Source of the DNA: an uncultured Desulfobacter sp. | GTDB lineage: Bacteria; Desulfobacterota; Desulfobacteria; Desulfobacterales; Desulfobacteraceae | Length of the DNA stretch: 64,000 nucleotides | Assembly: GCF_963665355.2 (NCBI RefSeq) | Contig: NZ_OY762228.2 | Coordinates: 1,546,120-1,610,119 of the forward strand | Reading direction: 5' to 3' | Shown: piece after piece, positions 1 to 64,000 of the stretch | How the letters are laid out: each line of letters begins with the position of its first letter | Position numbering within the stretch: the first letter of the stretch is position 1 | Notes under the pieces: generated by a model | Databases searched by the model: none | What the model saw: only the letters and a program-made list of their open reading frames with translations | Told to the model about the DNA's origin: nothing | Program-made: the position numbers and the translations under genes

Positions 1-23
1 ACCTGTTTGTCGTTGTCGGGCTT

Positions 24-281
24 TTATGCCTTAATTACAGACATGTCATATCCTTTGTGATAAAGGATGCTGGCGGTCTGGTGCCTTATACCGTGAAAAC
101 CAAAAGGTTTGACTCCGGCCCTTTCACAAAGCTTTTTCATGAAATGCCTTCTTTCTTTAAAGGGCTTTCCATAATATGGTTCACAAAAATGCTCTTTATT
201 CAGGCAGACAAAAACGAATGGTGTCTCTTTAATAGGCCTTTCCTGCCATAGCGGCGTTATTTCATTGCATAAATTCCGAGC
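24..281 (-). pseudogene. Tyrosine recombinase (phage-integrase family) C-terminal remnant
   Basis: Minus-strand frame reads ...PFVFVCLNKEHFCEPYYGKPFKERRHFMKKLCERAGVKPFGFHGIRHQTASILYHKGYDMSVIKA*. The FHG-RH-AS-L block is the conserved second Arg/His region of tyrosine recombinases. A stop at 282-284 closes the frame upstream, so the N-terminal domains are missing. The frame ends at 24-26, before the catalytic Tyr segment. Confidence 0.55.
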
Positions 282-287
282 TCATAA

Positions 288-669
288 AAAACTAAGACTG
301 AAAAACGCATTGATGATGTTGAACTCCTTGCTCAACAAATTTCAATTTCCCCTGATATCCTGGTCAAAGACAGTAGATCTTTGGAATCGCTGTTAAAAAA
401 AATTACCGGATGACACTATAATTCAAAAATTTAAAGACCCTGATCCGTTTCACGAACAAGCTTATCCAAGCCCTATTGCCGAAAAAAATGCCATCTCAAA
501 ACTTATTGGCAAACCCCTTTCAAAATTGTCATCTGATCAGATGGAGATAATAGCTCAGCAGATTTCAAAATCCTTGGATAAGAAACAGATAAAGAAAATG
601 ATCGATCAATATTTAATTACAAAACCGAATTTAAGGATTGTCGGGGGAAGAACGGCGAATGATACATGA
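288..669 (+). pseudogene. Start-less ORF remnant split over two frames at an A8 run
   Basis: Frame A (288-413) reads ...RIDDVELLAQQISISPDILVKDSRSLESLLKKITG*. Frame B (397-669) reads KKLPDDTIIQKFKDPDPFHEQAYPSPIAEKNAISKLIGKPLSKLSSDQMEIIAQQISKSLDKKQIKKMIDQYLITKPNLRIVGGRTANDT*. The two frames overlap at AAAAAAAA (395-402). Frame A contains no ATG/GTG/TTG start. Confidence 0.25.
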
Positions 670-789
670 CGTGAAAGAATTTTTGGGGCTTGATCATAAC
701 ATCGGCCAAGAAGTATGTCTTCATAAAGCTTAAAAATGAGAGATAGAAAAAAAGATGTAGATAAAATTAGCCCGGTCTGTGAATAAATA

Positions 790-1248
790 ATGCGCCAAAC
801 AAAAATTATTCACAGAAAGGATCAAGAAAACCCGGGCATGACATCTACATACGCTGAATCTTTTCATAATGCAAATATCAAGACACAATGGTCCAGAGAT
901 GAAGTTTCTATGAAAATTATAGATTTCGAGAACCGTAAAGGCAAACTCAGTCAGCGTGAGTTTGCCATGGATGTCGGCGTTCCCCGCACAACTTTACAAA
1001 ACTGGCTCAACCGGATGGATAAAATAGATGAGGCTCCGGCGATAGTCGCTTTTTTTGAAAGTCCGGCAGGTGTGAAATTTTTACATACCTTGATTCAGGC
1101 CCTCCATTTTGAATTCACCAAGGTGGGATGCGCCAGCATCCGTAATATTTGCAACTTCCTTAAGTTAACCCGGTTATCAAGTTTTGGGCATGATCATTGC
1201 CAATACCATGGGAACCCCCAAATGGGTTCTGCCCTCCTGCAAGGTTGA
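790..1248 (+). mobile_element. HTH-containing transposase-like N-terminal fragment (truncated)
   Basis: 152-aa ORF with a helix-turn-helix segment (LSQREFAMDVGVPRTTLQNWLNRMD) followed by ...FFESPAGVKFLHTLIQALHFEFTKVGCASIRNICNFL. From memory this resembles the N-terminal region of IS/transposase-like proteins. No catalytic domain follows. The ORF ends exactly where a truncated membrane-protein gene begins. Confidence 0.35.
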
Positions 1249-1881
1249 ATTCTTCATCAAGGCGGGCTGGTTCTTCTGGGCGCCGAGGTGCTCTTCAACA
1301 TGATGATTGCCATGCCTGAGGTGATCAAGGCCGTGGGCATGCCTGAAATTCTGGGCGGCGCCTGGATGGGCGGAACCATTGACGCCACGGGCGCGGTGGC
1401 GGCTGCCGGTGCGTTTTTAGGCGAAAAAGCCGCCACCATCAAGATGATCCAGAACGTGCTCATCGGTGTAACGGCCTTCTGTGTGGCCATGTACTGGACC
1501 ATGAAAGTGGAACGTGAGGCCGGCAGAGATGTTGGTGCCATGGAGATCTGGAACCGGTTTCCCAAATTCGTCCTGGGCTTTCTGGCGGCATCCGTCCTCT
1601 TTTCCATCCTGGACAGCAGCCTCGGCAAAGATCTGGGAACAGCCATGCTGGACCAGGGCGTTGTCAGAGGCGGCACACGCCTTTTACGCGGGTGGTTTTT
1701 TGCCCTGTCCTTTGCTGCCATCGGACTGTCCACCAACTTCCGAGAACTTGCCAAATACTTCAAAGGCGGGAAACCGTTGATCCTCTACGTCTGCGGACAA
1801 AGTCTGAACCTGATTCTGACCCTGGGTATGGCATACATTATGTTTTATCTGGTATTCCCTGAAATCACTGCGAAAATATGA
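1249..1881 (+). pseudogene. 5'-truncated YeiH/UPF0324-family integral membrane protein (putative sulfate-exporter family)
   Basis: The C-terminal ~200 aa (…[39 protein letters not shown]…[35 protein letters not shown]…) match the conserved C-terminal half of this family. The N-terminal half is absent. The frame is open from 1249, directly after the TGA of the transposase-like ORF, and the first possible start is GTG at 1288. Confidence 0.6.
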
Positions 1882-1889
1882 AAAACTGA

Positions 1890-1914
1890 GGCCGGGAGCA
1901 AGTTGCTCCCGGCC
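1890..1914 (+). terminator. Stem-loop downstream of the YeiH-like fragment
   Basis: Perfect 10-bp stem GGCCGGGAGC/GCTCCCGGCC with a 5-nt loop. The following U-tract is weak (TGTTAA). Confidence 0.45.
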
Positions 1915-1935
1915 TGTTAACCGGAAACGAATAGT

Positions 1936-2166
1936 ATGAACTCTAAAAACTTTTTGGGCCGAATCGTTAAATTCATTCTTGTCATGGGTTCAACCCTGGT
2001 ACTGATTTACGGGGTACTTCCTATGCTTACAAGTTCCGTGGGAATCCTGAACCGCATGTCCGTCTATCTGGCGGACAACGGCATCAATCCCACCAATTAT
2101 TACTACACAGACGTTGAGCAGGTGGCCGAAGCCGAACAGTATCTGCGAACCGCCCTGGAAGAGTAA
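1936..2166 (+). CDS. Small membrane protein, unknown function
   Basis: 76-aa ORF with one hydrophobic helix (IVKFILVMGSTLVLIYGVLPML). No recognisable family. Confidence 0.4.
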   Translation: MNSKNFLGRIVKFILVMGSTLVLIYGVLPMLTSSVGILNRMSVYLADNGINPTNYYYTDVEQVAEAEQYLRTALEE

Positions 2167-2259
2167 AATCCCCCCAGAAAACTTTGGCTGTATAATCACC
2201 AGAGCTCTCCGGGGTAAAAGGCGGAGGGCTCTGGGAACAAGACTTTTTGGCAGTTCCTG

Positions 2260-2673
2260 CTACCGGCCGGCCGGGACGTTATCCAGCACCATGATCTCCT
2301 GGGTGCCGATAAAGGCCTCCTCGCCGGTTGTGTATCCGGTGAGTGTCAGTGTGTTATAATCGCCGATAACCAGCCCGTCCAGTGTCTTTATTTCATTTGA
2401 AGCAAATTTGGCGACAAAATTCCCCCGGTCATCGGATTTCCACCAGTCTATGGCCACGCCATTCAAAAATACAGTCGCGCCGACCACCAGGTCGTAGGCG
2501 ATATCTGTATGAACCGTGACAACGGTACTGTTGCTTTGAATGTTCAGCACATTGGGAGAGACATCAATTTCGATGTCAAAGGCGTGACACGGGGCAGGCA
2601 TTTGCAGCAAAAAAAGCGAAAAGACCGCAAAACTGCAAAGGGACAAACAAAGGGATTTCATTCTTTTTTCCAT
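2260..2673 (-). CDS. Exported protein, unknown function
   Basis: AGGAGG lies 7 nt upstream of the ATG at 2673 (MEKRMKSLCLSLCSFAVFSLFLLQMPAPCHA, a signal peptide). The mature part is beta-rich. The longer ORF extending to 2718 lacks an RBS. Confidence 0.55.
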   Translation of the reverse strand: MEKRMKSLCLSLCSFAVFSLFLLQMPAPCHAFDIEIDVSPNVLNIQSNSTVVTVHTDIAYDLVVGATVFLNGVAIDWWKSDDRGNFVAKFASNEIKTLDGLVIGDYNTLTLTGYTTGEEAFIGTQEIMVLDNVPAGR

Positions 2674-2781
2674 GACTTTTCCTCCTGTGTTGGCCGTCTG
2701 CTCCGCCGTTATACGCATTATGCACCGGAATTGCGAAAGCAGACGTTTCTGGGGTTTTGAAACTTTCTAATTATCTGATTT

Positions 2782-3831
2782 TTAATAATCATCTGTCAAG
2801 GTCATTAAAAAGGCTTGGATTTTTTCCAGGTCTGTCTGTGACAGCCCCAGGTTCCCGACCGCGTCTGACAGGTTGTCATTCACTTCCGGTGTAAAACCTG
2901 TGTGGTCATTTATAAACTCAAGCATTTCCATGAGGGTTGGAAAATAACCGTTGTGGGAGTAAGGAGCGGACAGCGCGATGTTACGCAGGGTCGGGATTTT
3001 GAATTTTCCGTTTTGGGCGTCATCTCCGACCACAGGCCCCAGACCCAGATCCGGCTCCGATGGAATTCCAGGGTTGGCCGGAACGCCGATATTGGCATAC
3101 CGGTAATTGGTGAAAAGAGGTGCCGGTGCACCAAACGCCTCTGTCGTAGAATGACAGGCGGCACAATTAGCCTCAAAAAGGACCCGGCCGGCCTCCTCAT
3201 CATCGGAAAGAGCTGCAGTGTCAAACTTAGAGCTGAATTTGGTTACATCGGTGGAGCGTTCATATGCCGCGATGGCTTCGCCGAATTTATTATAGGCATC
3301 GTCCACGTCAGTCAGTGATCCACTGCCGAAAACACTGAACCACAGATTGACGTAAGCAGAATTCTCAATCACATCAATCACCGCAGCTTTGCTGGGCATA
3401 GCCATTTCAACAGGATTTAAGGGCGGACCCTGGGCCTGTTCTGCAAGGGGGTCTCCCAAGACCCAACCGGCCGCACGACCGTCCCAGAACATACCGCCGA
3501 CCCACTCTCCGTCGATATTTTCCAAAATCGGGCTGAATCCGGCATAGGCAGAAGACGGGGCGTTCCGACCGCCTTTGCTGATCCCGTCCGCGCCCGTTGA
3601 AACAAAATTGGCAACGGGATCCAGGTGATTGGTAATATCCGCAAATCCGCTGAAGTGGTGATGGCAGTTCCGGCAGGACTGCTCACCGTTAAATGACATG
3701 TTCTTGTCGTTATAAAGCCGCATCCCGAGTTTTTCCATCTTGGAACTGACTGTCGGACTGCCGCCGGCAGCCCAGGCCGCCGAAACCAGAAACAGTGAAC
3801 TTACAAAAATACCTGTCAGTTTTTTCATCAT
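2782..3831 (-). CDS. Di-haem cytochrome c peroxidase (CcpA/MauG family)
   Basis: Signal peptide, two CxxCH haem motifs (CRNCH, CAACH), and the family motifs GMFWDGR, KIPTLRN and SAPYSHNG. Confidence 0.85.
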   Translation of the reverse strand: MMKKLTGIFVSSLFLVSAAWAAGGSPTVSSKMEKLGMRLYNDKNMSFNGEQSCRNCHHHFSGFADITNHLDPVANFVSTGADGISKGGRNAPSSAYAGFSPILENIDGEWVGGMFWDGRAAGWVLGDPLAEQAQGPPLNPVEMAMPSKAAVIDVIENSAYVNLWFSVFGSGSLTDVDDAYNKFGEAIAAYERSTDVTKFSSKFDTAALSDDEEAGRVLFEANCAACHSTTEAFGAPAPLFTNYRYANIGVPANPGIPSEPDLGLGPVVGDDAQNGKFKIPTLRNIALSAPYSHNGYFPTLMEMLEFINDHTGFTPEVNDNLSDAVGNLGLSQTDLEKIQAFLMTLTDDY

Positions 3832-3857
3832 GTTGCTCTCCTTTTAATCTTTTTTTA

Positions 3858-3876
3858 GGTGCAAAAAATCCGCCTT
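3858..3876 (-). promoter_or_regulatory. Possible sigma-54 (-24/-12) promoter upstream of the peroxidase gene
   Basis: The minus strand reads AAGGCGGATTTTTTGCACC, with GG-N10-GC spacing and a TTGCA -12 element, about 30 nt upstream of the ATG. The -24 half is imperfect and there is no adjacent bEBP. Confidence 0.3.
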
Positions 3877-4146
3877 GGGACGGAATAAATAACCAACAAA
3901 AAAAAATGATGCAGAATTTATGAAACCACCTCCTTATCGTTTGGATGAAAACACGTTCGATAAAGATTTTTCTGTTAAAAGACGGCATGCAGGCCGGCTG
4001 GTGATCAGTAGATACCGATAATGGGGAACTCTACCAGACGTAATTTTGAAAGGGTATTGGCAAAATGCCTAGTTCAAACACAGCCACCGGCTTACTAAAA
4101 AAGAACCGGTGGCTTAAAATTTCAGAGATGAAGGGCTTGCCCGAAA

Positions 4147-4806
4147 TTACAGGTTGGTGATGCCTTCCCGTATGGCAAATTTGGTCAGTTCAGCAATGGA
4201 ATGAAGGCCAACCTTGTCCATGATGTTTCTTCTGTGGGCATCGACGGTTTTTGAACTTAATTGAAGTTTTCCAGCGATCTCTTTGGTGTTCAGGCCTTCG
4301 GAAATCAGTTGAAGGATCTCTCGTTCCCGGTCGGTCAGGTTTTTCCTGTTCGTATTCCGGCCTGTTTCATTTTCAGGAACAACCCTGGACAAATACCCTT
4401 CCACAATGGTCCCTGCAATTTTAGGGCTGATGTAGACTTGTCCTTTTGCCACCAGACGGATGGCTGAAACCAGTTCCCTTGCGATGCAATTTTTCAAAAT
4501 ATAACCGGATACGCCCGCCTGGAACATCCCCTCCACAAACCGCTTGTCCGAATGCATGGAAAGGGCCAGAACTTTAGTTCCGGGAACCTCGGAGATTATT
4601 TTCCGGGTGGCTTCCATACCGTTTAATTCGGGCATGGAGACATCCATGATCACAAGGTCCGGGTTAAATTTTTTTACTGCGGACAAGGCGGCCACGCCGC
4701 TGTCTGCCTCGGCCATCACCAGAAAATCGCGTTCTCTGTCAAGAAGCAGCCGAAGCCCTTCACGGATTACATGGTGATCGTCGGCAAGAATGATACTTGT
4801 TTGCAT
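4147..4806 (-). CDS. NarL/LuxR-family response regulator
   Basis: REC domain (ILADDHHVIREGL…DVSMPELNG) plus a C-terminal LuxR HTH (LTDREREILQLISEGLNTKEIAGKLQLSSKTVDAHRRNIMDKV). Confidence 0.9.
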   Translation of the reverse strand: MQTSIILADDHHVIREGLRLLLDRERDFLVMAEADSGVAALSAVKKFNPDLVIMDVSMPELNGMEATRKIISEVPGTKVLALSMHSDKRFVEGMFQAGVSGYILKNCIARELVSAIRLVAKGQVYISPKIAGTIVEGYLSRVVPENETGRNTNRKNLTDREREILQLISEGLNTKEIAGKLQLSSKTVDAHRRNIMDKVGLHSIAELTKFAIREGITNL

Positions 4807-4889
4807 AATGCGTCCTTTTTTATAAGAAAGTCTGTATAACAGCCACGGCCTGAGTGTGAAGATTAATATGCCAGATCAACCCGTGGCTG

Positions 4890-6689
4890 TTACAGGGAAT
4901 CCTTCACATTGTAAGGAACTTTCAGAATTGCCCGGGTTCCCGCACCGGTTTCAGACTGGACAGTGAATTCACCGCCAATGGAACGGAACCGTTCCCGGAT
5001 GCTGAAAAGGCCGAATCCCATATTTTTATACTGCATTTCAGAATCAAACCCGATGCCGTTATCCGTAACACAGATTTCAAGAAAATTGGTTCCGTCAGAG
5101 AACCGGACGGTTGTTTTTGTAGCCTTTGCGTGCTTGATAATATTATGGAGCAGTTCTCGTACCGTCCTGAAAATAAGAATATTGAGACTGTTATCCAACC
5201 GTTGTCCATCCAGATCTCCCTCCAGACGGATATCAATGCCGCTTTGCATGCATGTGTTTTCAAAAAGCCACTCCAGTGCCGGTTTCAGCCCCAGTTCATA
5301 AAGAACCGGCGGGCTGATTTCAAAGGTCAGGGTACGGGTTTCCTGGATAATTTCTTCAAGTATATCCTCCAGTTCTTCTATTTTCCGGACACCGCCGGTA
5401 TTGTCCGTTGCCCGGAAATCCTTCAGCATAGCCAGTTTTAACTGGCAGATGGCCAGTTTTTGACTGATCTGGTCGTGAAGGTCTGATGCAAGACGTCGCC
5501 GTTCCGTTTCCTCAGTTAAAAGCAGTTTATAAGTAAGATGACGCAGCCGGGTTCGCTGGGACTGCAATTTTTCTTCGTAGCTTTTCCGCTCCCGGATTTC
5601 ATGATTTAAGCGGGTATTGGTCCGTTGCAGATTTTCATGAACCCGGGTGAGTTTATCAAAAAGAGCCTGGAACTCACTGCACAAAATACCTATCTCATCA
5701 TTTCGGTTCAGACATAACAACGGCATAACCGGGGTTGCGTCCCCTAAAGAAACGACTCTTGCCGTCAATTTTCCTAAAGGATCAATGACCACCCGGTTTA
5801 ATAGAAAATACATGACAAGCAGCAGGGCAACTCCGGCAAGACAGGTAGAAATCAATACAAAAAACATTGTATTTTTGGCATATTTCATAATCTGCCGGGG
5901 AAGTTCGACCCGGATGATGATGTCAGAGGAATCGGTCAGCCCTTTAAATATATCGTACACGAAAAGCCTTTTTTTATCCTGTTCTTCAAATATGGGTCCG
6001 GCATTGTTTAACAGTTTTTCAACCATTGCCCGGGAATCAGCCGGCAGGGCCGGGTCCTGAAAGAGCCAATATTGGTGGTCCACCTTGGTCTGGGCTGTAA
6101 GGGTTTTCATATAGGCTTTGTCCAGAAAGCGCCCCATGATCAGATAGCCCTTTGCCGGACCTTGGTGAAGGCTGCGGATGATCGGTCGTGATGACACAAG
6201 AAGCGGCCCCTTGTCTGTGGCATAAACCCCGGCAACACTGCTCTCTATATCTTGTGTGTGCGCCATGAATACATGGGACAGGGATAAACGGTCATCTGAA
6301 AACTGGGGGATCTTCAGTTCTGAGACGGTTTCTAACTCCAGTATTTTTTTCCAGAGAATGCGGCCCTTCAGGTCCAGAAGCATGATGACATTTAACCGGT
6401 TGTCGGTGAAAGTCTTCTGAACAAGGTTAGACCGGATAAAATCCATATTGGGGTTTTGAATGAATTCATAGGCATCGTCCCAGGCGGCCCAGTCATGGAC
6501 GAACTCGTCCAGGTAGTGAATTTCCCGTCTCAGGGCTTCTATGCACCGGTTCAAATCCTTTTCGGCTTCAAGCCTTTCCTGAATGACGAAAGCGGGGAAC
6601 ACCACGAAGCACTCAATGCCGCAGCTAAGAATACCGTATACCAGGAGCACCGCCAGTAAAACACCCAGAATTTTTGTTTTTAATTTCAT
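4890..6689 (-). CDS. Sensor histidine kinase (CHASE4-like sensor, HAMP, HisKA_3, HATPase)
   Basis: Two TM helices flank a periplasmic domain with a WDDAYEF motif (CHASE4-like). HisKA_3 H-box LHDQISQKLA. ATPase motifs DNGIGF and FGLFSIRER. Sits upstream of the LuxR-type regulator. Confidence 0.85.
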   Translation of the reverse strand: MKLKTKILGVLLAVLLVYGILSCGIECFVVFPAFVIQERLEAEKDLNRCIEALRREIHYLDEFVHDWAAWDDAYEFIQNPNMDFIRSNLVQKTFTDNRLNVIMLLDLKGRILWKKILELETVSELKIPQFSDDRLSLSHVFMAHTQDIESSVAGVYATDKGPLLVSSRPIIRSLHQGPAKGYLIMGRFLDKAYMKTLTAQTKVDHQYWLFQDPALPADSRAMVEKLLNNAGPIFEEQDKKRLFVYDIFKGLTDSSDIIIRVELPRQIMKYAKNTMFFVLISTCLAGVALLLVMYFLLNRVVIDPLGKLTARVVSLGDATPVMPLLCLNRNDEIGILCSEFQALFDKLTRVHENLQRTNTRLNHEIRERKSYEEKLQSQRTRLRHLTYKLLLTEETERRRLASDLHDQISQKLAICQLKLAMLKDFRATDNTGGVRKIEELEDILEEIIQETRTLTFEISPPVLYELGLKPALEWLFENTCMQSGIDIRLEGDLDGQRLDNSLNILIFRTVRELLHNIIKHAKATKTTVRFSDGTNFLEICVTDNGIGFDSEMQYKNMGFGLFSIRERFRSIGGEFTVQSETGAGTRAILKVPYNVKDSL

Positions 6690-6846
6690 GGCTGATAATA
6701 AGGATTATCCGCGTCCAGTGCAACTCTAAGCGCTGATTATTCAAGGACAGGTCTATTTTTCCCCATTGTTCCCTTTTCCCATGTTTTTTCAGGATCAGGC
6801 AAAAATTCAGAAGTATCAGACTGCTGCGATTGCATTCTTTTTTTTT

Positions 6847-6867
6847 ATACTGATATTATATCAGTAT
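6847..6867. promoter_or_regulatory. Perfect 10-1-10 palindrome (candidate operator) in a divergent intergenic region
   Basis: ATACTGATAT-T-ATATCAGTAT, flanked by direct repeats TCAGACTGCTGCGATTGC (6816-6833) and TCAGACTGCTGTGAATTGC (6878-6896). Confidence 0.4.
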
Positions 6868-6942
6868 TCACTTCTTTTCAGACTGCTGTGAATTGCTTGC
6901 CTGATGGTCAGTAACAGGAATGAACCCGAAGGATAAAAGGAG

Positions 6943-7866
6943 ATGTCCATGGACCGGCGTGATTTTTTAATCAAAACAATCGGCAGCGGCATTGCTGCGG
7001 GAACCACCCTGGCCCTTCCCGGAATGGGAAGGCTTCTGGCTGCAACTGACGCCCCGAAAGAATATGATCTTGTGGCCGTCATGGGCTCGACTCCCGATCA
7101 GATGTTTGACAGGGCCATGACCGCCTGGGGCGGGATAAAGAAATTTGTACCCAAGGGAAGCAGGGTGGTTGTCAAACCCAATATCGGCTGGGATGTGCCG
7201 CCCGAGCGTGCGGGCAACACCCACCCGGCACTTGTGGGACGAATTGTCGAACTGTGCATGGATGCCGGGGCAACGCAGGTGGTTGTGTTTGACCACAGTT
7301 GTGACAACTGGCGGCGCACCTATCGAAACAGCGGCATTGAAGCTGCGGTGAAAGCGGCCGGCGGGAAGCTGGTGGCGGCAGACAGCGAAGAAGATTATCG
7401 AAAGGTTGCCGTGCCCGGGGGAACGCGGCTGAAGGACGCATTGGTGCATAAGGCCCTGCTGGACGCGGATGTATTCATCAACGCACCGGTACTCAAGCAT
7501 CACAGCTCGTCCATGGTGACCATTGGCATGAAAAACCTGATGGGCGTTGTGTGGGATCGCGGATACTGGCACCGCAACGATCTCCACCAGTGCATTGCCG
7601 ACTTTGCCTCATTCCGCAAACCCGATCTTACGGTGGTGGATGCCTTTAATGTCATGAAGCGCAATGGCCCCAGGGGCGTTTCGGTCAATGATGTGGTTTC
7701 CGTGAAAGCCCAGGTGGTTTCGGCTGATCCCGTGGCAGCCGACGCTGCGGCCGTCAAAATTTTCGGTGCGGAACCCGGCGATATCAGGCATATTCAGATC
7801 GCCCACCAGATGGGCCTGGGCCGGATGGATCTTGAAAACCTTTCCATTCAACGTATCCGTATATAG
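6943..7866 (+). CDS. Tat-exported DUF362 domain protein
   Basis: Twin-arginine signal (MSMDRRDFLIKT…). DUF362 hallmarks VVVKPNIGW, NTHPALV, DADVFINAPVLKHH, MKNLMG, DLTVVDAF, GPRG and SADPVAADAAA. Confidence 0.8.
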   Translation: MSMDRRDFLIKTIGSGIAAGTTLALPGMGRLLAATDAPKEYDLVAVMGSTPDQMFDRAMTAWGGIKKFVPKGSRVVVKPNIGWDVPPERAGNTHPALVGRIVELCMDAGATQVVVFDHSCDNWRRTYRNSGIEAAVKAAGGKLVAADSEEDYRKVAVPGGTRLKDALVHKALLDADVFINAPVLKHHSSSMVTIGMKNLMGVVWDRGYWHRNDLHQCIADFASFRKPDLTVVDAFNVMKRNGPRGVSVNDVVSVKAQVVSADPVAADAAAVKIFGAEPGDIRHIQIAHQMGLGRMDLENLSIQRIRI

Positions 7867-9474
7867 ATGATGCGCCGCTGCCTGAAACCGTTCCGGGTGG
7901 GTATTGCCCTGGTGTTTTTTGTGCCGGTCTGCGCTGTGTTCCTGGATCTCTGGGATACCGGGGTGCGACTCTGGGCGGACAATTGGCTGTTTTTTCAATT
8001 TGTCCCCTCCCTGATGGCATTTTTAAACCATGCATCCCCCAAGGCCTGGGGCTTTATTGTGGTGTTGCTTCTGACCCTGGTGTTCGGCCGGGTCTACTGT
8101 GCCATGATCTGTCCCCTGGGGATATTTCAGGATCTTATTTTCCGCCTTTTTTCCAGGCGCGCTTCAACGGGCAGAACAAAGGACAGCACCCGCAGATTCA
8201 GCTATGCTCCGCCCAAACGAGTGCTCCGGTATGGCCTATTGGCACTGACACTGTTTTCGTTCCTGCTGGGCAGCCACCTGGTGCTGAACCTGCTTGACCC
8301 CTTCAGCAGTTTCGGCCGGATTCTGACCAATGCCACAAGACCATTGGTGACAGCGGGCAACAATTTTCTGGTGCCTGTGGCAGAAATGGCCGCAAACCCG
8401 GCCCTGTATCGGATTCCCTGGCCGACAGTTATGCCCTGGGCCCTTGGCGTGGCCCTTGGAACACTTATGACCATCGGATGGCTCAGTGCCCGGCACGGCC
8501 GGCTCTACTGCAACACCATCTGTCCGGTGGGCACCCTGCTGGGCCTTGTGTCAAAAAGGGCGCTGTTTAAAATCCGCATGGACATCGCCTCCTGCCGCAC
8601 CTGCGGGCTGTGCAGCCGGGTGTGCCGGGCCCGGTGTATTGATGTCAAGGCCGGCCGGGTGGACACCAGCCGCTGCGTGGTTTGTTTCAACTGCCTGTCG
8701 GCGTGTCCTGATCAAACGAGTTTAACGTTTACCACCGCCTGGAAAAAGAACACCTGGGATGTACCGGAACAAAGCCGCCGAAATTTTTTGTTCGCCATTG
8801 CCGCAGGTTGTCTGGGGTCTGTTGCCGCCCGCCTTGACGCCGCCCCCCGGGACCCTGCGGTTCAAAGCCGGCCCACCACCGTGGCCGAACAGCGAACTAC
8901 GGCTCTGACACCCCCCGGTTCCACCGGGATCAGGCAGTTTTGCTCCACCTGCACGGCCTGCCATCTGTGCGTTGCGGCCTGTCCCTCCCGTGTGCTCGTG
9001 CCGGCACTTTTCTCCCATGGACTGTCCGGATTTATGATGCCGCGCATGGATTTCTCTTCGGGGTTCTGCAACTATGACTGCACAGTCTGTTCCCATGTGT
9101 GTCCCAGCGGTGCCATCCTGCCCCTGACAACAGAAAAAAAACAGCGCATCCAGGTGGGCCGGGCCATATTTATCAGGGAAAACTGTGTGGTCCATACGGA
9201 CAACACCAATTGCGGGGCCTGTTCTGAACACTGTCCCACAAAGGCCGTGCACATGGTGCCCTACCTGACGGCAAAGGGCCGCAAACTTGTGATCCCCCGG
9301 GTGGATGAAACAATTTGCGTGGGGTGCGGCGCATGCGAACATGCCTGCCCCACAAAACCGTTTAAAGCCATCTATGTGGATGGCCATTCAGTGCATAAAA
9401 GGGCTGAAACGCCCAGGGTTGAAAAAAAAGTTGAAAAGATTGACATGGAGCCAGGAATGGATTTCCCCTTTTAG
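7867..9474 (+). CDS. Membrane-bound polyferredoxin (NapH/MauN-like 4Fe-4S binding protein)
   Basis: N-terminal TM helices with FGRVYCAMICPLG and YCNTICPVG motifs, followed by several CxxCxxCxxxCP ferredoxin clusters. The start codon directly abuts the DUF362 stop. Confidence 0.8.
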   Translation: MMRRCLKPFRVGIALVFFVPVCAVFLDLWDTGVRLWADNWLFFQFVPSLMAFLNHASPKAWGFIVVLLLTLVFGRVYCAMICPLGIFQDLIFRLFSRRASTGRTKDSTRRFSYAPPKRVLRYGLLALTLFSFLLGSHLVLNLLDPFSSFGRILTNATRPLVTAGNNFLVPVAEMAANPALYRIPWPTVMPWALGVALGTLMTIGWLSARHGRLYCNTICPVGTLLGLVSKRALFKIRMDIASCRTCGLCSRVCRARCIDVKAGRVDTSRCVVCFNCLSACPDQTSLTFTTAWKKNTWDVPEQSRRNFLFAIAAGCLGSVAARLDAAPRDPAVQSRPTTVAEQRTTALTPPGSTGIRQFCSTCTACHLCVAACPSRVLVPALFSHGLSGFMMPRMDFSSGFCNYDCTVCSHVCPSGAILPLTTEKKQRIQVGRAIFIRENCVVHTDNTNCGACSEHCPTKAVHMVPYLTAKGRKLVIPRVDETICVGCGACEHACPTKPFKAIYVDGHSVHKRAETPRVEKKVEKIDMEPGMDFPF

Positions 9475-9560
9475 ATCCTCCTTTCCCGGACCTGTCCGGA
9501 ACCCCGCCCGCTTGGCAATAAAGAGTCCGGACAACAAAAAGCTGTAAAGGAGTGTTGCAT

Positions 9561-10748
9561 ATGCTGTATCGAAAGGTACCCAAAAACGGAGACGAGCTTT
9601 CCATACTTGGGTTTGGCGCCATGCGCCTTCCGGTTGATAAAAAAACGGGCCAAATTGAAGAAGAACAGGCCATTGCCCTGATACGCAAAGCCATAGACAA
9701 GGGCGTCAACTACATTGACACGGCCTGGCCCTACCACGGGGGGCAAAGCGAAGTGATTGTGGGAAAGGCCCTGAAAGATGGATACCGCGCCAGGGTCAAG
9801 ATTGCCGACAAGCTACCCTCCTGGGCCGTTTCAAGCCGCAGCCAGATGGATGAGATCCTTGATCAGCAGCTTGAAAAACTGGGTGTCGCCACCATTGATT
9901 ACTATCTCCTGCATGCCCTGGAGGGCGATTCCTGGAACCGGCTCAAGGCGCTTGGCGTGATCGAATTTCTGGAAACAGCCAGGGCCTGCGGCAACATCGG
10001 CAACATCGGATTTTCCTTTCACGGCAGCCACGAAGAGTTTGTCCGGATCATTGATGAATATAACTGGGACTTGTGTCTCATCCAGTACAATTATCTGGAC
10101 ACCGGTAACCAGGCCGGGACAGCCGGTCTTGAATATGCTGCCCGAAAGGATGTGGCCGTGATCATCATGGAGCCCCTGCGCGGGGGCAACCTGGGCAGGC
10201 CCACGCCGCCGCCCGGGATCCAGGCGCTGTGGGACAAGGCTGAAATCAAACGCACCCCTGCGGAGTGGGCCCTTCGCTGGGTCTGGAACCACCCCGGGGT
10301 CACCGCAGTGCTGTCTGGCATGAACACAGATGAGCAGCTGGATGAGAACCTGGCCCTTGCCGGTGATGCCAAAGCCGGCACCCTCACCGCCCTGGAACTT
10401 AAACTCATTGACAAGGTGGCGGACGCCTACCGGGAGCTGATGCCCATCAACTGTACCGGATGCCAGTACTGCATGCCTTGTCCGGCAGGGGTGAATATCC
10501 CGTCCTGCTTTGACATTTTCAATACCGCCAAAATGTTTGGCCAGACCCGGCAACAGGCCCAGTTTACCTACGCTGTCAGAAACGGCGGGGTCCGGGGGAA
10601 CAAAACATATGCCTCGTTATGCGTTGAATGCTGGGAGTGCATGAACCATTGCCCCCAGCGCATCAAGATTCCGGAACGCCTCAAGGAGGTGGCGGAATAT
10701 TGCGAGGCTGACGGAATGGTGGATATCGTCCGGGGCGCCCTGTCCTGA
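9561..10748 (+). CDS. Aldo/keto reductase with C-terminal Fe-S cluster domain
   Basis: AKR N-terminus (LGFGAMRLP, IDTAWPYHGGQSE) and C-terminal Cys clusters (CTGCQYCMPCP, CVECWECMNHCP). The ATG at 9561 lies 8 nt after AAGGAG. The ORF track starts at GTG 9552. Confidence 0.8.
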   Translation: MLYRKVPKNGDELSILGFGAMRLPVDKKTGQIEEEQAIALIRKAIDKGVNYIDTAWPYHGGQSEVIVGKALKDGYRARVKIADKLPSWAVSSRSQMDEILDQQLEKLGVATIDYYLLHALEGDSWNRLKALGVIEFLETARACGNIGNIGFSFHGSHEEFVRIIDEYNWDLCLIQYNYLDTGNQAGTAGLEYAARKDVAVIIMEPLRGGNLGRPTPPPGIQALWDKAEIKRTPAEWALRWVWNHPGVTAVLSGMNTDEQLDENLALAGDAKAGTLTALELKLIDKVADAYRELMPINCTGCQYCMPCPAGVNIPSCFDIFNTAKMFGQTRQQAQFTYAVRNGGVRGNKTYASLCVECWECMNHCPQRIKIPERLKEVAEYCEADGMVDIVRGALS

Positions 10749-10769
10749 AAAGTCGCAGATGTGTATGCA

Positions 10770-10804
10770 GGACAGTGCCCCGGTTTGTTTCCGGGGCACT
10801 GTCC
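10770..10804 (+). terminator. Rho-independent terminator between convergent genes
   Basis: Perfect 14-bp stem GGACAGTGCCCCGG/CCGGGGCACTGTCC, a 7-nt loop, then TTTTCA. Confidence 0.8.
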
Positions 10805-10822
10805 TTTTCACCCGCCTATCTG

Positions 10823-11857
10823 TCAGATCAGATAGTTCATTTCGTATACCGGCAGCACGTCCCCGGTTTCGGAAAGGGCCAGGGAGGTGTCTGTGATCTG
10901 GCCGGCCATCTGGTTTTCCCCATCGGAGAGGCTGAAAAGGGACGAAACCTCCCCTAAATAAACGGCACCGATTCCCGCGTCCGCCAGCCTGGTCAGGCGG
11001 GTCCCGTCGCCGGTGCCCGGGTTCCACAAAACAAACTGGTCAAACATCTCATCATTTTCATCAATCCACATATTCCGGTCCTGGTCATATTCGGCAAGTT
11101 CCCGGAATCCGTCGCCGGTGGCGGGGCCGAAAAGCTCGCTGCCGTCATTGATGATGCCGTCCTGGTTCAGGTCCAGGGCCAGAAAGGCATATCCCTGGGA
11201 CAGCCCGGCCAGATCCTCCGTATCGCCGTCGCCGTCCAGATCAAAGGAAAACTGGCCGCCCTGGAGCATGGGCATCCGGGCGTCGGTCTGGATCACCAGG
11301 GGATCGATGAGCATATAGCCGGTTTCTGTCTCCTGTGTATTGGATTCACTGAAAAACTGCCGTTCCATCAAAAGATCCATGGAAAAGTCGATTTGCCGGT
11401 TATCCGCCGTATGGATGGTGCCGCCGCCCGACACAGTAACCTGTTCGCTTTCCTCATAGGTCACGGTGGTGGTCCGGGTATGTTCCCATTGTGACAGGAG
11501 GGAAAAATCCCACTGGAAAACTTGGCCTGTATAGACCTGATTCAGGCTGGTCAGGCGGGCCTGGGCTGTGTTTGTGACCTGGGGCATATACACATCAAGA
11601 ATAGCCTTGGTCATCTGGCGCAACGTGTTCAACTCCTGCTTAAACTGCTCGGTCAAAGATACCTCTCCCATCTCCTGCCAGGTTAAGGACCCATTACCTC
11701 CCGGAGACGATCCTTCGGCATCTCCGTTGTCTGAGACGTCCGAAGCCCGGGCATCCAGGATGTCCGTAAAAGAATAGGTTTCAGATGACACCACAGTCTG
11801 GGTCTGGCTATAGGTTCGGGAAGAATTAAGCTCCACAGAAAATGTGTCTATTTTCAT
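10823..11857 (-). CDS. Acidic protein with EF-hand/DxDxDG-like calcium-binding repeats, unknown function
   Basis: 344 aa with FDLDGDGDTEDL, LDLNQDGIINDGSELFG and YDQDRNMWIDENDEMF motifs. I see no signal peptide. Confidence 0.5.
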   Translation of the reverse strand: MKIDTFSVELNSSRTYSQTQTVVSSETYSFTDILDARASDVSDNGDAEGSSPGGNGSLTWQEMGEVSLTEQFKQELNTLRQMTKAILDVYMPQVTNTAQARLTSLNQVYTGQVFQWDFSLLSQWEHTRTTTVTYEESEQVTVSGGGTIHTADNRQIDFSMDLLMERQFFSESNTQETETGYMLIDPLVIQTDARMPMLQGGQFSFDLDGDGDTEDLAGLSQGYAFLALDLNQDGIINDGSELFGPATGDGFRELAEYDQDRNMWIDENDEMFDQFVLWNPGTGDGTRLTRLADAGIGAVYLGEVSSLFSLSDGENQMAGQITDTSLALSETGDVLPVYEMNYLI

Positions 11858-12541
11858 GCAGCCTCCTTAAAATCTGCCGGCGTATTTCCCCCTCCTGGGT
11901 AATGTCCGGAATAAAAACTTGCGGAACCATCATGGCTGCCGGGTTTTAAACACCATCAAAAAATAATCTTCAGGCCCGGCTTGATGTCGGGTAAAATTGA
12001 ACTTTTCAAAGCAAACGATTATCCGCCTTGCCTTGAAACTGATATTTTTATTTTATGACAGCGTGCGAACAACAAAGGTCAGCAAAAAATATACCCCATT
12101 TGTATCTATTTGATTTTAAATAAAATTCATTGATCTGGCGTGGTGGTGTTCTCTAAAACCGGAAGATTCTGCCGGGCAACAATGTTTTTGCCAAATCTTA
12201 CGAAAGAGGAAGGATAAGGGAGAAATGAATATGAATGTCTCTAATTTCGAGTCGATTCAAGCCGGTATTTTAAAAAATAGACAACATTGTAACGATAGTT
12301 CAATACAAAATTGTATCAAAATATTCTTTGTGTAAAAACAATGCTATGCCGAATGTCGGTTTTGAAAAAAGATATGTCATGATTAATGTTTTATTTCAGT
12401 ATATTATATTTCGTTATTTATTTGAGCCCTCCTTTTTAGTTCCGCGGCATCATTTTTGATAATACCCAAAACAAAGCTTACGGCATCGCCGGCAGCAAAA
12501 CCCATACAAAGGAAAACAACGCACATTGCAAAGGAGCAGCC

Positions 12542-12790
12542 ATGAAAAAAACAACACTGGAAAAAATTTTTGAATACGCATCCATGCCCGTCCACGGTAC
12601 GTTATCACGGAAACTGAGAAAAGATATCCAATGCCAGGTAAACGACGGCGCGATATATGACGGGGCTGTCTTTTTTCTCGGAGATGAGTTCGTCCGGATC
12701 ACCGAAGAGACAGACGGACAAATGATCAATACCTATTATGACTGGGAAAGCATCATATCTGTCAAGACCATTGCAAACAAGAGTAAATAA
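12542..12790 (+). CDS. Small hypothetical protein
   Basis: 82-aa ORF with AAAGGAG 5 nt upstream of the ATG. No recognisable family. Confidence 0.4.
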   Translation: MKKTTLEKIFEYASMPVHGTLSRKLRKDIQCQVNDGAIYDGAVFFLGDEFVRITEETDGQMINTYYDWESIISVKTIANKSK

Positions 12791-13156
12791 AGAAGGAGGG
12801 CTTGTGGCCTAGATTACGTTTTACGAGAAACCCGGTTGCATAAACAACACCAAACAGAAAACATGGCTCGCGGCTGCGGGACATGTTGTAACCGAAAAAA
12901 ACATATTGGAAACCCAGTGGACCCGGGAGGAACTTCTGCTTTATTTTGGGGACAAGCCTGTGGCGGAGTGGTTCAACAGAACGGGGCCCCTGGTGAAATC
13001 AGGGGAGGTGATCCCGGAATCCGGTGCTTGCCCAGAACACCAGCTGTGATGAAAAGAAATCAGCTGAGCCCTAATATTATTGAGATTAGTGATGATTAGA
13101 TTGAGGCGATCAGATTTTCCACGTCTCCTTCTTGAAAATTTTCAGCGGGGGTAAGA

Positions 13157-13199
13157 ATAAACAGGAAGCGGAAAAGTTTGAATCCCGCTTCCTGTTTAT
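13157..13199. terminator. Strong stem-loop (15-bp perfect stem) downstream of cbiF
   Basis: ATAAACAGGAAGCGG / CCGCTTCCTGTTTAT with a 13-nt loop. Both flanks are A/T-rich. Confidence 0.55.
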
Positions 13200-13210
13200 A
13201 ATTTATAACT

Positions 13211-13221
13211 CCCCCCCCCCC
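13211..13221. repeat. Homopolymeric C11 tract (G11 on the minus strand)
   Basis: 11 consecutive C residues in the intergenic DNA 3' of cbiF. Confidence 0.9.
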
Positions 13222-13285
13222 TGATCCACATAGACGAAACCGGGTTGGATGCCGTTTGTTACGCCGATTTTTAAAGCCAGGCCGA

Positions 13286-14053
13286 TTACGCCTTGTCCCG
13301 ATATCCATGGCGGAAGGCCCGGTCGTAAAGTAATGATCTGACATCCTTGTCTGTCTCCAGAAATGGGCCCACAATTATAAGCGCCAGGCGGTTGATGTCG
13401 TTTTCGGCCATGGTTTGGGCCAGTCGCTCCACAACCGTGACAAGAATGCGTTCTTCGGGATGGCTCATCCGGTAGGCCACGGCCACCGGTGCTTCAGGGC
13501 CATAGGCCGCTGCCAGAATTTTTTCCACCTGTCCGGCCATGCCGGCACTCAGGTAAATCGCCATGGAGGCTTTATGGGCTGCCAGGCTTTCCAGGGACTC
13601 TTTTTCCGGCACCGGGGTCCGGCCTGAAAGCCGGGTAAAAATCAGGGTCTGGGATTTTTCCGGTACGGTGTATTCAACTTTGAGAGCGGCAGCTGCCGCA
13701 AAGGCTGCGGTGACCCCCGGAATCATTTCATAATCAATCCCACGCTGATCCAGCAGCGCCATCTGCTCTGCAACGGCACCGTAAAGGGAAGGGTCGCCGG
13801 TGTGCAGCCGCACAACCCGAAGCCCTTTGTCCCGGGCATGGGCCATGGCATCCACCATCTCCTCCAGGTGCATGCCGGCACTGGACTCCTTTTTTGCAGC
13901 CGCACCAGCCCAGGTCAGCACGGCCTCGGGCACCAGGGAGCCTGCATAGAGTATATAATCAGCCGCTTCCAGGGCTTTCATCCCCCTGACCGTGATCAGG
14001 TCCGGAGCCCCCGGCCCAGCCCCGGCAAATATAATCGGAAATTTTTTCATCAT
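13286..14053 (-). CDS. cbiF: Precorrin-4 / cobalt-precorrin-4 C11-methyltransferase
   Basis: MMKKFPIIFAGAGPGAPDLITVRG…YAGSLV…LHTGDPSLYGA…IPGVTA is the typical CbiF/CobM tetrapyrrole methylase pattern. Start taken at ATG 14053 or 14050, preceded by GGAG. The ORF track's upstream extension is unlikely. Confidence 0.85.
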   Translation of the reverse strand: MMKKFPIIFAGAGPGAPDLITVRGMKALEAADYILYAGSLVPEAVLTWAGAAAKKESSAGMHLEEMVDAMAHARDKGLRVVRLHTGDPSLYGAVAEQMALLDQRGIDYEMIPGVTAAFAAAAALKVEYTVPEKSQTLIFTRLSGRTPVPEKESLESLAAHKASMAIYLSAGMAGQVEKILAAAYGPEAPVAVAYRMSHPEERILVTVVERLAQTMAENDINRLALIIVGPFLETDKDVRSLLYDRAFRHGYRDKA

Positions 14054-14475
14054 TCCGCTCCTTTTGCAGCGTAAACAGCAGGCCATTTGGGGAAGTTATG
14101 ATTCCATCTCTCAAGATTGACCACCTGACAGCTTTCAGCCAGTTTCCGAAGCCATCGGCTCGATGGAATGCCAATGGGAATTTCTCTATTCAATGCTTTC
14201 CACATAACCGTATTCATGGCATTGTCTAAATTGAGCAGGCATAGATAATGAATTGGTTTATCCGTTTTTTGCTCTGCATGCCTGTAAAGGTAAGAATCCC
14301 TGAATTTATATTTAAGATAATTTTTCAGCCATTTGAAATGATCGCGTTTCTGCTTCATGGTTTCATCATCATCCTCAAAGACGCGGGTATCAAAGGCTGA
14401 AGGATCATCAAAATTTTTTATTTCAATAAAAAGATAGGCGGTCTCCAGTTCCACAACGATATCCACTGCTTTCAT
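14050..14475 (-). CDS. Small PD-(D/E)xK-nuclease-like protein, unknown family
   Basis: 141 aa. The N-terminal VDIVVELETAYLFIEIK fits a D…ExK nuclease core. The stop overlaps the cbiF ATG (ATGA). The frame stays open for 24 codons upstream of the ATG without any start codon. Confidence 0.4.
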   Translation of the reverse strand: MKAVDIVVELETAYLFIEIKNFDDPSAFDTRVFEDDDETMKQKRDHFKWLKNYLKYKFRDSYLYRHAEQKTDKPIHYLCLLNLDNAMNTVMWKALNREIPIGIPSSRWLRKLAESCQVVNLERWNHNFPKWPAVYAAKGAE

Positions 14476-14578
14476 AGGAACCCCATGGTAAGTGGATTTG
14501 CCTTTATCTTTTTCATCAAAGACAAAGGCATCTAGGCATCCGTAAAATCAAAGGAAAACCCATCTACATTGTCCAATT

Positions 14579-15613
14579 TCATTTGCCCAGATGCCCCATG
14601 GATTTTTCAATTTCACGATCCACAAAGCTGCCGAAGGTATCATCAATGGCATTGGGAGAAATATCCAGATAGCTGGGGGTGGCGGCGGCTTTTATTTCAC
14701 CGGAATCCGTATCCCTGAACAGGCTGTGAAAAATCAGATGATCCTGGGCTTGGTACTGGAGATCAAACTCCTTGAGAACCGCATAGTCATGGGTGCTTAT
14801 AAATATTTGTACGCCGGTTCGCTGAAGTTCCAGCAGAATGCCGACAACAGACTTCATCAGCCTGGGATTCAGATTGGTTTCCGGTTCGTCCCAGAACAGT
14901 GCTGATCCGTTAAGCAATGTGCCGTTCTGAATTAAGATCCATAACAGTCCTAATTTTCTGAATCCTTCAGCCAGGAGTGTAAATTCAAGTTCTCCATGCT
15001 TGCTGCGCAAAAAGAATTCTTCATTTTTGGCAATCACTTTTCCGTCCATGGCATCCTGGAGGCTTTCCAGGAGGTGTTTGCGCTGCTTTTCTGTGGGACC
15101 CTTCAGAACCGGTAAAAACGCCTTGCGGATAATATCCACATAGATCTCTTCAAAGTGAATCTCCCGTTCTTCATAAAGGGATCGGAAACCCGGTGCATTG
15201 GCCATCATGTCCTTTACCGGAATATATGCCGCATCAAAGGGCGTTTCCCGCCAGGCCTTGGTGGCACCGGACACGGTTGCCTTTTCCGGCCTGGTTGTAT
15301 GATTGGAGAATGACAATCTTATGGTGGCGGATTTTTCTTCCAGCCTTCGGGTCACCTCTATAAATCCCTTGCTGCTGGCGGAGGACCGTTTAACCAGACG
15401 GCCGATCTGCTTTCCTGAAGGATAAAAAACATTATTTATTTTTTCAGCAAAACCGTCCCTGCTTTTGGAAATATCGCAGGCAGCATAGACCGCTTTCATG
15501 ATATGTGTCTTTCCTGTACCGTTCTCTCCGATAAAGATATTGATTCCAGGAGAAAACTTAAGTTCGAGCTTTTCAAAAGCCGTGAACTTTTCAAATCTTA
15601 TTTTCTCTATCAT
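14579..15613 (-). CDS. Stand-alone ABC/SMC-type ATPase (AAA_15/AAA_21-like)
   Basis: Walker A GENGTGKTH, signature-like LAEGFRKL, Walker B LFWDEPETNLNP, H-loop ISTHD. AAGGAG lies 8 nt upstream of the ATG. No TM segments and no transporter partner. Confidence 0.75.
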   Translation of the reverse strand: MIEKIRFEKFTAFEKLELKFSPGINIFIGENGTGKTHIMKAVYAACDISKSRDGFAEKINNVFYPSGKQIGRLVKRSSASSKGFIEVTRRLEEKSATIRLSFSNHTTRPEKATVSGATKAWRETPFDAAYIPVKDMMANAPGFRSLYEEREIHFEEIYVDIIRKAFLPVLKGPTEKQRKHLLESLQDAMDGKVIAKNEEFFLRSKHGELEFTLLAEGFRKLGLLWILIQNGTLLNGSALFWDEPETNLNPRLMKSVVGILLELQRTGVQIFISTHDYAVLKEFDLQYQAQDHLIFHSLFRDTDSGEIKAAATPSYLDISPNAIDDTFGSFVDREIEKSMGHLGK

Positions 15614-15843
15614 GTAATGCGCTCCTTATCCTGGTTTTTCAGCATAGATCAACCTAGAATTACGTGGCAGGGCATAAATTGTCAAGGCCATGTTCTTTTG
15701 AAAAAATGACCCCCCCACGCAATTGCGCACCGGACACAATTATAATTGCCGGTTCGGATCAACCGGCCATTGCCAAGTGCCCGGGTTTTCAGGTACCATT
15801 AAGCTTCTGCATTAACCATGTTTTGAATCAGGATTACCTTATC

Positions 15844-18537
15844 ATGCCCAAATGGTCTGTTTACATTGCCGCGATATGGCTGCTGGTGTCGGCAGGCGTC
15901 TGTGGTGCTGCAGGCCCGCCGGAGTCAAATCTGCCGGAGCGGAGAAGCCAGCGGATTCTTTACCTGAACTCCTACAACAACGGGTATGCCTGGTCTGACA
16001 ATATCCTTGAGGGCATCCGGTCGGTTCTGCCCGTGGAGAGCCAGAGCCTGAACTTTCAGATGGAGTACCTGGATGCCAAGCGGTACGAAAATGAGCAGAT
16101 GCAAACCATCCTGTTCAACTATTTCAGCGCCAAGTTTGCCCGGGACAAATTTGATCTGATCATCACCTCGGATAACAATGCCCTGGATTTTGCCCTCAGG
16201 TACCGGACACAGCTTTTTGCAGGCGCCCCCATTGTGTTCTGCGGCATCAACAACTACCACCCCTCAATCATAGAAGGCCAGCGTGCCATCACCGGGATTG
16301 CAGAAACCGTGGCCTTTAAGGAAAACATGCGGATCATCCGCCGCCTGCATCCCCAGGCACGAAAAATGATCATCATCGGCAGCAACAGTGTCACGTCCCG
16401 GGCCATTATCAAGGAGATCCGGCAGACCATTGAGCAGGAAAAAATCGATTTTTCATTCACCTTCAAAACCGGCTTTAAGCCGCAGCTGCTCAAAACAGGC
16501 ACACCGGATTATCTGGCCGGCCTGTCCCGGGACACGGTGCTTTACATCGTGCCCGGGGGCTCCGAGGCAGGCAACGGCAACCTTTACAGCATCCAGGAGA
16601 TTGCCGCCATGATCTGCCGGGCCACCGAGCTTCCTGTCTACTCGTCCTGGGAATTTCTCATGGGAACAGGCATTGTGGGCGGGAAACTGGCCTCGGGCCT
16701 GGAACAGGGCAAGGCTGCGGCCCGGCTGGCCCTGCGGATTCTGGATGGCGAGGATCCGGACAAAATTGCGGTGAAAACCGCCGAGGGCCACGCCTATATT
16801 TTTGATCACAACGTCCTTAAGCGTCTGGGGGTGGATATCTCCCTTCTGCCCCAGGGCAGCCGCATCATCAACAAACCCTATAACTTTTACCGTCTTAACC
16901 GCCAGATTTTCTGGCTCATTATTTCAGGGCTCTTTATCCTGGCCTTCATGGTTGTCCTGCTGGGCATCAGCATGGCCCAGAAAAAAAGGGCCAACCAGGC
17001 CATGGAAAAATCCAAGATGCAGCTCCAGCTGGTTCTGGACAATATCCCCCACCTGGTCTTCTGGCAGGATACCCAGCTCAACCTGGTGGATGTGAACCTC
17101 TCCTTTCTTAAATTTTTTAGAATCAAAGACAAAGCCGACATCATCAACCAGGATATTTCATCGGTGCCGGATCTTGCCTACACCGCCGAAGAGTCAAGGC
17201 AGCTGGGCCGGGAGGTCCTTGAAACCGCAGCCCCCTTCCACGCCCGCCTGCTCAAAATCCAGCGCAGCGACAAAGAACAGGTGTGGCTGGAGATCAACAA
17301 GGTGCCGTTGCTGGACAAAAAAAACCGGGTGGCAGGCGTGTTGAGCACAGCCGAAGACATCACAAAAAAAATAAATCTTGAAAAACAGCTGGCCCAGGCC
17401 CAGAAAATGGAAGCATTAGGTATTCTGTCCGGAGGTATTGCCCATGATTTCAACAACATCCTGACTTCCATCATCAACTCCACCGAGCTTGCCATGGATG
17501 ATGTGCCGGACAACTCCCTGACCCGCCAGGATCTTGAAAGGGTCCTCAGTGCCGGCAAAAGGGGGGCAGAACTGGTCAAGCAGATCCTCACCTTCAGCCG
17601 CCCCGGCCATGCCCGGTTCAAAACCCTTGATCTGGCCCGGGTGGTCAGGGATGCCATGGCCCTGGTGGAAACTTCTTTGCCCGGGAATATCGAGGTGGTC
17701 AAAAACTTCGCCCCCGGAAAATTCATCTGCCGGGGTGATGCCATCCAGATCCACCAGGTGGTGATGAACCTGTGCACCAATGCCTACCAGGCCCTAGGGG
17801 GGAAAAGCGGCCGCATTGAGGTCAAGATGGATGAGCGGATTTTGATAGAGCCCGACCCCGGGGGGGATGCCCCCTTTAACCTGCCGCCGGGCCACTACGT
17901 TGAATTGACCGTCTCGGACAACGGACCGGGCATTGATCCTGAAATCCTGGACAAGGTGTTTGACCCCTTTTTCTCCACCAAGGGCAAAAATATCGGCACG
18001 GGCCTGGGTCTGTCCATGGTTCACGGTATTGTCCAGGGCCATAACGGGGCCATCTCCCTGACCAGCAAAGCCTATGATCTCACGCGGTTCACGGTGCTTT
18101 TCCCCCGCACGGTCCAGGTGGAAGATGAGGAACAGCCCGCAGAAACCAACGTCTGCCTGGGCCAGGGCACCATTCTTTTTGTGGAGGATGACCCGGAACA
18201 GCGGCAAAGTGTGCCAAGGATCATTGAAAAGCTGGGTTACCTGGTCACGGCCGCAGACAGCGCCGCCCAGGCCCTTGCCCTGATCAGACAAGAGCCCTCG
18301 GGCTTTGATCTGGTCATCACGGATTATGACATGCCAAAGGTTTCGGGCCTGGAACTTGCCCGGCAACTTGCCCGGATCATGCCTGATCTTCCCGTGATCA
18401 TGGTATCAGGCAGAAACGTGGAGTTCAGCAGGCTTGAGTCGGCCAACATCAAGGCCTTCATTGTAAAACCCTATGACAGAGGAATCTTGTCCCAGGGCAT
18501 CAGCGAGGTGCTCTGTTCACCCACAAGATCCCATTGA
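15844..18537 (+). CDS. Hybrid sensor histidine kinase with periplasmic solute-binding-like domain, PAS, HisKA, HATPase and REC
   Basis: Signal/TM at MPKWSVYIAAIWLLV (ATG 15844), a periplasmic domain, a second TM, PAS, H-box GGIAHDFNNIL, then DNGPGI and GTGLGLS, and a receiver domain (DYDMPKVSG). The ORF track starts at GTG 15664. Confidence 0.85.
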   Translation: MPKWSVYIAAIWLLVSAGVCGAAGPPESNLPERRSQRILYLNSYNNGYAWSDNILEGIRSVLPVESQSLNFQMEYLDAKRYENEQMQTILFNYFSAKFARDKFDLIITSDNNALDFALRYRTQLFAGAPIVFCGINNYHPSIIEGQRAITGIAETVAFKENMRIIRRLHPQARKMIIIGSNSVTSRAIIKEIRQTIEQEKIDFSFTFKTGFKPQLLKTGTPDYLAGLSRDTVLYIVPGGSEAGNGNLYSIQEIAAMICRATELPVYSSWEFLMGTGIVGGKLASGLEQGKAAARLALRILDGEDPDKIAVKTAEGHAYIFDHNVLKRLGVDISLLPQGSRIINKPYNFYRLNRQIFWLIISGLFILAFMVVLLGISMAQKKRANQAMEKSKMQLQLVLDNIPHLVFWQDTQLNLVDVNLSFLKFFRIKDKADIINQDISSVPDLAYTAEESRQLGREVLETAAPFHARLLKIQRSDKEQVWLEINKVPLLDKKNRVAGVLSTAEDITKKINLEKQLAQAQKMEALGILSGGIAHDFNNILTSIINSTELAMDDVPDNSLTRQDLERVLSAGKRGAELVKQILTFSRPGHARFKTLDLARVVRDAMALVETSLPGNIEVVKNFAPGKFICRGDAIQIHQVVMNLCTNAYQALGGKSGRIEVKMDERILIEPDPGGDAPFNLPPGHYVELTVSDNGPGIDPEILDKVFDPFFSTKGKNIGTGLGLSMVHGIVQGHNGAISLTSKAYDLTRFTVLFPRTVQVEDEEQPAETNVCLGQGTILFVEDDPEQRQSVPRIIEKLGYLVTAADSAAQALALIRQEPSGFDLVITDYDMPKVSGLELARQLARIMPDLPVIMVSGRNVEFSRLESANIKAFIVKPYDRGILSQGISEVLCSPTRSH

Positions 18538-18544
18538 GGCAGTT

Positions 18545-19951
18545 ATGGCATTGATTTTGATCATAGATGATGACGATAATTTCTGCGGCACCATGAAAAG
18601 CCTTGTGTGTCGCATGGAACATGATTTCCTGGCCGCAGGCACCCTGGAACAGGGTTTGCGGCTGCTTGGGGAACATGATGTGGATATTCTGCTGCTGGAT
18701 GTGGGCCTTCCCGACGGCAACGGGCTCGGGGCCCTGCCCCGGATCAAGGAAATCTCAAAATCCAGCCCTGAAATATTTATCATCACAGGCCTGGGGGATC
18801 CGGCCGGTGCGGAAACCGCCATCAGCGAAGGGGTCTGGGACTACATTGTCAAGCCCACCTCCATCCAGGAGACCCGGGCCAGCCTTACCCGGGCCTTGAA
18901 ATATCGAAAGGAAAAACAGGATCAACAGAAGGCGATGACACTGGATTTAAAGCGAATTTTGGGCAGGTCCGTCCCCATGCAGAAATGTTTTGACATCATG
19001 GCCCAAAGTGCTGCGTCCAGTGCCCCTGTGCTCATCACAGGGGAGACCGGCACAGGCAAGGAGCTCTTTGCCCAGACCATCCATGCCAACAGCCGGCGAC
19101 ACGACAAGGGCTTTATTGTGGTGGACTGTGCTTTTTTAACGGAAACCCTGATGGAAAGCACCCTGTTCGGCCACCGGAAAGGGGCATTTACCGGGGCCAT
19201 GGAGGCCAGGGACGGCCTGGTGAAGCTGGCGGACCAGGGCACCCTGTTCCTGGACGAGGTGGGTGAAATGCCGCTGTCAGCCCAGAAATCTTTTCTGCGC
19301 ATCCTCCAGGAGAAGCGGTTCCGGCCCCTGGGCGACCCCAATGAGATCACCAGTGACTTTCGTCTCATGGCCGCCACCAACAGGGATCTTGACGCCATGG
19401 TGGAAAACGGCACCTTTCGCCGGGATCTGCTCTACCGGCTGCGCACCATCCATCTGCCCCTGCCGCCCCTGCGCCGCCGGGGCCGGGACATTGAAGAACT
19501 GACCCGCTTTAAAATCAGTGCCCTGTGCCGGGAGAACAACCTGCCGTCCAAAAAGATCGAACAGGGTTTTTTTGACACCCTGAACGCCTATCCATGGCCC
19601 GGCAACGTCAGGGAACTTTTCAATGTCCTTGAAACAGCCTTTGTGGCCTCGGGCAGCGAAGCCACCCTTTATGCCATGCACCTGCCCGGAGAGGTCCGCA
19701 TCCAGGTGACCCGGGCCTCCATTGAAAAAGGTCAGCTGCTCCAAAAGCCTGAAACCGATCCGGCAGAATTGTCCATCTCCCTGGAGGGCCAGATCATGGA
19801 ATTTAAAACATGGAAACAGAAAATGGAACGGCACTATCTGGAACAGATCATTGCCGCCACCAACGCAGATGTGAAACGCATTCTTTCTTTATCGGGCCTG
19901 TCCAAATCCCATTTTTATTCCCTGGTGAAAAAGTATGGTATTCAAATATGA
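18545..19951 (+). CDS. Sigma-54-dependent response regulator (NtrC family)
   Basis: REC domain (MALILIIDDDDNF…LLDVGLPDGNG), AAA+ domain (GETGTGKE, GAFTGA in ESTLFGHRKGAFTGA) and a C-terminal HTH. Start taken at ATG 18545. Confidence 0.9.
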   Translation: MALILIIDDDDNFCGTMKSLVCRMEHDFLAAGTLEQGLRLLGEHDVDILLLDVGLPDGNGLGALPRIKEISKSSPEIFIITGLGDPAGAETAISEGVWDYIVKPTSIQETRASLTRALKYRKEKQDQQKAMTLDLKRILGRSVPMQKCFDIMAQSAASSAPVLITGETGTGKELFAQTIHANSRRHDKGFIVVDCAFLTETLMESTLFGHRKGAFTGAMEARDGLVKLADQGTLFLDEVGEMPLSAQKSFLRILQEKRFRPLGDPNEITSDFRLMAATNRDLDAMVENGTFRRDLLYRLRTIHLPLPPLRRRGRDIEELTRFKISALCRENNLPSKKIEQGFFDTLNAYPWPGNVRELFNVLETAFVASGSEATLYAMHLPGEVRIQVTRASIEKGQLLQKPETDPAELSISLEGQIMEFKTWKQKMERHYLEQIIAATNADVKRILSLSGLSKSHFYSLVKKYGIQI

Positions 19952-20022
19952 AGCGATATGGTCAGGGGAATTTATGTCTGACTTCAATTCAACCCAATTT
20001 TCACAACAGGGTGTAAAATAGG

Positions 20023-20050
20023 TTGACATCCCTATCTCCAAAAATATAAA
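20023..20050 (+). promoter_or_regulatory. Sigma-70-like promoter with no ORF immediately downstream
   Basis: TTGACA-N16-TATAAA. Confidence 0.5.
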
Positions 20051-20282
20051 AGACCTCCATTCATTATTTCGCATTTTGGGAAATATGGATAAAAACGCAG
20101 CGCTTTGGGTATCTTATATGTTACTGATCTGAAAAAAAATAAAGACTGAAGTCTTTCCCCGATGTTTGAGTAACATAAAAAAAGCCTGTTGATTTATGCA
20201 TATACTGCCGTTTGAAGCGGCGGAACAGTGAACTTTTAATACCAGAGTTCTCTGAAAAAGATAGATAATAAAAATAACGAAT

Positions 20283-20342
20283 AAAGCCATGAAGGTTTAG
20301 GTGCAGGACTGCTGCCTTAAGTTTTTATGGCTTTTTTTTATT
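20283..20342 (+). terminator. Imperfect long hairpin followed by a T8 run
   Basis: Outer stem AAAGCCAT…ATGGCTTT, followed by TTTTTATTTTTAT. Lies about 110 nt upstream of the next ORF start. Confidence 0.5.
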
Positions 20343-20452
20343 TTTATACAAAGTCAAAAAAATCAGTTCAGACAAGGCGCCAAGGCACAAAAACAATCTA
20401 ACGAAATTTAACACGGGTGATATGGGCAATGGATACAAAGACAAAGACCAAA

Positions 20453-20959
20453 ATGAAACCGGTTAAAATGTTCATGGCGGGCCTGCTTGCCGCTCTACTG
20501 AACAGTTCCCCGGGGTGGTGCCACGGTGTTATGGGTACCGTAGACGAGATTAAGGCCTATTGCGTCACGGCCATGTATGACGATGGCGAGCCCATGAGCT
20601 ACGCAAAAGTTGAAGTCATGGCGCCTGAAACGGCTCTGCCTTTCCAGAGCGGCCGTACGGATCGCAACGGCAACTTTGTGGTGAACACGGATACTCCCGG
20701 CTCATGGAATGTGGTGGTCAGCGACGGTATGGGACACAGGCTCACATTGAATTTTTCGGTTTTGCCCCAAGAGGCCGCCGCCATACCCCCCGGAAATAAC
20801 ACCCGGGATACGGCAAAAGAGACTGCTTCCGAATTGCCGGGTCAAGACCGTCATTGGAAAGTCATCTCCGGGCTGTCTGTGATTTTCGGACTGTGGGGAC
20901 TTTTCTTTGCCTGGAAAGCCCGACAAAAGCCGATCAGGGGGAACGGGCCGAATGAATAG
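20453..20959 (+). CDS. Periplasmic carboxypeptidase-regulatory-like (transthyretin-like) domain protein with C-terminal TM anchor
   Basis: Signal peptide MKPVKMFMAGLLAALL. A beta-sandwich-like segment (YAKVEVMAP…GRTDRNGNFVVNTDTPGSWNVVVSDGMGH). C-terminal helix ISGLSVIFGLWGLFFAW. Confidence 0.45.
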   Translation: MKPVKMFMAGLLAALLNSSPGWCHGVMGTVDEIKAYCVTAMYDDGEPMSYAKVEVMAPETALPFQSGRTDRNGNFVVNTDTPGSWNVVVSDGMGHRLTLNFSVLPQEAAAIPPGNNTRDTAKETASELPGQDRHWKVISGLSVIFGLWGLFFAWKARQKPIRGNGPNE

Positions 20960-21104
20960 TATCAAATATCGGCATCATAGTCCCCTTTAGATATCTTCAT
21001 GGTCGTGCCATATCCTTTTTACGATCGCCTGTGTGGCGGTTTTAGATCCGGATTTCATGACCGTGCCGAGGGTTTAATACTGAAAAAGGAGAAAAGGAGA
21101 ACGC

Positions 21105-23057
21105 ATGCACAAAACGAAAGTTGGATTGATGATCGCCCTGGTACTGATACTGATACCGGGCGTCCTCTGGGCCGAAGAAAACGGGTCAACCGCCAAAATT
21201 GACGAGATCGTGGTCATTGGCACACGTACCCCCCATGCCGTGAAGGATTCCCCCGTAGAAACCGTTTTGATCACCAGCCAGGACATTGAACAAAGCAATG
21301 CCCAGACCGTAAGTGATCTTGTCAAAACGATCCCCGGCTTTTCCGTGGGCGGAAACGACGATGTTTTTGGGGGATCCTCCTCCCGGGCCAGGTTGCGGGG
21401 GTTAAGCTTCAACGACGGATACGGCCTGATCCTCATCGACGGCCAGAGAATGCACGCCAGCAGCCAGAGCGGTGCCCATGGGGAGTATGCCGTGGGTTTA
21501 AACCAGATTCCCATCTCCATGATAGAGCGCATTGAGATTGTCAAGGGGCCATCGTCTGTTCTCTACGGAAGCGATGCCATGGCCGGTGTCATCAACATTA
21601 TCACCAAAAAGGTTCCCCAGGAGGCCATTGCCGGGGCTGGTGTGAAGTACGGCTGGTATGAGGTCTCCAAGGGCAAAGATTACTATACTGATGCCGTAAC
21701 CACACCCACGGATTATGGAAAAAAGCGCTACACACGAACGGCCTACGCGTATACCGGAAATAAAATCACCGAGGATACGGGATTTTTGCTCAACTATTCC
21801 CATGAGGATTCAGACGGGACCAGCCTGAGCCCCTATGAAATTGATAGGGACGCTGTTATGGGAAAATTTGATGTGAATTTCACAGATACGGCAAAAGTCT
21901 GGATGAAGGGAGAGCTCAGCAACTACACCAGTGAAAGCACGAGTACAACAGAAGAGGACAGTCACCGCATTTCCGCAGGGTTTGATTATACCCTTTCCCA
22001 GAACCACCACTTCATGCTGACGGGCTACCACTACGTGGATGACTTCAGTACCTCCAGCCGGTCCGGAGATATCGGCTATGACCAGGGCGAACTTCAATAT
22101 ACCTGGTATGCGCCGGCCAACAACATTGTCACCTGCGGCATGGAATTTCAGCGCCAGAGCATTGACTATGTCATGGACAACAGCAGCGCCATCACGCCTG
22201 TGACCACTGTAATAGAAGACGTTGATACCTTCAGTATATTCCTGCAGGATGAGTTGACCCTGTTTGAAAAGCTTACGCTGGTCGGCGGCATCCGGTACGA
22301 CGACCACTCCACCTTTGGGGATTCCTTTAATCCCAAACTCAGTGCCATGTACCGTGTTCTGGAGAATACCACCTTGAGGGCCTCGGTGGGCAAATCTTTC
22401 AAATCCCCCACCATCCGGCAATTGTATTACGATGTGCCCTTTTACCACTCTCCGTTCTGGATCTCCTCCAATCCGGATCTGGAGCCCGAGGAGTCCATCG
22501 GGTATTCATTCAGTATCGAACAGGGGATGCTGGACAACAGGCTGATTGCCGGCCTGGCATTCTTCAGAAACGATGTGGACAACATGGTGGTCACAGACCG
22601 GACCGGCCAGACCTATGAGGGCGCAGACCTATATATCTATAAGAATGTAGACGAGGCCATGGTCCAGGGCATAGAGGCAACGGCACAACTTTATCTCAAT
22701 GACGATTTTTCAGTGCTGTTTGGCTACACCTATACCGATTCCGAAGACAAGTCCACAGGAAACGAACTGACCTATACCCCGGAACACTCATTCTCCATCT
22801 CCCCGGCCTATGAATACGTCCCCTGGGGATTAGGAATCAGCGGCACGCTCCAGTACAATTCTGATCAGTACATAGATGAGGATAATACACGTATTCAGGA
22901 TGCCCATGTGGTGGTTGACGGAAAAGTGTTCAAACGGGTAGGCAAGGTGTCCAAACTCACCGTGGAGGTGGATAATATTTTTGATTCGGACAAGGGCAAC
23001 GACCGTTACCAGCGCACGGGCAGAACCATCACGCTGTGCCTGGACGTGTTGTTTTAA
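21105..23057 (+). CDS. TonB-dependent outer-membrane receptor
   Basis: Signal peptide, TonB box/plug (DEIVVIGTRT…, IEIVKGPSSVLYGSDAMAGVINIITK), a long beta-barrel and a C-terminal aromatic residue (…LCLDVLF). Confidence 0.9.
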   Translation: MHKTKVGLMIALVLILIPGVLWAEENGSTAKIDEIVVIGTRTPHAVKDSPVETVLITSQDIEQSNAQTVSDLVKTIPGFSVGGNDDVFGGSSSRARLRGLSFNDGYGLILIDGQRMHASSQSGAHGEYAVGLNQIPISMIERIEIVKGPSSVLYGSDAMAGVINIITKKVPQEAIAGAGVKYGWYEVSKGKDYYTDAVTTPTDYGKKRYTRTAYAYTGNKITEDTGFLLNYSHEDSDGTSLSPYEIDRDAVMGKFDVNFTDTAKVWMKGELSNYTSESTSTTEEDSHRISAGFDYTLSQNHHFMLTGYHYVDDFSTSSRSGDIGYDQGELQYTWYAPANNIVTCGMEFQRQSIDYVMDNSSAITPVTTVIEDVDTFSIFLQDELTLFEKLTLVGGIRYDDHSTFGDSFNPKLSAMYRVLENTTLRASVGKSFKSPTIRQLYYDVPFYHSPFWISSNPDLEPEESIGYSFSIEQGMLDNRLIAGLAFFRNDVDNMVVTDRTGQTYEGADLYIYKNVDEAMVQGIEATAQLYLNDDFSVLFGYTYTDSEDKSTGNELTYTPEHSFSISPAYEYVPWGLGISGTLQYNSDQYIDEDNTRIQDAHVVVDGKVFKRVGKVSKLTVEVDNIFDSDKGNDRYQRTGRTITLCLDVLF

Positions 23058-23091
23058 CAGGTCACATGAATTTTTACCAAGGAGAAAACAA

Positions 23092-23880
23092 ATGAAAAAA
23101 AATCTTAAATGCCGTATCTGGATGGTGGCCCTTGCAGCCCTGGCCATCTCATTTTTTACCTGTGCACCGGCTCAGGCTCATTTCCCCTGGCTACTTCTGG
23201 AGGACGGGGCTATATCCGCGAACAGGCCCCTGAAATGGGTCATTGGCTTTGGGCACCGGTTCCCTTTGTCCGGTTTCATGGATGGCCAAGACCTGGAAGA
23301 GACGGTTATTTTAGGACCGGGCGCAACAGACAGGATCGCTGTTACGGAACTTTCCGGACTCCAGTTCTCCTCCCCAAGCCCGTTGAAAGCCCAAGGCAGT
23401 TATGTTCTGGCAGCCAAACGCCAGGCCTCTTTTTTTACCAAAACCACCGAGGGGTATAAACGCCAGCCCAAAAAAGGATTGAAGAATGTGCTCCATTCTG
23501 GCTATTACCACTCTTACATGAAGGCCGTTGCCAATGTGGGCCAGACCCCGGGAAAAGTGGACACTGTGGTGGGTCATGACCTGGAAATCGTACCCCTGGC
23601 CGATCCCTTCACCCTTCGCCCCGGCGATGATCTGCCCATCAAGGTGATATTCAGGGGTAAGCCTTTTAAAACCGACTTTCTGGCAACCTACGGCGGATTC
23701 TCAACACAGGACAATGTCTATGGCTATGCCGCCGGCACAGATAAAGACGGCATGGGAAAAATCCGCATCCTGTCTTCCGGGACCTGGCTCATCAAAGTAA
23801 CCTACAAAGAGCCGTATAAAGATCCTGACATGTGTGATGAGGAAAGCTTTCTTGCCACCTGCACCTTTGAAATTCAATAA
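23092..23880 (+). CDS. DUF4198 domain periplasmic protein (Ni/Co-uptake-associated family)
   Basis: GGAG lies 7 nt before ATG 23092. The signal peptide ends AQAHFPWLL, the characteristic mature N-terminus of this family. Adjacent to the TonB receptor. Confidence 0.7.
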   Translation: MKKNLKCRIWMVALAALAISFFTCAPAQAHFPWLLLEDGAISANRPLKWVIGFGHRFPLSGFMDGQDLEETVILGPGATDRIAVTELSGLQFSSPSPLKAQGSYVLAAKRQASFFTKTTEGYKRQPKKGLKNVLHSGYYHSYMKAVANVGQTPGKVDTVVGHDLEIVPLADPFTLRPGDDLPIKVIFRGKPFKTDFLATYGGFSTQDNVYGYAAGTDKDGMGKIRILSSGTWLIKVTYKEPYKDPDMCDEESFLATCTFEIQ

Positions 23881-25585
23881 AAGCCTGGTAAAGCCGGCAC
23901 GGTATCTGGCCGTGCCGGCTGTTTTTCTGCTGCTGTCACTTCTGTCCACCTGGCCCCTGGCCACGGCACCCGGCAGCAGTCTGCCCATGGGAACCGAAAC
24001 CAGTCCAACGGTTCCTCTGCTCAATGTCTGGAGTGTCTGGTGGAATGCCCATAGTGCGGCCCAAGGCTATTCCGGATATTGGGGCGCACCGATCTTTTAT
24101 CCCCGGCCAGGGGCCTTTGCCTTTTCCGAGGTCATGCCGTTAAGCGTTGTTGCCGCTCCGGTCATATGGGCCACGGGGAACCATATCCTGGCCTATAATT
24201 TTTTGCTGGTTCTCTGTCTTTGTCTGAACGGGTGTTCTGTTTTTTTGCTATTACGGCGTTTAAAATTTTATCTGTCCGTCCAGTGGCTGGGCGGGGCCAT
24301 GGCAACCCTGCTGCCCCTGGTCCACTCCTGGATCGGGGTGATTCAATTGGTGCCGGTTTTCGGTATTGTGTGGACCGTTATTGCAGCCCTTGGGTTCGTC
24401 AGAAGTCCCACGGCAATCCCGGGGATTTTTCTGGGAATCGCTTTTGGCGCCACCTATCTTTTGTGCGCCTATTACGGCCTGTTTCTTTTGATCCCCCTGG
24501 TCTTTGCCCTGGCCTGGATGATGGGAAACCTGGTTTTACGGTGGCGTACCTGGCGCTCTTTGGGGCTGGGCCTGATGGCAGCCGGAATCATCTGCCTGCC
24601 GTTCGCCCTGCGCCAGGCACACACCCAGCGCCTTCATGCCCCTTTGCCTAAGAAATATCTGGCCGGATTTTCCGCCATGGCCGGGGATTATCTGGTGCCG
24701 CCCTGGCCCCACTGGTCTAAAGTCAGGCAGGCAAGGGACCAGATGGATGTCAATTTTGACGGATTCAGGCTCTGTCCGGGATTTCTGAAACTTGCATTGG
24801 CGATCGCGGGCATCGGTCTGGGCCTGGCAGATCGAAAAAACAGAACCTGGACACTTTTCTGCCTGACCCTGATGATTACGGCCTTTGCCCTTTCACTGGG
24901 GCCGTGGTTGAGGCTACGGGGATGGCAGCCCTATATGCTGCTGGTGAATTATGTCCCCGGATTTGGCCAGGCCCGTAATGTTTTCCGGTTCGCCATCCTG
25001 GTCCATCTGATGGTGGTTCTGCTGGCCATGACAGGAATACAGGAGCTCTTTGCCGCTGTCCGGGGGCACATCCGTCACACCTGGACCCGCATGTTGATTT
25101 CAGGTGTTATCGTCTGCCTGGGTATTGCTGCCGTGGTGGAAATTGTGCCGCCCGCCCAAAGCCTGTATCGCCCGGCAGCGGCTTCCCGGAATCCGGCCTG
25201 GGTAACCTATATGGCCACACAAACACCCCAAGACAGCGTCATCGCCTGCATACCCTTTCCCTTCAGGCCCGATGCGGCAGGATACGAGCAGGAGACCCTG
25301 TGGATGTACTGGCAGACCTTCCATCGCCGTCGGATGGTCAACGGATATTCGGGCTATTTCCCTCCGGAATACCTGGCGCTGAAAATGGAGATGACAGCGT
25401 TCCCCTCTCCGGAAACCCTGTCCGGTTTGCGTCATCTTGGGGTGGCATATTGTGTCGTAAAACAGGACAGCATATTTGCGCAAACCACCCGAACCAAAGC
25501 AGCCGGGGGATTGGGGCTTGAAAGGGTGTTCACCGATGATACCAGCCAGGTGGATATCTACCGCCTGGTGGGAAATCGTTTTTAA
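23834..25585 (+). CDS. Polytopic membrane protein, possible GT-C-fold glycosyltransferase
   Basis: 583 aa with 10 or more hydrophobic helices and a soluble C-terminal domain. Immediately precedes a GT2-GtrA gene. The function call rests on context only. Confidence 0.45.
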   Translation: MMRKAFLPPAPLKFNKSLVKPARYLAVPAVFLLLSLLSTWPLATAPGSSLPMGTETSPTVPLLNVWSVWWNAHSAAQGYSGYWGAPIFYPRPGAFAFSEVMPLSVVAAPVIWATGNHILAYNFLLVLCLCLNGCSVFLLLRRLKFYLSVQWLGGAMATLLPLVHSWIGVIQLVPVFGIVWTVIAALGFVRSPTAIPGIFLGIAFGATYLLCAYYGLFLLIPLVFALAWMMGNLVLRWRTWRSLGLGLMAAGIICLPFALRQAHTQRLHAPLPKKYLAGFSAMAGDYLVPPWPHWSKVRQARDQMDVNFDGFRLCPGFLKLALAIAGIGLGLADRKNRTWTLFCLTLMITAFALSLGPWLRLRGWQPYMLLVNYVPGFGQARNVFRFAILVHLMVVLLAMTGIQELFAAVRGHIRHTWTRMLISGVIVCLGIAAVVEIVPPAQSLYRPAAASRNPAWVTYMATQTPQDSVIACIPFPFRPDAAGYEQETLWMYWQTFHRRRMVNGYSGYFPPEYLALKMEMTAFPSPETLSGLRHLGVAYCVVKQDSIFAQTTRTKAAGGLGLERVFTDDTSQVDIYRLVGNRF

Positions 25586-25597
25586 AAGCATGGACCC

Positions 25598-26716
25598 ATG
25601 TATCAACTGAGCCTTGTCATTCCGTGCTTCAATGAAGAAAATACCCTGGAGGCCTGCATCCACCGGGTGCTGGACGTTTCCGACATTAATTTTGAAATCA
25701 TCATCGTTGACGATGCATCAACCGATGAAAGCCTTAACATCGCAAGGCGCCTTGAAAAAGAACATCCCCAGATTCGTGTTCTGTCCCACAGCAAAAACCA
25801 GGGAAAGGGAGCAGCCCTGAGAACCGGATTCAAGGAAGCTCACGGGGATTTTATTGCAGTCCAGGATGCTGATCTTGAATATAACCCCATGGAGTTGAAA
25901 AAGTTGGTTACCCCCCTGGCAGAAGGGTATGCAGATGTGGTTATGGGATCAAGATTCCTATCCACGGAACCCAGACGGGTGTTATATTTCTGGCACGCCA
26001 TGGGAAACAGATTTTTAACCTTTCTTTCCAACATGTTCACCGATCTCAATCTCACCGATATGGAAACCTGTTACAAGGTTTTCAAAAAAGAGGTGATTCA
26101 AAATATCAACATCCGGGAATCCCGGTTTGGTGTCGAGCCGGAACTGGTTGCCAAAATTGCCCGGATGCGGCTGCGCATCTACGAGATGGGCATTTCATAC
26201 AAGGGACGCACCTATGAGGAAGGTAAAAAAATAGGCATCAAAGACGGGCTTTGGGCCATATACTGTATTTTGCGCTACAATGCCCACAGCGCGCCCTTAC
26301 CCGTCCAGTTTTGTCTGTACCTTATGATCGGCGGGTTTGCCGCAACAGTGAACCTGTTATGCTTTCTTGGCCTGTTTCATGCCGGGGCGGCCCCTGCGAT
26401 TGCTGCGGCCGTAGCCTTTGTTGTCGCGGCCGTGGTCAACTATTTTTTATGTATACTCATCATGTTTCGGCACAGGGCCAGATGGTCTTCCGGGACGGAA
26501 ATAGCCATATTTCTACTGGTTGTGGCAATAGTTTGCCTGGCAGATGTCAAAACGACTCAACTGATGATTGCTTTCGGGTGGGCACCGTGGCTGTCCAAGA
26601 TGAGTGCCAGCGCCCTGTGTCTGGTAATGAACTTTATGGGCAGGCGGTTCCTGGTCTTTCCGGAACGGCCCAAGGGGCCATGGGGAAAAAGCAATCCCAA
26701 TCTTTCTGGAAAGTGA
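25598..26716 (+). CDS. Family-2 glycosyltransferase fused to a GtrA-like membrane domain (polyprenyl-phosphate sugar synthase-like)
   Basis: LSLVIPCFNEENTL…IIVDDASTDES…VQDADLEY (GT2 DxD region), followed by four TM helices of GtrA type. Confidence 0.8.
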   Translation: MYQLSLVIPCFNEENTLEACIHRVLDVSDINFEIIIVDDASTDESLNIARRLEKEHPQIRVLSHSKNQGKGAALRTGFKEAHGDFIAVQDADLEYNPMELKKLVTPLAEGYADVVMGSRFLSTEPRRVLYFWHAMGNRFLTFLSNMFTDLNLTDMETCYKVFKKEVIQNINIRESRFGVEPELVAKIARMRLRIYEMGISYKGRTYEEGKKIGIKDGLWAIYCILRYNAHSAPLPVQFCLYLMIGGFAATVNLLCFLGLFHAGAAPAIAAAVAFVVAAVVNYFLCILIMFRHRARWSSGTEIAIFLLVVAIVCLADVKTTQLMIAFGWAPWLSKMSASALCLVMNFMGRRFLVFPERPKGPWGKSNPNLSGK

Positions 26717-27099
26717 CCTTCAGTATAACGGCCATGGGCCGAGCCAGACATATCATCTGTCAGGCTTCGACCCACAACAAAGGTTGAAAGATCTGAGTAG
26801 CTTACCCAGTCTTTCATATAAAAAAATGCATACGCAAGAAGGAAACATGAACTTCTCTTGTGTCAGTTGCCAATATGATTGGTGGATTTGATAACCGCTC
26901 CTCTGATATTTTCTACATTATATGTGTTGACCCCAAATAACGCAGAATGATCTTTGCATTCCAGGCAGCTCTGGGATAAGCTTGGACCATTATGCATGAA
27001 AGTCTCTGGGTTGTGAATTTGAGAGGTTCATATTTGCCCGGGGGATTTTCATGTTTTTTATCTTAAACACCGAGCATTGAGCATTTAAAGGAAAAGGTC

Positions 27100-28572
27100 A
27101 TGCCCGATAATCAAAATCTGGAATATAACCCCGTTGTGTCTGGTTTCCATCATGCCGATGGGCCAATGAACATCCCTTTGAATGAGGCAAAAAACCGGTT
27201 CGGCATGTTTCCAAGCCAGTTCGGATATCTTACGAAAACAAAAAGAAACAACCAGAAACGCAATGAAAGCAAAGTTCTGAACCTGAAACTGGGTTATTTC
27301 ATAAAAGAGTTGCTCGGGCCAAAGAAAAAGAACCTGAAAAAAGATGTGTATAAGTTTTACGCCGCCTGGCACCGGGATTATAAAACAGAGTTTGAGGTCA
27401 ATATGCCGGCGTTTTATAATCTTAACGACGCGGTTGAATTGAAAAAAAACATCCGGGCCAATTGGAATGTCCTGCAAAGGATTTCACAAATTGACATCAG
27501 AAAAGAGATTGAACGCTCGGGATTAATAAAAAAAAGCACTCTTTATTCGATCAAGCCAACTGATGTTTTAATACCCAAGTTGTCTGAAATACTGTTAAAA
27601 AGGATGGTGTCTGCCACTGGGGAAAGAGTGACGAAGATAAAAGAGATTCTCAATCTTTTACAGGCGCACGCCCTGGTAGAACAGGCAAACCATTTGGCCG
27701 GCGCGCCTCTTATCTCCTTGGAAAAGGATATGATCGAGTGTTTTGCCGATGAGATCAGTTCTCTTTTGATGAAGCTGAACACCTTTATTCCCCTGGAGGA
27801 TGTGAAATCCCTGAAAGGGCGAACAGGCGTGGGTGTTGAATTTGAATACGCCACCCGGGATAACTCCTACCTGGAATTGGGAAAAGTCACAGGAGACTGC
27901 ACTGCGGACAAAAGATACGATCAGTCAAATGCAGATATTGAAAATATTTTCTGGACGGTCTTTTCCTGGATACTTGACCGGAATTATCAGATTTTAAAGG
28001 TGTACTATAATAATGAATTTGTAATGAAGGTTCATCTTCTGCCTTTGTTTGTTTCTGTTCCACAATGCCCGGGTGACTCCGATTATATTGCCCAGAACCG
28101 GTCGGATTTTATGATCCTGGCCGTGGATGCCATTGAAACCACCCTGGCCTTCAGCGGGAAGTTAAAGGCCAGGGAAAAAGACCCTTTGGTAGAGTGCAGA
28201 GATGAAATTTTTTCAAAAACCATGGCTTTTATCACGGATCTTGCCGACCGTCTGCACATCAGAGATGTTTATGCGGAAAAATTTTCCAATACCGCGTGGG
28301 TCCGGGACAAGCTTTGTGCCTATCCGGAAATCTTTTTTAATGTGGATCATTTAATTAAAATAGATGAGCTTGAAGATGTTTACTACCTGGTAAAAGAACT
28401 AAGCGCCCAATACGGGTATGATATTCCCCAGGCGGTTTTTATGGAAATACAGATGAAAAACACCTCACTTCTTCCCGGCTACATCAACAAGTCTCCCGGG
28501 CTGAAATCCTTTTCCCTTATCCGGGGCCGCACCGAGGACGGAATTAACATGAAACGGGTAATCGGGATATAG
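27100..28572 (+). CDS. Hypothetical protein, no recognisable domain
   Basis: 490-aa uninterrupted ORF with AAAGGAAAAGG upstream. Lys/Asn/Ile-rich, and the gene is AT-rich by eye. Confidence 0.6.
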   Translation: MPDNQNLEYNPVVSGFHHADGPMNIPLNEAKNRFGMFPSQFGYLTKTKRNNQKRNESKVLNLKLGYFIKELLGPKKKNLKKDVYKFYAAWHRDYKTEFEVNMPAFYNLNDAVELKKNIRANWNVLQRISQIDIRKEIERSGLIKKSTLYSIKPTDVLIPKLSEILLKRMVSATGERVTKIKEILNLLQAHALVEQANHLAGAPLISLEKDMIECFADEISSLLMKLNTFIPLEDVKSLKGRTGVGVEFEYATRDNSYLELGKVTGDCTADKRYDQSNADIENIFWTVFSWILDRNYQILKVYYNNEFVMKVHLLPLFVSVPQCPGDSDYIAQNRSDFMILAVDAIETTLAFSGKLKAREKDPLVECRDEIFSKTMAFITDLADRLHIRDVYAEKFSNTAWVRDKLCAYPEIFFNVDHLIKIDELEDVYYLVKELSAQYGYDIPQAVFMEIQMKNTSLLPGYINKSPGLKSFSLIRGRTEDGINMKRVIGI

Positions 28573-28671
28573 CAGGGGGATAAAAAAAACTTTACAATAA
28601 CAATATCCATGAATATAATAATGAACTTTCTAAAGTGTCGCGCAAATCCTATTAAAGAGAAGGACAACGCT

Positions 28672-29034
28672 ATGAAACAAGAAGATCTGGATTATTTTAA
28701 GGAGTTGTTGACTGAACGGCTCAGTGAGTTGCTTTCCCATGCGGACACAACTGTTACAGGCATGACCCAGCCCAACGAGAACTTTGCTGATCCTACGGAT
28801 CGGGCCTCCCATGAGGCGGAAAGAAGTTTTGAGCTGCGTATCCGGGACCGGGAGCACAAATTGATCAAGAAAATTAAAAATGCCCTGGAGCGCATTGAAA
28901 ACGGGACATTCGGGCGGTGTGACAGCTGTGAAGAGGATATCTCCATCGAACGGCTCAAGGCCCGGCCTGTAACGACCCAGTGCATTGCCTGTAAAACCCG
29001 TGAAGAAAACATGGAGAAGGCTCTGGGAATTTGA
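28672..29034 (+). CDS. dksA: RNA polymerase-binding transcription factor DksA/TraR family
   Basis: Coiled-coil with the acidic tip region (DPTDRASHEAE) and a C4 zinc finger (CDSCEEDI…CIAC). Start at ATG 28672 with a GAGAAGGA RBS. Confidence 0.85.
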   Translation: MKQEDLDYFKELLTERLSELLSHADTTVTGMTQPNENFADPTDRASHEAERSFELRIRDREHKLIKKIKNALERIENGTFGRCDSCEEDISIERLKARPVTTQCIACKTREENMEKALGI

Positions 29035-29061
29035 TTCCCCGTCACAGGCTTTGCGGCTGTT

Positions 29062-30621
29062 TTGATTGATCTTCACACACATTCCACTGCGTCGGACGGG
29101 TCCCTGACACCAAGGCAGATCCTCGACCTGGCCAGAGACACCGGCATTGAGGCGCTTGCCTTGACTGACCACGATACCATTGCCGGAATTCTGGAAATAA
29201 AAAATATTGTTCACTCATATCCGGTTGAATTTATCACCGGTGTTGAGATCTCCTGTGAGCCGCCACCCGAGTTCAAATCCCTGGGAAGCATCCATATGCT
29301 GGGATATGGATTTTCCGTTTATGATCCCCGGTTAAACGATGCCTTGGCCCGTGCGGCAGATGCCCGGGCCAACCGGAATCCCAAAATCATTGAAAAACTC
29401 AATCAGTTAGGCTTTGACATCACCCTGGACGAGGTGGAAAGCCGCTTCGGTACCCGCCAGACAGGCCGCCCCCACATTGCCGAACTTCTCGTGGAAAAAG
29501 GCTATGTGCCCGACTTCCGCAAGGCCTTTGATCTTTACCTGGGTAAAAACAAACCCGCCTATGTGGATAAATTCAAAATTTCCTGTGCCGACGCCATCCG
29601 GCTGATTCTTGATGCCGGCGGCCTGCCGGTTCTGGCCCACCCAGGAATTATTGAATTTAAACACTTCCATGATCTGGATACCTTTGTGAATATGCTGGTC
29701 AAGGATGGGCTTGCAGGCATTGAGGTCCATTATTCAGGGCACGATTCGGCGCTGAGAAAACATCTGTCTGACATTGTATCCAGCAAAGGGCTGGTGGCTA
29801 CGGGGGGATCGGATTTCCACGGCAGCTTTAACAAAGGTGTGGAGCTTGGCCGGGGCAGAGGCGATTTGAATGTGGACATGTCCGTGTTCAAAACATTGAA
29901 CGACCGGTTGATGGAGATCCAGGCCATTCCCCGCCCGGACCTTCTTGAACAAAACCTTGATTACCGGTTTCAGTCCCGCGCCTTTTTATCCGACGCCCTG
30001 TGCCATCGCTCCTATCTCAATGAAAATCCGGGTACCTGCACAACGGATAATGAACGCCTTGAGTTTCTCGGCGATGCGGTGCTCGGGCTGTGTGTCGGTC
30101 ACCTGCTGATGGAAAAAGACCCATTGAAAAAAGAGGGCGAGCTCTCCAGGCTGCGATCAACCCTTGTCAGTGAAACAGGGCTTTCGCACATTGCCCGCAA
30201 GATTGATCTGGGCCGGTTTATCAGCCTGGGCAGGGGAGAGTCTCTTTCAGGCGGCGGTGACAAAAATTCAATTCTGTCAGATGCCTTTGAGGCTGTGGTG
30301 GCTGCAGTGTATCTGGATGCCGGATTTGACAGGGCCCAAACCATGGTGAACCAGCTTTTTAACGAGCCTGTGCAGCAACTGCTGGCATCTTCCGATTTCG
30401 TTGACTATAAAAGCGGGCTCCAGGAATTTACCCAGGAACATTTCGGCACAACCCCGGAATACATCCTGACCCAGGAAAAAGGCCCGGACCATGATAAAAC
30501 CTTTGAGGTTTGTCTGAACCTGGATACGGTTTCCACCATGGGTACGGGGAAGACCAAAAAAGCAGCTGAACAGGATGCTGCCAGAAAAGCGCTGGCTATT
30601 TTGAACCGGGACTCCGACTAA
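29062..30621 (+). CDS. rnc: PHP-domain phosphoesterase (TrpH/YciV-like) fused in frame to ribonuclease III
   Basis: Residues 1-~285 are MIDLHTHSTASDGSL…LTDHDT…GGSDFHG (PHP/TrpH family). Residues ~300-519 are ALCHRSY…NERLEFLGDAVL…LSDAFEAVVAAVYLD (RNase III catalytic domain) plus a C-terminal dsRBD (KSGLQEF…GKTKKAAEQDAARKAL). Single ORF with a TTG start. Confidence 0.8.
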   Translation: MIDLHTHSTASDGSLTPRQILDLARDTGIEALALTDHDTIAGILEIKNIVHSYPVEFITGVEISCEPPPEFKSLGSIHMLGYGFSVYDPRLNDALARAADARANRNPKIIEKLNQLGFDITLDEVESRFGTRQTGRPHIAELLVEKGYVPDFRKAFDLYLGKNKPAYVDKFKISCADAIRLILDAGGLPVLAHPGIIEFKHFHDLDTFVNMLVKDGLAGIEVHYSGHDSALRKHLSDIVSSKGLVATGGSDFHGSFNKGVELGRGRGDLNVDMSVFKTLNDRLMEIQAIPRPDLLEQNLDYRFQSRAFLSDALCHRSYLNENPGTCTTDNERLEFLGDAVLGLCVGHLLMEKDPLKKEGELSRLRSTLVSETGLSHIARKIDLGRFISLGRGESLSGGGDKNSILSDAFEAVVAAVYLDAGFDRAQTMVNQLFNEPVQQLLASSDFVDYKSGLQEFTQEHFGTTPEYILTQEKGPDHDKTFEVCLNLDTVSTMGTGKTKKAAEQDAARKALAILNRDSD

Positions 30622-30629
30622 GGGCTTTG

Positions 30630-31706
30630 ATGTCGGCGCCCCTGGTCATTCCTTTTTTTATTCCCCACCAGGGATGCCCCCATTTGTGCGTTTTCTGTAA
30701 CCAGCGCCTGATCGCAAAACAGACGTCAAACGAGCAATCATTCGACAGCGAGGCACAGCGCCTGTCTGCTGTCATTCATACCTATCTTCAGTTTAAAAAA
30801 AACCGTGACCAGGTGGAACTGGCCTTTTTCGGCGGTAACTTTCTGGGACTGGAAACAGCCAGGGTTCTTGCATTGCTTGGGGAGGTGCAGCCATGGATCC
30901 GCCAGGGACAGATCCATAAAATCCGCTGTTCCACACGTCCGGATACCGTCACCCAAAAGATTCTGGATCTTGCCCGTCCCTTTGGCCTTGAAACCGTAGA
31001 GCTGGGAGTCCAGTCCATGGATGACAGTATCCTTGCTCTGGCCGAAAGAGGTCACACAAGTGAGGATACCCGACAAGCCCTGGCCCTGCTCAAAGAAAAT
31101 GGCCTGAATACAGGGGTGCAGGTGATGATTGGATTGCCCGGCGATGACGATGCGGGGGCAGTGCGGACAGCCCGAGAACTGGCTGAACTGGGGCCGGATT
31201 TTGCCAGAATTTACCCCCTGCTGGTGCTGAATGGCTCCCGCCTTGCCCAGTGGTACCGCTCCGGGCGATATGTGCCGTTAAGTCTTGACCAGGCTGTTGA
31301 CCAGACAAAAAAAATGGTGGCGATTTTCAGGCGTGCGGGGGTGTCTGTGACGCGTATAGGCCTGCAGGCCACACAGATGATGGATGATGCGGATCAGATG
31401 ATCTCTGGCCCCTGGCACCCGGCGTTTGGCCATCTGGTTTTATCATCTCTTATGTTTGATCAGGCCTGTAAAAAAATTGACAGGCTTCTGGATGGGCTCA
31501 CAGAAAAGAATGAAAACCCTGAAAAGCCGCGCAATCTGGTTCTTCAGGTAAACCCTAAATCCCTTTCCCGTCTCCAGGGCAACAGGAAAGCCAATCTTGG
31601 TCGACTGACCCAAAGATATCCGAAGCTCTCTTTTACCATTGAACGGATTGAAACCCTGGATCCGGAGCAGGTTGATGTATGTATTTTTAATGGTCAATAC
31701 AGATAG
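30630..31706 (+). CDS. Radical SAM protein (ELP3-like core, no acetyltransferase domain)
   Basis: CPHLCVFC is a CxxxCxxC cluster near the N-terminus. The body is TIM-barrel-like. Starts 9 nt after the rnc fusion ends. Confidence 0.7.
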   Translation: MSAPLVIPFFIPHQGCPHLCVFCNQRLIAKQTSNEQSFDSEAQRLSAVIHTYLQFKKNRDQVELAFFGGNFLGLETARVLALLGEVQPWIRQGQIHKIRCSTRPDTVTQKILDLARPFGLETVELGVQSMDDSILALAERGHTSEDTRQALALLKENGLNTGVQVMIGLPGDDDAGAVRTARELAELGPDFARIYPLLVLNGSRLAQWYRSGRYVPLSLDQAVDQTKKMVAIFRRAGVSVTRIGLQATQMMDDADQMISGPWHPAFGHLVLSSLMFDQACKKIDRLLDGLTEKNENPEKPRNLVLQVNPKSLSRLQGNRKANLGRLTQRYPKLSFTIERIETLDPEQVDVCIFNGQYR

Positions 31707-31867
31707 TTACGGTGTGGCTGCGGATATTTTCTGCTTTAGAAGTCTTCCGTGTAAAAAGTTTTCTTGCTCAGTCATTATTCATTTCTGAGGTTGATTTTTA
31801 CAGCCCATAATGTTTAATTTTTCCTGTTTCTTAAAAAGAGCAGAATTTAACTTGGGAACTCACATTT

Positions 31868-34573
31868 ATGCTGGTAACATCCAGGATTCATTCCCTGACA
31901 TTGCCGCTATTGATATTTGGTCTTATATCGATGTCTGCTTTACCTTGGCTTTTTGTCGGTGAACTTTTTGCCCAGCCTCTTTTGGTAGATCAGCGGCCGA
32001 AAGTACAGTTGTCAGCTGAAGAGCAGGCTTTTTTGAAAGAACACCCTTGTATTGTCATCGGCATTGAAAAAGAGTGGATGCCTTCGGCCATCGTCCGTAA
32101 GGACGGTTCCATTGTCGGATATGATATTGATATCCTGAACCTGGTCAACCAGAACACAGGGGCAAATTTTACTGTGCACCTGGACCATTGGCATACGCTT
32201 ATAGAAGACGCTCAAAGCAGAAAAATTGACGGTTTAGGCGATATCGTTCCAACAGAGCAAAGAGAACAATATTTAAATTTTTCCCTTGAATACTGCCGTC
32301 TTTTAAGGATGGTGATTGTCCTGAAAGGCAACCCCCATGATATTAAGAGCTGGAATGATCTTAAACACAGACGGATTGCAATTCAAAAGGGCAATCAGCT
32401 GGATGAAAAAACAGTCCGGAAGGTGCCCACCGCAACTATTATTTGGACAGATACCGCAGCAGAACAGATAAACGCACTGATTCAGGGCAAAGCAGATGCA
32501 ATATTCGGCAGCGGGGTCTACATGTACCTGGCCGGCAAACTAGGCATCACCACATTGCAGTTTGCCTTTGCCATGGATGATGCACTTTCCGTGCATTACG
32601 CCCTCCGCAAGGACTGGCCTTTGGCATTAAGCATCATGAACAAAGGCCTTGGGGCGATCCCCAGGGACAAATATAATCGTATTTATACCAAATGGCTCGG
32701 CTATATTTCTGAAGAACCGTTTGACTACGTTCGTCTTATGGAATTTGTGATTCCGGTGGTCCTGGCCGTGGCAATCTGTCTGATACTCTATTTTAAGAAA
32801 ATCAATCGTCAACTTTTATCTGTCCAGAGAGCGCTTAAAAAAGATATAGTGGGCCGCAAAAAAGCCCAGGCCGAACTTGACTGGGAATCCCGGGTGAATA
32901 AGGCCCAGGCCGAACTGGGCAACGCCCTGATCTCCCTGGGCCAGGGTATTGACGATATTGCCTCAAAGGTGCTGTCAAGTGCCCAGGCCTTAACCCTCAG
33001 CGAATACGGTTTTGTGTCGGAAATTGACCGGGACACGTTTGAATGCAGGATATATTCGCAGACCAGCATGTTCGGAGATTCGTTCAATACACCGGAATCA
33101 AACAAAATAATAAGTTTCCCCAGAGGGGAGGACGGACTGTATCCGGGCCTGTGGGGGCATGCCCTGAACACAGGCATCGCATTTTACACCAATTCTCCCA
33201 ATACGCATCCTGAATCCAAAGGCCTGCCCCAGGGCCATCTACCCCTGGACCGGTTTTTATCATTGCCGGTAAAATACGGGGGGGCCATCACAGGGCTGAT
33301 TGCCCTGGCCAACCCGCCCGTTGACTTCAATGACCGCCATATCGCAGCTGTTCAGCAACTGGCAGATCTCTATGCCCTGGCCATCCAGAGAAACCACAAC
33401 CAGGAGGATGGAAAATACATTGAAGATCAGCTTCGCCAGGTACAGAAAATGGAATCTTTAGGTACTCTGGCCGGAGGAATTGCCCACGATTTCAACAATA
33501 TTTTATCCGTCATCATCGGCCACTCTGAACTGGCACTTTTAGCGGTGGAAAAGGGTAAAAACAACACAGCTTCAATCAAACAGATTCTCAAGGCCGGGGA
33601 CCGGGCCAAGGGACTGGTGGAACAGATTCTGGCCTTCAGCCGGAAAATGGAGCCCGTTCTTCGGCTCATTGACCTGAACCAGGTCATTAGAGAGACCGAA
33701 GAGTTACTGAAACGGACTTTTTCCAGAATGATCATTATCAGTGTTGACTTGTGTGACGATCTGTGGCCGATAAATGCCGATGCCGGCAATATGACCCAGG
33801 TATTGATCAACCTGTGTACCAACGCCCAGGATGCCATGCCTGACGGGGGCAGGCTCACCATTGAAACGGAAAACATTATTCTGGACACCCAGGCCGCATC
33901 CCACCTTGCCGGGATGGACCCCGGCAATTTTGTTTGCCTTGGCGTTTCAGACACAGGCTGCGGAATAGACCCAAAAACAATGGAGCATATTTTTGATCCT
34001 TTCTTTACCAGCAAGGAAGTGGGTAAAGGCACAGGACTGGGTCTTTCAACGGTTTACGGCATAGTCAAAAGCCATGGCGGCCATATCATTTGCCACAGTG
34101 AACCGGATTTAGGAACCACCTTTAAAATTTATCTGCCGGCCATACCACCCCAACGCGGGTCTGAAAAATTGACTGATACCGAAAATAAAAACATCCAGGG
34201 CGATGATGAAACCATTCTACTGGTGGATGATGAAGAACAACTCCGGGATATCGGCAAACTGCAGCTGGAACGCTGGGGATACAGGGTCATCACGGCGGCC
34301 AGTGGCGAAGAGGCCCTTGATTTTTACCAACAACACATCGAAGAGATTAATCTGGTTATTCTGGATATCAGCATGCCGGGAATGGGCGGGCATAAAGCAC
34401 TTAAAGCGTTACTGAAGTTAAACCCCGGCCTTAAAGTGATCATCTCCAGCGGTTATTCTCTATACGGACAGTTAAATGATGTTCAGAATAACGGGGCTGC
34501 GGGGTTTATTGCCAAACCGTTCAGCGCCGGGGAGATGCTTCGAAAAATAAAAGAGGTGCTTGGCCAGCCATAA
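31868..34573 (+). CDS. Hybrid sensor histidine kinase (periplasmic SBP-like domain, GAF-like, HisKA, HATPase, REC)
   Basis: Signal/TM, a solute-binding-protein-like domain, TM, H-box GGIAHDFNNIL, then DTGCGI and GTGLGLS, and a receiver domain (DISMPGMGG). Confidence 0.85.
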   Translation: MLVTSRIHSLTLPLLIFGLISMSALPWLFVGELFAQPLLVDQRPKVQLSAEEQAFLKEHPCIVIGIEKEWMPSAIVRKDGSIVGYDIDILNLVNQNTGANFTVHLDHWHTLIEDAQSRKIDGLGDIVPTEQREQYLNFSLEYCRLLRMVIVLKGNPHDIKSWNDLKHRRIAIQKGNQLDEKTVRKVPTATIIWTDTAAEQINALIQGKADAIFGSGVYMYLAGKLGITTLQFAFAMDDALSVHYALRKDWPLALSIMNKGLGAIPRDKYNRIYTKWLGYISEEPFDYVRLMEFVIPVVLAVAICLILYFKKINRQLLSVQRALKKDIVGRKKAQAELDWESRVNKAQAELGNALISLGQGIDDIASKVLSSAQALTLSEYGFVSEIDRDTFECRIYSQTSMFGDSFNTPESNKIISFPRGEDGLYPGLWGHALNTGIAFYTNSPNTHPESKGLPQGHLPLDRFLSLPVKYGGAITGLIALANPPVDFNDRHIAAVQQLADLYALAIQRNHNQEDGKYIEDQLRQVQKMESLGTLAGGIAHDFNNILSVIIGHSELALLAVEKGKNNTASIKQILKAGDRAKGLVEQILAFSRKMEPVLRLIDLNQVIRETEELLKRTFSRMIIISVDLCDDLWPINADAGNMTQVLINLCTNAQDAMPDGGRLTIETENIILDTQAASHLAGMDPGNFVCLGVSDTGCGIDPKTMEHIFDPFFTSKEVGKGTGLGLSTVYGIVKSHGGHIICHSEPDLGTTFKIYLPAIPPQRGSEKLTDTENKNIQGDDETILLVDDEEQLRDIGKLQLERWGYRVITAASGEEALDFYQQHIEEINLVILDISMPGMGGHKALKALLKLNPGLKVIISSGYSLYGQLNDVQNNGAAGFIAKPFSAGEMLRKIKEVLGQP

Positions 34574-34582
34574 TTTAATACC

Positions 34583-35368
34583 ATGAGAGTCTTATCTGCC
34601 ATAATCACAGTTCTGTTTCTTTTTTCAGTGTTTCCGGCATTTGCCCTTGAGAGGGCAGAGCTCCAGGCCCAGGATTCATATATGGCTGCCCTGGTGTCAA
34701 AAGTAAAGTCTTCCACTGTATCTGTGGGAACCTATTACTATAACGATGTGCCCACAACCCGGTTTAACGGCACCGGTTTTGCCATTGGAGACGGAAAAAG
34801 AATCGTCACAAACTACCATGTGATCCAGCCCATCATAGAAAAAGACCGCATGTTCCATCTGCGCATTTTTCACAAGGAGATGCCCACTAAAGGGGTCAAG
34901 GCTGTCCTGGCAGCAGAAGACCAGTTCCATGACCTGGCCATTCTTATCATGGACGGCCGGGTCGACCCGTTGCCCATGGCAGAAGACAACACGCTAAAGG
35001 AAGGCCATCGCATCGCCTTCACAGGATATCCCATCGGTTTTGTTCTCGGCCTGAATTCAACGACCCATACAGGCATTGTGTCCGCCATCACACCGGTTAT
35101 CCTGCCAAGCCCCCATGCCAGCCTGATCAAAGGGGCGTTGGTCAAACACCTTGAAGCCCCCTGGGACATCATCCAGATTGATGCCGTGGCCTATCCGGGA
35201 AACAGTGGCAGCCCGGTATACAGGATCGCCACAGGGGAAGTGGTCGGCGTCCTTAATAAAGTATTTGTCAAAGGTAAGAAAGAGCATGTTCTCAAGGAGC
35301 CGTCCGGACTGACCTATGCCGTTCCGGTTGAGTTTGTCCGAAAGCTTAATAACTCCATCCGGAAATAA
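34583..35368 (+). CDS. Secreted trypsin-like serine protease (S1 family, no PDZ)
   Basis: Signal peptide and a catalytic triad context of NYHVI, HDLAIL and GNSGSPV. Confidence 0.8.
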   Translation: MRVLSAIITVLFLFSVFPAFALERAELQAQDSYMAALVSKVKSSTVSVGTYYYNDVPTTRFNGTGFAIGDGKRIVTNYHVIQPIIEKDRMFHLRIFHKEMPTKGVKAVLAAEDQFHDLAILIMDGRVDPLPMAEDNTLKEGHRIAFTGYPIGFVLGLNSTTHTGIVSAITPVILPSPHASLIKGALVKHLEAPWDIIQIDAVAYPGNSGSPVYRIATGEVVGVLNKVFVKGKKEHVLKEPSGLTYAVPVEFVRKLNNSIRK

Positions 35369-35537
35369 ATTTTTTACGCATACAACAGCCTGGGTACGGA
35401 TGGAAAGGGTTACGGATTTTGTGCCGGCATATGGGTGGCGTTGTGATACATGACCACAACGCCACAATCTCCAAAGCGAAAAAAACTTCTATAAGACTTG
35501 TACCAAAGGAGACAGGATAGAGGACTCTGCTACAACA

Positions 35538-37388
35538 TCAGATCTCTGTTTCCTTCTTTTTAAGTTTGCCGGCCAGGATATGGCGTTTGGCAGCATTAAG
35601 CTCGACTTTACGGATGCGGATGGATAAAGGCGTTACTTCAACCATTTCATCGTCCCGGATAAAATGGATGGCCTGCTCCAGGGTCATGGGCTTGACCGGC
35701 GAGCAGATGGTGGCCTCGTCTTTTCCGGAAGCACGCATGTTGGTCAGCTTTTTTTCCTTGCAGGCATTGACGTCAATATCCGAATGGCGGTTGTGTTCGC
35801 CAATGACCATGCCTTCATATACCGGGGTGCCCGGCGTGATGAAAAGACGTCCCCTGGGCTCCAGGTTGAACAGGGCATAGGGCACAGCCTTACCCTGGCG
35901 GTCGCACACAAGGGAGCCGGTGTAGCGCACGGGAAATTCCCCGCGATGGGGTTCATACCCGGACAGATAGGAGTTCAGGATACCCGTTCCCCGGGTGTCG
36001 GTCATGAATTCGTCCCGGTATCCGATCAGGGAGCGTGACGGGATGGAGAACTCCAGGCGGACCCGTCCCTTTCCGTTATTGACCAGGTTGGTCATCTTGC
36101 CTTTTCTGACGGAGAGTTTTTCGGTGACCACGCCCATGAAATCTTCATCGCAGTCCACAAACAGATGTTCGATGGGCTCCAGGGTCTGTCCGTTTTCTTC
36201 GCGGTAAATGACCTTGGGCCGTCCCACACACACTTCAAAATTTTCCCGTCGCATGGTTTCAATGAGAATGGCCAGTTGAAGTTCCCCCCGGCCTTTGACC
36301 ACAAAGCTGTCATCATCGGAACTCTCCTCCACCTCAATGGCCACATTGAGCAGAGTCTCTTTGAGCAGACGCTCCCGGATTTTTCTGGACTGAACATTTT
36401 TGCCCTCTTTGCCGGCAAAGGGTGAGGTATTAATGGTAAACCGCATGAACACCGTGGGTTCGTCCACGGATATTCTGGGCAGGGCCAAGGGACTTTCCCG
36501 GGTGCAGATGGTGTCACCAATCTTGACATCCTCAATGCCTGCCAGTACGACAATATCTCCGGTGTCAGCCTGGTCCACCGGCACCAGCGTTATACCTTCA
36601 TATGACTGGAGCTTGGATACCTTAAGCTGTTTCTGGGCATCGTTTTCACCCATACACACCAGGGATGCATTGGAGGCGGCAGATCCGTTGAACACCTTTC
36701 CGATGGCAAGACGCCCCAGGTAATCGGAATAACCAAGGTCCGACACCAGCATCTGGAACGGTGCGTCAGGATCATAGGAGGGGGCGGGCATCTCATCGAT
36801 AATAATATCAAAAAGAACTTTAAGGTTATCCACCTCTTCTTCGAGTCCCCGCTTGACAATTCCGTCCCGGCCAATGGCGTAGAGATAGGTGAAGTCCAGC
36901 TGTTCATCCGTGGCTCCAAGGTCGATGAACAGGTCGTAGACCATGTCCAGAACCTCATCGGGCCGGGCATCCTTACGGTCGATTTTGTTGATGATCACAA
37001 GTACGGGAAGGTCTGCTTCAAAGGTTTTTTTAAGCACAAACCGGGTCTGGGGCAAAGGCCCTTCAGAGGCATCCACCAGCAGAATAGCGGAATCTGCCAT
37101 GGAAAGAGCGCGCTCCACCTCACCGCCGAAATCGGCATGGCCCGGGGTGTCAATAATATTGATCTTTATCCCGTTGCAGGTAACCGAGCAGTTTTTGGCG
37201 GCAATGGTAATACCCCGCTCCCGCTCCAGATCCATGGAGTCCATGAGCCGGTCATCAACTTCCTGGCCCTCCCTGAACATCCCGCTCTGTTTAAACATGG
37301 CATCCACCAGCGTGGTTTTCCCATGGTCAACATGGGCTATGATGGCAACATTTCTCAATCTATCATTTACTGCACTGTTTTTTTTCAT
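35538..37388 (-). CDS. typA: Translational GTPase TypA/BipA
   Basis: AIIAHVDHGKTTL, DTPGHADFGGEV and NKID motifs, full-length 616 aa. Confidence 0.95.
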   Translation of the reverse strand: MKKNSAVNDRLRNVAIIAHVDHGKTTLVDAMFKQSGMFREGQEVDDRLMDSMDLERERGITIAAKNCSVTCNGIKINIIDTPGHADFGGEVERALSMADSAILLVDASEGPLPQTRFVLKKTFEADLPVLVIINKIDRKDARPDEVLDMVYDLFIDLGATDEQLDFTYLYAIGRDGIVKRGLEEEVDNLKVLFDIIIDEMPAPSYDPDAPFQMLVSDLGYSDYLGRLAIGKVFNGSAASNASLVCMGENDAQKQLKVSKLQSYEGITLVPVDQADTGDIVVLAGIEDVKIGDTICTRESPLALPRISVDEPTVFMRFTINTSPFAGKEGKNVQSRKIRERLLKETLLNVAIEVEESSDDDSFVVKGRGELQLAILIETMRRENFEVCVGRPKVIYREENGQTLEPIEHLFVDCDEDFMGVVTEKLSVRKGKMTNLVNNGKGRVRLEFSIPSRSLIGYRDEFMTDTRGTGILNSYLSGYEPHRGEFPVRYTGSLVCDRQGKAVPYALFNLEPRGRLFITPGTPVYEGMVIGEHNRHSDIDVNACKEKKLTNMRASGKDEATICSPVKPMTLEQAIHFIRDDEMVEVTPLSIRIRKVELNAAKRHILAGKLKKKETEI

Positions 37389-37397
37389 ATTCTCCTG

Positions 37398-37871
37398 CTA
37401 TTTAGATACTCTGGTGGTGCCGTCGGGGGCTGTCAGCACCCGCACCCGGTCCCCGGGATACATAGGTACATCGGCCTCTTGGACAACCACAATGGTTCGT
37501 CCGCTGTCAAGTCTAATCACTATTTCCAAACCGTCTTTGGTTGTGGCGTCATGTTCAATGGCTGCGCCAATGGCCGCACCGGCCAATGCTCCGACAATGG
37601 TCGCCACATCACGGCCCGAACCATGGCCCACGGTACTGCCGAACACTCCACCGGTCACACCACCAATGGCCACCCCGGCCGCCGGAGGATTTGAGGCCTG
37701 GATAATGACGGATTTCACAGATTCCACAGTGCCCGTATCCACTGTCTGGGCCCGCATGGTCTGCTCATAGGTATATATATTGGAGCTGGATGATGCACAC
37801 CCTGCCATGGTCAGCATTGCCACGGCCAAAATGCAAACAAAAAACCTCATTCCTGATCCCGTTATATTCAT
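37398..37871 (-). CDS. Glycine-zipper outer-membrane lipoprotein (SlyB/Pcp-like)
   Basis: Lipobox LTMAGC and glycine zippers (AGVAIGGVTGGVFGSTVG, GALAGAAIGAAI). Start chosen at ATG 37871, downstream of GGGGGA. Confidence 0.75.
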   Translation of the reverse strand: MNITGSGMRFFVCILAVAMLTMAGCASSSSNIYTYEQTMRAQTVDTGTVESVKSVIIQASNPPAAGVAIGGVTGGVFGSTVGHGSGRDVATIVGALAGAAIGAAIEHDATTKDGLEIVIRLDSGRTIVVVQEADVPMYPGDRVRVLTAPDGTTRVSK

Positions 37872-38010
37872 GTTCCTGTCCCCCCGGCTCCTGATCGTAC
37901 ACATAAAACAGGCGCTATTATACCGCTTGCAACAGGCAAAAGGAAGTAATCATTATGTAAGATAAAGTCAACGCTATAAAAAAACGTAATATTATTAAAC
38001 CTGTCCTGAC

Positions 38011-38038
38011 TTGAACTTCACGACAGTTAATGTATAAC
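38011..38038 (+). promoter_or_regulatory. Sigma-70-like promoter of the TelA-containing operon
   Basis: TTGAAC-N16-TATAAC, about 80 nt upstream of ATG 38118. Confidence 0.4.
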
Positions 38039-38117
38039 AATAGTGCCGTCCAGGCCCGAAGGGCGTTTAAATTGCCATCAAACAAGGAGTTTTTTTAAAC
38101 TTGGAAGGAAATACTTC

Positions 38118-38639
38118 ATGACCGTTTTGATTATAGCAGCCGTATTTATCCTTGCGCTTTTTGCATTCAACCTGATTGTCAAACACCTCAAAATACCAAT
38201 AACATCATCAGCGCCCCCAAACCAGTCCACCCCGTCCCCGGAAAAAAAAGATGCAGGTGCTGATTTCAAACACATTCTTGACACCCTGATTAAGCTGAAT
38301 CTTATGATCCGGACCGACCGTGATTTTTCCGTGGATTTGATTTTAAAAACAGAATCCATTATCGACGACCTTAAAGCCCTTATTCCGGACATGATCACCC
38401 GGTACCCCGGGGAAACCCTGACCTATGAACTCAAAAAGATCGGAGCCACCCACCTTTTTAAAATTGTTAAAGAGTATCTTGATCTTTCCCCCGACAACAG
38501 ACAGGCCCAGAAGCAGGCCTTTGAAAAAACCATTGAAAGCCTTCATGACGTATGCACAAGGTCACGGCAGATCGTGGATAATAACGAAATCGCAGAATTT
38601 AAAACCATGGCCCAGTTTCTTGGGAGCAAATTTTCATAA
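38118..38639 (+). CDS. Single-pass membrane protein with helical cytoplasmic domain (XpaC-like by position)
   Basis: GGAAGGA RBS. N-terminal TM helix MTVLIIAAVFILALFAFNLIV, a Pro/Ser linker and a helical C-terminal part. Directly precedes the TelA homolog. Confidence 0.5.
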   Translation: MTVLIIAAVFILALFAFNLIVKHLKIPITSSAPPNQSTPSPEKKDAGADFKHILDTLIKLNLMIRTDRDFSVDLILKTESIIDDLKALIPDMITRYPGETLTYELKKIGATHLFKIVKEYLDLSPDNRQAQKQAFEKTIESLHDVCTRSRQIVDNNEIAEFKTMAQFLGSKFS

Positions 38640-38651
38640 AGGAGAAAACCC

Positions 38652-39884
38652 ATGTCCAGTTTGGCTCAGGAACTTGCCAATGTGGCCGGTCAGGCCAAAG
38701 CGCCTGTATTAGCAGAAGTTACCCAGGCTTCGGGGCAGGGGGCGCTTACCCCTGTCCAGGCCCCCAACCAGCTGGTGCCGGTCCAGCCCGGGCACCTTGC
38801 AGTTGAAGATATCAAGGCCCTTGAAAATGAGGCTGATGCCTTTGTTGAAAAAGTTAAGAAAGACCCGTTGGGCTGGCAGTTGGGCAACTTTGTATTTTCC
38901 CTGGGCCGGGACATTATGGAAAAAACCCAGGCCCAGGTCTCCCTGTACGACCGCAAAATGGGATCGGTGCTGAAAAACGTGGCTTCCCAGGAGAGCTCTC
39001 CTGTGGCAAGAAATATCCTGGCCATTAAGATTGAGCTGGACAAGGTCAACCCCACCATGGTGGCCAAAACGGAAATGCCCCTGCCTAAGAAGGTGATGGG
39101 GCTCTTCACCCGCACCGTAAACCGTCTGCCCAAAGGAGATGAGATCCTGCGCATCATTGCCGAGCGCAGGGAAACCGTGAACTCCACCATCGACGGCATC
39201 CGGGACCACCTGCGCAACGAGGCCGACCAGGTGGCCTTTGATGCGGCGGAACTCTCCCAGATCTGTGATGCCTTAAAAGAGATCCAGCCGGCATTGCAGG
39301 AACAGATCTACCTGGGCCAGCTAATCTGGGAGAAACTCACCGCCCACCTTGACACGGTGGATGATCCCCGGATCAACGAGGCGTTGACCACCCTGACCTC
39401 GGATTTGGCCATGGCTGTGGTGGACTTGCAGACCATTGACAACTCCAATCTTCAGACCCGGTTCGGCGGTGAAATGATGGTCAGAAACTCACATCTGGTC
39501 CAGCGCCTGGTCCAGCGCACGGACATGATTCTGTCCACGGCCGTAAAAAATGCCCTGGCGGTAAGGGTGGCGGCCGAACAGCAGATGGATACCCTCAAAC
39601 ACCTGGACATGGTCCAGCAGGCAGCCGCCGAGACCATGGCGGATACGGCAAAGGTCATTGGTGATGCCGCAGTCAAAGGTGCAAAGATGAGCCAGAGCAT
39701 GACCGTTAACATCCAGGCCCTGGAAGAGGCTTGCAACACTTATGAACAGGCATTTGATGCCTACACGGCCATCTCCAAGGAGACCATCAGCATTGCGTCC
39801 CAAAGCTCCAACGCCCTGGGCGTTATGAATGAGCGTTTCAGGGCGAGGACCGATGCATTAACATCAAGACGCCAGGAGAATTGA
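38652..39884 (+). CDS. telA: TelA/YaaN/KlaA-family toxic-anion-resistance protein
   Basis: 410-aa all-helical protein with the family's length and segments (…LYDRKMGSVLKN…, …IAERRETVNSTIDGIRDHLRNEADQVAFDAAEL…, …LQTRFGGEMMVRNSHLVQRLV…). The call comes from my recognition of the family, not from a search. Confidence 0.6.
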   Translation: MSSLAQELANVAGQAKAPVLAEVTQASGQGALTPVQAPNQLVPVQPGHLAVEDIKALENEADAFVEKVKKDPLGWQLGNFVFSLGRDIMEKTQAQVSLYDRKMGSVLKNVASQESSPVARNILAIKIELDKVNPTMVAKTEMPLPKKVMGLFTRTVNRLPKGDEILRIIAERRETVNSTIDGIRDHLRNEADQVAFDAAELSQICDALKEIQPALQEQIYLGQLIWEKLTAHLDTVDDPRINEALTTLTSDLAMAVVDLQTIDNSNLQTRFGGEMMVRNSHLVQRLVQRTDMILSTAVKNALAVRVAAEQQMDTLKHLDMVQQAAAETMADTAKVIGDAAVKGAKMSQSMTVNIQALEEACNTYEQAFDAYTAISKETISIASQSSNALGVMNERFRARTDALTSRRQEN

Positions 39885-39886
39885 TT

Positions 39887-40534
39887 ATGCTTTCCGTTCC
39901 CGAACAAAAATCCTTTGATCAGCGGTTTTCCCTGATTCGCGCTCTGACTCCGGACAAAGTGTTGTCAAAGGAGGAACAATCCCGGCTGACCATTATGGAT
40001 GCAGGTGTTGGCGGTTGTTTTACCTGTTTTGACAATACCTATATTATCCAGGAGATCAACACCTACCAGGAGGCCAGTGATAACTATTCAAAGCTGGAAG
40101 ACTTCTTTGTTACCGAACTGACCTGTCTGTGCCTGGAGACCGGTGTCCTAGGCCATTTTGAATGGGAATTTGATGATGAGCTGGAGGTGTGTATCACCCT
40201 GGACCAGACCAAATTCAAACGGCTGACCGATGATGAGGGCCAGCCCATTGATGAGGATGATCTGGATCAGATTGCGGATGATGAGGACAGCATCGTCTAC
40301 GCCGGGGAGACCTATGATTATGATGATGACTGGGCTGCCGTGTATCGGCGCAACGGCAGGGAAGAAAGGGTTTATATGTATGAATTTGTCAATAATCTGT
40401 CAGCTCTTTTCATCACCATTGAGGAGTGGCAGGACGGGGACAAAGAGGAGTACCGGATCTATATCTCCAGGCCTGTGGACCCGGCCGAGCTGACGCTGAT
40501 CACCAGAGGAGAGGGAAAACATGAAACGCCGTAA
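39887..40534 (+). CDS. Acidic DUF4178-like protein
   Basis: The beta-rich N-terminal part (…GGCFTCFDNTYIIQEINTYQE…GHFEWEFDDELEVCITL…) resembles the DUF4178 pattern. Followed by an Asp/Glu-rich linker and a second beta-rich part. ATG lies 7 nt after AGGAGA. Confidence 0.45.
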   Translation: MLSVPEQKSFDQRFSLIRALTPDKVLSKEEQSRLTIMDAGVGGCFTCFDNTYIIQEINTYQEASDNYSKLEDFFVTELTCLCLETGVLGHFEWEFDDELEVCITLDQTKFKRLTDDEGQPIDEDDLDQIADDEDSIVYAGETYDYDDDWAAVYRRNGREERVYMYEFVNNLSALFITIEEWQDGDKEEYRIYISRPVDPAELTLITRGEGKHETP

Positions 40535-42155
40535 CATCTGCTTGAAAATAGAACAGATATGCGGGGGGATTGTTCTTGTTTTACTGGCTCTGGTCCTTTT
40601 GTCCGGCTGCGGTCCGGGACTTTCCGACGCAACCAGAACCAAAGCTGAAGCCGTAAAAAAGGATTTGGATTCCACCCAGGCGTTCATCGAATCCCAAAAG
40701 AAAAAATATCAGGGTATGTCAACATCCCCGGACTTTTCTGCCATGGCTGGGTATGCATCCAGGGAAAAGTGGGATATGGCGTTTCCCACTGCCGCTGCGA
40801 CCCTGGCCCGGGCCCGGGAGGTGTATGATAAGGGATTAAAAGTCACCATGGAACAGGACAAACCCGAAGGGGAAACCCAGGCCCGGGCCCAGATCAGGCA
40901 GGTTAATTCGGTGGTCCAGGAAGCCAGAAACCAGGCAAAAATGCCCTTTGAGCGTATCAGCAGGATCACGGCGGCCATGACACAAACCCAGGCCATGGAA
41001 ACATCTGCCCTGGCCTGTTCAGACACCATCCTGTCAAAGGTACAAAGCCTGGAACAGGGGCCCGTTGCCAGGGCAAAGGAAAGTTTCCCCGATTCAGAAA
41101 CCCAAATTACGGCCCGGTTTGCCCCTTTTTCCAAAATGGCGGACGACACAACGGCCAATACAGATATTGTTAAAGCCCAGTATAAGGCCCATACCCAGGG
41201 CAATGCCGACTATGCCGCCTTTGTCACGGCAGCCGATGCCATTGAGCAGGCAAAGGTGACGCTTTCCAGGACCGGGCCGGAATTTGAAAAGGATCTGGAA
41301 CAGCTGTACCAGAGTTACACCAAAATCCTTGAAGACATGAGGATTGACTATTTTGTCAACATATATCGAGAGTCCTGGGATGAAAGGACAGATTCTTACA
41401 ACCCCAGAATTGTCTCTTATACCCGACAGGTATCCCCCGCTGTTTTCCAGGCGTTAAACGACTCGGACGCTGAGTCCATTGCAGAGATTTTACCGGGTTT
41501 TAACGGGATGAGTATGCGGATTACCCGGGGTCTGGAATCAGCGTTCAAGGCATTGAACCTTGATCCGGTGGAAAACTGGCCTGATCCCCGGCACAATGCC
41601 GCCACCTTTTACCTTAACAGTACCCAGTTAAAATATTTTCATAAATATCTTAAAGAAGAGAACGGGGAAACCAAAAACACCGGATGGGAAGCGGTCAATG
41701 CCTCTTTTTATGAACAGAATCTGGATAATTTGGGTATGGCGATTCTGTCCAAGCCCTATGGCGAGTTTGAGCCAGATCCCCAGGCTGCCCCGCCCGGCAT
41801 GGCCTATGTGGGCAATCCCAAATACGGGGAGTGGAAAAAGGATGGAAACGGCAACAGTTTCTGGTCCTGGTATGGCCGGTATGCCTTTTTTTCCAATCTG
41901 TTCTTTTTTCCCCCCCATTACTACTCCTATGGATCATGGAACAGGTGGAACTCGGACTACAGATACAGAAAACCCTACTACGGCCAAACCCAGGCCGGAT
42001 ACACCTATGGTACCCGGGGTACCAGTATGAACCAGTCACCGCGCTATCAGAACAGCACCTTTTCAAAAACCGGCGGACTTAAAACCGCTTCTGCTTCGGT
42101 AAGGGGCGGCGCATCTGGCCTCAGGGGCGGCGGACCCAAATCCAAAGGCAAATAA
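40521..42155 (+). CDS. Large lipoprotein with aromatic/Gly/Arg-rich C-terminal tail, unknown function
   Basis: Lipobox LLSGC, about 250 aa of helical Q/A/K-rich sequence, and the tail …FWSWYGRYAFFSNLFFFPPHYYSYGSWNRWNSDYRYRKPYYGQ…VRGGASGLRGGGPKSKGK. Confidence 0.6.
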   Translation: MKRRNICLKIEQICGGIVLVLLALVLLSGCGPGLSDATRTKAEAVKKDLDSTQAFIESQKKKYQGMSTSPDFSAMAGYASREKWDMAFPTAAATLARAREVYDKGLKVTMEQDKPEGETQARAQIRQVNSVVQEARNQAKMPFERISRITAAMTQTQAMETSALACSDTILSKVQSLEQGPVARAKESFPDSETQITARFAPFSKMADDTTANTDIVKAQYKAHTQGNADYAAFVTAADAIEQAKVTLSRTGPEFEKDLEQLYQSYTKILEDMRIDYFVNIYRESWDERTDSYNPRIVSYTRQVSPAVFQALNDSDAESIAEILPGFNGMSMRITRGLESAFKALNLDPVENWPDPRHNAATFYLNSTQLKYFHKYLKEENGETKNTGWEAVNASFYEQNLDNLGMAILSKPYGEFEPDPQAAPPGMAYVGNPKYGEWKKDGNGNSFWSWYGRYAFFSNLFFFPPHYYSYGSWNRWNSDYRYRKPYYGQTQAGYTYGTRGTSMNQSPRYQNSTFSKTGGLKTASASVRGGASGLRGGGPKSKGK

Positions 42156-42167
42156 GGAGAACAACCT

Positions 42168-43058
42168 ATGAATTATACGGCAACCCTAATCAGCATGGGG
42201 CATGGGGTGTGCTATGCCCTGGTGAGCGTTTTATTTATTTTTCTGGCCAAACTTCTGGATGACCGGCGGACCAAAGACTTTGATGATGACCGTCACATTG
42301 ACGACGGCAACATGGCCGTGGGGCTAAGACGGGCAGGGCTTTATCTGGGCATTGCCATCGGCATGGTCGGCGCGCTGTCAGGGGATTCTTCAGGTTTTTC
42401 CGATGATATGATTTATCTTGTGGTGGACGGCATCGTCATCACATGCTGCCTTTTTATTTCCCGGTCCATCAACGATCATATCATGATGGGCCACCTGCAC
42501 AACGACCGGGAGTGTGTCAAAGTATTTGTTCTTGAAGACGGGCGCACCACCACGGGCAATACCGCCCTTGGCATGGTGGAGGCAGGCATGTACATTGCCA
42601 CCGGATTTATTCTCAACGGCAGCATGTCCGGCGGCGGGGGCAGTTTTTACCAGTCCCTGGGATCAGCTCTGCTCTTTTTTATTCTGGGGCAGATTGTCCT
42701 GCTCGCCTTGGGGCTGATCTATGAGCTTATTACACCCTTTAATGTCAGAGAGGAAATCAAGAAGAACAATCCGGCCGCCGGTATTGGCCTGGCCGGTATT
42801 CTGGTGGCCCTGGGAATTATTCTTAAAAGCAGTCTTTCAGGACCCTTTACCGGGTGGGTTACCGACATTACCGGATTTTTTATATATACGGTTTTCGGTA
42901 TGGTCCTGCTGCTTGTTTTCAGCGCACTTGCGGACCGGTTTCTTCTGCCCACCACAAATATCGCGACCGAAATCAAGGAGGACAGAAATGTTGCGGCCCT
43001 GGTGGTGGTCCAGGCGACCATTATTGCTGTGGCACTGATCATTGCCCATGCCATCTGA
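42168..43058 (+). CDS. Membrane protein with two DUF350-like repeats
   Basis: Two copies of the DUF350 signature context (…DDGNMAVGLRRAGLYLGIAIG… and …KKNNPAAGIGLAGILVALGII…), each within about 4 TM helices. AAGGAGA RBS. Confidence 0.6.
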   Translation: MNYTATLISMGHGVCYALVSVLFIFLAKLLDDRRTKDFDDDRHIDDGNMAVGLRRAGLYLGIAIGMVGALSGDSSGFSDDMIYLVVDGIVITCCLFISRSINDHIMMGHLHNDRECVKVFVLEDGRTTTGNTALGMVEAGMYIATGFILNGSMSGGGGSFYQSLGSALLFFILGQIVLLALGLIYELITPFNVREEIKKNNPAAGIGLAGILVALGIILKSSLSGPFTGWVTDITGFFIYTVFGMVLLLVFSALADRFLLPTTNIATEIKEDRNVAALVVVQATIIAVALIIAHAI

Positions 43059-44751
43059 TCTTCCGGGGAGCGCCCGGTCACCCGGGCGCTGCCGACTCAA
43101 CCCGGCCTCGGTCCTGCTGTGTCTTTGCATGTTTGCATCCGGGGCCTGCGGCATCATCCTTGAATATATCCAGGCAAGCCTTGCCTCCATGATCCTGGGC
43201 AACGCCTTTGAACAGTGGGCCATGGTCATCGGCCTTATGATGTTCTGGATGGGATTCGGCAGCCTGATCCAGGCCCGGATCTCCAGGAAACGCCTGGTCT
43301 ATGCTTTTATCGGCATTGAAATAGCACTGGCACTTGCAGGGGGGTATTCACCCACACTGACCTATCTCTCCTACGGATACACCAGCCACTACAGCCTGGT
43401 GCTCTACTTTTTTGTTTCCGTCATCGGCATTCTCATCGGCCTTGAAATTCCCGTGATCATACGAATCAACAACGATTTTTCAACGGAACTGTCCACCAAC
43501 CTGGGCAATATTCTGTCCTCGGACTATATCGGGTCCCTGGCAGGGGCGCTGATCTATGTATTTTTACTGCTGCGCTTTTTCCCCATTACCGAAGCCGCGT
43601 TTTTAACCGCCGGTATGAATTTTTTGCTTGCTCTGATTACATTTATCTATTTCACCCGCAAACAGATTATCCGGTGCAATATCCCGTTGCTTGTGATCAT
43701 GGCGGCCACCTGTGGGGCTTTGATTTTCGGGCTTATGAATAATCGCAAATGGCAGATCACCAACGAGCAGGCCCTGTATGACGACCCCATCGTTTATTCT
43801 AAAACCAGCCAGTACCAGCATATCGTTATCACCCATTTCGAGCCCCTGGACGAAATCCGGCTTTTTTTAAACGGCAACCTTCAATTGTGCAGTACGGACG
43901 AGGAGCGATATCATGAGCCCCTGGTTCATCCGGCCCTGGCCCTGGCACAGGCCCGCAGCCGGGTGCTGATCCTGGGCGGCGGTGACGGCTGTGCGTTGCG
44001 GGAGGTTTTAAAATACCCGGATGTTGACCGGATTACCCTGGTGGACCTGGACCCGGCCATAACAACCCTTGCGGCCACCCATCCGCTTCTGTCCCGGCTC
44101 AACGCCCACGCCTTTGACAATGCCCGGGTGACCACCCTGACGGGTTCAGGTATTTCACCGGGGGATTTTCGTCAGATATATCAGTCATTGTCTGACCAAA
44201 AGAGAAAACCGGCCGAGGTCCGCCATGTGGCCGAGGTCCGGGTCATGAACCTGGATGCCGACAAGTTCCTTGAACAGGTGACAGACGTCTGGGATGTCAT
44301 TATTGTGGACATGCCCGATCCCTCCACACCGGAACTGACCAAACTCTATTCAAAGGAATTTTATCTTAAAGTCAGACACAGGCTGGCAGAAAACGGCATT
44401 GCATCAATCCAGTCCACCTCCCCCTACCTTGCAAAGGAGAGCTATCTTTGCATAGGCAGGACATTGACTTCTGCCGGATTTTTTATCTTGCCGTACCATG
44501 AAAATGTGCCTTCCTTCGGGGACTGGGGCTGGTTTCTATGTACACGTAAATCCTGGGGCAATGAACTTTGGCAGCAGCGCATTGCAGGGCTTGAATTTAC
44601 CGTTCCCACCAGGTTTTTAACCCCTGAAGTGTTCAGGGGTGAGCTTGTATTCGGCAAAGGTATGGATCAAAGCCTTCACACAGAAATCAACACCCTTCTT
44701 TTTCCAGTTCTGCTCTCCTATTACAATCATGAATCCTGGCTTCTAGAATAG
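43042..44751 (+). CDS. Polytopic membrane domain fused to a spermidine/spermine-synthase-like aminopropyltransferase domain
   Basis: About 7-8 N-terminal TM helices. The C-terminal domain carries YQHIVI, YHEPLVHPAL, VLILGGGDGCALREVLKY, ITLVDLDP and IIVDMPDP motifs of the spermine-synthase fold. TTG 43042 or ATG 43048 start, overlapping the upstream gene. Confidence 0.7.
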   Translation: MPMPSDLPGSARSPGRCRLNPASVLLCLCMFASGACGIILEYIQASLASMILGNAFEQWAMVIGLMMFWMGFGSLIQARISRKRLVYAFIGIEIALALAGGYSPTLTYLSYGYTSHYSLVLYFFVSVIGILIGLEIPVIIRINNDFSTELSTNLGNILSSDYIGSLAGALIYVFLLLRFFPITEAAFLTAGMNFLLALITFIYFTRKQIIRCNIPLLVIMAATCGALIFGLMNNRKWQITNEQALYDDPIVYSKTSQYQHIVITHFEPLDEIRLFLNGNLQLCSTDEERYHEPLVHPALALAQARSRVLILGGGDGCALREVLKYPDVDRITLVDLDPAITTLAATHPLLSRLNAHAFDNARVTTLTGSGISPGDFRQIYQSLSDQKRKPAEVRHVAEVRVMNLDADKFLEQVTDVWDVIIVDMPDPSTPELTKLYSKEFYLKVRHRLAENGIASIQSTSPYLAKESYLCIGRTLTSAGFFILPYHENVPSFGDWGWFLCTRKSWGNELWQQRIAGLEFTVPTRFLTPEVFRGELVFGKGMDQSLHTEINTLLFPVLLSYYNHESWLLE

Positions 44752-44781
44752 TATTTGCCAAAATAAATCTGTTCTGTTTTT

Positions 44782-45459
44782 TTATTTCTCCGTCAAGTCG
44801 TTGGTGTTTTCTTTGAGTTTTGATTCAATCATAAAAGGTCTTTTCACCAAAACCCGCTGCATCTTGTCAATTTTTTTTTCAAGGAAGGACACACGTTTTT
44901 CAAGGTGTCTGGCCGCCCTGAAAAAACGAAGAAAACTGAAATGTTTTTCAAACGGAGTTTCAACTCCTGGCAAGGAGATGTCGTTGACATACCAGTGTGA
45001 CGCATTGGTTACGCACAGGACAATTTTTTTTATGTTTTTGTCCTCCACCGGCATTCTGAGGAAATAGGGCCCGGTTCTTTCAAACAGCATATGTGTTGTC
45101 ACTTTTTGATAATTGAACGTCCGGTCCCGATAGCAGATGAAAACGTAAAGATCTCCCCATGCATAGTCCATAGGAGCGTTCGTGGCCCATAGGGTTAAGT
45201 CTCCGTCTGCTCGTGATCCGGACGGAAGTTGTTGCACCACGGCATCGTTTTCTTTAAGCACAAGATTATAATCGGAAATAAAAACCCAGTTTTCGTCCGT
45301 TATGCCACCTTTCCGGGTATAAACGCCGTGCCATCGGTCGAAGCCGGGTTCTGCAGCTTCAAGACATGCCCATGTATCTCCCAGCTCTGTGGCAGAGCAC
45401 CATTCCCAGGGGGATAATTCAGTGGTTTCAAATAAACCGTTTTCGATTAAATCGGCCAT
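44782..45459 (-). CDS. Hypothetical protein
   Basis: 225-aa ORF with a GGAGGAAAAACC RBS region. Trp/Asp-rich beta-type N-terminal domain and a basic helical tail. No recognisable family. Confidence 0.5.
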   Translation of the reverse strand: MADLIENGLFETTELSPWEWCSATELGDTWACLEAAEPGFDRWHGVYTRKGGITDENWVFISDYNLVLKENDAVVQQLPSGSRADGDLTLWATNAPMDYAWGDLYVFICYRDRTFNYQKVTTHMLFERTGPYFLRMPVEDKNIKKIVLCVTNASHWYVNDISLPGVETPFEKHFSFLRFFRAARHLEKRVSFLEKKIDKMQRVLVKRPFMIESKLKENTNDLTEK

Positions 45460-45819
45460 GGTTTTTCCTCCTGATATTGATTGATAATGAAAACAAAAAA
45501 ATAATCGTTAATATTACGATTTTTTAAACACTATACTATCTTTTTTTGCTCAAATACCACTTATATAAAATATTTACAGGCAGTTCAGATGATTTTTACA
45601 GAAAATTTATTACAAAGATAGAAGCTTTTTGTACATGCCGTAATCCGCTGCAAAAGATAGAGGGAAGGGCGTCTGCCCGGATCATATAATGTCCCGGGCA
45701 GATTCGGATTATAAGAGATGGTGTTTTAGTGAAAGGCGTTTTTCGGTGACGGCCCGTCAGAAGGCAGGCACACAAGGTGCGCCTGCCTTTGGTAAATTTT
45801 TAACCTGCTACTCATATGA

Positions 45820-47289
45820 CTAATTTTGCGGTGCCTGCGTTGGTGTAACCAAGACATCGATGCGTCGGTTGATGGCCCGGCCCTCAGGTGTTGTATTCGG
45901 GGCCAGTGGGCGATCGGGTCCAAATCCCTTGGCCTGAATATAATTTTCCGGAAGCGTCTTGTTCGCCACAAGGTAGGCTTGAACCGCCTCGGCTCGTTTT
46001 TGTGACAACTCCTGGTTTGTCTGGGCAGAACCGGTGCTGTCAGTATGCCCCTCAATTAAGACGTTGGGTTGAGAAAAGACCTGGATGGTCTTTTGAACTT
46101 TGCCAAGCAACGTATAATTTTCCGGGGTAAGGATTGCCTGCCCAACGGGGAACTTGATACCCCGTAACCGAATGATCAAATGATCGCCCTGCTTGTATAC
46201 TTCCGCTTCATCGGGATTAAAAAAACCCTGAACAGTATTAAATTGTTCATTGAACTCTTTTTCAGCTGACAGTTTGCGTTTCACAGCCTCTTGTTCACGG
46301 GAATAGCCTTCTACACCCGCCAGATTTTGTTCTAACGAAGCGATTTGAGTCCGATAGCTGCTGTTTTCATTTTCAAGGGACTGCTTTGTCTGTTTGAGGG
46401 TCTGAACAGCGGCGGTCAACGTACTGAGCTGTGTCTCAAGCCCTTTGTCCCTAATATCACCGGTATTGAGAGTGTCGCCGAGTTGACCGAGTGAAGCTTC
46501 CATGTACAATGCAGATGCTTCGGGAGTCATGGACTGAAATTTTTTACTGCTTTCGCTGATTGCCATCAGTCGACGAGCCATGAATTCGGCATTCACATTT
46601 TTCTGGCTGATTTCTTCGGCTGCATAGGGGTTTCTTTCCGCATAGGCTTCCGCCTGTTTTAAGGCCTGTTCGGCAGCACTATAAGACATCGGTGCGATTT
46701 TATTGAGTTTTGCTTTTCTGGCATCATCCATCATCTTTCGGGTTTTGCCCAGGGCGTTATTTTTAATGGCCATGATCTCCAGCTTACGAAACCCGGATTG
46801 TACCTCTGCGGCATGGTTCTGGGCGTAACTCAAATTATCGTTTTCTATGGCCTGGGTGAGTTTTAGGTATTGGTTTTCCACATCCACATACGGCTTGCCC
46901 AACTTTTCGGCCCCTACCTTCAGCGCCTTGTCCCGATCTCCGTTAACTGCGCCAAGAATCGTTTGGGAGACTTTGGCGATCTCTTCAGCCTTTCTTAAGT
47001 TGGCGCTGCCATCAGCAACATAATCATTGATGGCAGATAGTTTGGCACCTTTTTCCAGAGCCTGTTTCGCTTTTGCAAAGGAAGCTTGCGCTTTTTGGAA
47101 TAATCCAGGTGAAAGGACATCGATATTTCTGGTCCGTGCATCAGATAGGCTTGCTTCTAATTGATGCACGGATTGATTCACGGATGCATCGGGATTGATT
47201 GCTGAAACACTGGATGTTTGTCCTGTGGTACATGAGCTGACAATACTTAAAACAAAAAACAGCAGACATAAACGAATTATTCCTTTCAT
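45820..47289 (-). CDS. OmpA-family lipoprotein with long coiled-coil N-terminal region
   Basis: GGGAGGG RBS and ATG at 47289. Lipobox LSIVSSC. C-terminal OmpA_C motif (GHTDSTGSAQTNQELSQKRAEAV…NRRIDV). The ORF track's upstream extension to 47481 is unlikely. Confidence 0.8.
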   Translation of the reverse strand: MKGIIRLCLLFFVLSIVSSCTTGQTSSVSAINPDASVNQSVHQLEASLSDARTRNIDVLSPGLFQKAQASFAKAKQALEKGAKLSAINDYVADGSANLRKAEEIAKVSQTILGAVNGDRDKALKVGAEKLGKPYVDVENQYLKLTQAIENDNLSYAQNHAAEVQSGFRKLEIMAIKNNALGKTRKMMDDARKAKLNKIAPMSYSAAEQALKQAEAYAERNPYAAEEISQKNVNAEFMARRLMAISESSKKFQSMTPEASALYMEASLGQLGDTLNTGDIRDKGLETQLSTLTAAVQTLKQTKQSLENENSSYRTQIASLEQNLAGVEGYSREQEAVKRKLSAEKEFNEQFNTVQGFFNPDEAEVYKQGDHLIIRLRGIKFPVGQAILTPENYTLLGKVQKTIQVFSQPNVLIEGHTDSTGSAQTNQELSQKRAEAVQAYLVANKTLPENYIQAKGFGPDRPLAPNTTPEGRAINRRIDVLVTPTQAPQN

Positions 47290-47525
47290 GTAACCCTCCC
47301 ATAATGTTTTTGAACATAATTTGAAAATATAGATAAATTGGCTAAAAAGCAAAGAATGGAACTTGCTTTTTCCGCAAAAGAGTATAGTTAGCGGTCCCCT
47401 GTAAGTCAAGAATAAACCCGTATTGGACAAGATGCAGGCCATACGCGCCTGAAAGAAGTAGGCGCACATAATATAACGCACTGGGATGGCTATGCTTTTT
47501 TCATTATAACTCGATTTGGTTTGTC

Positions 47526-48215
47526 TTACACATACGGGGTTGGGTCCGGGATGCCGGCTTCGGTAAATCCTTTTATACGGTGCAGGCAGGAGTCACACCT
47601 GCCGCAGGAGCGTCCCTGACTATCCGGATCATAGCAGGATATGGTCAGGCTGTAATCCGCGCCCAAACGATGCCCTGTGACGATTATCTCGGATTTTGAC
47701 ATGTGGATCAAAGGGGTTTCAATGGTTAAAACAGTTTCCTTTGTTACCCCGGTTTTTGTGGCCAGATTGGCCATGGTCTGGAAGGCGTCAATAAATTGGG
47801 GCCTGCAGTCCGGGTATCCTGAATAATCCACGGCTGTAACACCGATGAAGATGGCTTCGGCCTTAAGCACCTCGGCCCAGGCCATGGCATAGGATAGGAA
47901 GATGGTGTTCCTGGCCGGGACATAGGTGACAGGAATTCGGGTTTGATCAATCTGCTCCACGGTTTCGTGTTTGGGCACGGCAATGTCGTCGGTAAGCGCA
48001 GAGCCTCCGAACTGGCGCAGGTCAATGTCCACGATCTTATGGTCAATGGTGCCCAGGTGGCGCGCCACCTTTTTCGCACATTCCAACTCAATGCTGTGAC
48101 GCTGTCCGTACCTGAAACTTAAACTGTAAATATTGTACCCCCTGTCCCTGGCAATGGCCATGGCGGTGGTGGAGTCAATACCTCCGGATGAAAGAACAAC
48201 GGCTTTTTGGGTCAT
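47526..48215 (-). CDS. queC: 7-cyano-7-deazaguanine synthase
   Basis: [15 protein letters not shown]-loop and a C-terminal Zn-binding Cys cluster (CGRCDSC). Confidence 0.9.
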
Positions 48216-48218
48216 GGG

Positions 48219-48863
48219 TTATACTCCTTTTAAATCCGGATCCCAGATGATTTTGTGTTGTTGCAGGGACAGCCTTGCTCCCAGTCTGTCTTCAAGTATC
48301 CATGCCGCAAGATCCGGCAGTTCAATCTTTCCAAAAACCGGGCTGATGTGAATGTGCTCCCGGGGATGGTTCATAAGGTGCGTATTAATGACGGATGTGG
48401 CGTATTCGTAGTCTTGCCTTGATCCCACCACGAATTTGATTTCATCTTTGGCTGTCATGTGGCTGAAATTGTCCAGAAGAAATGATCCGGCTTCACCGGA
48501 TAGAGGACACTTGACATCCATGATACGGATACAGGCTGGATTTACCGGCGCAATACTCTGGCTCCCATTGGTTTCCAGAAGCACCTCAAATCCTTTTTCT
48601 AAAAGCACAGATATCAGTTCCGGGGTCTGGGGCTGAACCAAGGGCTCTCCACCGGTAATTTCAACCATGGGGCATTTATAGGCGGCCACCTGATCCACGA
48701 TCTCATCTATGGACATGGGGACGGATTGTGTCTTTGCATAGGTGGTGTCGCACCAGGAACACGACAGGTTGCATCCGGACAGCCGGACAAACACGCAGGC
48801 AAGACCGGCCCGGGTGGATTCACCCTGCAGGCTGCAAAAAATCTCACAGATATCCAGAGACAC
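48219..48863 (-). CDS. queE: 7-carboxy-7-deazaguanine synthase (radical SAM)
   Basis: EIFCSLQGES…FVRLSGCNLSCSWCDT motif, located between queD and queC. Confidence 0.9.
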   Translation of the reverse strand: MSLDICEIFCSLQGESTRAGLACVFVRLSGCNLSCSWCDTTYAKTQSVPMSIDEIVDQVAAYKCPMVEITGGEPLVQPQTPELISVLLEKGFEVLLETNGSQSIAPVNPACIRIMDVKCPLSGEAGSFLLDNFSHMTAKDEIKFVVGSRQDYEYATSVINTHLMNHPREHIHISPVFGKIELPDLAAWILEDRLGARLSLQQHKIIWDPDLKGV

Positions 48864-49244
48864 TTATATCACCTGGTAGGATGATCCGCAGCCCGGGCTT
48901 TCAAATACCATGATTTTATGGATTTTGATAAATTCGGTGTTCAGGCGCCTGGAAAGCTCTGAGTAGAGAAACTTGGCTATATTCTCAGCCGTGGGATTGA
49001 TTGATCCAAATTCGGCAACCTCATTGAGATTGGTGTGGTCCAGTCTGTTCAATACATCCTTGACCACGCTTTTAACATCCCTGAAATCTATGCCCATGCC
49101 CAACTGGTTGAGTTTTGTGCACCGGATGTGTGCTTCAACAACCCAGTTGTGGCCGTGCAGATTTGAGCAGTTGCCGTCATAGCCTCTCAGGGAATGGGCT
49201 GCTGCAAAATGGCTCTGGACACAAATGTCATATACGCCTGGCAT
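48864..49244 (-). CDS. queD: 6-carboxy-5,6,7,8-tetrahydropterin synthase
   Basis: FAAAHSL…HGHNW… motifs, 126 aa. Confidence 0.9.
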   Translation of the reverse strand: MPGVYDICVQSHFAAAHSLRGYDGNCSNLHGHNWVVEAHIRCTKLNQLGMGIDFRDVKSVVKDVLNRLDHTNLNEVAEFGSINPTAENIAKFLYSELSRRLNTEFIKIHKIMVFESPGCGSSYQVI

Positions 49245-49422
49245 AAATAGGTACTCCCTTAATAATAGATAACCCGGTGATTAAAAAAATCTATCATAAT
49301 TTTGGCTTTGAATCAAAAATGTCAAGGTGATTAAATTTCTACTTTTCAAATTCATCCTTAAATTTCATAATCTTTGGATGGACACCTTAATATAATAAAA
49401 AATGCAGGGGAGAAAGACAACC

Positions 49423-50361
49423 ATGGCCGATGTCATCCAGGCGTATCTTGAACAACAAAAATATTTGATCATTGACGGGGCACTTGGCACCGAGCTTGAG
49501 CGCCGGGGGTGCAGCCTTGATGATCCGCTTTGGTCTGCCCGGCTTCTGACAGATAATCCTGAAATGATTGCGGGCGTTCATTCCGATTATCTTCATGCCG
49601 GTGCGGACTGTCTTATCACCGCAAGTTACCAGGCCACTTTCCAGGGTCTGGCACGCCATGGATACACAAAAGAGCAGTCCCAAAGGCTTATCCGCTTTTC
49701 TGTGACACTGGCAAAAAACATGATCGATGCTTTCTGGGCTGATCCCGCCAACCGGGTCAACCGGCTGAAACCCCTGGTGGCCGCGTCTGTGGGACCTTAT
49801 GGGGCTTTTCTGGCAAACGGGTCGGAATACACCGGCGATTACGGCATAACTGAAGATGAACTGGTTGAGTTTCATAGGGAACGATTGAAAACACTGGTTT
49901 TGGCCGAACCTGATCTTTTGGCCTGTGAAACCCTGCCTTGTTTTGCCGAGGCCAGAGCCCTTGTCCGGCTGATGGAGGACCTGGATACGATCCCGGCCTG
50001 GATCAGCTTCAGTGCACGGGACGGCCGGCACATCAACAGCAAAGAGAGCATCCGGGAGTGCGCCCAATGGCTGGATCGCAAACCCTGTGTGGCCGCCTTG
50101 GGCATCAACTGTACAGATCCGGTCCATGTGGCATCCCTTGTGAAAGAGATCAGGTCCGTAACCGACAAACCCATAGTGGTGTATCCCAATAAAGGCGGGG
50201 TATATGACGGATTGACCAAGGAGTGGACCCCCAAACTGGGCCAGCCCTCCTTTGTTCAAATGGCTGCCCAATGGGCAAAACAGGGAGCCAGGCTCATCGG
50301 TGGATGCTGCCAGACGACACCGGACGATATCCGGGGGCTTGCTCTTGCCCTAAAATTATAA
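49423..50361 (+). CDS. mmuM: Homocysteine S-methyltransferase
   Basis: IIDGALGTELERRG…LWSA…, ASYQAT, and a C-terminal GGCCQTTP zinc site. Confidence 0.85.
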   Translation: MADVIQAYLEQQKYLIIDGALGTELERRGCSLDDPLWSARLLTDNPEMIAGVHSDYLHAGADCLITASYQATFQGLARHGYTKEQSQRLIRFSVTLAKNMIDAFWADPANRVNRLKPLVAASVGPYGAFLANGSEYTGDYGITEDELVEFHRERLKTLVLAEPDLLACETLPCFAEARALVRLMEDLDTIPAWISFSARDGRHINSKESIRECAQWLDRKPCVAALGINCTDPVHVASLVKEIRSVTDKPIVVYPNKGGVYDGLTKEWTPKLGQPSFVQMAAQWAKQGARLIGGCCQTTPDDIRGLALALKL

Positions 50362-50409
50362 TCATATTTTTTATCAGACTGATCATCCGGCGTTCACGGT
50401 CAGAATATA

Positions 50410-50442
50410 AAAGAGCCGCCTTGATACACCCGGCGGCTCTTT
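50410..50442. terminator. Stem-loop between convergent mmuM and yebC
   Basis: Perfect 11-bp stem AAAGAGCCGCC/GGCGGCTCTTT with an 11-nt loop. Confidence 0.6.
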
Positions 50443-50465
50443 ATCTCTGAAACTTTGAAGTACAA

Positions 50466-51209
50466 TTACATGGCGTCGAAAGCCTCGTCCGGAATGTCGG
50501 CGTTGGTGTAAAAATTCTGGACATCATCGTTGTCATCCAGGGCTTCCATGAATTTGATCATCTGCTCGGCTTCTTTGCCTGATACGGCGGTGGTGTTCTG
50601 GGGGACCATGGAGATTTCAGCCACCTCGCAGGCGATTTGTGCGCCGTCAATGGCCTCCTTGACCGCATCAAAATCTTCGGGGGCGGTGAGTACATCAAAG
50701 CTGTCGCCTTCGTCTTTGATGTCTTCGGCTCCGGCTTCAAGGGCCACTTCCATGAGGGTGTCTTCGTCTGCATGTTCCTTGGAAATGGTAATCACGCCCT
50801 TTTTGTCAAACATCCAGGCCACGCAACCGTCGGTTCCCACATTGCCGCCGGCCTTGTTAAAAATATATCTGACATCGGCGATGGTCCTGTTCTTGTTGTC
50901 CGTGAGGCACTCCACCATCACGGCCACGCCGCCGGGCCCGTATCCTTCATAGATAATCTCCTCGTAATTGACCCCGTCCATGTCGCCGGTACCCTTTTTA
51001 ATGGCCCGGTCCACATTGTCCTTGGGCATGTTCTGGGCTTTGGCCGAGTCAATGGCGCGACGCAGCCGGGGATTGGCCCCGGGGTCTCCCCCGCCCATGC
51101 GGGCGGCTACTGTAATTTCCTTAATCAGCTTGGTAAATACCTTTGCCCGCTTTTTGTCGGCCGCCCCTTTTTTATGTTTGATGGTCGACCACTTGCTATG
51201 TCCTGACAT
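50466..51209 (-). CDS. yebC: YebC/PmpR-family transcriptional regulator
   Basis: [23 protein letters not shown]… is the canonical N-terminus, 247 aa. Confidence 0.95.
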
Positions 51210-51321
51210 GGATGTTGCCTCCTTGGTTTTTATATCTGAATATCAATAAGTTGTTAAATTTATTTTATGTTTTGCTGCGGACCGAACCTGGATGTTAACA
51301 AGTAAAACCAGTCCGTGACTG

Positions 51322-51939
51322 CTATTTTTTATCTTTTCCTATGATGTAAATTTCCTTGCTTTGTTTTCTGCAGCTTTCGGGCTTAAACACCCGGCACTGC
51401 CTGAACGCTGCCTTTACTTCCTGTTCAAACGCTTTAAAGTCGTTCCCCTGGAAAATTTTGCACACAAAATTACCCTGAAAAGCCAAATTTTTCAAGGCCG
51501 TGTCCAGGGCCATGCGGCACAGTTCAACTGAGCGGATGACATCCACATCCTTTCTGCCCGTGGTGGCCGGGGCCATGTCGCTTATCACGGCATTAAACGA
51601 ACCGGCATGGGGCTCAGTAAACGACGGATGTTCAGGGTTAAGAATATCATCCTGAATGGTCAGGGCATTGGGCGGAAGTTTTGTTTCAACTTCTTTTAAA
51701 TCAATGCCGAGCACACGACCCTGGTCTCCCACAAGCTTTGCCGCATAAAGGGTCCAGGATCCAGGTGAACACCCGAGATCAAGTACAATATCCCCTTTTT
51801 TGATAACCTGAAATTTGTTCTGAATATCTTCAAGTTTAAATACGGACCGGGCCGGATATCCCATGGATTTGGCCTTCTGGGTGAGATGGTCAGCCCACTG
51901 GCCTGCTTTGCCGCCTTTGCCGGCGGGCTTTGTACCCAT
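51322..51939 (-). CDS. rlmE: 23S rRNA (uridine2552-2'-O)-methyltransferase
   Basis: RSVFKLEDI…DLGCSPGSW…DMAP… FtsJ motifs. Start taken at ATG 51939 to avoid overlapping the end of radA. Confidence 0.85.
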   Translation of the reverse strand: MGTKPAGKGGKAGQWADHLTQKAKSMGYPARSVFKLEDIQNKFQVIKKGDIVLDLGCSPGSWTLYAAKLVGDQGRVLGIDLKEVETKLPPNALTIQDDILNPEHPSFTEPHAGSFNAVISDMAPATTGRKDVDVIRSVELCRMALDTALKNLAFQGNFVCKIFQGNDFKAFEQEVKAAFRQCRVFKPESCRKQSKEIYIIGKDKK

Positions 51940-51952
51940 TGCCGGCTTTTTT

Positions 51953-53329
51953 TTACCCTTCAAATAGTACCTCCACGGCATCCTTTAAAAAACTGACGCT
52001 TTCAATGGCCATGCCTTTGATTTTTGACAATTGCTTCATGGTGGCCGCAGGCACAAGGCACCGGGTAAATCCCATTTTGGCCGCCTCTTTGATCCGGGCC
52101 TGGGCATGGCTTACAGCCCGAATTTCCCCGGTGAGTCCGATCTCGCCGATCAGGGTGGTCTCCTTGTGTACGGGGCGGTCCAGAAAACTTGAGGCAAGGG
52201 CCGCTGCAATGGCAAGATCCGCTGATGGTTCGGTGATACGGACTCCGCCCGTGACATTCATAAAAATGTCGAGTCCTGCCAGGTTCATACCCAGCCGTTT
52301 TTCCATCACCGCCACAATCAGAGCCACCCGGTTGCTGTCCAGTCCCAGAACCGTTCGCCGGGGGGTGCCAAGCCCGGAGGTAGAGACAAGCCCCTGGATT
52401 TCCACCAGGATGGGGCGGGAGCCCTCCATGCTGGCCGTCACCACGGACCCCGGGGCCACCACAGCCCGTTCGGATAAAAACACAGCCGACGGGTTGGGCA
52501 CCTGGCTCAGTCCCTGGTCCCGCATTTCAAACACCCCGATCTCGTTGGTGGAGCCGAAACGATTTTTAACAGCCCGGAGAATACGGAAAATATGGTTTTT
52601 ATCCCCTTCAAAGTAGAGCACTGTGTCCACCATATGTTCCATGATCCTGGGGCCTGCAATGGCACCGCCCTTGGTGACATGCCCCACAAGAAAAATAGGA
52701 AGGCCAATGGTTTTGGACAGGCGCATGAACTGCATGGAGGCTTCCCGGATCTGGGTGACGCTGCCCGGTGTTGAGGTTACCTGGGGATGAAATACGGTTT
52801 GAATGGAATCCACAACCATGGTGTCATACTGATCGTTTTCCGCCATGGCAAGAATGGCTTCAAGATCTGTTTCAGACACCACAAATAAAGAACTTCCCAA
52901 AGATCCCAGGCGTTTGCCCCGCATGGAAATCTGGCCTATGGACTCCTCTCCGGATACATAAAGACATTTTTTTCCGGCCTTTGCCAGGGTGGACAGCACC
53001 TGGAGCATGAGCGTGGATTTACCGATCCCGGGGTCTCCGCCAATGAGCACCAGGGAGCCGCTGACAATACCGCCGCCCAGAACCCGGTCAAATTCATTGA
53101 TGCCGGTGCGCATACGAAGGGAAGAAGAGACCTCAACGGATTCGATGGGCACGGGTTTTCCTGCAATGGCAGGCCTGACCGCACCCGCCACACCCGGAGT
53201 CCGGGCAACCAGGGTCTCCTCAACAAGGCTGTCCCAGTCACCACAATCCGGGCACTGGCCCATCCATTTAGGCGTCTGGGTCCCGCAGGTTTTACAACGG
53301 AAAATGGTTTTATCTCTCTTTTTAGCCAC
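51953..53329 (-). CDS. radA: DNA repair protein RadA
   Basis: N-terminal zinc finger (CKTCG…CPDCG), Walker A GGDPGIGKST, the KNRFG motif, and a Lon-like C-terminal domain. Confidence 0.95.
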   Translation of the reverse strand: MAKKRDKTIFRCKTCGTQTPKWMGQCPDCGDWDSLVEETLVARTPGVAGAVRPAIAGKPVPIESVEVSSSLRMRTGINEFDRVLGGGIVSGSLVLIGGDPGIGKSTLMLQVLSTLAKAGKKCLYVSGEESIGQISMRGKRLGSLGSSLFVVSETDLEAILAMAENDQYDTMVVDSIQTVFHPQVTSTPGSVTQIREASMQFMRLSKTIGLPIFLVGHVTKGGAIAGPRIMEHMVDTVLYFEGDKNHIFRILRAVKNRFGSTNEIGVFEMRDQGLSQVPNPSAVFLSERAVVAPGSVVTASMEGSRPILVEIQGLVSTSGLGTPRRTVLGLDSNRVALIVAVMEKRLGMNLAGLDIFMNVTGGVRITEPSADLAIAAALASSFLDRPVHKETTLIGEIGLTGEIRAVSHAQARIKEAAKMGFTRCLVPAATMKQLSKIKGMAIESVSFLKDAVEVLFEG

Positions 53330-53390
53330 GTCCTGATTTTATCCAACTGGTTGAAAAATCGGGTGAATATATCATGATATTCTATCATGA

Positions 53391-54029
53391 TCAACGTTTT
53401 CTAAATGCCAGGCGCTCGCTGATTTTTGCGGCCTTTTCGAATTCCACAAAGGCCAGGATCTGGGCGGCGGAAGCCTCTCGCATTCTTAAAAATATTTCAT
53501 AGGCAACAGAAAGTTCCATTTTATTGACTATTTCCGCAGCCGCTTTGGGTTTCATGCCGGTATACATTTTCACCAGGCGGTTCATTTTTGCCTCAAATGC
53601 GGCGGCTTCCTCCTTCTCTTTGGCGGTTTTTTGGGTTTCAAGCCGGGCCAGATCCTCTTCAATCTGTTTTTTCAGGGCTGTCAGAGACGCCAGTTTTTCA
53701 TCAATCTGAGCTTCATAGGTTTCCAGTTCCTTTTTTTCTTTGGCCAGTTTTTCACTGGCTTCGGCCACGGATTTTTTCTTATCTTCAAGGCCCTGGAGAA
53801 CCACTTTGGCAGGATCGGGGCATTCGGGACATGCAGGGCATTCGGGGCAGGGGGCCGATTCACCGTCTTTTTTTTCACCGTCAGCCGGAGCCTTTTCCGG
53901 TTTCTGTTCATCTGCCGCCAGGACCAGTGCCGGCTGCCCCGAATGTATGTATGACACACCCATGAAGGCTGCCGTTATCAGAATCACACTGAACAAAAAT
54001 CCGGCGATCCAGCGTTTAAATGCGTTCAT
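53391..54029 (-). CDS. Flagellar operon protein of YlxF/MotE type (MgtE_N-like C-terminal domain) with CPxCP repeat
   Basis: N-terminal TM helix, coiled coil, and a C-terminal …MKPKAAAEIVNKMELSVAYEIFLRMREASAAQIL… segment. Its position after fliJ matches B. subtilis ylxF. Confidence 0.55.
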   Translation of the reverse strand: MNAFKRWIAGFLFSVILITAAFMGVSYIHSGQPALVLAADEQKPEKAPADGEKKDGESAPCPECPACPECPDPAKVVLQGLEDKKKSVAEASEKLAKEKKELETYEAQIDEKLASLTALKKQIEEDLARLETQKTAKEKEEAAAFEAKMNRLVKMYTGMKPKAAAEIVNKMELSVAYEIFLRMREASAAQILAFVEFEKAAKISERLAFRKR

Positions 54030-54474
54030 TGTTCACCTCCCTGGCTGTTCTCAAGGATGAGGTTTCATCCAGGATCTTCTGTTCTTCCCGGAGCATTTCA
54101 TGGGTATGTTCCAGGGCCTGTTTTTCCCGCAGCCGTTCCAGTGATTTTTTGTCAATGGTTCTTTTTTGTAAGTCTTGTCGTTTCTGTTCCAGAATTTTTT
54201 CAAGTTCGGCTTTTCTGCTGCGTTCAAGTGTGATCATCTGGTCAACTGCCGTAATAAATTGCCTGTGCCGGTTGAACTGGCCTGCTCCAATCCCTTTTTC
54301 CACGAGGACTTCAAGTTGCTCAACCGCAGATATTTTGTCCCCCTGCAACCCTGCTATGCGTTGTTCACAGGCCAAAACATCTGCCACAGCCTGGGCCATG
54401 GCCTGCTTGGCAATCTGTTCAAGATGGCACTTGTAATTTAAAAGACTTTGAAGTCTGAACTGAAATTTTTTCAT
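54016..54474 (-). CDS. fliJ: Flagellar export chaperone FliJ
   Basis: 152-aa coiled-coil protein (MKKFQFRLQSLLNYK…) immediately downstream of fliI. Confidence 0.75.
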   Translation of the reverse strand: MKKFQFRLQSLLNYKCHLEQIAKQAMAQAVADVLACEQRIAGLQGDKISAVEQLEVLVEKGIGAGQFNRHRQFITAVDQMITLERSRKAELEKILEQKRQDLQKRTIDKKSLERLREKQALEHTHEMLREEQKILDETSSLRTAREVNNERI

Positions 54475-54477
54475 GGA

Positions 54478-55845
54478 TTAGACCTGATTCTGTTGGGGGC
54501 CAGCCGGTGTGCCCTTGGTTTCCAGCGCTCTTTTCAGGCCGGCTACACTGGTCCGCATATCCATTTTTTGGCCAACATTCTGGCGCAGCAGTCTGTTGAT
54601 GCCGGGCATCAGTTTTCTGGCCTGGTCCACATCAGGATCTGATCCGGCCACATAAGCCCCGATGGTGATCATGTCCTCGGCATTCCGATATGCAGCCATG
54701 ATATTGATGGCTTTGTCCCGCAGGGCCATGTGGTCGGGTGTGCTGACATCCCTCATAACCCTGGAAACACTGGCCATGACATCAATGGCCGGGTAATGTC
54801 CGCGGTTGGCAAGGTTTCTGGACAGAACAATATGTCCGTCAGTTATGGAGCGAACCGTATCCCCCACCGGATCATTCATGTCGTCGCCTTCCACCAGAAC
54901 CGTGTAAATTCCTGTTATTGAACCGCCGCTTTCAAGGATTCCGGGTCGTTCAAGGAGGATAGGGATCTGGACAAAAAATGAGGGCGTATAGCCCCGGGTG
55001 GTGGGCGGTTCACCGGCAGCCAGGCCCACATCCCTGGAAGACATGGCAAACCGGGTAATGGAGTCGAGCATGAGCAGCACATCCTTGCCCTGGTCCCTGA
55101 AGTACTCGGCAATGGTGGTGGCCAGATACGCGCCCCGCATACGGGTCAAGGGCGGGGAATCCGATGTGGCCGCCACCACGACGGCCCGTTTGAGCCCCTC
55201 TTCTCCCAGGGTCTCCTCCACAAAATCCTTAACTTCCCGGCCCCGTTCCCCAATGAGCCCGATGACCACCACCTCCGCAGAGGTATGTTTGGTCATCATG
55301 CCCATGAGCACACTTTTTCCCACGCCGGATCCGGCCATGATGGCCACACGCTGTCCCCGGCCCAGGGTAATCATGGAATTAATGGCCCCGATGCCCACAT
55401 CCAGGGGCTCTTTGATCATTTTGCGCTGCAGTGGCCCCAGGGGTTTTCCGTACAGATAATAGGAGGTTGAACCCACAATCGGCCCCTTATTATCAATGGG
55501 TGTTCCCATGCCGTCCACTACGCGTCCCAGCATGTCATCTCCCACCGGTACCATGGGGGACGAGGAAACCGGTACAATGCGGCTTCCCATGCTGATGCCC
55601 CGGATGTCACCAAAGGGCATGAACAGCGCTTTTTCCCTCTTGAATCCCACCACTTCAGCCATTACGGACAACCCATGGTCATTTATGATGCGGCACACGC
55701 CACCCACACCAAGGCCCAGACTGTCCCCTTCGGCAATCAGTCCGATCACCTGGGACACCCGGCCCACAGGCGTTACGGTCCGGACATTCTCCACAGCCCT
55801 GGCATAGGCGCTGAAATCCACTTTTTCAAAAAGATCATTCATCAT
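54478..55845 (-). CDS. fliI: Flagellum-specific ATP synthase
   Basis: Walker A GSGVGKSVL, F1-ATPase-like fold motifs, and its position in the operon. Confidence 0.95.
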   Translation of the reverse strand: MMNDLFEKVDFSAYARAVENVRTVTPVGRVSQVIGLIAEGDSLGLGVGGVCRIINDHGLSVMAEVVGFKREKALFMPFGDIRGISMGSRIVPVSSSPMVPVGDDMLGRVVDGMGTPIDNKGPIVGSTSYYLYGKPLGPLQRKMIKEPLDVGIGAINSMITLGRGQRVAIMAGSGVGKSVLMGMMTKHTSAEVVVIGLIGERGREVKDFVEETLGEEGLKRAVVVAATSDSPPLTRMRGAYLATTIAEYFRDQGKDVLLMLDSITRFAMSSRDVGLAAGEPPTTRGYTPSFFVQIPILLERPGILESGGSITGIYTVLVEGDDMNDPVGDTVRSITDGHIVLSRNLANRGHYPAIDVMASVSRVMRDVSTPDHMALRDKAINIMAAYRNAEDMITIGAYVAGSDPDVDQARKLMPGINRLLRQNVGQKMDMRTSVAGLKRALETKGTPAGPQQNQV

Positions 55846-56867
55846 ATTTTAGATCGACTCCCCACCTTGGCAATGGCCTCGTAAACGGCCTGGAGTTTGG
55901 ATTCAGGATCCGTGGCAATGGTGGCACCGGCACTTTCAATGCGGCACCCCCCCCTGGGAATCATGGCGTCCGAATTCACCGTGATATGGACCAGGGAACG
56001 CACCGCCTCAAAAAAGCTCTCCTTAACCATCTCCACATATTCATAATCCTCTGCAGCCACGCTCAGGGTAATTTCTTCAGGTGCGGCAAGCTGGGATAAA
56101 GCGTCCAGGATTGTGTTCTTGACCACGGCATCATCTGAGTCAATCTTGGCCATCACCACTTTCCCGGCGATCTTACAGACGAGATCAACCAGCTGGGTCT
56201 CATATCGGGCCAGCATGTTGTCCAGCATTTTGTCTGCGGTTTCAAGGGCTTGCCGAAAAGGATTCAGGACGGCCTCCATTTCCCGGACAATCTCCTGTTT
56301 TCCGGCATCTCGCCCCTCTTCCTGGCCCTTTTCAAAACCTTGGGCCTCACCTTTGGCAAACCCGTCGGCCTCCCCCTGTTTGAATCCCTCTTCCCGGCCT
56401 TTTTTCAACCCCTCTTCATGTCCCCTGGTATGACCATCGGCCTGCCCTTTCTCAAGTCCCTGGACCATACCCTTTTCATAGCCTTTGGCAAATCCCAGTT
56501 CTTCCGGGGTAGGTTGTTCTTCCGGCTCATCCTCGTTCTGGGCTTCCTGCGCAGGATCGGACGATTCCTGTTTTGCATCGGGTTTATCCGCAACCACATC
56601 CGCCCCCTGGATCAAAGGCTCAAATAACTCCTCTTTGATTCGTTTGGTCACTTTAATCAGGGCCTCAAATTCACCTTCTTCCTTTTGAAACTCCAAAGGA
56701 TCAATCAAAAGCTTGAACCGGTCAAAATCAGGCTGGGTATCGGGCCCCTTAAGTGAGACCTCTTTATCAAAAGCGTCAAGGGCTCCCACGTCGATGGCCT
56801 GGAATTCATCCTCCTGTGGTAGTGGCCGGCCCTTTTTATGCTTTTTTTGATCAGACAAGGACATCAT
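55842..56867 (-). CDS. fliH: Flagellar assembly protein FliH
   Basis: The Gly-repeat region (GYEKGMVQGLEKGQADGHTRGHEEGLKKGREEGFKQGEADGFAKGEAQGFEKG) and C-terminal FliH domain overlap the fliI start. Confidence 0.85.
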   Translation of the reverse strand: MMSLSDQKKHKKGRPLPQEDEFQAIDVGALDAFDKEVSLKGPDTQPDFDRFKLLIDPLEFQKEEGEFEALIKVTKRIKEELFEPLIQGADVVADKPDAKQESSDPAQEAQNEDEPEEQPTPEELGFAKGYEKGMVQGLEKGQADGHTRGHEEGLKKGREEGFKQGEADGFAKGEAQGFEKGQEEGRDAGKQEIVREMEAVLNPFRQALETADKMLDNMLARYETQLVDLVCKIAGKVVMAKIDSDDAVVKNTILDALSQLAAPEEITLSVAAEDYEYVEMVKESFFEAVRSLVHITVNSDAMIPRGGCRIESAGATIATDPESKLQAVYEAIAKVGSRSKI

Positions 56868-57864
56868 CTTTTCCTTTACCCAGGGTTATGGTGCCGTCGG
56901 CCTCAAGCTCTTTGGCTGCTCTGACCACGGCTTGCTGGGCTTCTTCAACCTCTGCCAGGCGGACAGGCCCCATGGCATCCAGGTCGTCTTTAAGCATTTC
57001 ACCTGCCCTCTGGGACAGGTTAGCAAAAATTTTGGCCTTCATATCTTCAGTGGCGGTTTTCAATGCGTAGGTGAGCTGCTGGCCCTCAACCTTCTTGAGG
57101 ATCTCTCTCATGGCATTATCATCCACGCTGGTCAGATCCTCGAATACAAACATGAGTTTGCGGATTTCATTGGCCATTTCCGCATCATCTTCCTCAACAT
57201 ATTCCATAACAGCATCTTCGGTGGATTTGTCCACACCATTGATGATCTCCACCAGGACTTCGATACCACCGGCCTTGCCTCCGGGGCCCACCGCGCCACT
57301 GAGTTCGTATTTCAGCGCCCTGTCCACATCCCGGACAACATCTTCGGAAATCTGTCCTAGCCGGGCGATTCTCATGGCAATATCCCCTTTGAGTTCATCG
57401 GCCAGGTTCATCATAATTTCCGAAGCAATTTCGCTGGGCATATGCGCCAGGATCATGGCTATGGTCTGGGGATGTTCTCCTTCTATATATGTCGACAAGG
57501 TGCCTGTATTCACATTCCGGCTCCATATAAACGGTTTGGCCTGTTTCTTTTTTTCCAGATCGTCCAGAATCGCTTTGGCTTCACTGCCTTTCAACGTTTT
57601 GTTGACCACGTTTTTAATAAAGGAGTCTCCCTCAACAACTATTTTGGATTCACCCTCATATCTAACATTGAAATCAGCGCATACAATTTTAAGCAGATCT
57701 GCTGTAATCTGATCGACCTTGGACATTTCAAAGGCAATTTCCGCAATCTCCTGTTCTTTCATTTTTGAGAACACCTGGGTTGTATATTCTTCTCCCATGT
57801 AAATAAGAAATATAGCGGCCTTTTGATAACCATTCAGATTTTCCGGATCAATTGCTTTTGGCAT
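56851..57864 (-). CDS. fliG: Flagellar motor switch protein FliG
   Basis: …GYQKAAIFLIYMGEE… and a full-length 337 aa with the C-terminal torque-helix region. Confidence 0.95.
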   Translation of the reverse strand: MPKAIDPENLNGYQKAAIFLIYMGEEYTTQVFSKMKEQEIAEIAFEMSKVDQITADLLKIVCADFNVRYEGESKIVVEGDSFIKNVVNKTLKGSEAKAILDDLEKKKQAKPFIWSRNVNTGTLSTYIEGEHPQTIAMILAHMPSEIASEIMMNLADELKGDIAMRIARLGQISEDVVRDVDRALKYELSGAVGPGGKAGGIEVLVEIINGVDKSTEDAVMEYVEEDDAEMANEIRKLMFVFEDLTSVDDNAMREILKKVEGQQLTYALKTATEDMKAKIFANLSQRAGEMLKDDLDAMGPVRLAEVEEAQQAVVRAAKELEADGTITLGKGKDDVLV

Positions 57865-57868
57865 AAAA

Positions 57869-59590
57869 TTATTCCTCCCCTTGATCTTCGTCTTCTACTT
57901 CAGCGAGCCATCCCTTGATGATATTTATGGATTTCACCAGGTCTTTTTGTGCATAATACCGGGCCTTTTCCTGCTCCGTCATATTGGCCAGGTATGCGTT
58001 GCGCTCGGCTCTGTTCATTTTTGAAATGAACTCTTCCTTCTGCTCATCGGTCATCAGCTCAAAGAATTCGCGCTGCTGATCGGCATTCATCTCAATAAAG
58101 GTAGGTTCCTTTGCCTCGGTCTCAAGCAGGGCAACCTCTTCCGGTGAAGGCAGGGCTTCCTGTTCCACGGTCACCTTGATGTCGCGAACGGTTTTAATGA
58201 TCGGCCGGATGATGAACAGGAACAATACAAACACCAGCAGTAAATTGGCAATGAGACGCCCGTATTCCTTCTGGACCATGCGCCAGCCCGTAAGTTTATC
58301 CTGTGTTCCCTGCATATCACCGATGGAGACAAAGGGAAAGCACTCCATGGAAACCTGGTCGTTGCGTTCCTCATTATATCCCATGGCCTTGGTTACAATG
58401 CTTTGAAACTGCTGCATCTCTTGGGTGGACCTGGGCATATAGACCCGTTTCATCTCCCCATTGTCGTCTTTTTGAAACTCATATTTGCCGTCAATCACAG
58501 CCGCCACTGAAAGCCTTGTGAGCTCAGCCATGGGTTTCTGGGTCTCCCTGACCCGCCGGCTGATTTCGTAATTGACCGTATCATCACTTTTATTGACCTT
58601 TTCCCGATTTTTATCGCCGGTCTGATTTTCATCAGTGATGGGGTTGACAGATGACGGGATGCCGATCTGTTCATCAAGTTGTACAACTTTTTCAGCTCTG
58701 TTTTTCCGGCTGCGTATGAATTCCCCGCCCCGCTCAAAGGGATCATAAATTTCTTCATTCATGCTGTTTTTGGAAAAATCCATTTCCGAATTAACCCGGA
58801 CAATGGCTTTATCCGTTCCCACGATGCGCTCAAGCATGGTCTGAATTCTGCGCGTCAGATTCTCTTCAAACCGAACCTTATACTGATACTGGGCATCTGC
58901 AAGGCTCTCTGCGTCAATCCGGGCCTGTTCTTCTTCGGATTTTCCCTCAAAAAGAATTCGGCCGGCAGTATCCACGATGGTGACAAGCTTGGGGGTCAGA
59001 TCCTGGACGGAAGAGGCCACCAGATGTGCAATGGCGGCCACTTCTTCTTTCTTGAGATCTGCGACCAGTTCCAGCAAAATGGATGCCGAAGGCTGTTTGG
59101 TTTCCTCTACGAAAACAGATTCCTTGGGCAACACAATCATGACCTTGGCATCCTTGACAGCCTCAAATGCGGCAATGGTACGTGCCAGCTCGCCCTGGAG
59201 CGCCCGTTTCTTATTGATTTTCTGAACAAATTCGGTGGTCCCGAATTCGGTTTTATCAAAAATTTCGTACCCCACCCCGGAGCCTTTGGGAATACCTTCC
59301 TTGGCCATGGTCAACCGAACATCATACACCATGGCCTCCGGTACAAGAATGGTGGTTCCGTCACCGGTCAGGCGATAGGGCGTCTTGGAAGATTTTAACA
59401 TTTCAACCACAGCGGCGGCGTCTTCCTGGCTCAAACTGGAATATGCGGCTTTATATGTTGCTCTGTTGGCCCATACAAACATGGTGATAAACCCTGCCAC
59501 CACAACCAGAACCAGTCCGCCCAGGAGGGCTTTCCGGACCATGCTCATCTCTTTGACCATGGTAATTATTTTTTCAATTACGGGATTCAT
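57869..59590 (-). CDS. fliF: Flagellar M-ring protein FliF
   Basis: 573 aa with two TM helices and the conserved periplasmic ring domains. Confidence 0.95.
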   Translation of the reverse strand: MNPVIEKIITMVKEMSMVRKALLGGLVLVVVAGFITMFVWANRATYKAAYSSLSQEDAAAVVEMLKSSKTPYRLTGDGTTILVPEAMVYDVRLTMAKEGIPKGSGVGYEIFDKTEFGTTEFVQKINKKRALQGELARTIAAFEAVKDAKVMIVLPKESVFVEETKQPSASILLELVADLKKEEVAAIAHLVASSVQDLTPKLVTIVDTAGRILFEGKSEEEQARIDAESLADAQYQYKVRFEENLTRRIQTMLERIVGTDKAIVRVNSEMDFSKNSMNEEIYDPFERGGEFIRSRKNRAEKVVQLDEQIGIPSSVNPITDENQTGDKNREKVNKSDDTVNYEISRRVRETQKPMAELTRLSVAAVIDGKYEFQKDDNGEMKRVYMPRSTQEMQQFQSIVTKAMGYNEERNDQVSMECFPFVSIGDMQGTQDKLTGWRMVQKEYGRLIANLLLVFVLFLFIIRPIIKTVRDIKVTVEQEALPSPEEVALLETEAKEPTFIEMNADQQREFFELMTDEQKEEFISKMNRAERNAYLANMTEQEKARYYAQKDLVKSINIIKGWLAEVEDEDQGEE

Positions 59591-59644
59591 TTAGACGGCT
59601 CCTGTATGCCTTACGTGTAGATAAACCAGGTCGGCCCATGACTA

Positions 59645-59941
59645 TTATATCTGCATACGCATGATTTCGTCGTAGGCACTCATGGCCTTGTTGCGGACCT
59701 GTGCCAGTACTTTAAGGGAGGTGGAGGCACGGCTTAACGCCATCATGCCTTCATGGATACCAAGCTTGCCTTCAATGACAGACTCAACAGAATCATCTGC
59801 CACATGCTGATCTTTATTCACATCAAGAATCGCTGATTCCAGACGTTCCATGAATGCGGGACTCCGCTTGGCCGCCCGGTCTGCCATAGATTCTCTGTAC
59901 AGGGACAGTTTGCCCGGAATTTGTGTATCTATCTTATCCAT
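59645..59941 (-). CDS. fliE: Flagellar hook-basal body complex protein FliE
   Basis: 98 aa with a conserved C-terminus (…VRNKAMSAYDEIMRMQI). Confidence 0.9.
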   Translation of the reverse strand: MDKIDTQIPGKLSLYRESMADRAAKRSPAFMERLESAILDVNKDQHVADDSVESVIEGKLGIHEGMMALSRASTSLKVLAQVRNKAMSAYDEIMRMQI

Positions 59942-59964
59942 TTATTCAATCCTTTCCCTAAAAA

Positions 59965-60462
59965 TTACCTGCCTATCTCAAGGGCTTTGGCGACCATGTC
60001 CTTTGTGGTGGAAAGTGCCGTAACACTTGCCTCATAGCTTCGACGGGCCACCATCATGTCTGAGATTTCCGTTAAATGGTCCACGTTGGGCATCTTCACA
60101 TACCCAGTGTCCGGATCTGCATCGGGATGGGCGGGGTTATACACCAGATGAAAATCCTCCTGGGATCTGACAATCTGATCCACCCTGACACCGGTGCCGT
60201 TATCCGGTTTTTTTTCGTCTTCAAACTCAATGGCAGACAATTCAATCTGACCGGACTGCTCTTTTCTGATTTTTTGCTGCACCACAGTTTCGAAGGAGTC
60301 AATATTATCGCCTTTAAACACCACCATTTTTCTGCGATAGGGTCCGCCGTCCTCACTTCTGGTGGTATCCACGTTGGCCAGGTTTTCAGCAATGACATTG
60401 AGTTTCATACGATGGGCTGCAAGGGCCGTCCCACTTATTTTTGCCGCATTCATTAAATCCAT
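59965..60462 (-). CDS. flgC: Flagellar basal-body rod protein FlgC
   Basis: …VIAENLANVDTTR… N-terminal rod motif and …RSYEASVTALSTTKDM… at the C-terminus. Confidence 0.95.
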   Translation of the reverse strand: MDLMNAAKISGTALAAHRMKLNVIAENLANVDTTRSEDGGPYRRKMVVFKGDNIDSFETVVQQKIRKEQSGQIELSAIEFEDEKKPDNGTGVRVDQIVRSQEDFHLVYNPAHPDADPDTGYVKMPNVDHLTEISDMMVARRSYEASVTALSTTKDMVAKALEIGR

Positions 60463-60465
60463 GGG

Positions 60466-60891
60466 TTATTTACCTCCCTCTTCAATGGCATAGTTGAGTA
60501 TGGTCATTTTACGCAGCAGCATCTCGGCCGTGGATTTGAATTTTACGTTATTTTCCATCAGATTCATCATTTCCGTATCAATGTTCACCGAATCCAGGTG
60601 ATAGATATCCACGTCTTCGCTCTCCATGCCGTTGATCTGACCGGAATTTCCTTCAATATTGCCGGCCAGATGTTTTGTATTGGTTTTGTCCAGGTAGTCT
60701 GGTTCAGGTTGGGTCATGGCCCGTTTGAGTGCGCTTTGAAAATCTATATCGCTGGGGGTATACCCGATGGTATCCATATTGGCGATATTGCCTGCGATCA
60801 GGTTATGGCGCCGGGTCGAGATGTCCATACTTTTTCCCATCATCTCGTAAGTGTGCCCGAAAATTCTTGAATCGGCCATTTTGATCTCCAT
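60466..60891 (-). CDS. flgB: Flagellar basal-body rod protein FlgB
   Basis: …LIAGNIANMDTIGYTP… rod motif. An alternative start lies at ATG 60879. Confidence 0.9.
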   Translation of the reverse strand: MEIKMADSRIFGHTYEMMGKSMDISTRRHNLIAGNIANMDTIGYTPSDIDFQSALKRAMTQPEPDYLDKTNTKHLAGNIEGNSGQINGMESEDVDIYHLDSVNIDTEMMNLMENNVKFKSTAEMLLRKMTILNYAIEEGGK

Positions 60892-60955
60892 TCATGTGAA
60901 AATTTATTAAATGTCCCGGTAACAACGGCAGAATATCAACACCGTAAACAAAATT

Positions 60956-60971
60956 AGCAAATTACATGCCT
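60956..60971 (-). promoter_or_regulatory. Sigma-54 (-24/-12) promoter of the flgB operon
   Basis: The minus strand reads AGGCATGTAATTTGCT against the consensus TGGCACG-N4-TTGCW, with correct GG-N10-GC spacing. Lies about 66 nt upstream of the flgB ATG and just downstream of a sigma-54 activator gene. Confidence 0.7.
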
Positions 60972-61002
60972 AAAATGAAAGCAGCAGGAATAATCAGAAA
61001 GG

Positions 61003-62364
61003 TTATTTGTATTCGTTGAGTTTATTTCGAAGGGTTCTGACACTGATTCCAAGGATTTTTGCCGCATGGGTCCGGTTCCCCTCGGTCTGATCCAGTGCCC
61101 GGAAAATCATTTTATGCTCCATCTCTTTGAGGGATCCCGCAGTGAAGTCCTCGTCCCCCAAGGACTCTGCTCCTGTCTCATCAAGAAGGGCAGGTGGTGC
61201 GTCATCGTCCATGAGCAGATCAGACGGGGTGATCATTTCGGTTTCAGCAAGAAGCACAGCGCGATGAATAATATTTTCAAGTTCCCGGACATTGCCTGGA
61301 AAAGCGTGATTGTGCAGGACCGCAAGGGCCTGGTCTGTCAATCCTTTGACAGACCTTGCGTCAATCCTGCAGTATTTTTGTATAAAAAAATCACTTAAAA
61401 GCCGGATGTCTCTAATACGCTCCCGCAACGGCGGGATGATAAGTGGAATTGTGTTGAGACGGTAAAACAGATCTTCCCGGAATTCCTGGTTCTCCACGGC
61501 AGCCTTGGCATCCCTATTTGTGGTGGCGATCACCCGGACATCCACATCAACGGGCTGGGTTCCTCCCACCCGGTCCACCACCTTTTCCTGGAGCACCCGC
61601 AGCAGTTTTGATTGCAGATGAAACTGCATTTCCGTGATTTCGTCCAGAAACAGGGTTCCCTTATCAGCCAGTTCAAACTTCCCGGCTTTTTTTGCCAATG
61701 CACCGGTAAACGCGCCTTTTTCATGACCGAACAGTTCGCTTTCCAGAAGGTTTTCCGGCAGGGCCGCACAATTTATGGCGATAAACGGCTGATTGTGACG
61801 CGCGCTTTTTTCATGCAGAAATCTTGCAAACAGCTCCTTGCCGGTGCCGCTTTCGCCCTGGATAAGCACCGATGCCGACGAATCCGCCACCCGGGCAGCA
61901 AGTTTGAGCAGATTGTGCATTTTCGGATCCTTGGTAATGATACTAACCGCTTTATGCGTAACTGATTTTTCCTTTTCTGCCGACGGGGCTGAAAGGGTAG
62001 CGGCCAAAGATTTTTTAACGCTGAGTTCAAGCTGTCTGGAGTCAACCGGTTTGATCAGATAATCCATGGCACCGTGCTGTATCAGGCTGACGGCATAGTC
62101 CATCACAGGCTCCGAGGTGAGGATAATGGTCTTTGGCAGCACTGTATCGGCATCAGCCGCCTGTTTAAGGAAATCCAGAGCAGAAAATCCCGGTGTGCCG
62201 TCATCGGCCACAACAACCTGAGGTTTTTGGGAACGCAGGTAACCAAGCGCACCTGAACCTTCGGGCACGGCATCAACCATAAAACCCATTCCTTCGAACA
62301 GGCTGGTATAGGTCATTCGTTCTTTGGGGTTTTCAACTATGAGAAATAATCTTTGTCCAGGCAC
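61003..62364 (-). CDS. Sigma-54-dependent response regulator (FleR/FlrC/FlgR-like)
   Basis: Receiver domain, AAA+ domain (GESGTGKE, ESELFGHEKGAFTGA) and a C-terminal Fis-type HTH (AAKILGISVRTLRNKL). Confidence 0.9.
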   Translation of the reverse strand: MPGQRLFLIVENPKERMTYTSLFEGMGFMVDAVPEGSGALGYLRSQKPQVVVADDGTPGFSALDFLKQAADADTVLPKTIILTSEPVMDYAVSLIQHGAMDYLIKPVDSRQLELSVKKSLAATLSAPSAEKEKSVTHKAVSIITKDPKMHNLLKLAARVADSSASVLIQGESGTGKELFARFLHEKSARHNQPFIAINCAALPENLLESELFGHEKGAFTGALAKKAGKFELADKGTLFLDEITEMQFHLQSKLLRVLQEKVVDRVGGTQPVDVDVRVIATTNRDAKAAVENQEFREDLFYRLNTIPLIIPPLRERIRDIRLLSDFFIQKYCRIDARSVKGLTDQALAVLHNHAFPGNVRELENIIHRAVLLAETEMITPSDLLMDDDAPPALLDETGAESLGDEDFTAGSLKEMEHKMIFRALDQTEGNRTHAAKILGISVRTLRNKLNEYK

Positions 62365-62379
62365 GATGCCAAAGAATCC

Positions 62380-63996
62380 TTATGAATTTATCATTTTTTC
62401 CGTCAGCCCCATCGTGCTCAGCCTCTGCTGGGCAAGTCTGGCCCAAACAGAGTCGTAAGACTGCGCCACATGCTTAAATGTTTCTTTTGCCTTGTCCAGC
62501 GCGTTGCCTTTCTGGTAGGCATCCCCCAACAGAAAACCGATATTGGCTTTGGCCCGGTCACCATCTGAAAAATTAAGGGCCTTGGCAAAGGCATCGGCAG
62601 CCTGTCCATAGGCTTTCATTTCCAGGTAGGTTGAGCCCAACGTTTTATACGCATCTGCAAGTATCTCGTAGTTTTCGCCGGGAGCTGCGGCGAACGCCTT
62701 CACCGCGCGGGTCTGGAGTTCGGACGTTGTTTTCAGGTCTGTTTTTTTTTGGTAAACACCGGCACGAAGCATAAGTATCCGTCCCTTGCCCAGGGAGTCT
62801 TTACCCGCCTCATACGCCAGCACAAAATAATCATCAGCCTTGGAAAAACTGCCCTTTTCAAGAAAAATCTGTCCGATCCGAATCAGGGCTTCCACCCGGT
62901 TCGTATCTTTTGGGAACCTTTTGGTAAAGGCTTCTAACAGTTTTAACCCATCATCATCTCTGCCGGACTCATCCATGGCCTTGCCCAGGCCAAACAGAAG
63001 TAACGCCGGTCGCTCTTCTCTTCTATAAAGCTTGTAGGCAGAAATCAAATGATTAAATGCTTCCTCATACAGTCCGGCCTGTAAATATGCACTACCCACA
63101 TAAAAGGGAATAAGGCGGCCTCCTATTTTGCGCAGCTTGAACTGCTCTTTTTCATATCTCATCAATATAGAGGTATATTCATCGGCCTTCAACTGTTCTT
63201 TGAACAATGCTTCGTAGGCTTTCTGCATCAGCTTGACTGCTTCGTACCGCAACCCCCTGGGATGGGTGGACAACAAAGTCTCAATTTCCTGGATGCACTT
63301 ATCATACTCCCCGTTTTTCTGGTAGATTTCAGCCAGACGCATCATGGCAATCCGGGCATAGGTGTTGTCAGGGAACCGGGTTTTAATCATTTCGTAGATT
63401 TTGATTTTTTCATCATCGGTCTTTAAATACCTGGCAAGGCCAATGGAGGCATTTATATATCCCGGGGAGTCGGGATATTTTTCCCGGACCAATTCGTATA
63501 ATTTGATCGCCTTTTCTTCCTGATTTTCCATGCCGAAGGCGTCGCCGGCTTTGCTTAAAGCCATGTCCGGATCTTTGGTGTTGGGGAACAGATTCAGGAG
63601 GCGAATGTAATTTTCCCGGGCCTCTTTGCTCAAACCCAGTTCAAAATTGGCATCTGCCGTGTATTTAAGCAGGTCGGCAGATTCGTAAACTTTTTTTACA
63701 TCCTCTTTTATGACATAATTAAGGATGCTTAACGCGTCATAATACCGCATGTTTTCAAACAGGGCTTTACCATACCCTAACCCTGCATCCGGTATGTATG
63801 CGTTACTTATTTTTGACTCAAATACCTTTTTATACAGGTTCAAGGCCTTGTCATTGTACCCTCTGTCATTGTAAATCTCGGCCAGATGAAACTCCACTTC
63901 CGGCATACCGGAATAATCAGGAAAGTCCTTGCTGACAATATCAAAGTATCCTTCGGCTGTTGCGCTGTTGTTCAATCGGTAATGAATCAATCCCAT
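62380..63996 (-). CDS. TPR-repeat protein (possibly N-terminally incomplete at the window edge)
   Basis: Repeated 34-aa TPR-like units throughout (…A…Y…G…Y..A…F…). The frame remains open to position 64000. Confidence 0.7.
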   Translation of the reverse strand: MGLIHYRLNNSATAEGYFDIVSKDFPDYSGMPEVEFHLAEIYNDRGYNDKALNLYKKVFESKISNAYIPDAGLGYGKALFENMRYYDALSILNYVIKEDVKKVYESADLLKYTADANFELGLSKEARENYIRLLNLFPNTKDPDMALSKAGDAFGMENQEEKAIKLYELVREKYPDSPGYINASIGLARYLKTDDEKIKIYEMIKTRFPDNTYARIAMMRLAEIYQKNGEYDKCIQEIETLLSTHPRGLRYEAVKLMQKAYEALFKEQLKADEYTSILMRYEKEQFKLRKIGGRLIPFYVGSAYLQAGLYEEAFNHLISAYKLYRREERPALLLFGLGKAMDESGRDDDGLKLLEAFTKRFPKDTNRVEALIRIGQIFLEKGSFSKADDYFVLAYEAGKDSLGKGRILMLRAGVYQKKTDLKTTSELQTRAVKAFAAAPGENYEILADAYKTLGSTYLEMKAYGQAADAFAKALNFSDGDRAKANIGFLLGDAYQKGNALDKAKETFKHVAQSYDSVWARLAQQRLSTMGLTEKMINS

Positions 63997-64000
63997 GGCC

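Follow-up and report, generated by a model that had tools for sequence, protein, structure and literature searches.

The 64,000-nucleotide stretch of a Desulfobacter chromosome analysed here (the window) carries on its plus strand, at positions 38118 to 44751, six co-directional and tightly packed genes (g1 to g6), which form one conserved unit of translationally coupled genes. Four of the six belong to an already catalogued core, while the front end, consisting of g1 and a gene for a TelA-family protein, is new. On balance, the analysis favours a role in envelope stress or membrane maintenance, the locus being the TelA-fronted form of a "membrane aminopropyltransferase" operon that is conserved and associated with the envelope. 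The features of the locus are the following.

Promoter-like element, 38011 to 38038, plus strand: -35 TTGAAC (38011 to 38016), 16-nt spacer, -10 TATAAC (38033 to 38038)
g1, 38118 to 38639, plus strand: 173-aa membrane-anchored protein, no Pfam family
g2, 38652 to 39884, plus strand: 410-aa TelA-family protein (PF05816), soluble, helical
g3, 39887 to 40534, plus strand: 215-aa acidic DUF4178 protein, no transmembrane (TM) segment, pI 4.1
g4, 40521 to 42155, plus strand: 544-aa lipoprotein with signal peptide and lipobox LSGC (Cys30)
g5, 42168 to 43058, plus strand: 296-aa polytopic membrane protein with two DUF350 repeats ("8-TM YjfL family")
g6, 43042 to 44751, plus strand: 569-aa protein, 7-TM domain fused to a polyamine aminopropyltransferase domain; the start may be ATG 43048

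Organisation and products of the operon

Gaps of 12 nt separate g1 from g2 and g4 from g5, while g2 and g3 are either 2 nt apart (ATG 39887) or overlap by 4 nt (TTG 39881). An overlap of 14 nt is found between g3 and g4, and one of 17 nt (TTG 43042) or 11 nt (ATG 43048) between g5 and g6. AGGAG-like ribosome-binding sites are located upstream of g1 to g5. The original prediction had placed six open reading frames here, all of which are present on the plus strand, and had read them as a single operon, which is borne out by the junctions and by the gene order kept in related loci. Its sigma-70-like promoter stands in part: the sequence TTGAAC-16 nt-TATAAC is present approximately 80 nt upstream of g1 and falls in a block which is the only one upstream of g1 to be conserved between Desulfobacter species, but the site at 38011 is not listed by a consensus promoter scan, in which promoter-like sites were not enriched across the region. 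An Rfam search upstream of the operon gave no RNA element or riboswitch match at E values up to 1. No terminator is evident 3' of g6. The convergent gene expected behind the last member was found as a 225-aa open reading frame (44782 to 45459) with neither a Pfam match nor a counterpart in related loci. The locus adjoins typA in a chromosomal neighbourhood that is stable across the order, and a divergent gene encoding a SlyB-like glycine-zipper lipoprotein is a conserved neighbour. Genes for AdoMet decarboxylase, diamine synthesis, K+ channels or DUF2617 were not found within the window.

Profile searches and sequence features recovered all six family or feature assignments of the original prediction. 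The g1 product, described there as a single-pass protein with a helical tail, has one N-terminal TM helix (residues 3 to 21), followed by a Pro-rich linker and by a four-helix bundle predicted to be cytoplasmic. It is encoded directly 5' of TelA in all TelA-type loci examined. For the XpaC family (PF10112, Halogen_Hydrol), Pfam scans of g1 relatives gave no significant match (none of 26 close relatives; one of seven distant ones, sub-threshold with an E value of 0.05). A tblastn search of TelA against plasmids for xpaC or klaA neighbours gave no matches. The g2 product, called as TelA-family, matches PF05816 with 72.5 bits (gathering score 30), residues 104 to 398 covering profile positions 32 to 328 of 332, and TelA is the best-conserved gene of the block, with a median identity of 81% compared to 43% for g4 (70 loci). 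The acidic g3 product, previously "DUF4178-like", is a true member of this family (PF13785, 47.3 bits, cut-off 25, full profile length). Members of DUF4178 are only 22–27% identical to each other, for which reason the family was dropped as a scan anchor. Neither TelA nor DUF4178 had a relative among solved structures by sequence search.

The lipoprotein encoded by g4, for which an aromatic/Gly/Arg-rich tail had been noted, consists of a long helical bundle (residues 36 to 263), a beta-rich domain (266 to 392) and, at the C-terminus, a module (approx. 377 to 544) which is strongly conserved, rich in aromatic residues, Gly and Arg, and has a Gly/Tyr/Ser-rich tail. This module stands alone in a 225-aa lipoprotein of one related locus (L104). 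The g4 product has no Pfam match, DUF4247 included, and its family comprises 773 clusters at 50% identity. For both g1 and g4, comparison of the AlphaFold models with the PDB gave no match at E < 0.001, only generic helical bundles. The g5 product, with about 7 to 8 TM segments, matches DUF350 in two stretches (E value of 1.3e-52), as the two predicted repeats require, and is homologous to E. coli YjfL (BLAST, 9e-7).

The g6 product, predicted as a polytopic membrane domain fused to one with a spermine-synthase fold, has seven TM segments (approx. residues 22 to 232) and an aminopropyltransferase domain (approx. 245 to 560) with an insertion of about 25 residues (approx. 363 to 391). It matches Spermine_synth (E value of 2e-30) and, over its full length (residues 18 to 564), NCBIfam PRK03612 (585 bits, cut-off 472). 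Among solved structures, its best relatives are found in thermospermine and spermidine synthases, and it was aligned to 6bq2 and 7xif. In 92 distinct relatives, GGGDG, D335/D337, D405, D423-x-P-D426-P and PSFGDWGW show no variation or almost none, and every motif common to g6 and the solved spermidine/thermospermine synthases is retained. Judging from these catalytic motifs and solved relatives, the enzyme looks active. The products of g1, g2 and g3 are placed at the cytoplasmic face, the g5 product (8-TM DUF350) and the seven TM segments of g6 in the membrane, and the g4 lipoprotein on the periplasmic side. The positive-inside charge pattern of the seven TM segments (N-terminus inside) predicts a g6 catalytic domain facing the periplasm, which is hard to square with a cytoplasmic aminopropyl donor.

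Gene order in related genomes

According to the original prediction, the gene set should recur in other genomes, and it does: of 80 related genome loci, 62 (62 of 62 untruncated ones) carry the full set in collinear order, and in the other 18 the set was incomplete, mostly because of contig ends. The same order is found in 20 metagenome loci and in distant lineages (Acidobacteriota, Arcobacter). DUF2617 genes occur in distant TelA-type loci and were lost in the clade of the window.

In three sister loci of metagenomic origin (L094, L095 and L097), genes for DUF2170 or CesT_Tir and PspA_IM30 are located directly before a DUF4178-tandem DUF350-TM-SpeE series. The DUF4178 gene lies directly 3' of PspA in the sister operons and directly 3' of TelA in the window. 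The earlier statement that TelA replaces PspA is directly supported by this arrangement. Profile comparison of TelA and PspA (hhalign, probability 3.6%) detected no homology, so the swap speaks for an equivalent position but not for an identical mechanism, and none of the six products matched the PspA_IM30, DUF2170 or CesT profiles. In the biased samples examined, the TelA form was far commoner than the PspA form. The lipoprotein-anchored genome census, for which the first lipoprotein alignment was too diverse to give a search pattern, returned mainly Desulfobacterales, and matches of a profile search of a word-indexed database stayed within this order; the shares of TelA-type and PspA-type loci across bacteria therefore carry a bias.

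Genes of polyamine metabolism accompany part of the related loci. AdoMet decarboxylase adjoins the module in five of them (L001, L089, L092, L095 and L097), an amine oxidase gene is inserted in another one (L088), and ornithine decarboxylase is a neighbour in some. The Ensifer locus L092 is minimal, with AdoMet decarboxylase, tandem DUF350, a 2-TM protein and TM-SpeE only, adjoined by a polyamine-type binding protein. In most loci, the window included, polyamine precursor genes are absent.

Proposed function and alternative explanations

Several observations suggest the link to envelope stress. TelA and g1 fill the slot taken by DUF2170 or CesT_Tir and PspA_IM30 in homologous operons; TelA is the most conserved gene, and the SlyB-like lipoprotein gene is a conserved neighbour. 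The pairing of XpaC with TelA in Firmicutes, confirmed in the literature as the original prediction had it for B. subtilis, is part of the sigma-W regulon and influences the susceptibility to daptomycin and nisin. For the PspA version, control of membrane stability was proposed by Ravi et al. 2024, and the polyamine-coupled envelope-stress role that we infer is the same proposal. The polyamine link is suggested by the recurrence of AdoMet decarboxylase, amine oxidase and the polyamine-type binding protein in related loci. In the proposed mechanism, envelope stress would lead to expression of the operon, and g1 would hold TelA at the inner membrane as a submembrane scaffold, a parallel to the Firmicute XpaC-TelA pair and to the CesT/Tir-PspA pair of the sister operons. 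The adaptor between this scaffold and the membrane module may be DUF4178. At the membrane, g6 would use decarboxylated S-adenosylmethionine as donor of the aminopropyl groups that it transfers to a diamine, polyamine or other amine, while its 7-TM domain and/or the DUF350 protein may handle substrate or product across the membrane. The aromatic/Gly/Arg-rich module of g4 would act on or sense the periplasmic side, and the net effect would be a locally made polycation that stabilises or repairs the envelope.

A bolder and rather doubtful version takes TelA and g1 as a non-homologous stand-in for PspA/ESCRT-III with CesT, within a trans-envelope machine whose periplasm-facing aminopropyltransferase has a non-canonical acceptor. 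This acceptor might be an envelope lipid, the lipoprotein of the operon or a periplasmic polyamine, with g5 (DUF350) or the 7-TM domain as candidates for delivery of the aminopropyl donor.

Housekeeping synthesis and export of spermidine or a longer polyamine by the membrane synthase and the DUF350 protein, with TelA, g1, DUF4178 and the lipoprotein as accessory or regulatory parts and no stress role, would fit the conserved active site of g6, the minimal Ensifer module beside its binding protein, and the AdoMet decarboxylase, ornithine decarboxylase and amine oxidase genes at some loci. We consider it unlikely, since in most loci the module is strictly tied to a TelA or PspA pair, TelA is more conserved than any other gene of the block, and precursor genes are mostly missing. 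Chance neighbourhood of independently expressed genes is the least probable explanation: the weak promoter match, the lack of enrichment of promoter-like sites and the lack of an evident terminator after g6 would allow for it, but every junction is an overlap or a gap of 2 to 12 nt, and synteny, with the order conserved across phyla, already contradicts it.

The family name of TelA raises the question of resistance to tellurite or toxic anions. The g2 product is a bona fide member, and modest tellurite phenotypes have been reported for TelA homologues; their phenotypes, however, mainly concern cell-envelope antibiotics, TelA is accompanied here by polyamine and membrane proteins, and no match to TerB, TerC, TerD, KlaA, TelB or TehAB was found among the six products, which makes a resistance determinant improbable. 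An anti-phage or abortive-infection system is still harder to credit. TelA in Ter systems was proposed to build submembrane structures blocking the entry of phages or xenobiotics, and g6 weakly matches mad2 in PADLOC, but this match reflects the common methyltransferase fold only, no other component was matched, and the locus occupies a stable chromosomal site by typA across the order instead of a variable island, with high conservation and seemingly vertical inheritance. A known PADLOC defence system was rejected, the g6-mad2 match at fold level being accompanied only by one match at chance level.

Should the enzyme have its site of action at the membrane or outside it, polyamine biology would extend to direct envelope modification. 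TelA is a widespread protein with effects on the susceptibility to tellurite, nisin and daptomycin; its position, with a dedicated membrane anchor, in the PspA-CesT/Tir slot leads to the testable hypothesis that TelA acts at the membrane in the manner of PspA. The core of membrane aminopropyltransferase, tandem DUF350 and lipoprotein is likewise widespread, M. tuberculosis included. The periplasm-facing arrangement, if true, would be a new type of chemical envelope reinforcement and would offer the first mechanistic access to TelA.

Comparison with known systems

The designation of the locus as "the undescribed system", built from "different parts", was too strong, since four of the six parts are the core known from Ravi et al. 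2024 (mSystems). [quoted passage not shown] TelA is not mentioned in this paper or its supplement, and no report tying TelA to these genes was found in the literature covered, which lay outside Anantharaman et al. 2012 (Ter/TelA contexts). Both operons share DUF4178, the 8-TM tandem DUF350 and the signal/TM-Spermine_synth fusion, and the Shewanella lipoprotein (LipoSIG, a domain and a low-complexity tail) has the layout of g4; the likeness of this "Ctha_1186"-domain lipoprotein to g4 concerns the described layout. They differ in the front pair, CesT/Tir (DUF2170) and PspA there and g1 and TelA here, and in gene order. The PspA-type sister loci L094, L095 and L097 encode a 2-TM protein of approximately 200 aa instead of the large lipoprotein.

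In M. tuberculosis, Rv2597-Rv2601 encode TM+DUF4178, DUF2617, DUF4247, DUF350 and a membrane SpeE. DUF4178, DUF350 and TM-Spermine_synth follow in the same order as in the window, with a secreted or lipoprotein partner, but a TelA or PspA pair is lacking, the lipoprotein is a DUF4247 protein unmatched by g4, and DUF2617 is absent from the window.

E. coli yjfIJKLMC, whose description in the original prediction agrees with the RefSeq annotation, is not the closest known relative. The two loci are alike in combining a helical stress protein and small partner, a soluble DUF, DUF350, a lipoprotein and a polyamine enzyme, whereas in sequence only g5 corresponds to a Yjf protein (YjfL). Homology of TelA to YjfJ, DUF4178 to YjfK (DUF2491) and g4 to YjfM (DUF1190) was rejected by remote-homology comparison. 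The E. coli enzyme is an ATP-grasp peptide-spermidine ligase and not an aminopropyltransferase, and DUF350 is single in the E. coli locus but tandem in g5.

The Ter tellurite-resistance system differs by TerB, TerC and TerD, none of which is encoded among the six genes or the flanking genes examined. In the Firmicute xpaC-telA (yaaN) pair, as in the locus, telA is directly preceded by a gene whose product is a small membrane protein. Polyamine or DUF350 genes are not linked to the Firmicute pair, to which the envelope-stress regulation and phenotypes belong, and the only PF10112 signal for g1 is the non-significant one in a single distant orthologue.

Operon layout, family assignments and surroundings

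The six-gene operon is real and the family assignments of its products are correct. All six ORFs (g1 to g6) are present on the + strand at the positions originally predicted, and every protein family named in that prediction was recovered in profile searches.

Features of the operon and its surroundings (window positions)
35538-37388, - strand: typA/bipA, next after the SlyB-like gene on the upstream side
37398-37904, - strand: gene of a 168-aa lipoprotein with a glycine-zipper 2TM domain (SlyB-like, PF05433), upstream of and divergent from the operon
38011-38038, + strand: promoter-like TTGAAC-16-TATAAC, modest consensus match
38118-38639, + strand: g1, ORF of 173 aa
38652-39884, + strand: g2, ORF of 410 aa, TelA
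39887-40534, + strand: g3, ORF of 215 aa, DUF4178
40521-42155, + strand: g4, ORF of 544 aa, lipoprotein
42168-43058, + strand: g5, ORF of 296 aa, two DUF350 domains
43042-44751, + strand: g6, ORF of 569 aa, TM region and Spermine_synth
44782-45459, - strand: ORF of 225 aa, downstream and convergent, no Pfam match
45820-47481, - strand: OmpA-family protein with a long coiled-coil region, downstream and convergent

Adjacent genes of the operon are separated by gaps of 12 or 2 nt or overlap by 14 or 17 nt. AGGAG-type ribosome-binding sites are located upstream of g1 to g5, while the ATG at 43048 may be an alternative start of g6. TelA (g2, 72.5 bits), DUF4178 (g3, 47.3 bits), two DUF350 repeats (g5, E 1e-52) and Spermine_synth (g6, E 2e-30) were identified, and g6 matched NCBIfam PRK03612 ("polyamine aminopropyltransferase") over its full length with 585 bits (cut-off 472). 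The gene products of g1 and g4 have no family match in Pfam or NCBIfam; their nearest named relatives are found in Desulfobacter species. Simple hydropathy and composition analysis indicated one TM helix in g1, a pI of 4.1 for g3, a signal peptide with lipobox LSGC (Cys30) in g4, about 7-8 TM segments in g5 and seven TM segments N-terminal to the enzyme domain in g6.

The promoter proposed upstream of g1 lies within the sole upstream block conserved among Desulfobacter species, but it was not listed by a consensus scan, and promoter-like sites were not enriched in the promoter scan. No Rfam element is present. Conservation next to the operon was seen for the SlyB-like gene and typA/bipA, which flank it upstream in 26-31 related Desulfobacterales loci. 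On the downstream side, the convergent 225-aa ORF has no counterpart adjoining the operon in related loci, and the OmpA-family gene is not conserved beside it either. The GTG start listed for the latter is probably too far upstream, since the ORF also contains an internal start resembling that of a lipoprotein (MKGIIRLCLLFFVLSIVSSC). In many related loci, a K+ channel gene (Ion_trans_2 and TrkA_N/RCK), absent from the window, is found at most about 4 kb 3' of the gene for the TM aminopropyltransferase, and in about half of them it follows directly (L001, 16086-17153, and about 20 others, e.g. L023, L036 and L051; L numbers denote loci fetched from other genomes, plasmids and metagenome contigs). 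In the region 56001-58000, both GC skew (-0.18) and AT skew (-0.20) are strongly negative compared with the remainder of the window.

Conservation of the gene set and models of g1 and g4

Gene content and order were compared directly in a scan covering one genome per species, which returned 80 loci, most of them from Desulfobacterales. In 62 of these, the complete six-gene set is collinear and lies on one strand; the 18 loci lacking one or more genes are mostly situated at contig ends. Outside Desulfobacterales, the same order was found in two genomes of Acidobacteriota and in contig L079 (JAYEPB010000049.1), which is labelled as part of a Nanoarchaeota MAG, yet bears a bacterial six/seven-gene operon and is probably mis-binned. 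In an independent metagenome scan with the DUF350 protein as anchor, in which loci were classified with HMMs built from the operon loci, the TelA-type layout was detected in 20 loci. TelA is the best conserved gene product, with a median identity of 81% across the genome loci versus 43% for the lipoprotein.

The g4 lipoprotein family comprises 773 clusters at 50% identity (E up to 0.001), most members being about 530 aa long. Among the genomic contexts of ten members drawn from different sub-clusters, eight contain a Pfam TelA; an Arcobacter locus encodes a TelA-sized protein with no Pfam match, but with tblastn matches to g2, and one context (L085) has no TelA at all. The layout common to the TelA-bearing contexts is a g1-like protein (180-200 aa), TelA, DUF4178, often DUF2617, lipoprotein, tandem DUF350 and 7-TM aminopropyltransferase. 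The DUF2617 gene is located between the DUF4178 and lipoprotein genes in distant TelA-type loci (L079-L090, L115, L117 and L128); it is also found in the M. tuberculosis operon and is absent from the Desulfobacter/Desulfobacula clade including the window.

AlphaFold models of g1 and g4 were based on family alignments, and neither gave a significant match to a solved structure. In the g1 model (mean pLDDT 74), a disordered Pro-rich linker connects a TM helix to a four-helix bundle. For g4, a long helical bundle (residues 36-263) was modelled very confidently (pLDDT above 90), followed by a beta-rich domain (266-392), while the last 130 C-terminal residues are of low confidence. This tail holds most of the invariant family columns, including KPYG, PPGMAYVGNP-YGEW and the terminal RGGGP--KGK. 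A 225-aa lipoprotein encoded in L104/L107 (7314-7991) corresponds to the C-terminal aromatic/Gly-rich module alone (HMM positions 377-533, E 1e-16). The tail is therefore no simple filler but a conserved module in its own right, even though AlphaFold models it with low confidence.

The membrane aminopropyltransferase and its neighbours

Thermospermine synthase (6bq2, E 3e-28) and aminopropyltransferases of archaea and bacteria can be aligned to the C-terminal half of g6, the match to the solved enzymes being split by an insertion of about 25 residues. Active-site conservation was directly observed: across 92 distinct relatives taken from the fetched loci, the motifs Y-Q, D-E-x-x-Y-H-E, G-G-G-D-G, D335-x-D337, D405-A, D423-x-P-D426-P and P-S-F-G-D-W-G-W show no or almost no variation, which is evidence that the enzyme is active and under purifying selection. 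In the same relatives, the Lys+Arg content of the loops between the seven TM helices alternates sharply (2.66, 0.05, 2.05, 0.03, 2.20, 0.00, 3.35). By hydropathy and the positive-inside rule, this pattern would place the N-terminus inside and the catalytic domain on the periplasmic side. Such a location agrees with the partners on the periplasmic side (the lipoprotein, the 2-TM protein encoded in PspA-type loci and, in M. tuberculosis, DUF4247), but is at odds with a cytoplasmic aminopropyl donor.

Several related loci encode further proteins of polyamine metabolism, none of which is encoded within the window. An AdoMet decarboxylase gene is found in L001, L089, L092, L095 and L097 and an amine oxidase gene in L088. 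Directly upstream of the operon in Desulfobacula toluolica Tol2 (L001, 1409-7170), a cluster of AdoMet decarboxylase, Acetyltransf_6, ATP-grasp, ornithine/arginine decarboxylase and radical SAM genes is located. A minimal module on a 1.8-Mb plasmid of Ensifer sp. PDNC004 (L092, 6057-13507, unannotated in the plasmid table) encodes DUF808, AdoMet decarboxylase, tandem DUF350, a 220-aa 2-TM protein, TM aminopropyltransferase and a polyamine-type solute-binding protein, without TelA, PspA, DUF4178 or the large lipoprotein.

The TelA front end and comparison with known systems

Three metagenome loci, confirmed with Pfam, are of the PspA type, in the order DUF2170 or CesT_Tir_1, PspA_IM30, DUF4178, tandem DUF350, a 2-TM protein of about 200 aa and TM aminopropyltransferase. 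An AdoMet decarboxylase gene comes after these in L095 and L097, and L095 also carries the K+ channel gene (11334-12416) 3' of the aminopropyltransferase gene. In TelA-type and PspA-type operons alike, a variable front pair is located directly upstream of DUF4178; this positional swap is a direct observation. No homology between the TelA and PspA families was detectable (hhalign probability 3.6%). TelA is therefore a non-homologous replacement at an equivalent position, each protein having its own small partner. The central idea of the original prediction, that TelA replaces PspA, thereby gains support from evidence much closer than E. coli.

The best-supported reading of the operon is an envelope-stress or membrane-maintenance system in three layers, for which we infer every functional step. 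On the cytoplasmic face, g1 would tether TelA and DUF4178 would probably serve as adaptor; within the membrane, a polycation might be made or moved, or an amine acceptor modified, by the DUF350 protein and the 7-TM aminopropyltransferase; on the periplasmic side, the lipoprotein would act via its conserved tail. A connection of TelA and its membrane partner XpaC with envelope stress is known from independent literature: both are members of the sigma-W regulon and influence nisin sensitivity, phospholipid microdomains and the binding of daptomycin. Less well supported are plain polyamine synthesis and export, a role in tellurite resistance or in phage defence, and an adjacency of the six genes by chance. 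The TelA-type operon offers a direct experimental route to the function of TelA and to the role of membrane aminopropyltransferases.

The operon had been proposed as the top candidate for an undescribed system. This goes too far: it is not a categorically new system, since its kind has already been described by comparative genomics (Ravi et al. 2024, mSystems), the only publication within the literature searched that mentions DUF350 together with DUF4178. Its supplement lists a Shewanella layout (LipoSIG+Ctha_1186+low-complexity, YjfL-TM, SIG+TM+Spermine_synth, CesT_Tir-DUF2170, PspA, DUF4178, RHH) and M. tuberculosis Rv2597-2601 (TM+DUF4178, DUF2617, DUF4247, YjfL-TM, TM+Spermine_synth), so that four of the six genes belong to an already catalogued core. 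A coupling of PspA-based membrane dynamics either with the concentration of polyamines or with the aminopropylation of other substrates was proposed there for such systems (Ravi et al. 2024). According to a 2024 paper, experimental data on the operon of PspA and membrane spermidine synthase do not exist. Nothing functional on Rv2597-2601 was found in the literature searched. TelA is mentioned neither in that paper nor in its supplement, and the literature searched links it nowhere to DUF4178, DUF350, DUF2617 or an aminopropyltransferase; a mention in the Ter/TelA context survey of Anantharaman et al. 2012 is possible. The novelty lies in the TelA front end alone, a form not described in the literature searched, which appears to be the common one. 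The annotation of E. coli yjfIJKLMC (PspA/IM30, DUF2491, DUF350, lipoprotein and ligase) is as the original prediction had it, and the likeness drawn to it stands in part: YjfL is homologous to the corresponding gene product of the window, whereas no other Yjf protein is, and the E. coli enzyme is a peptide-spermidine ligase.
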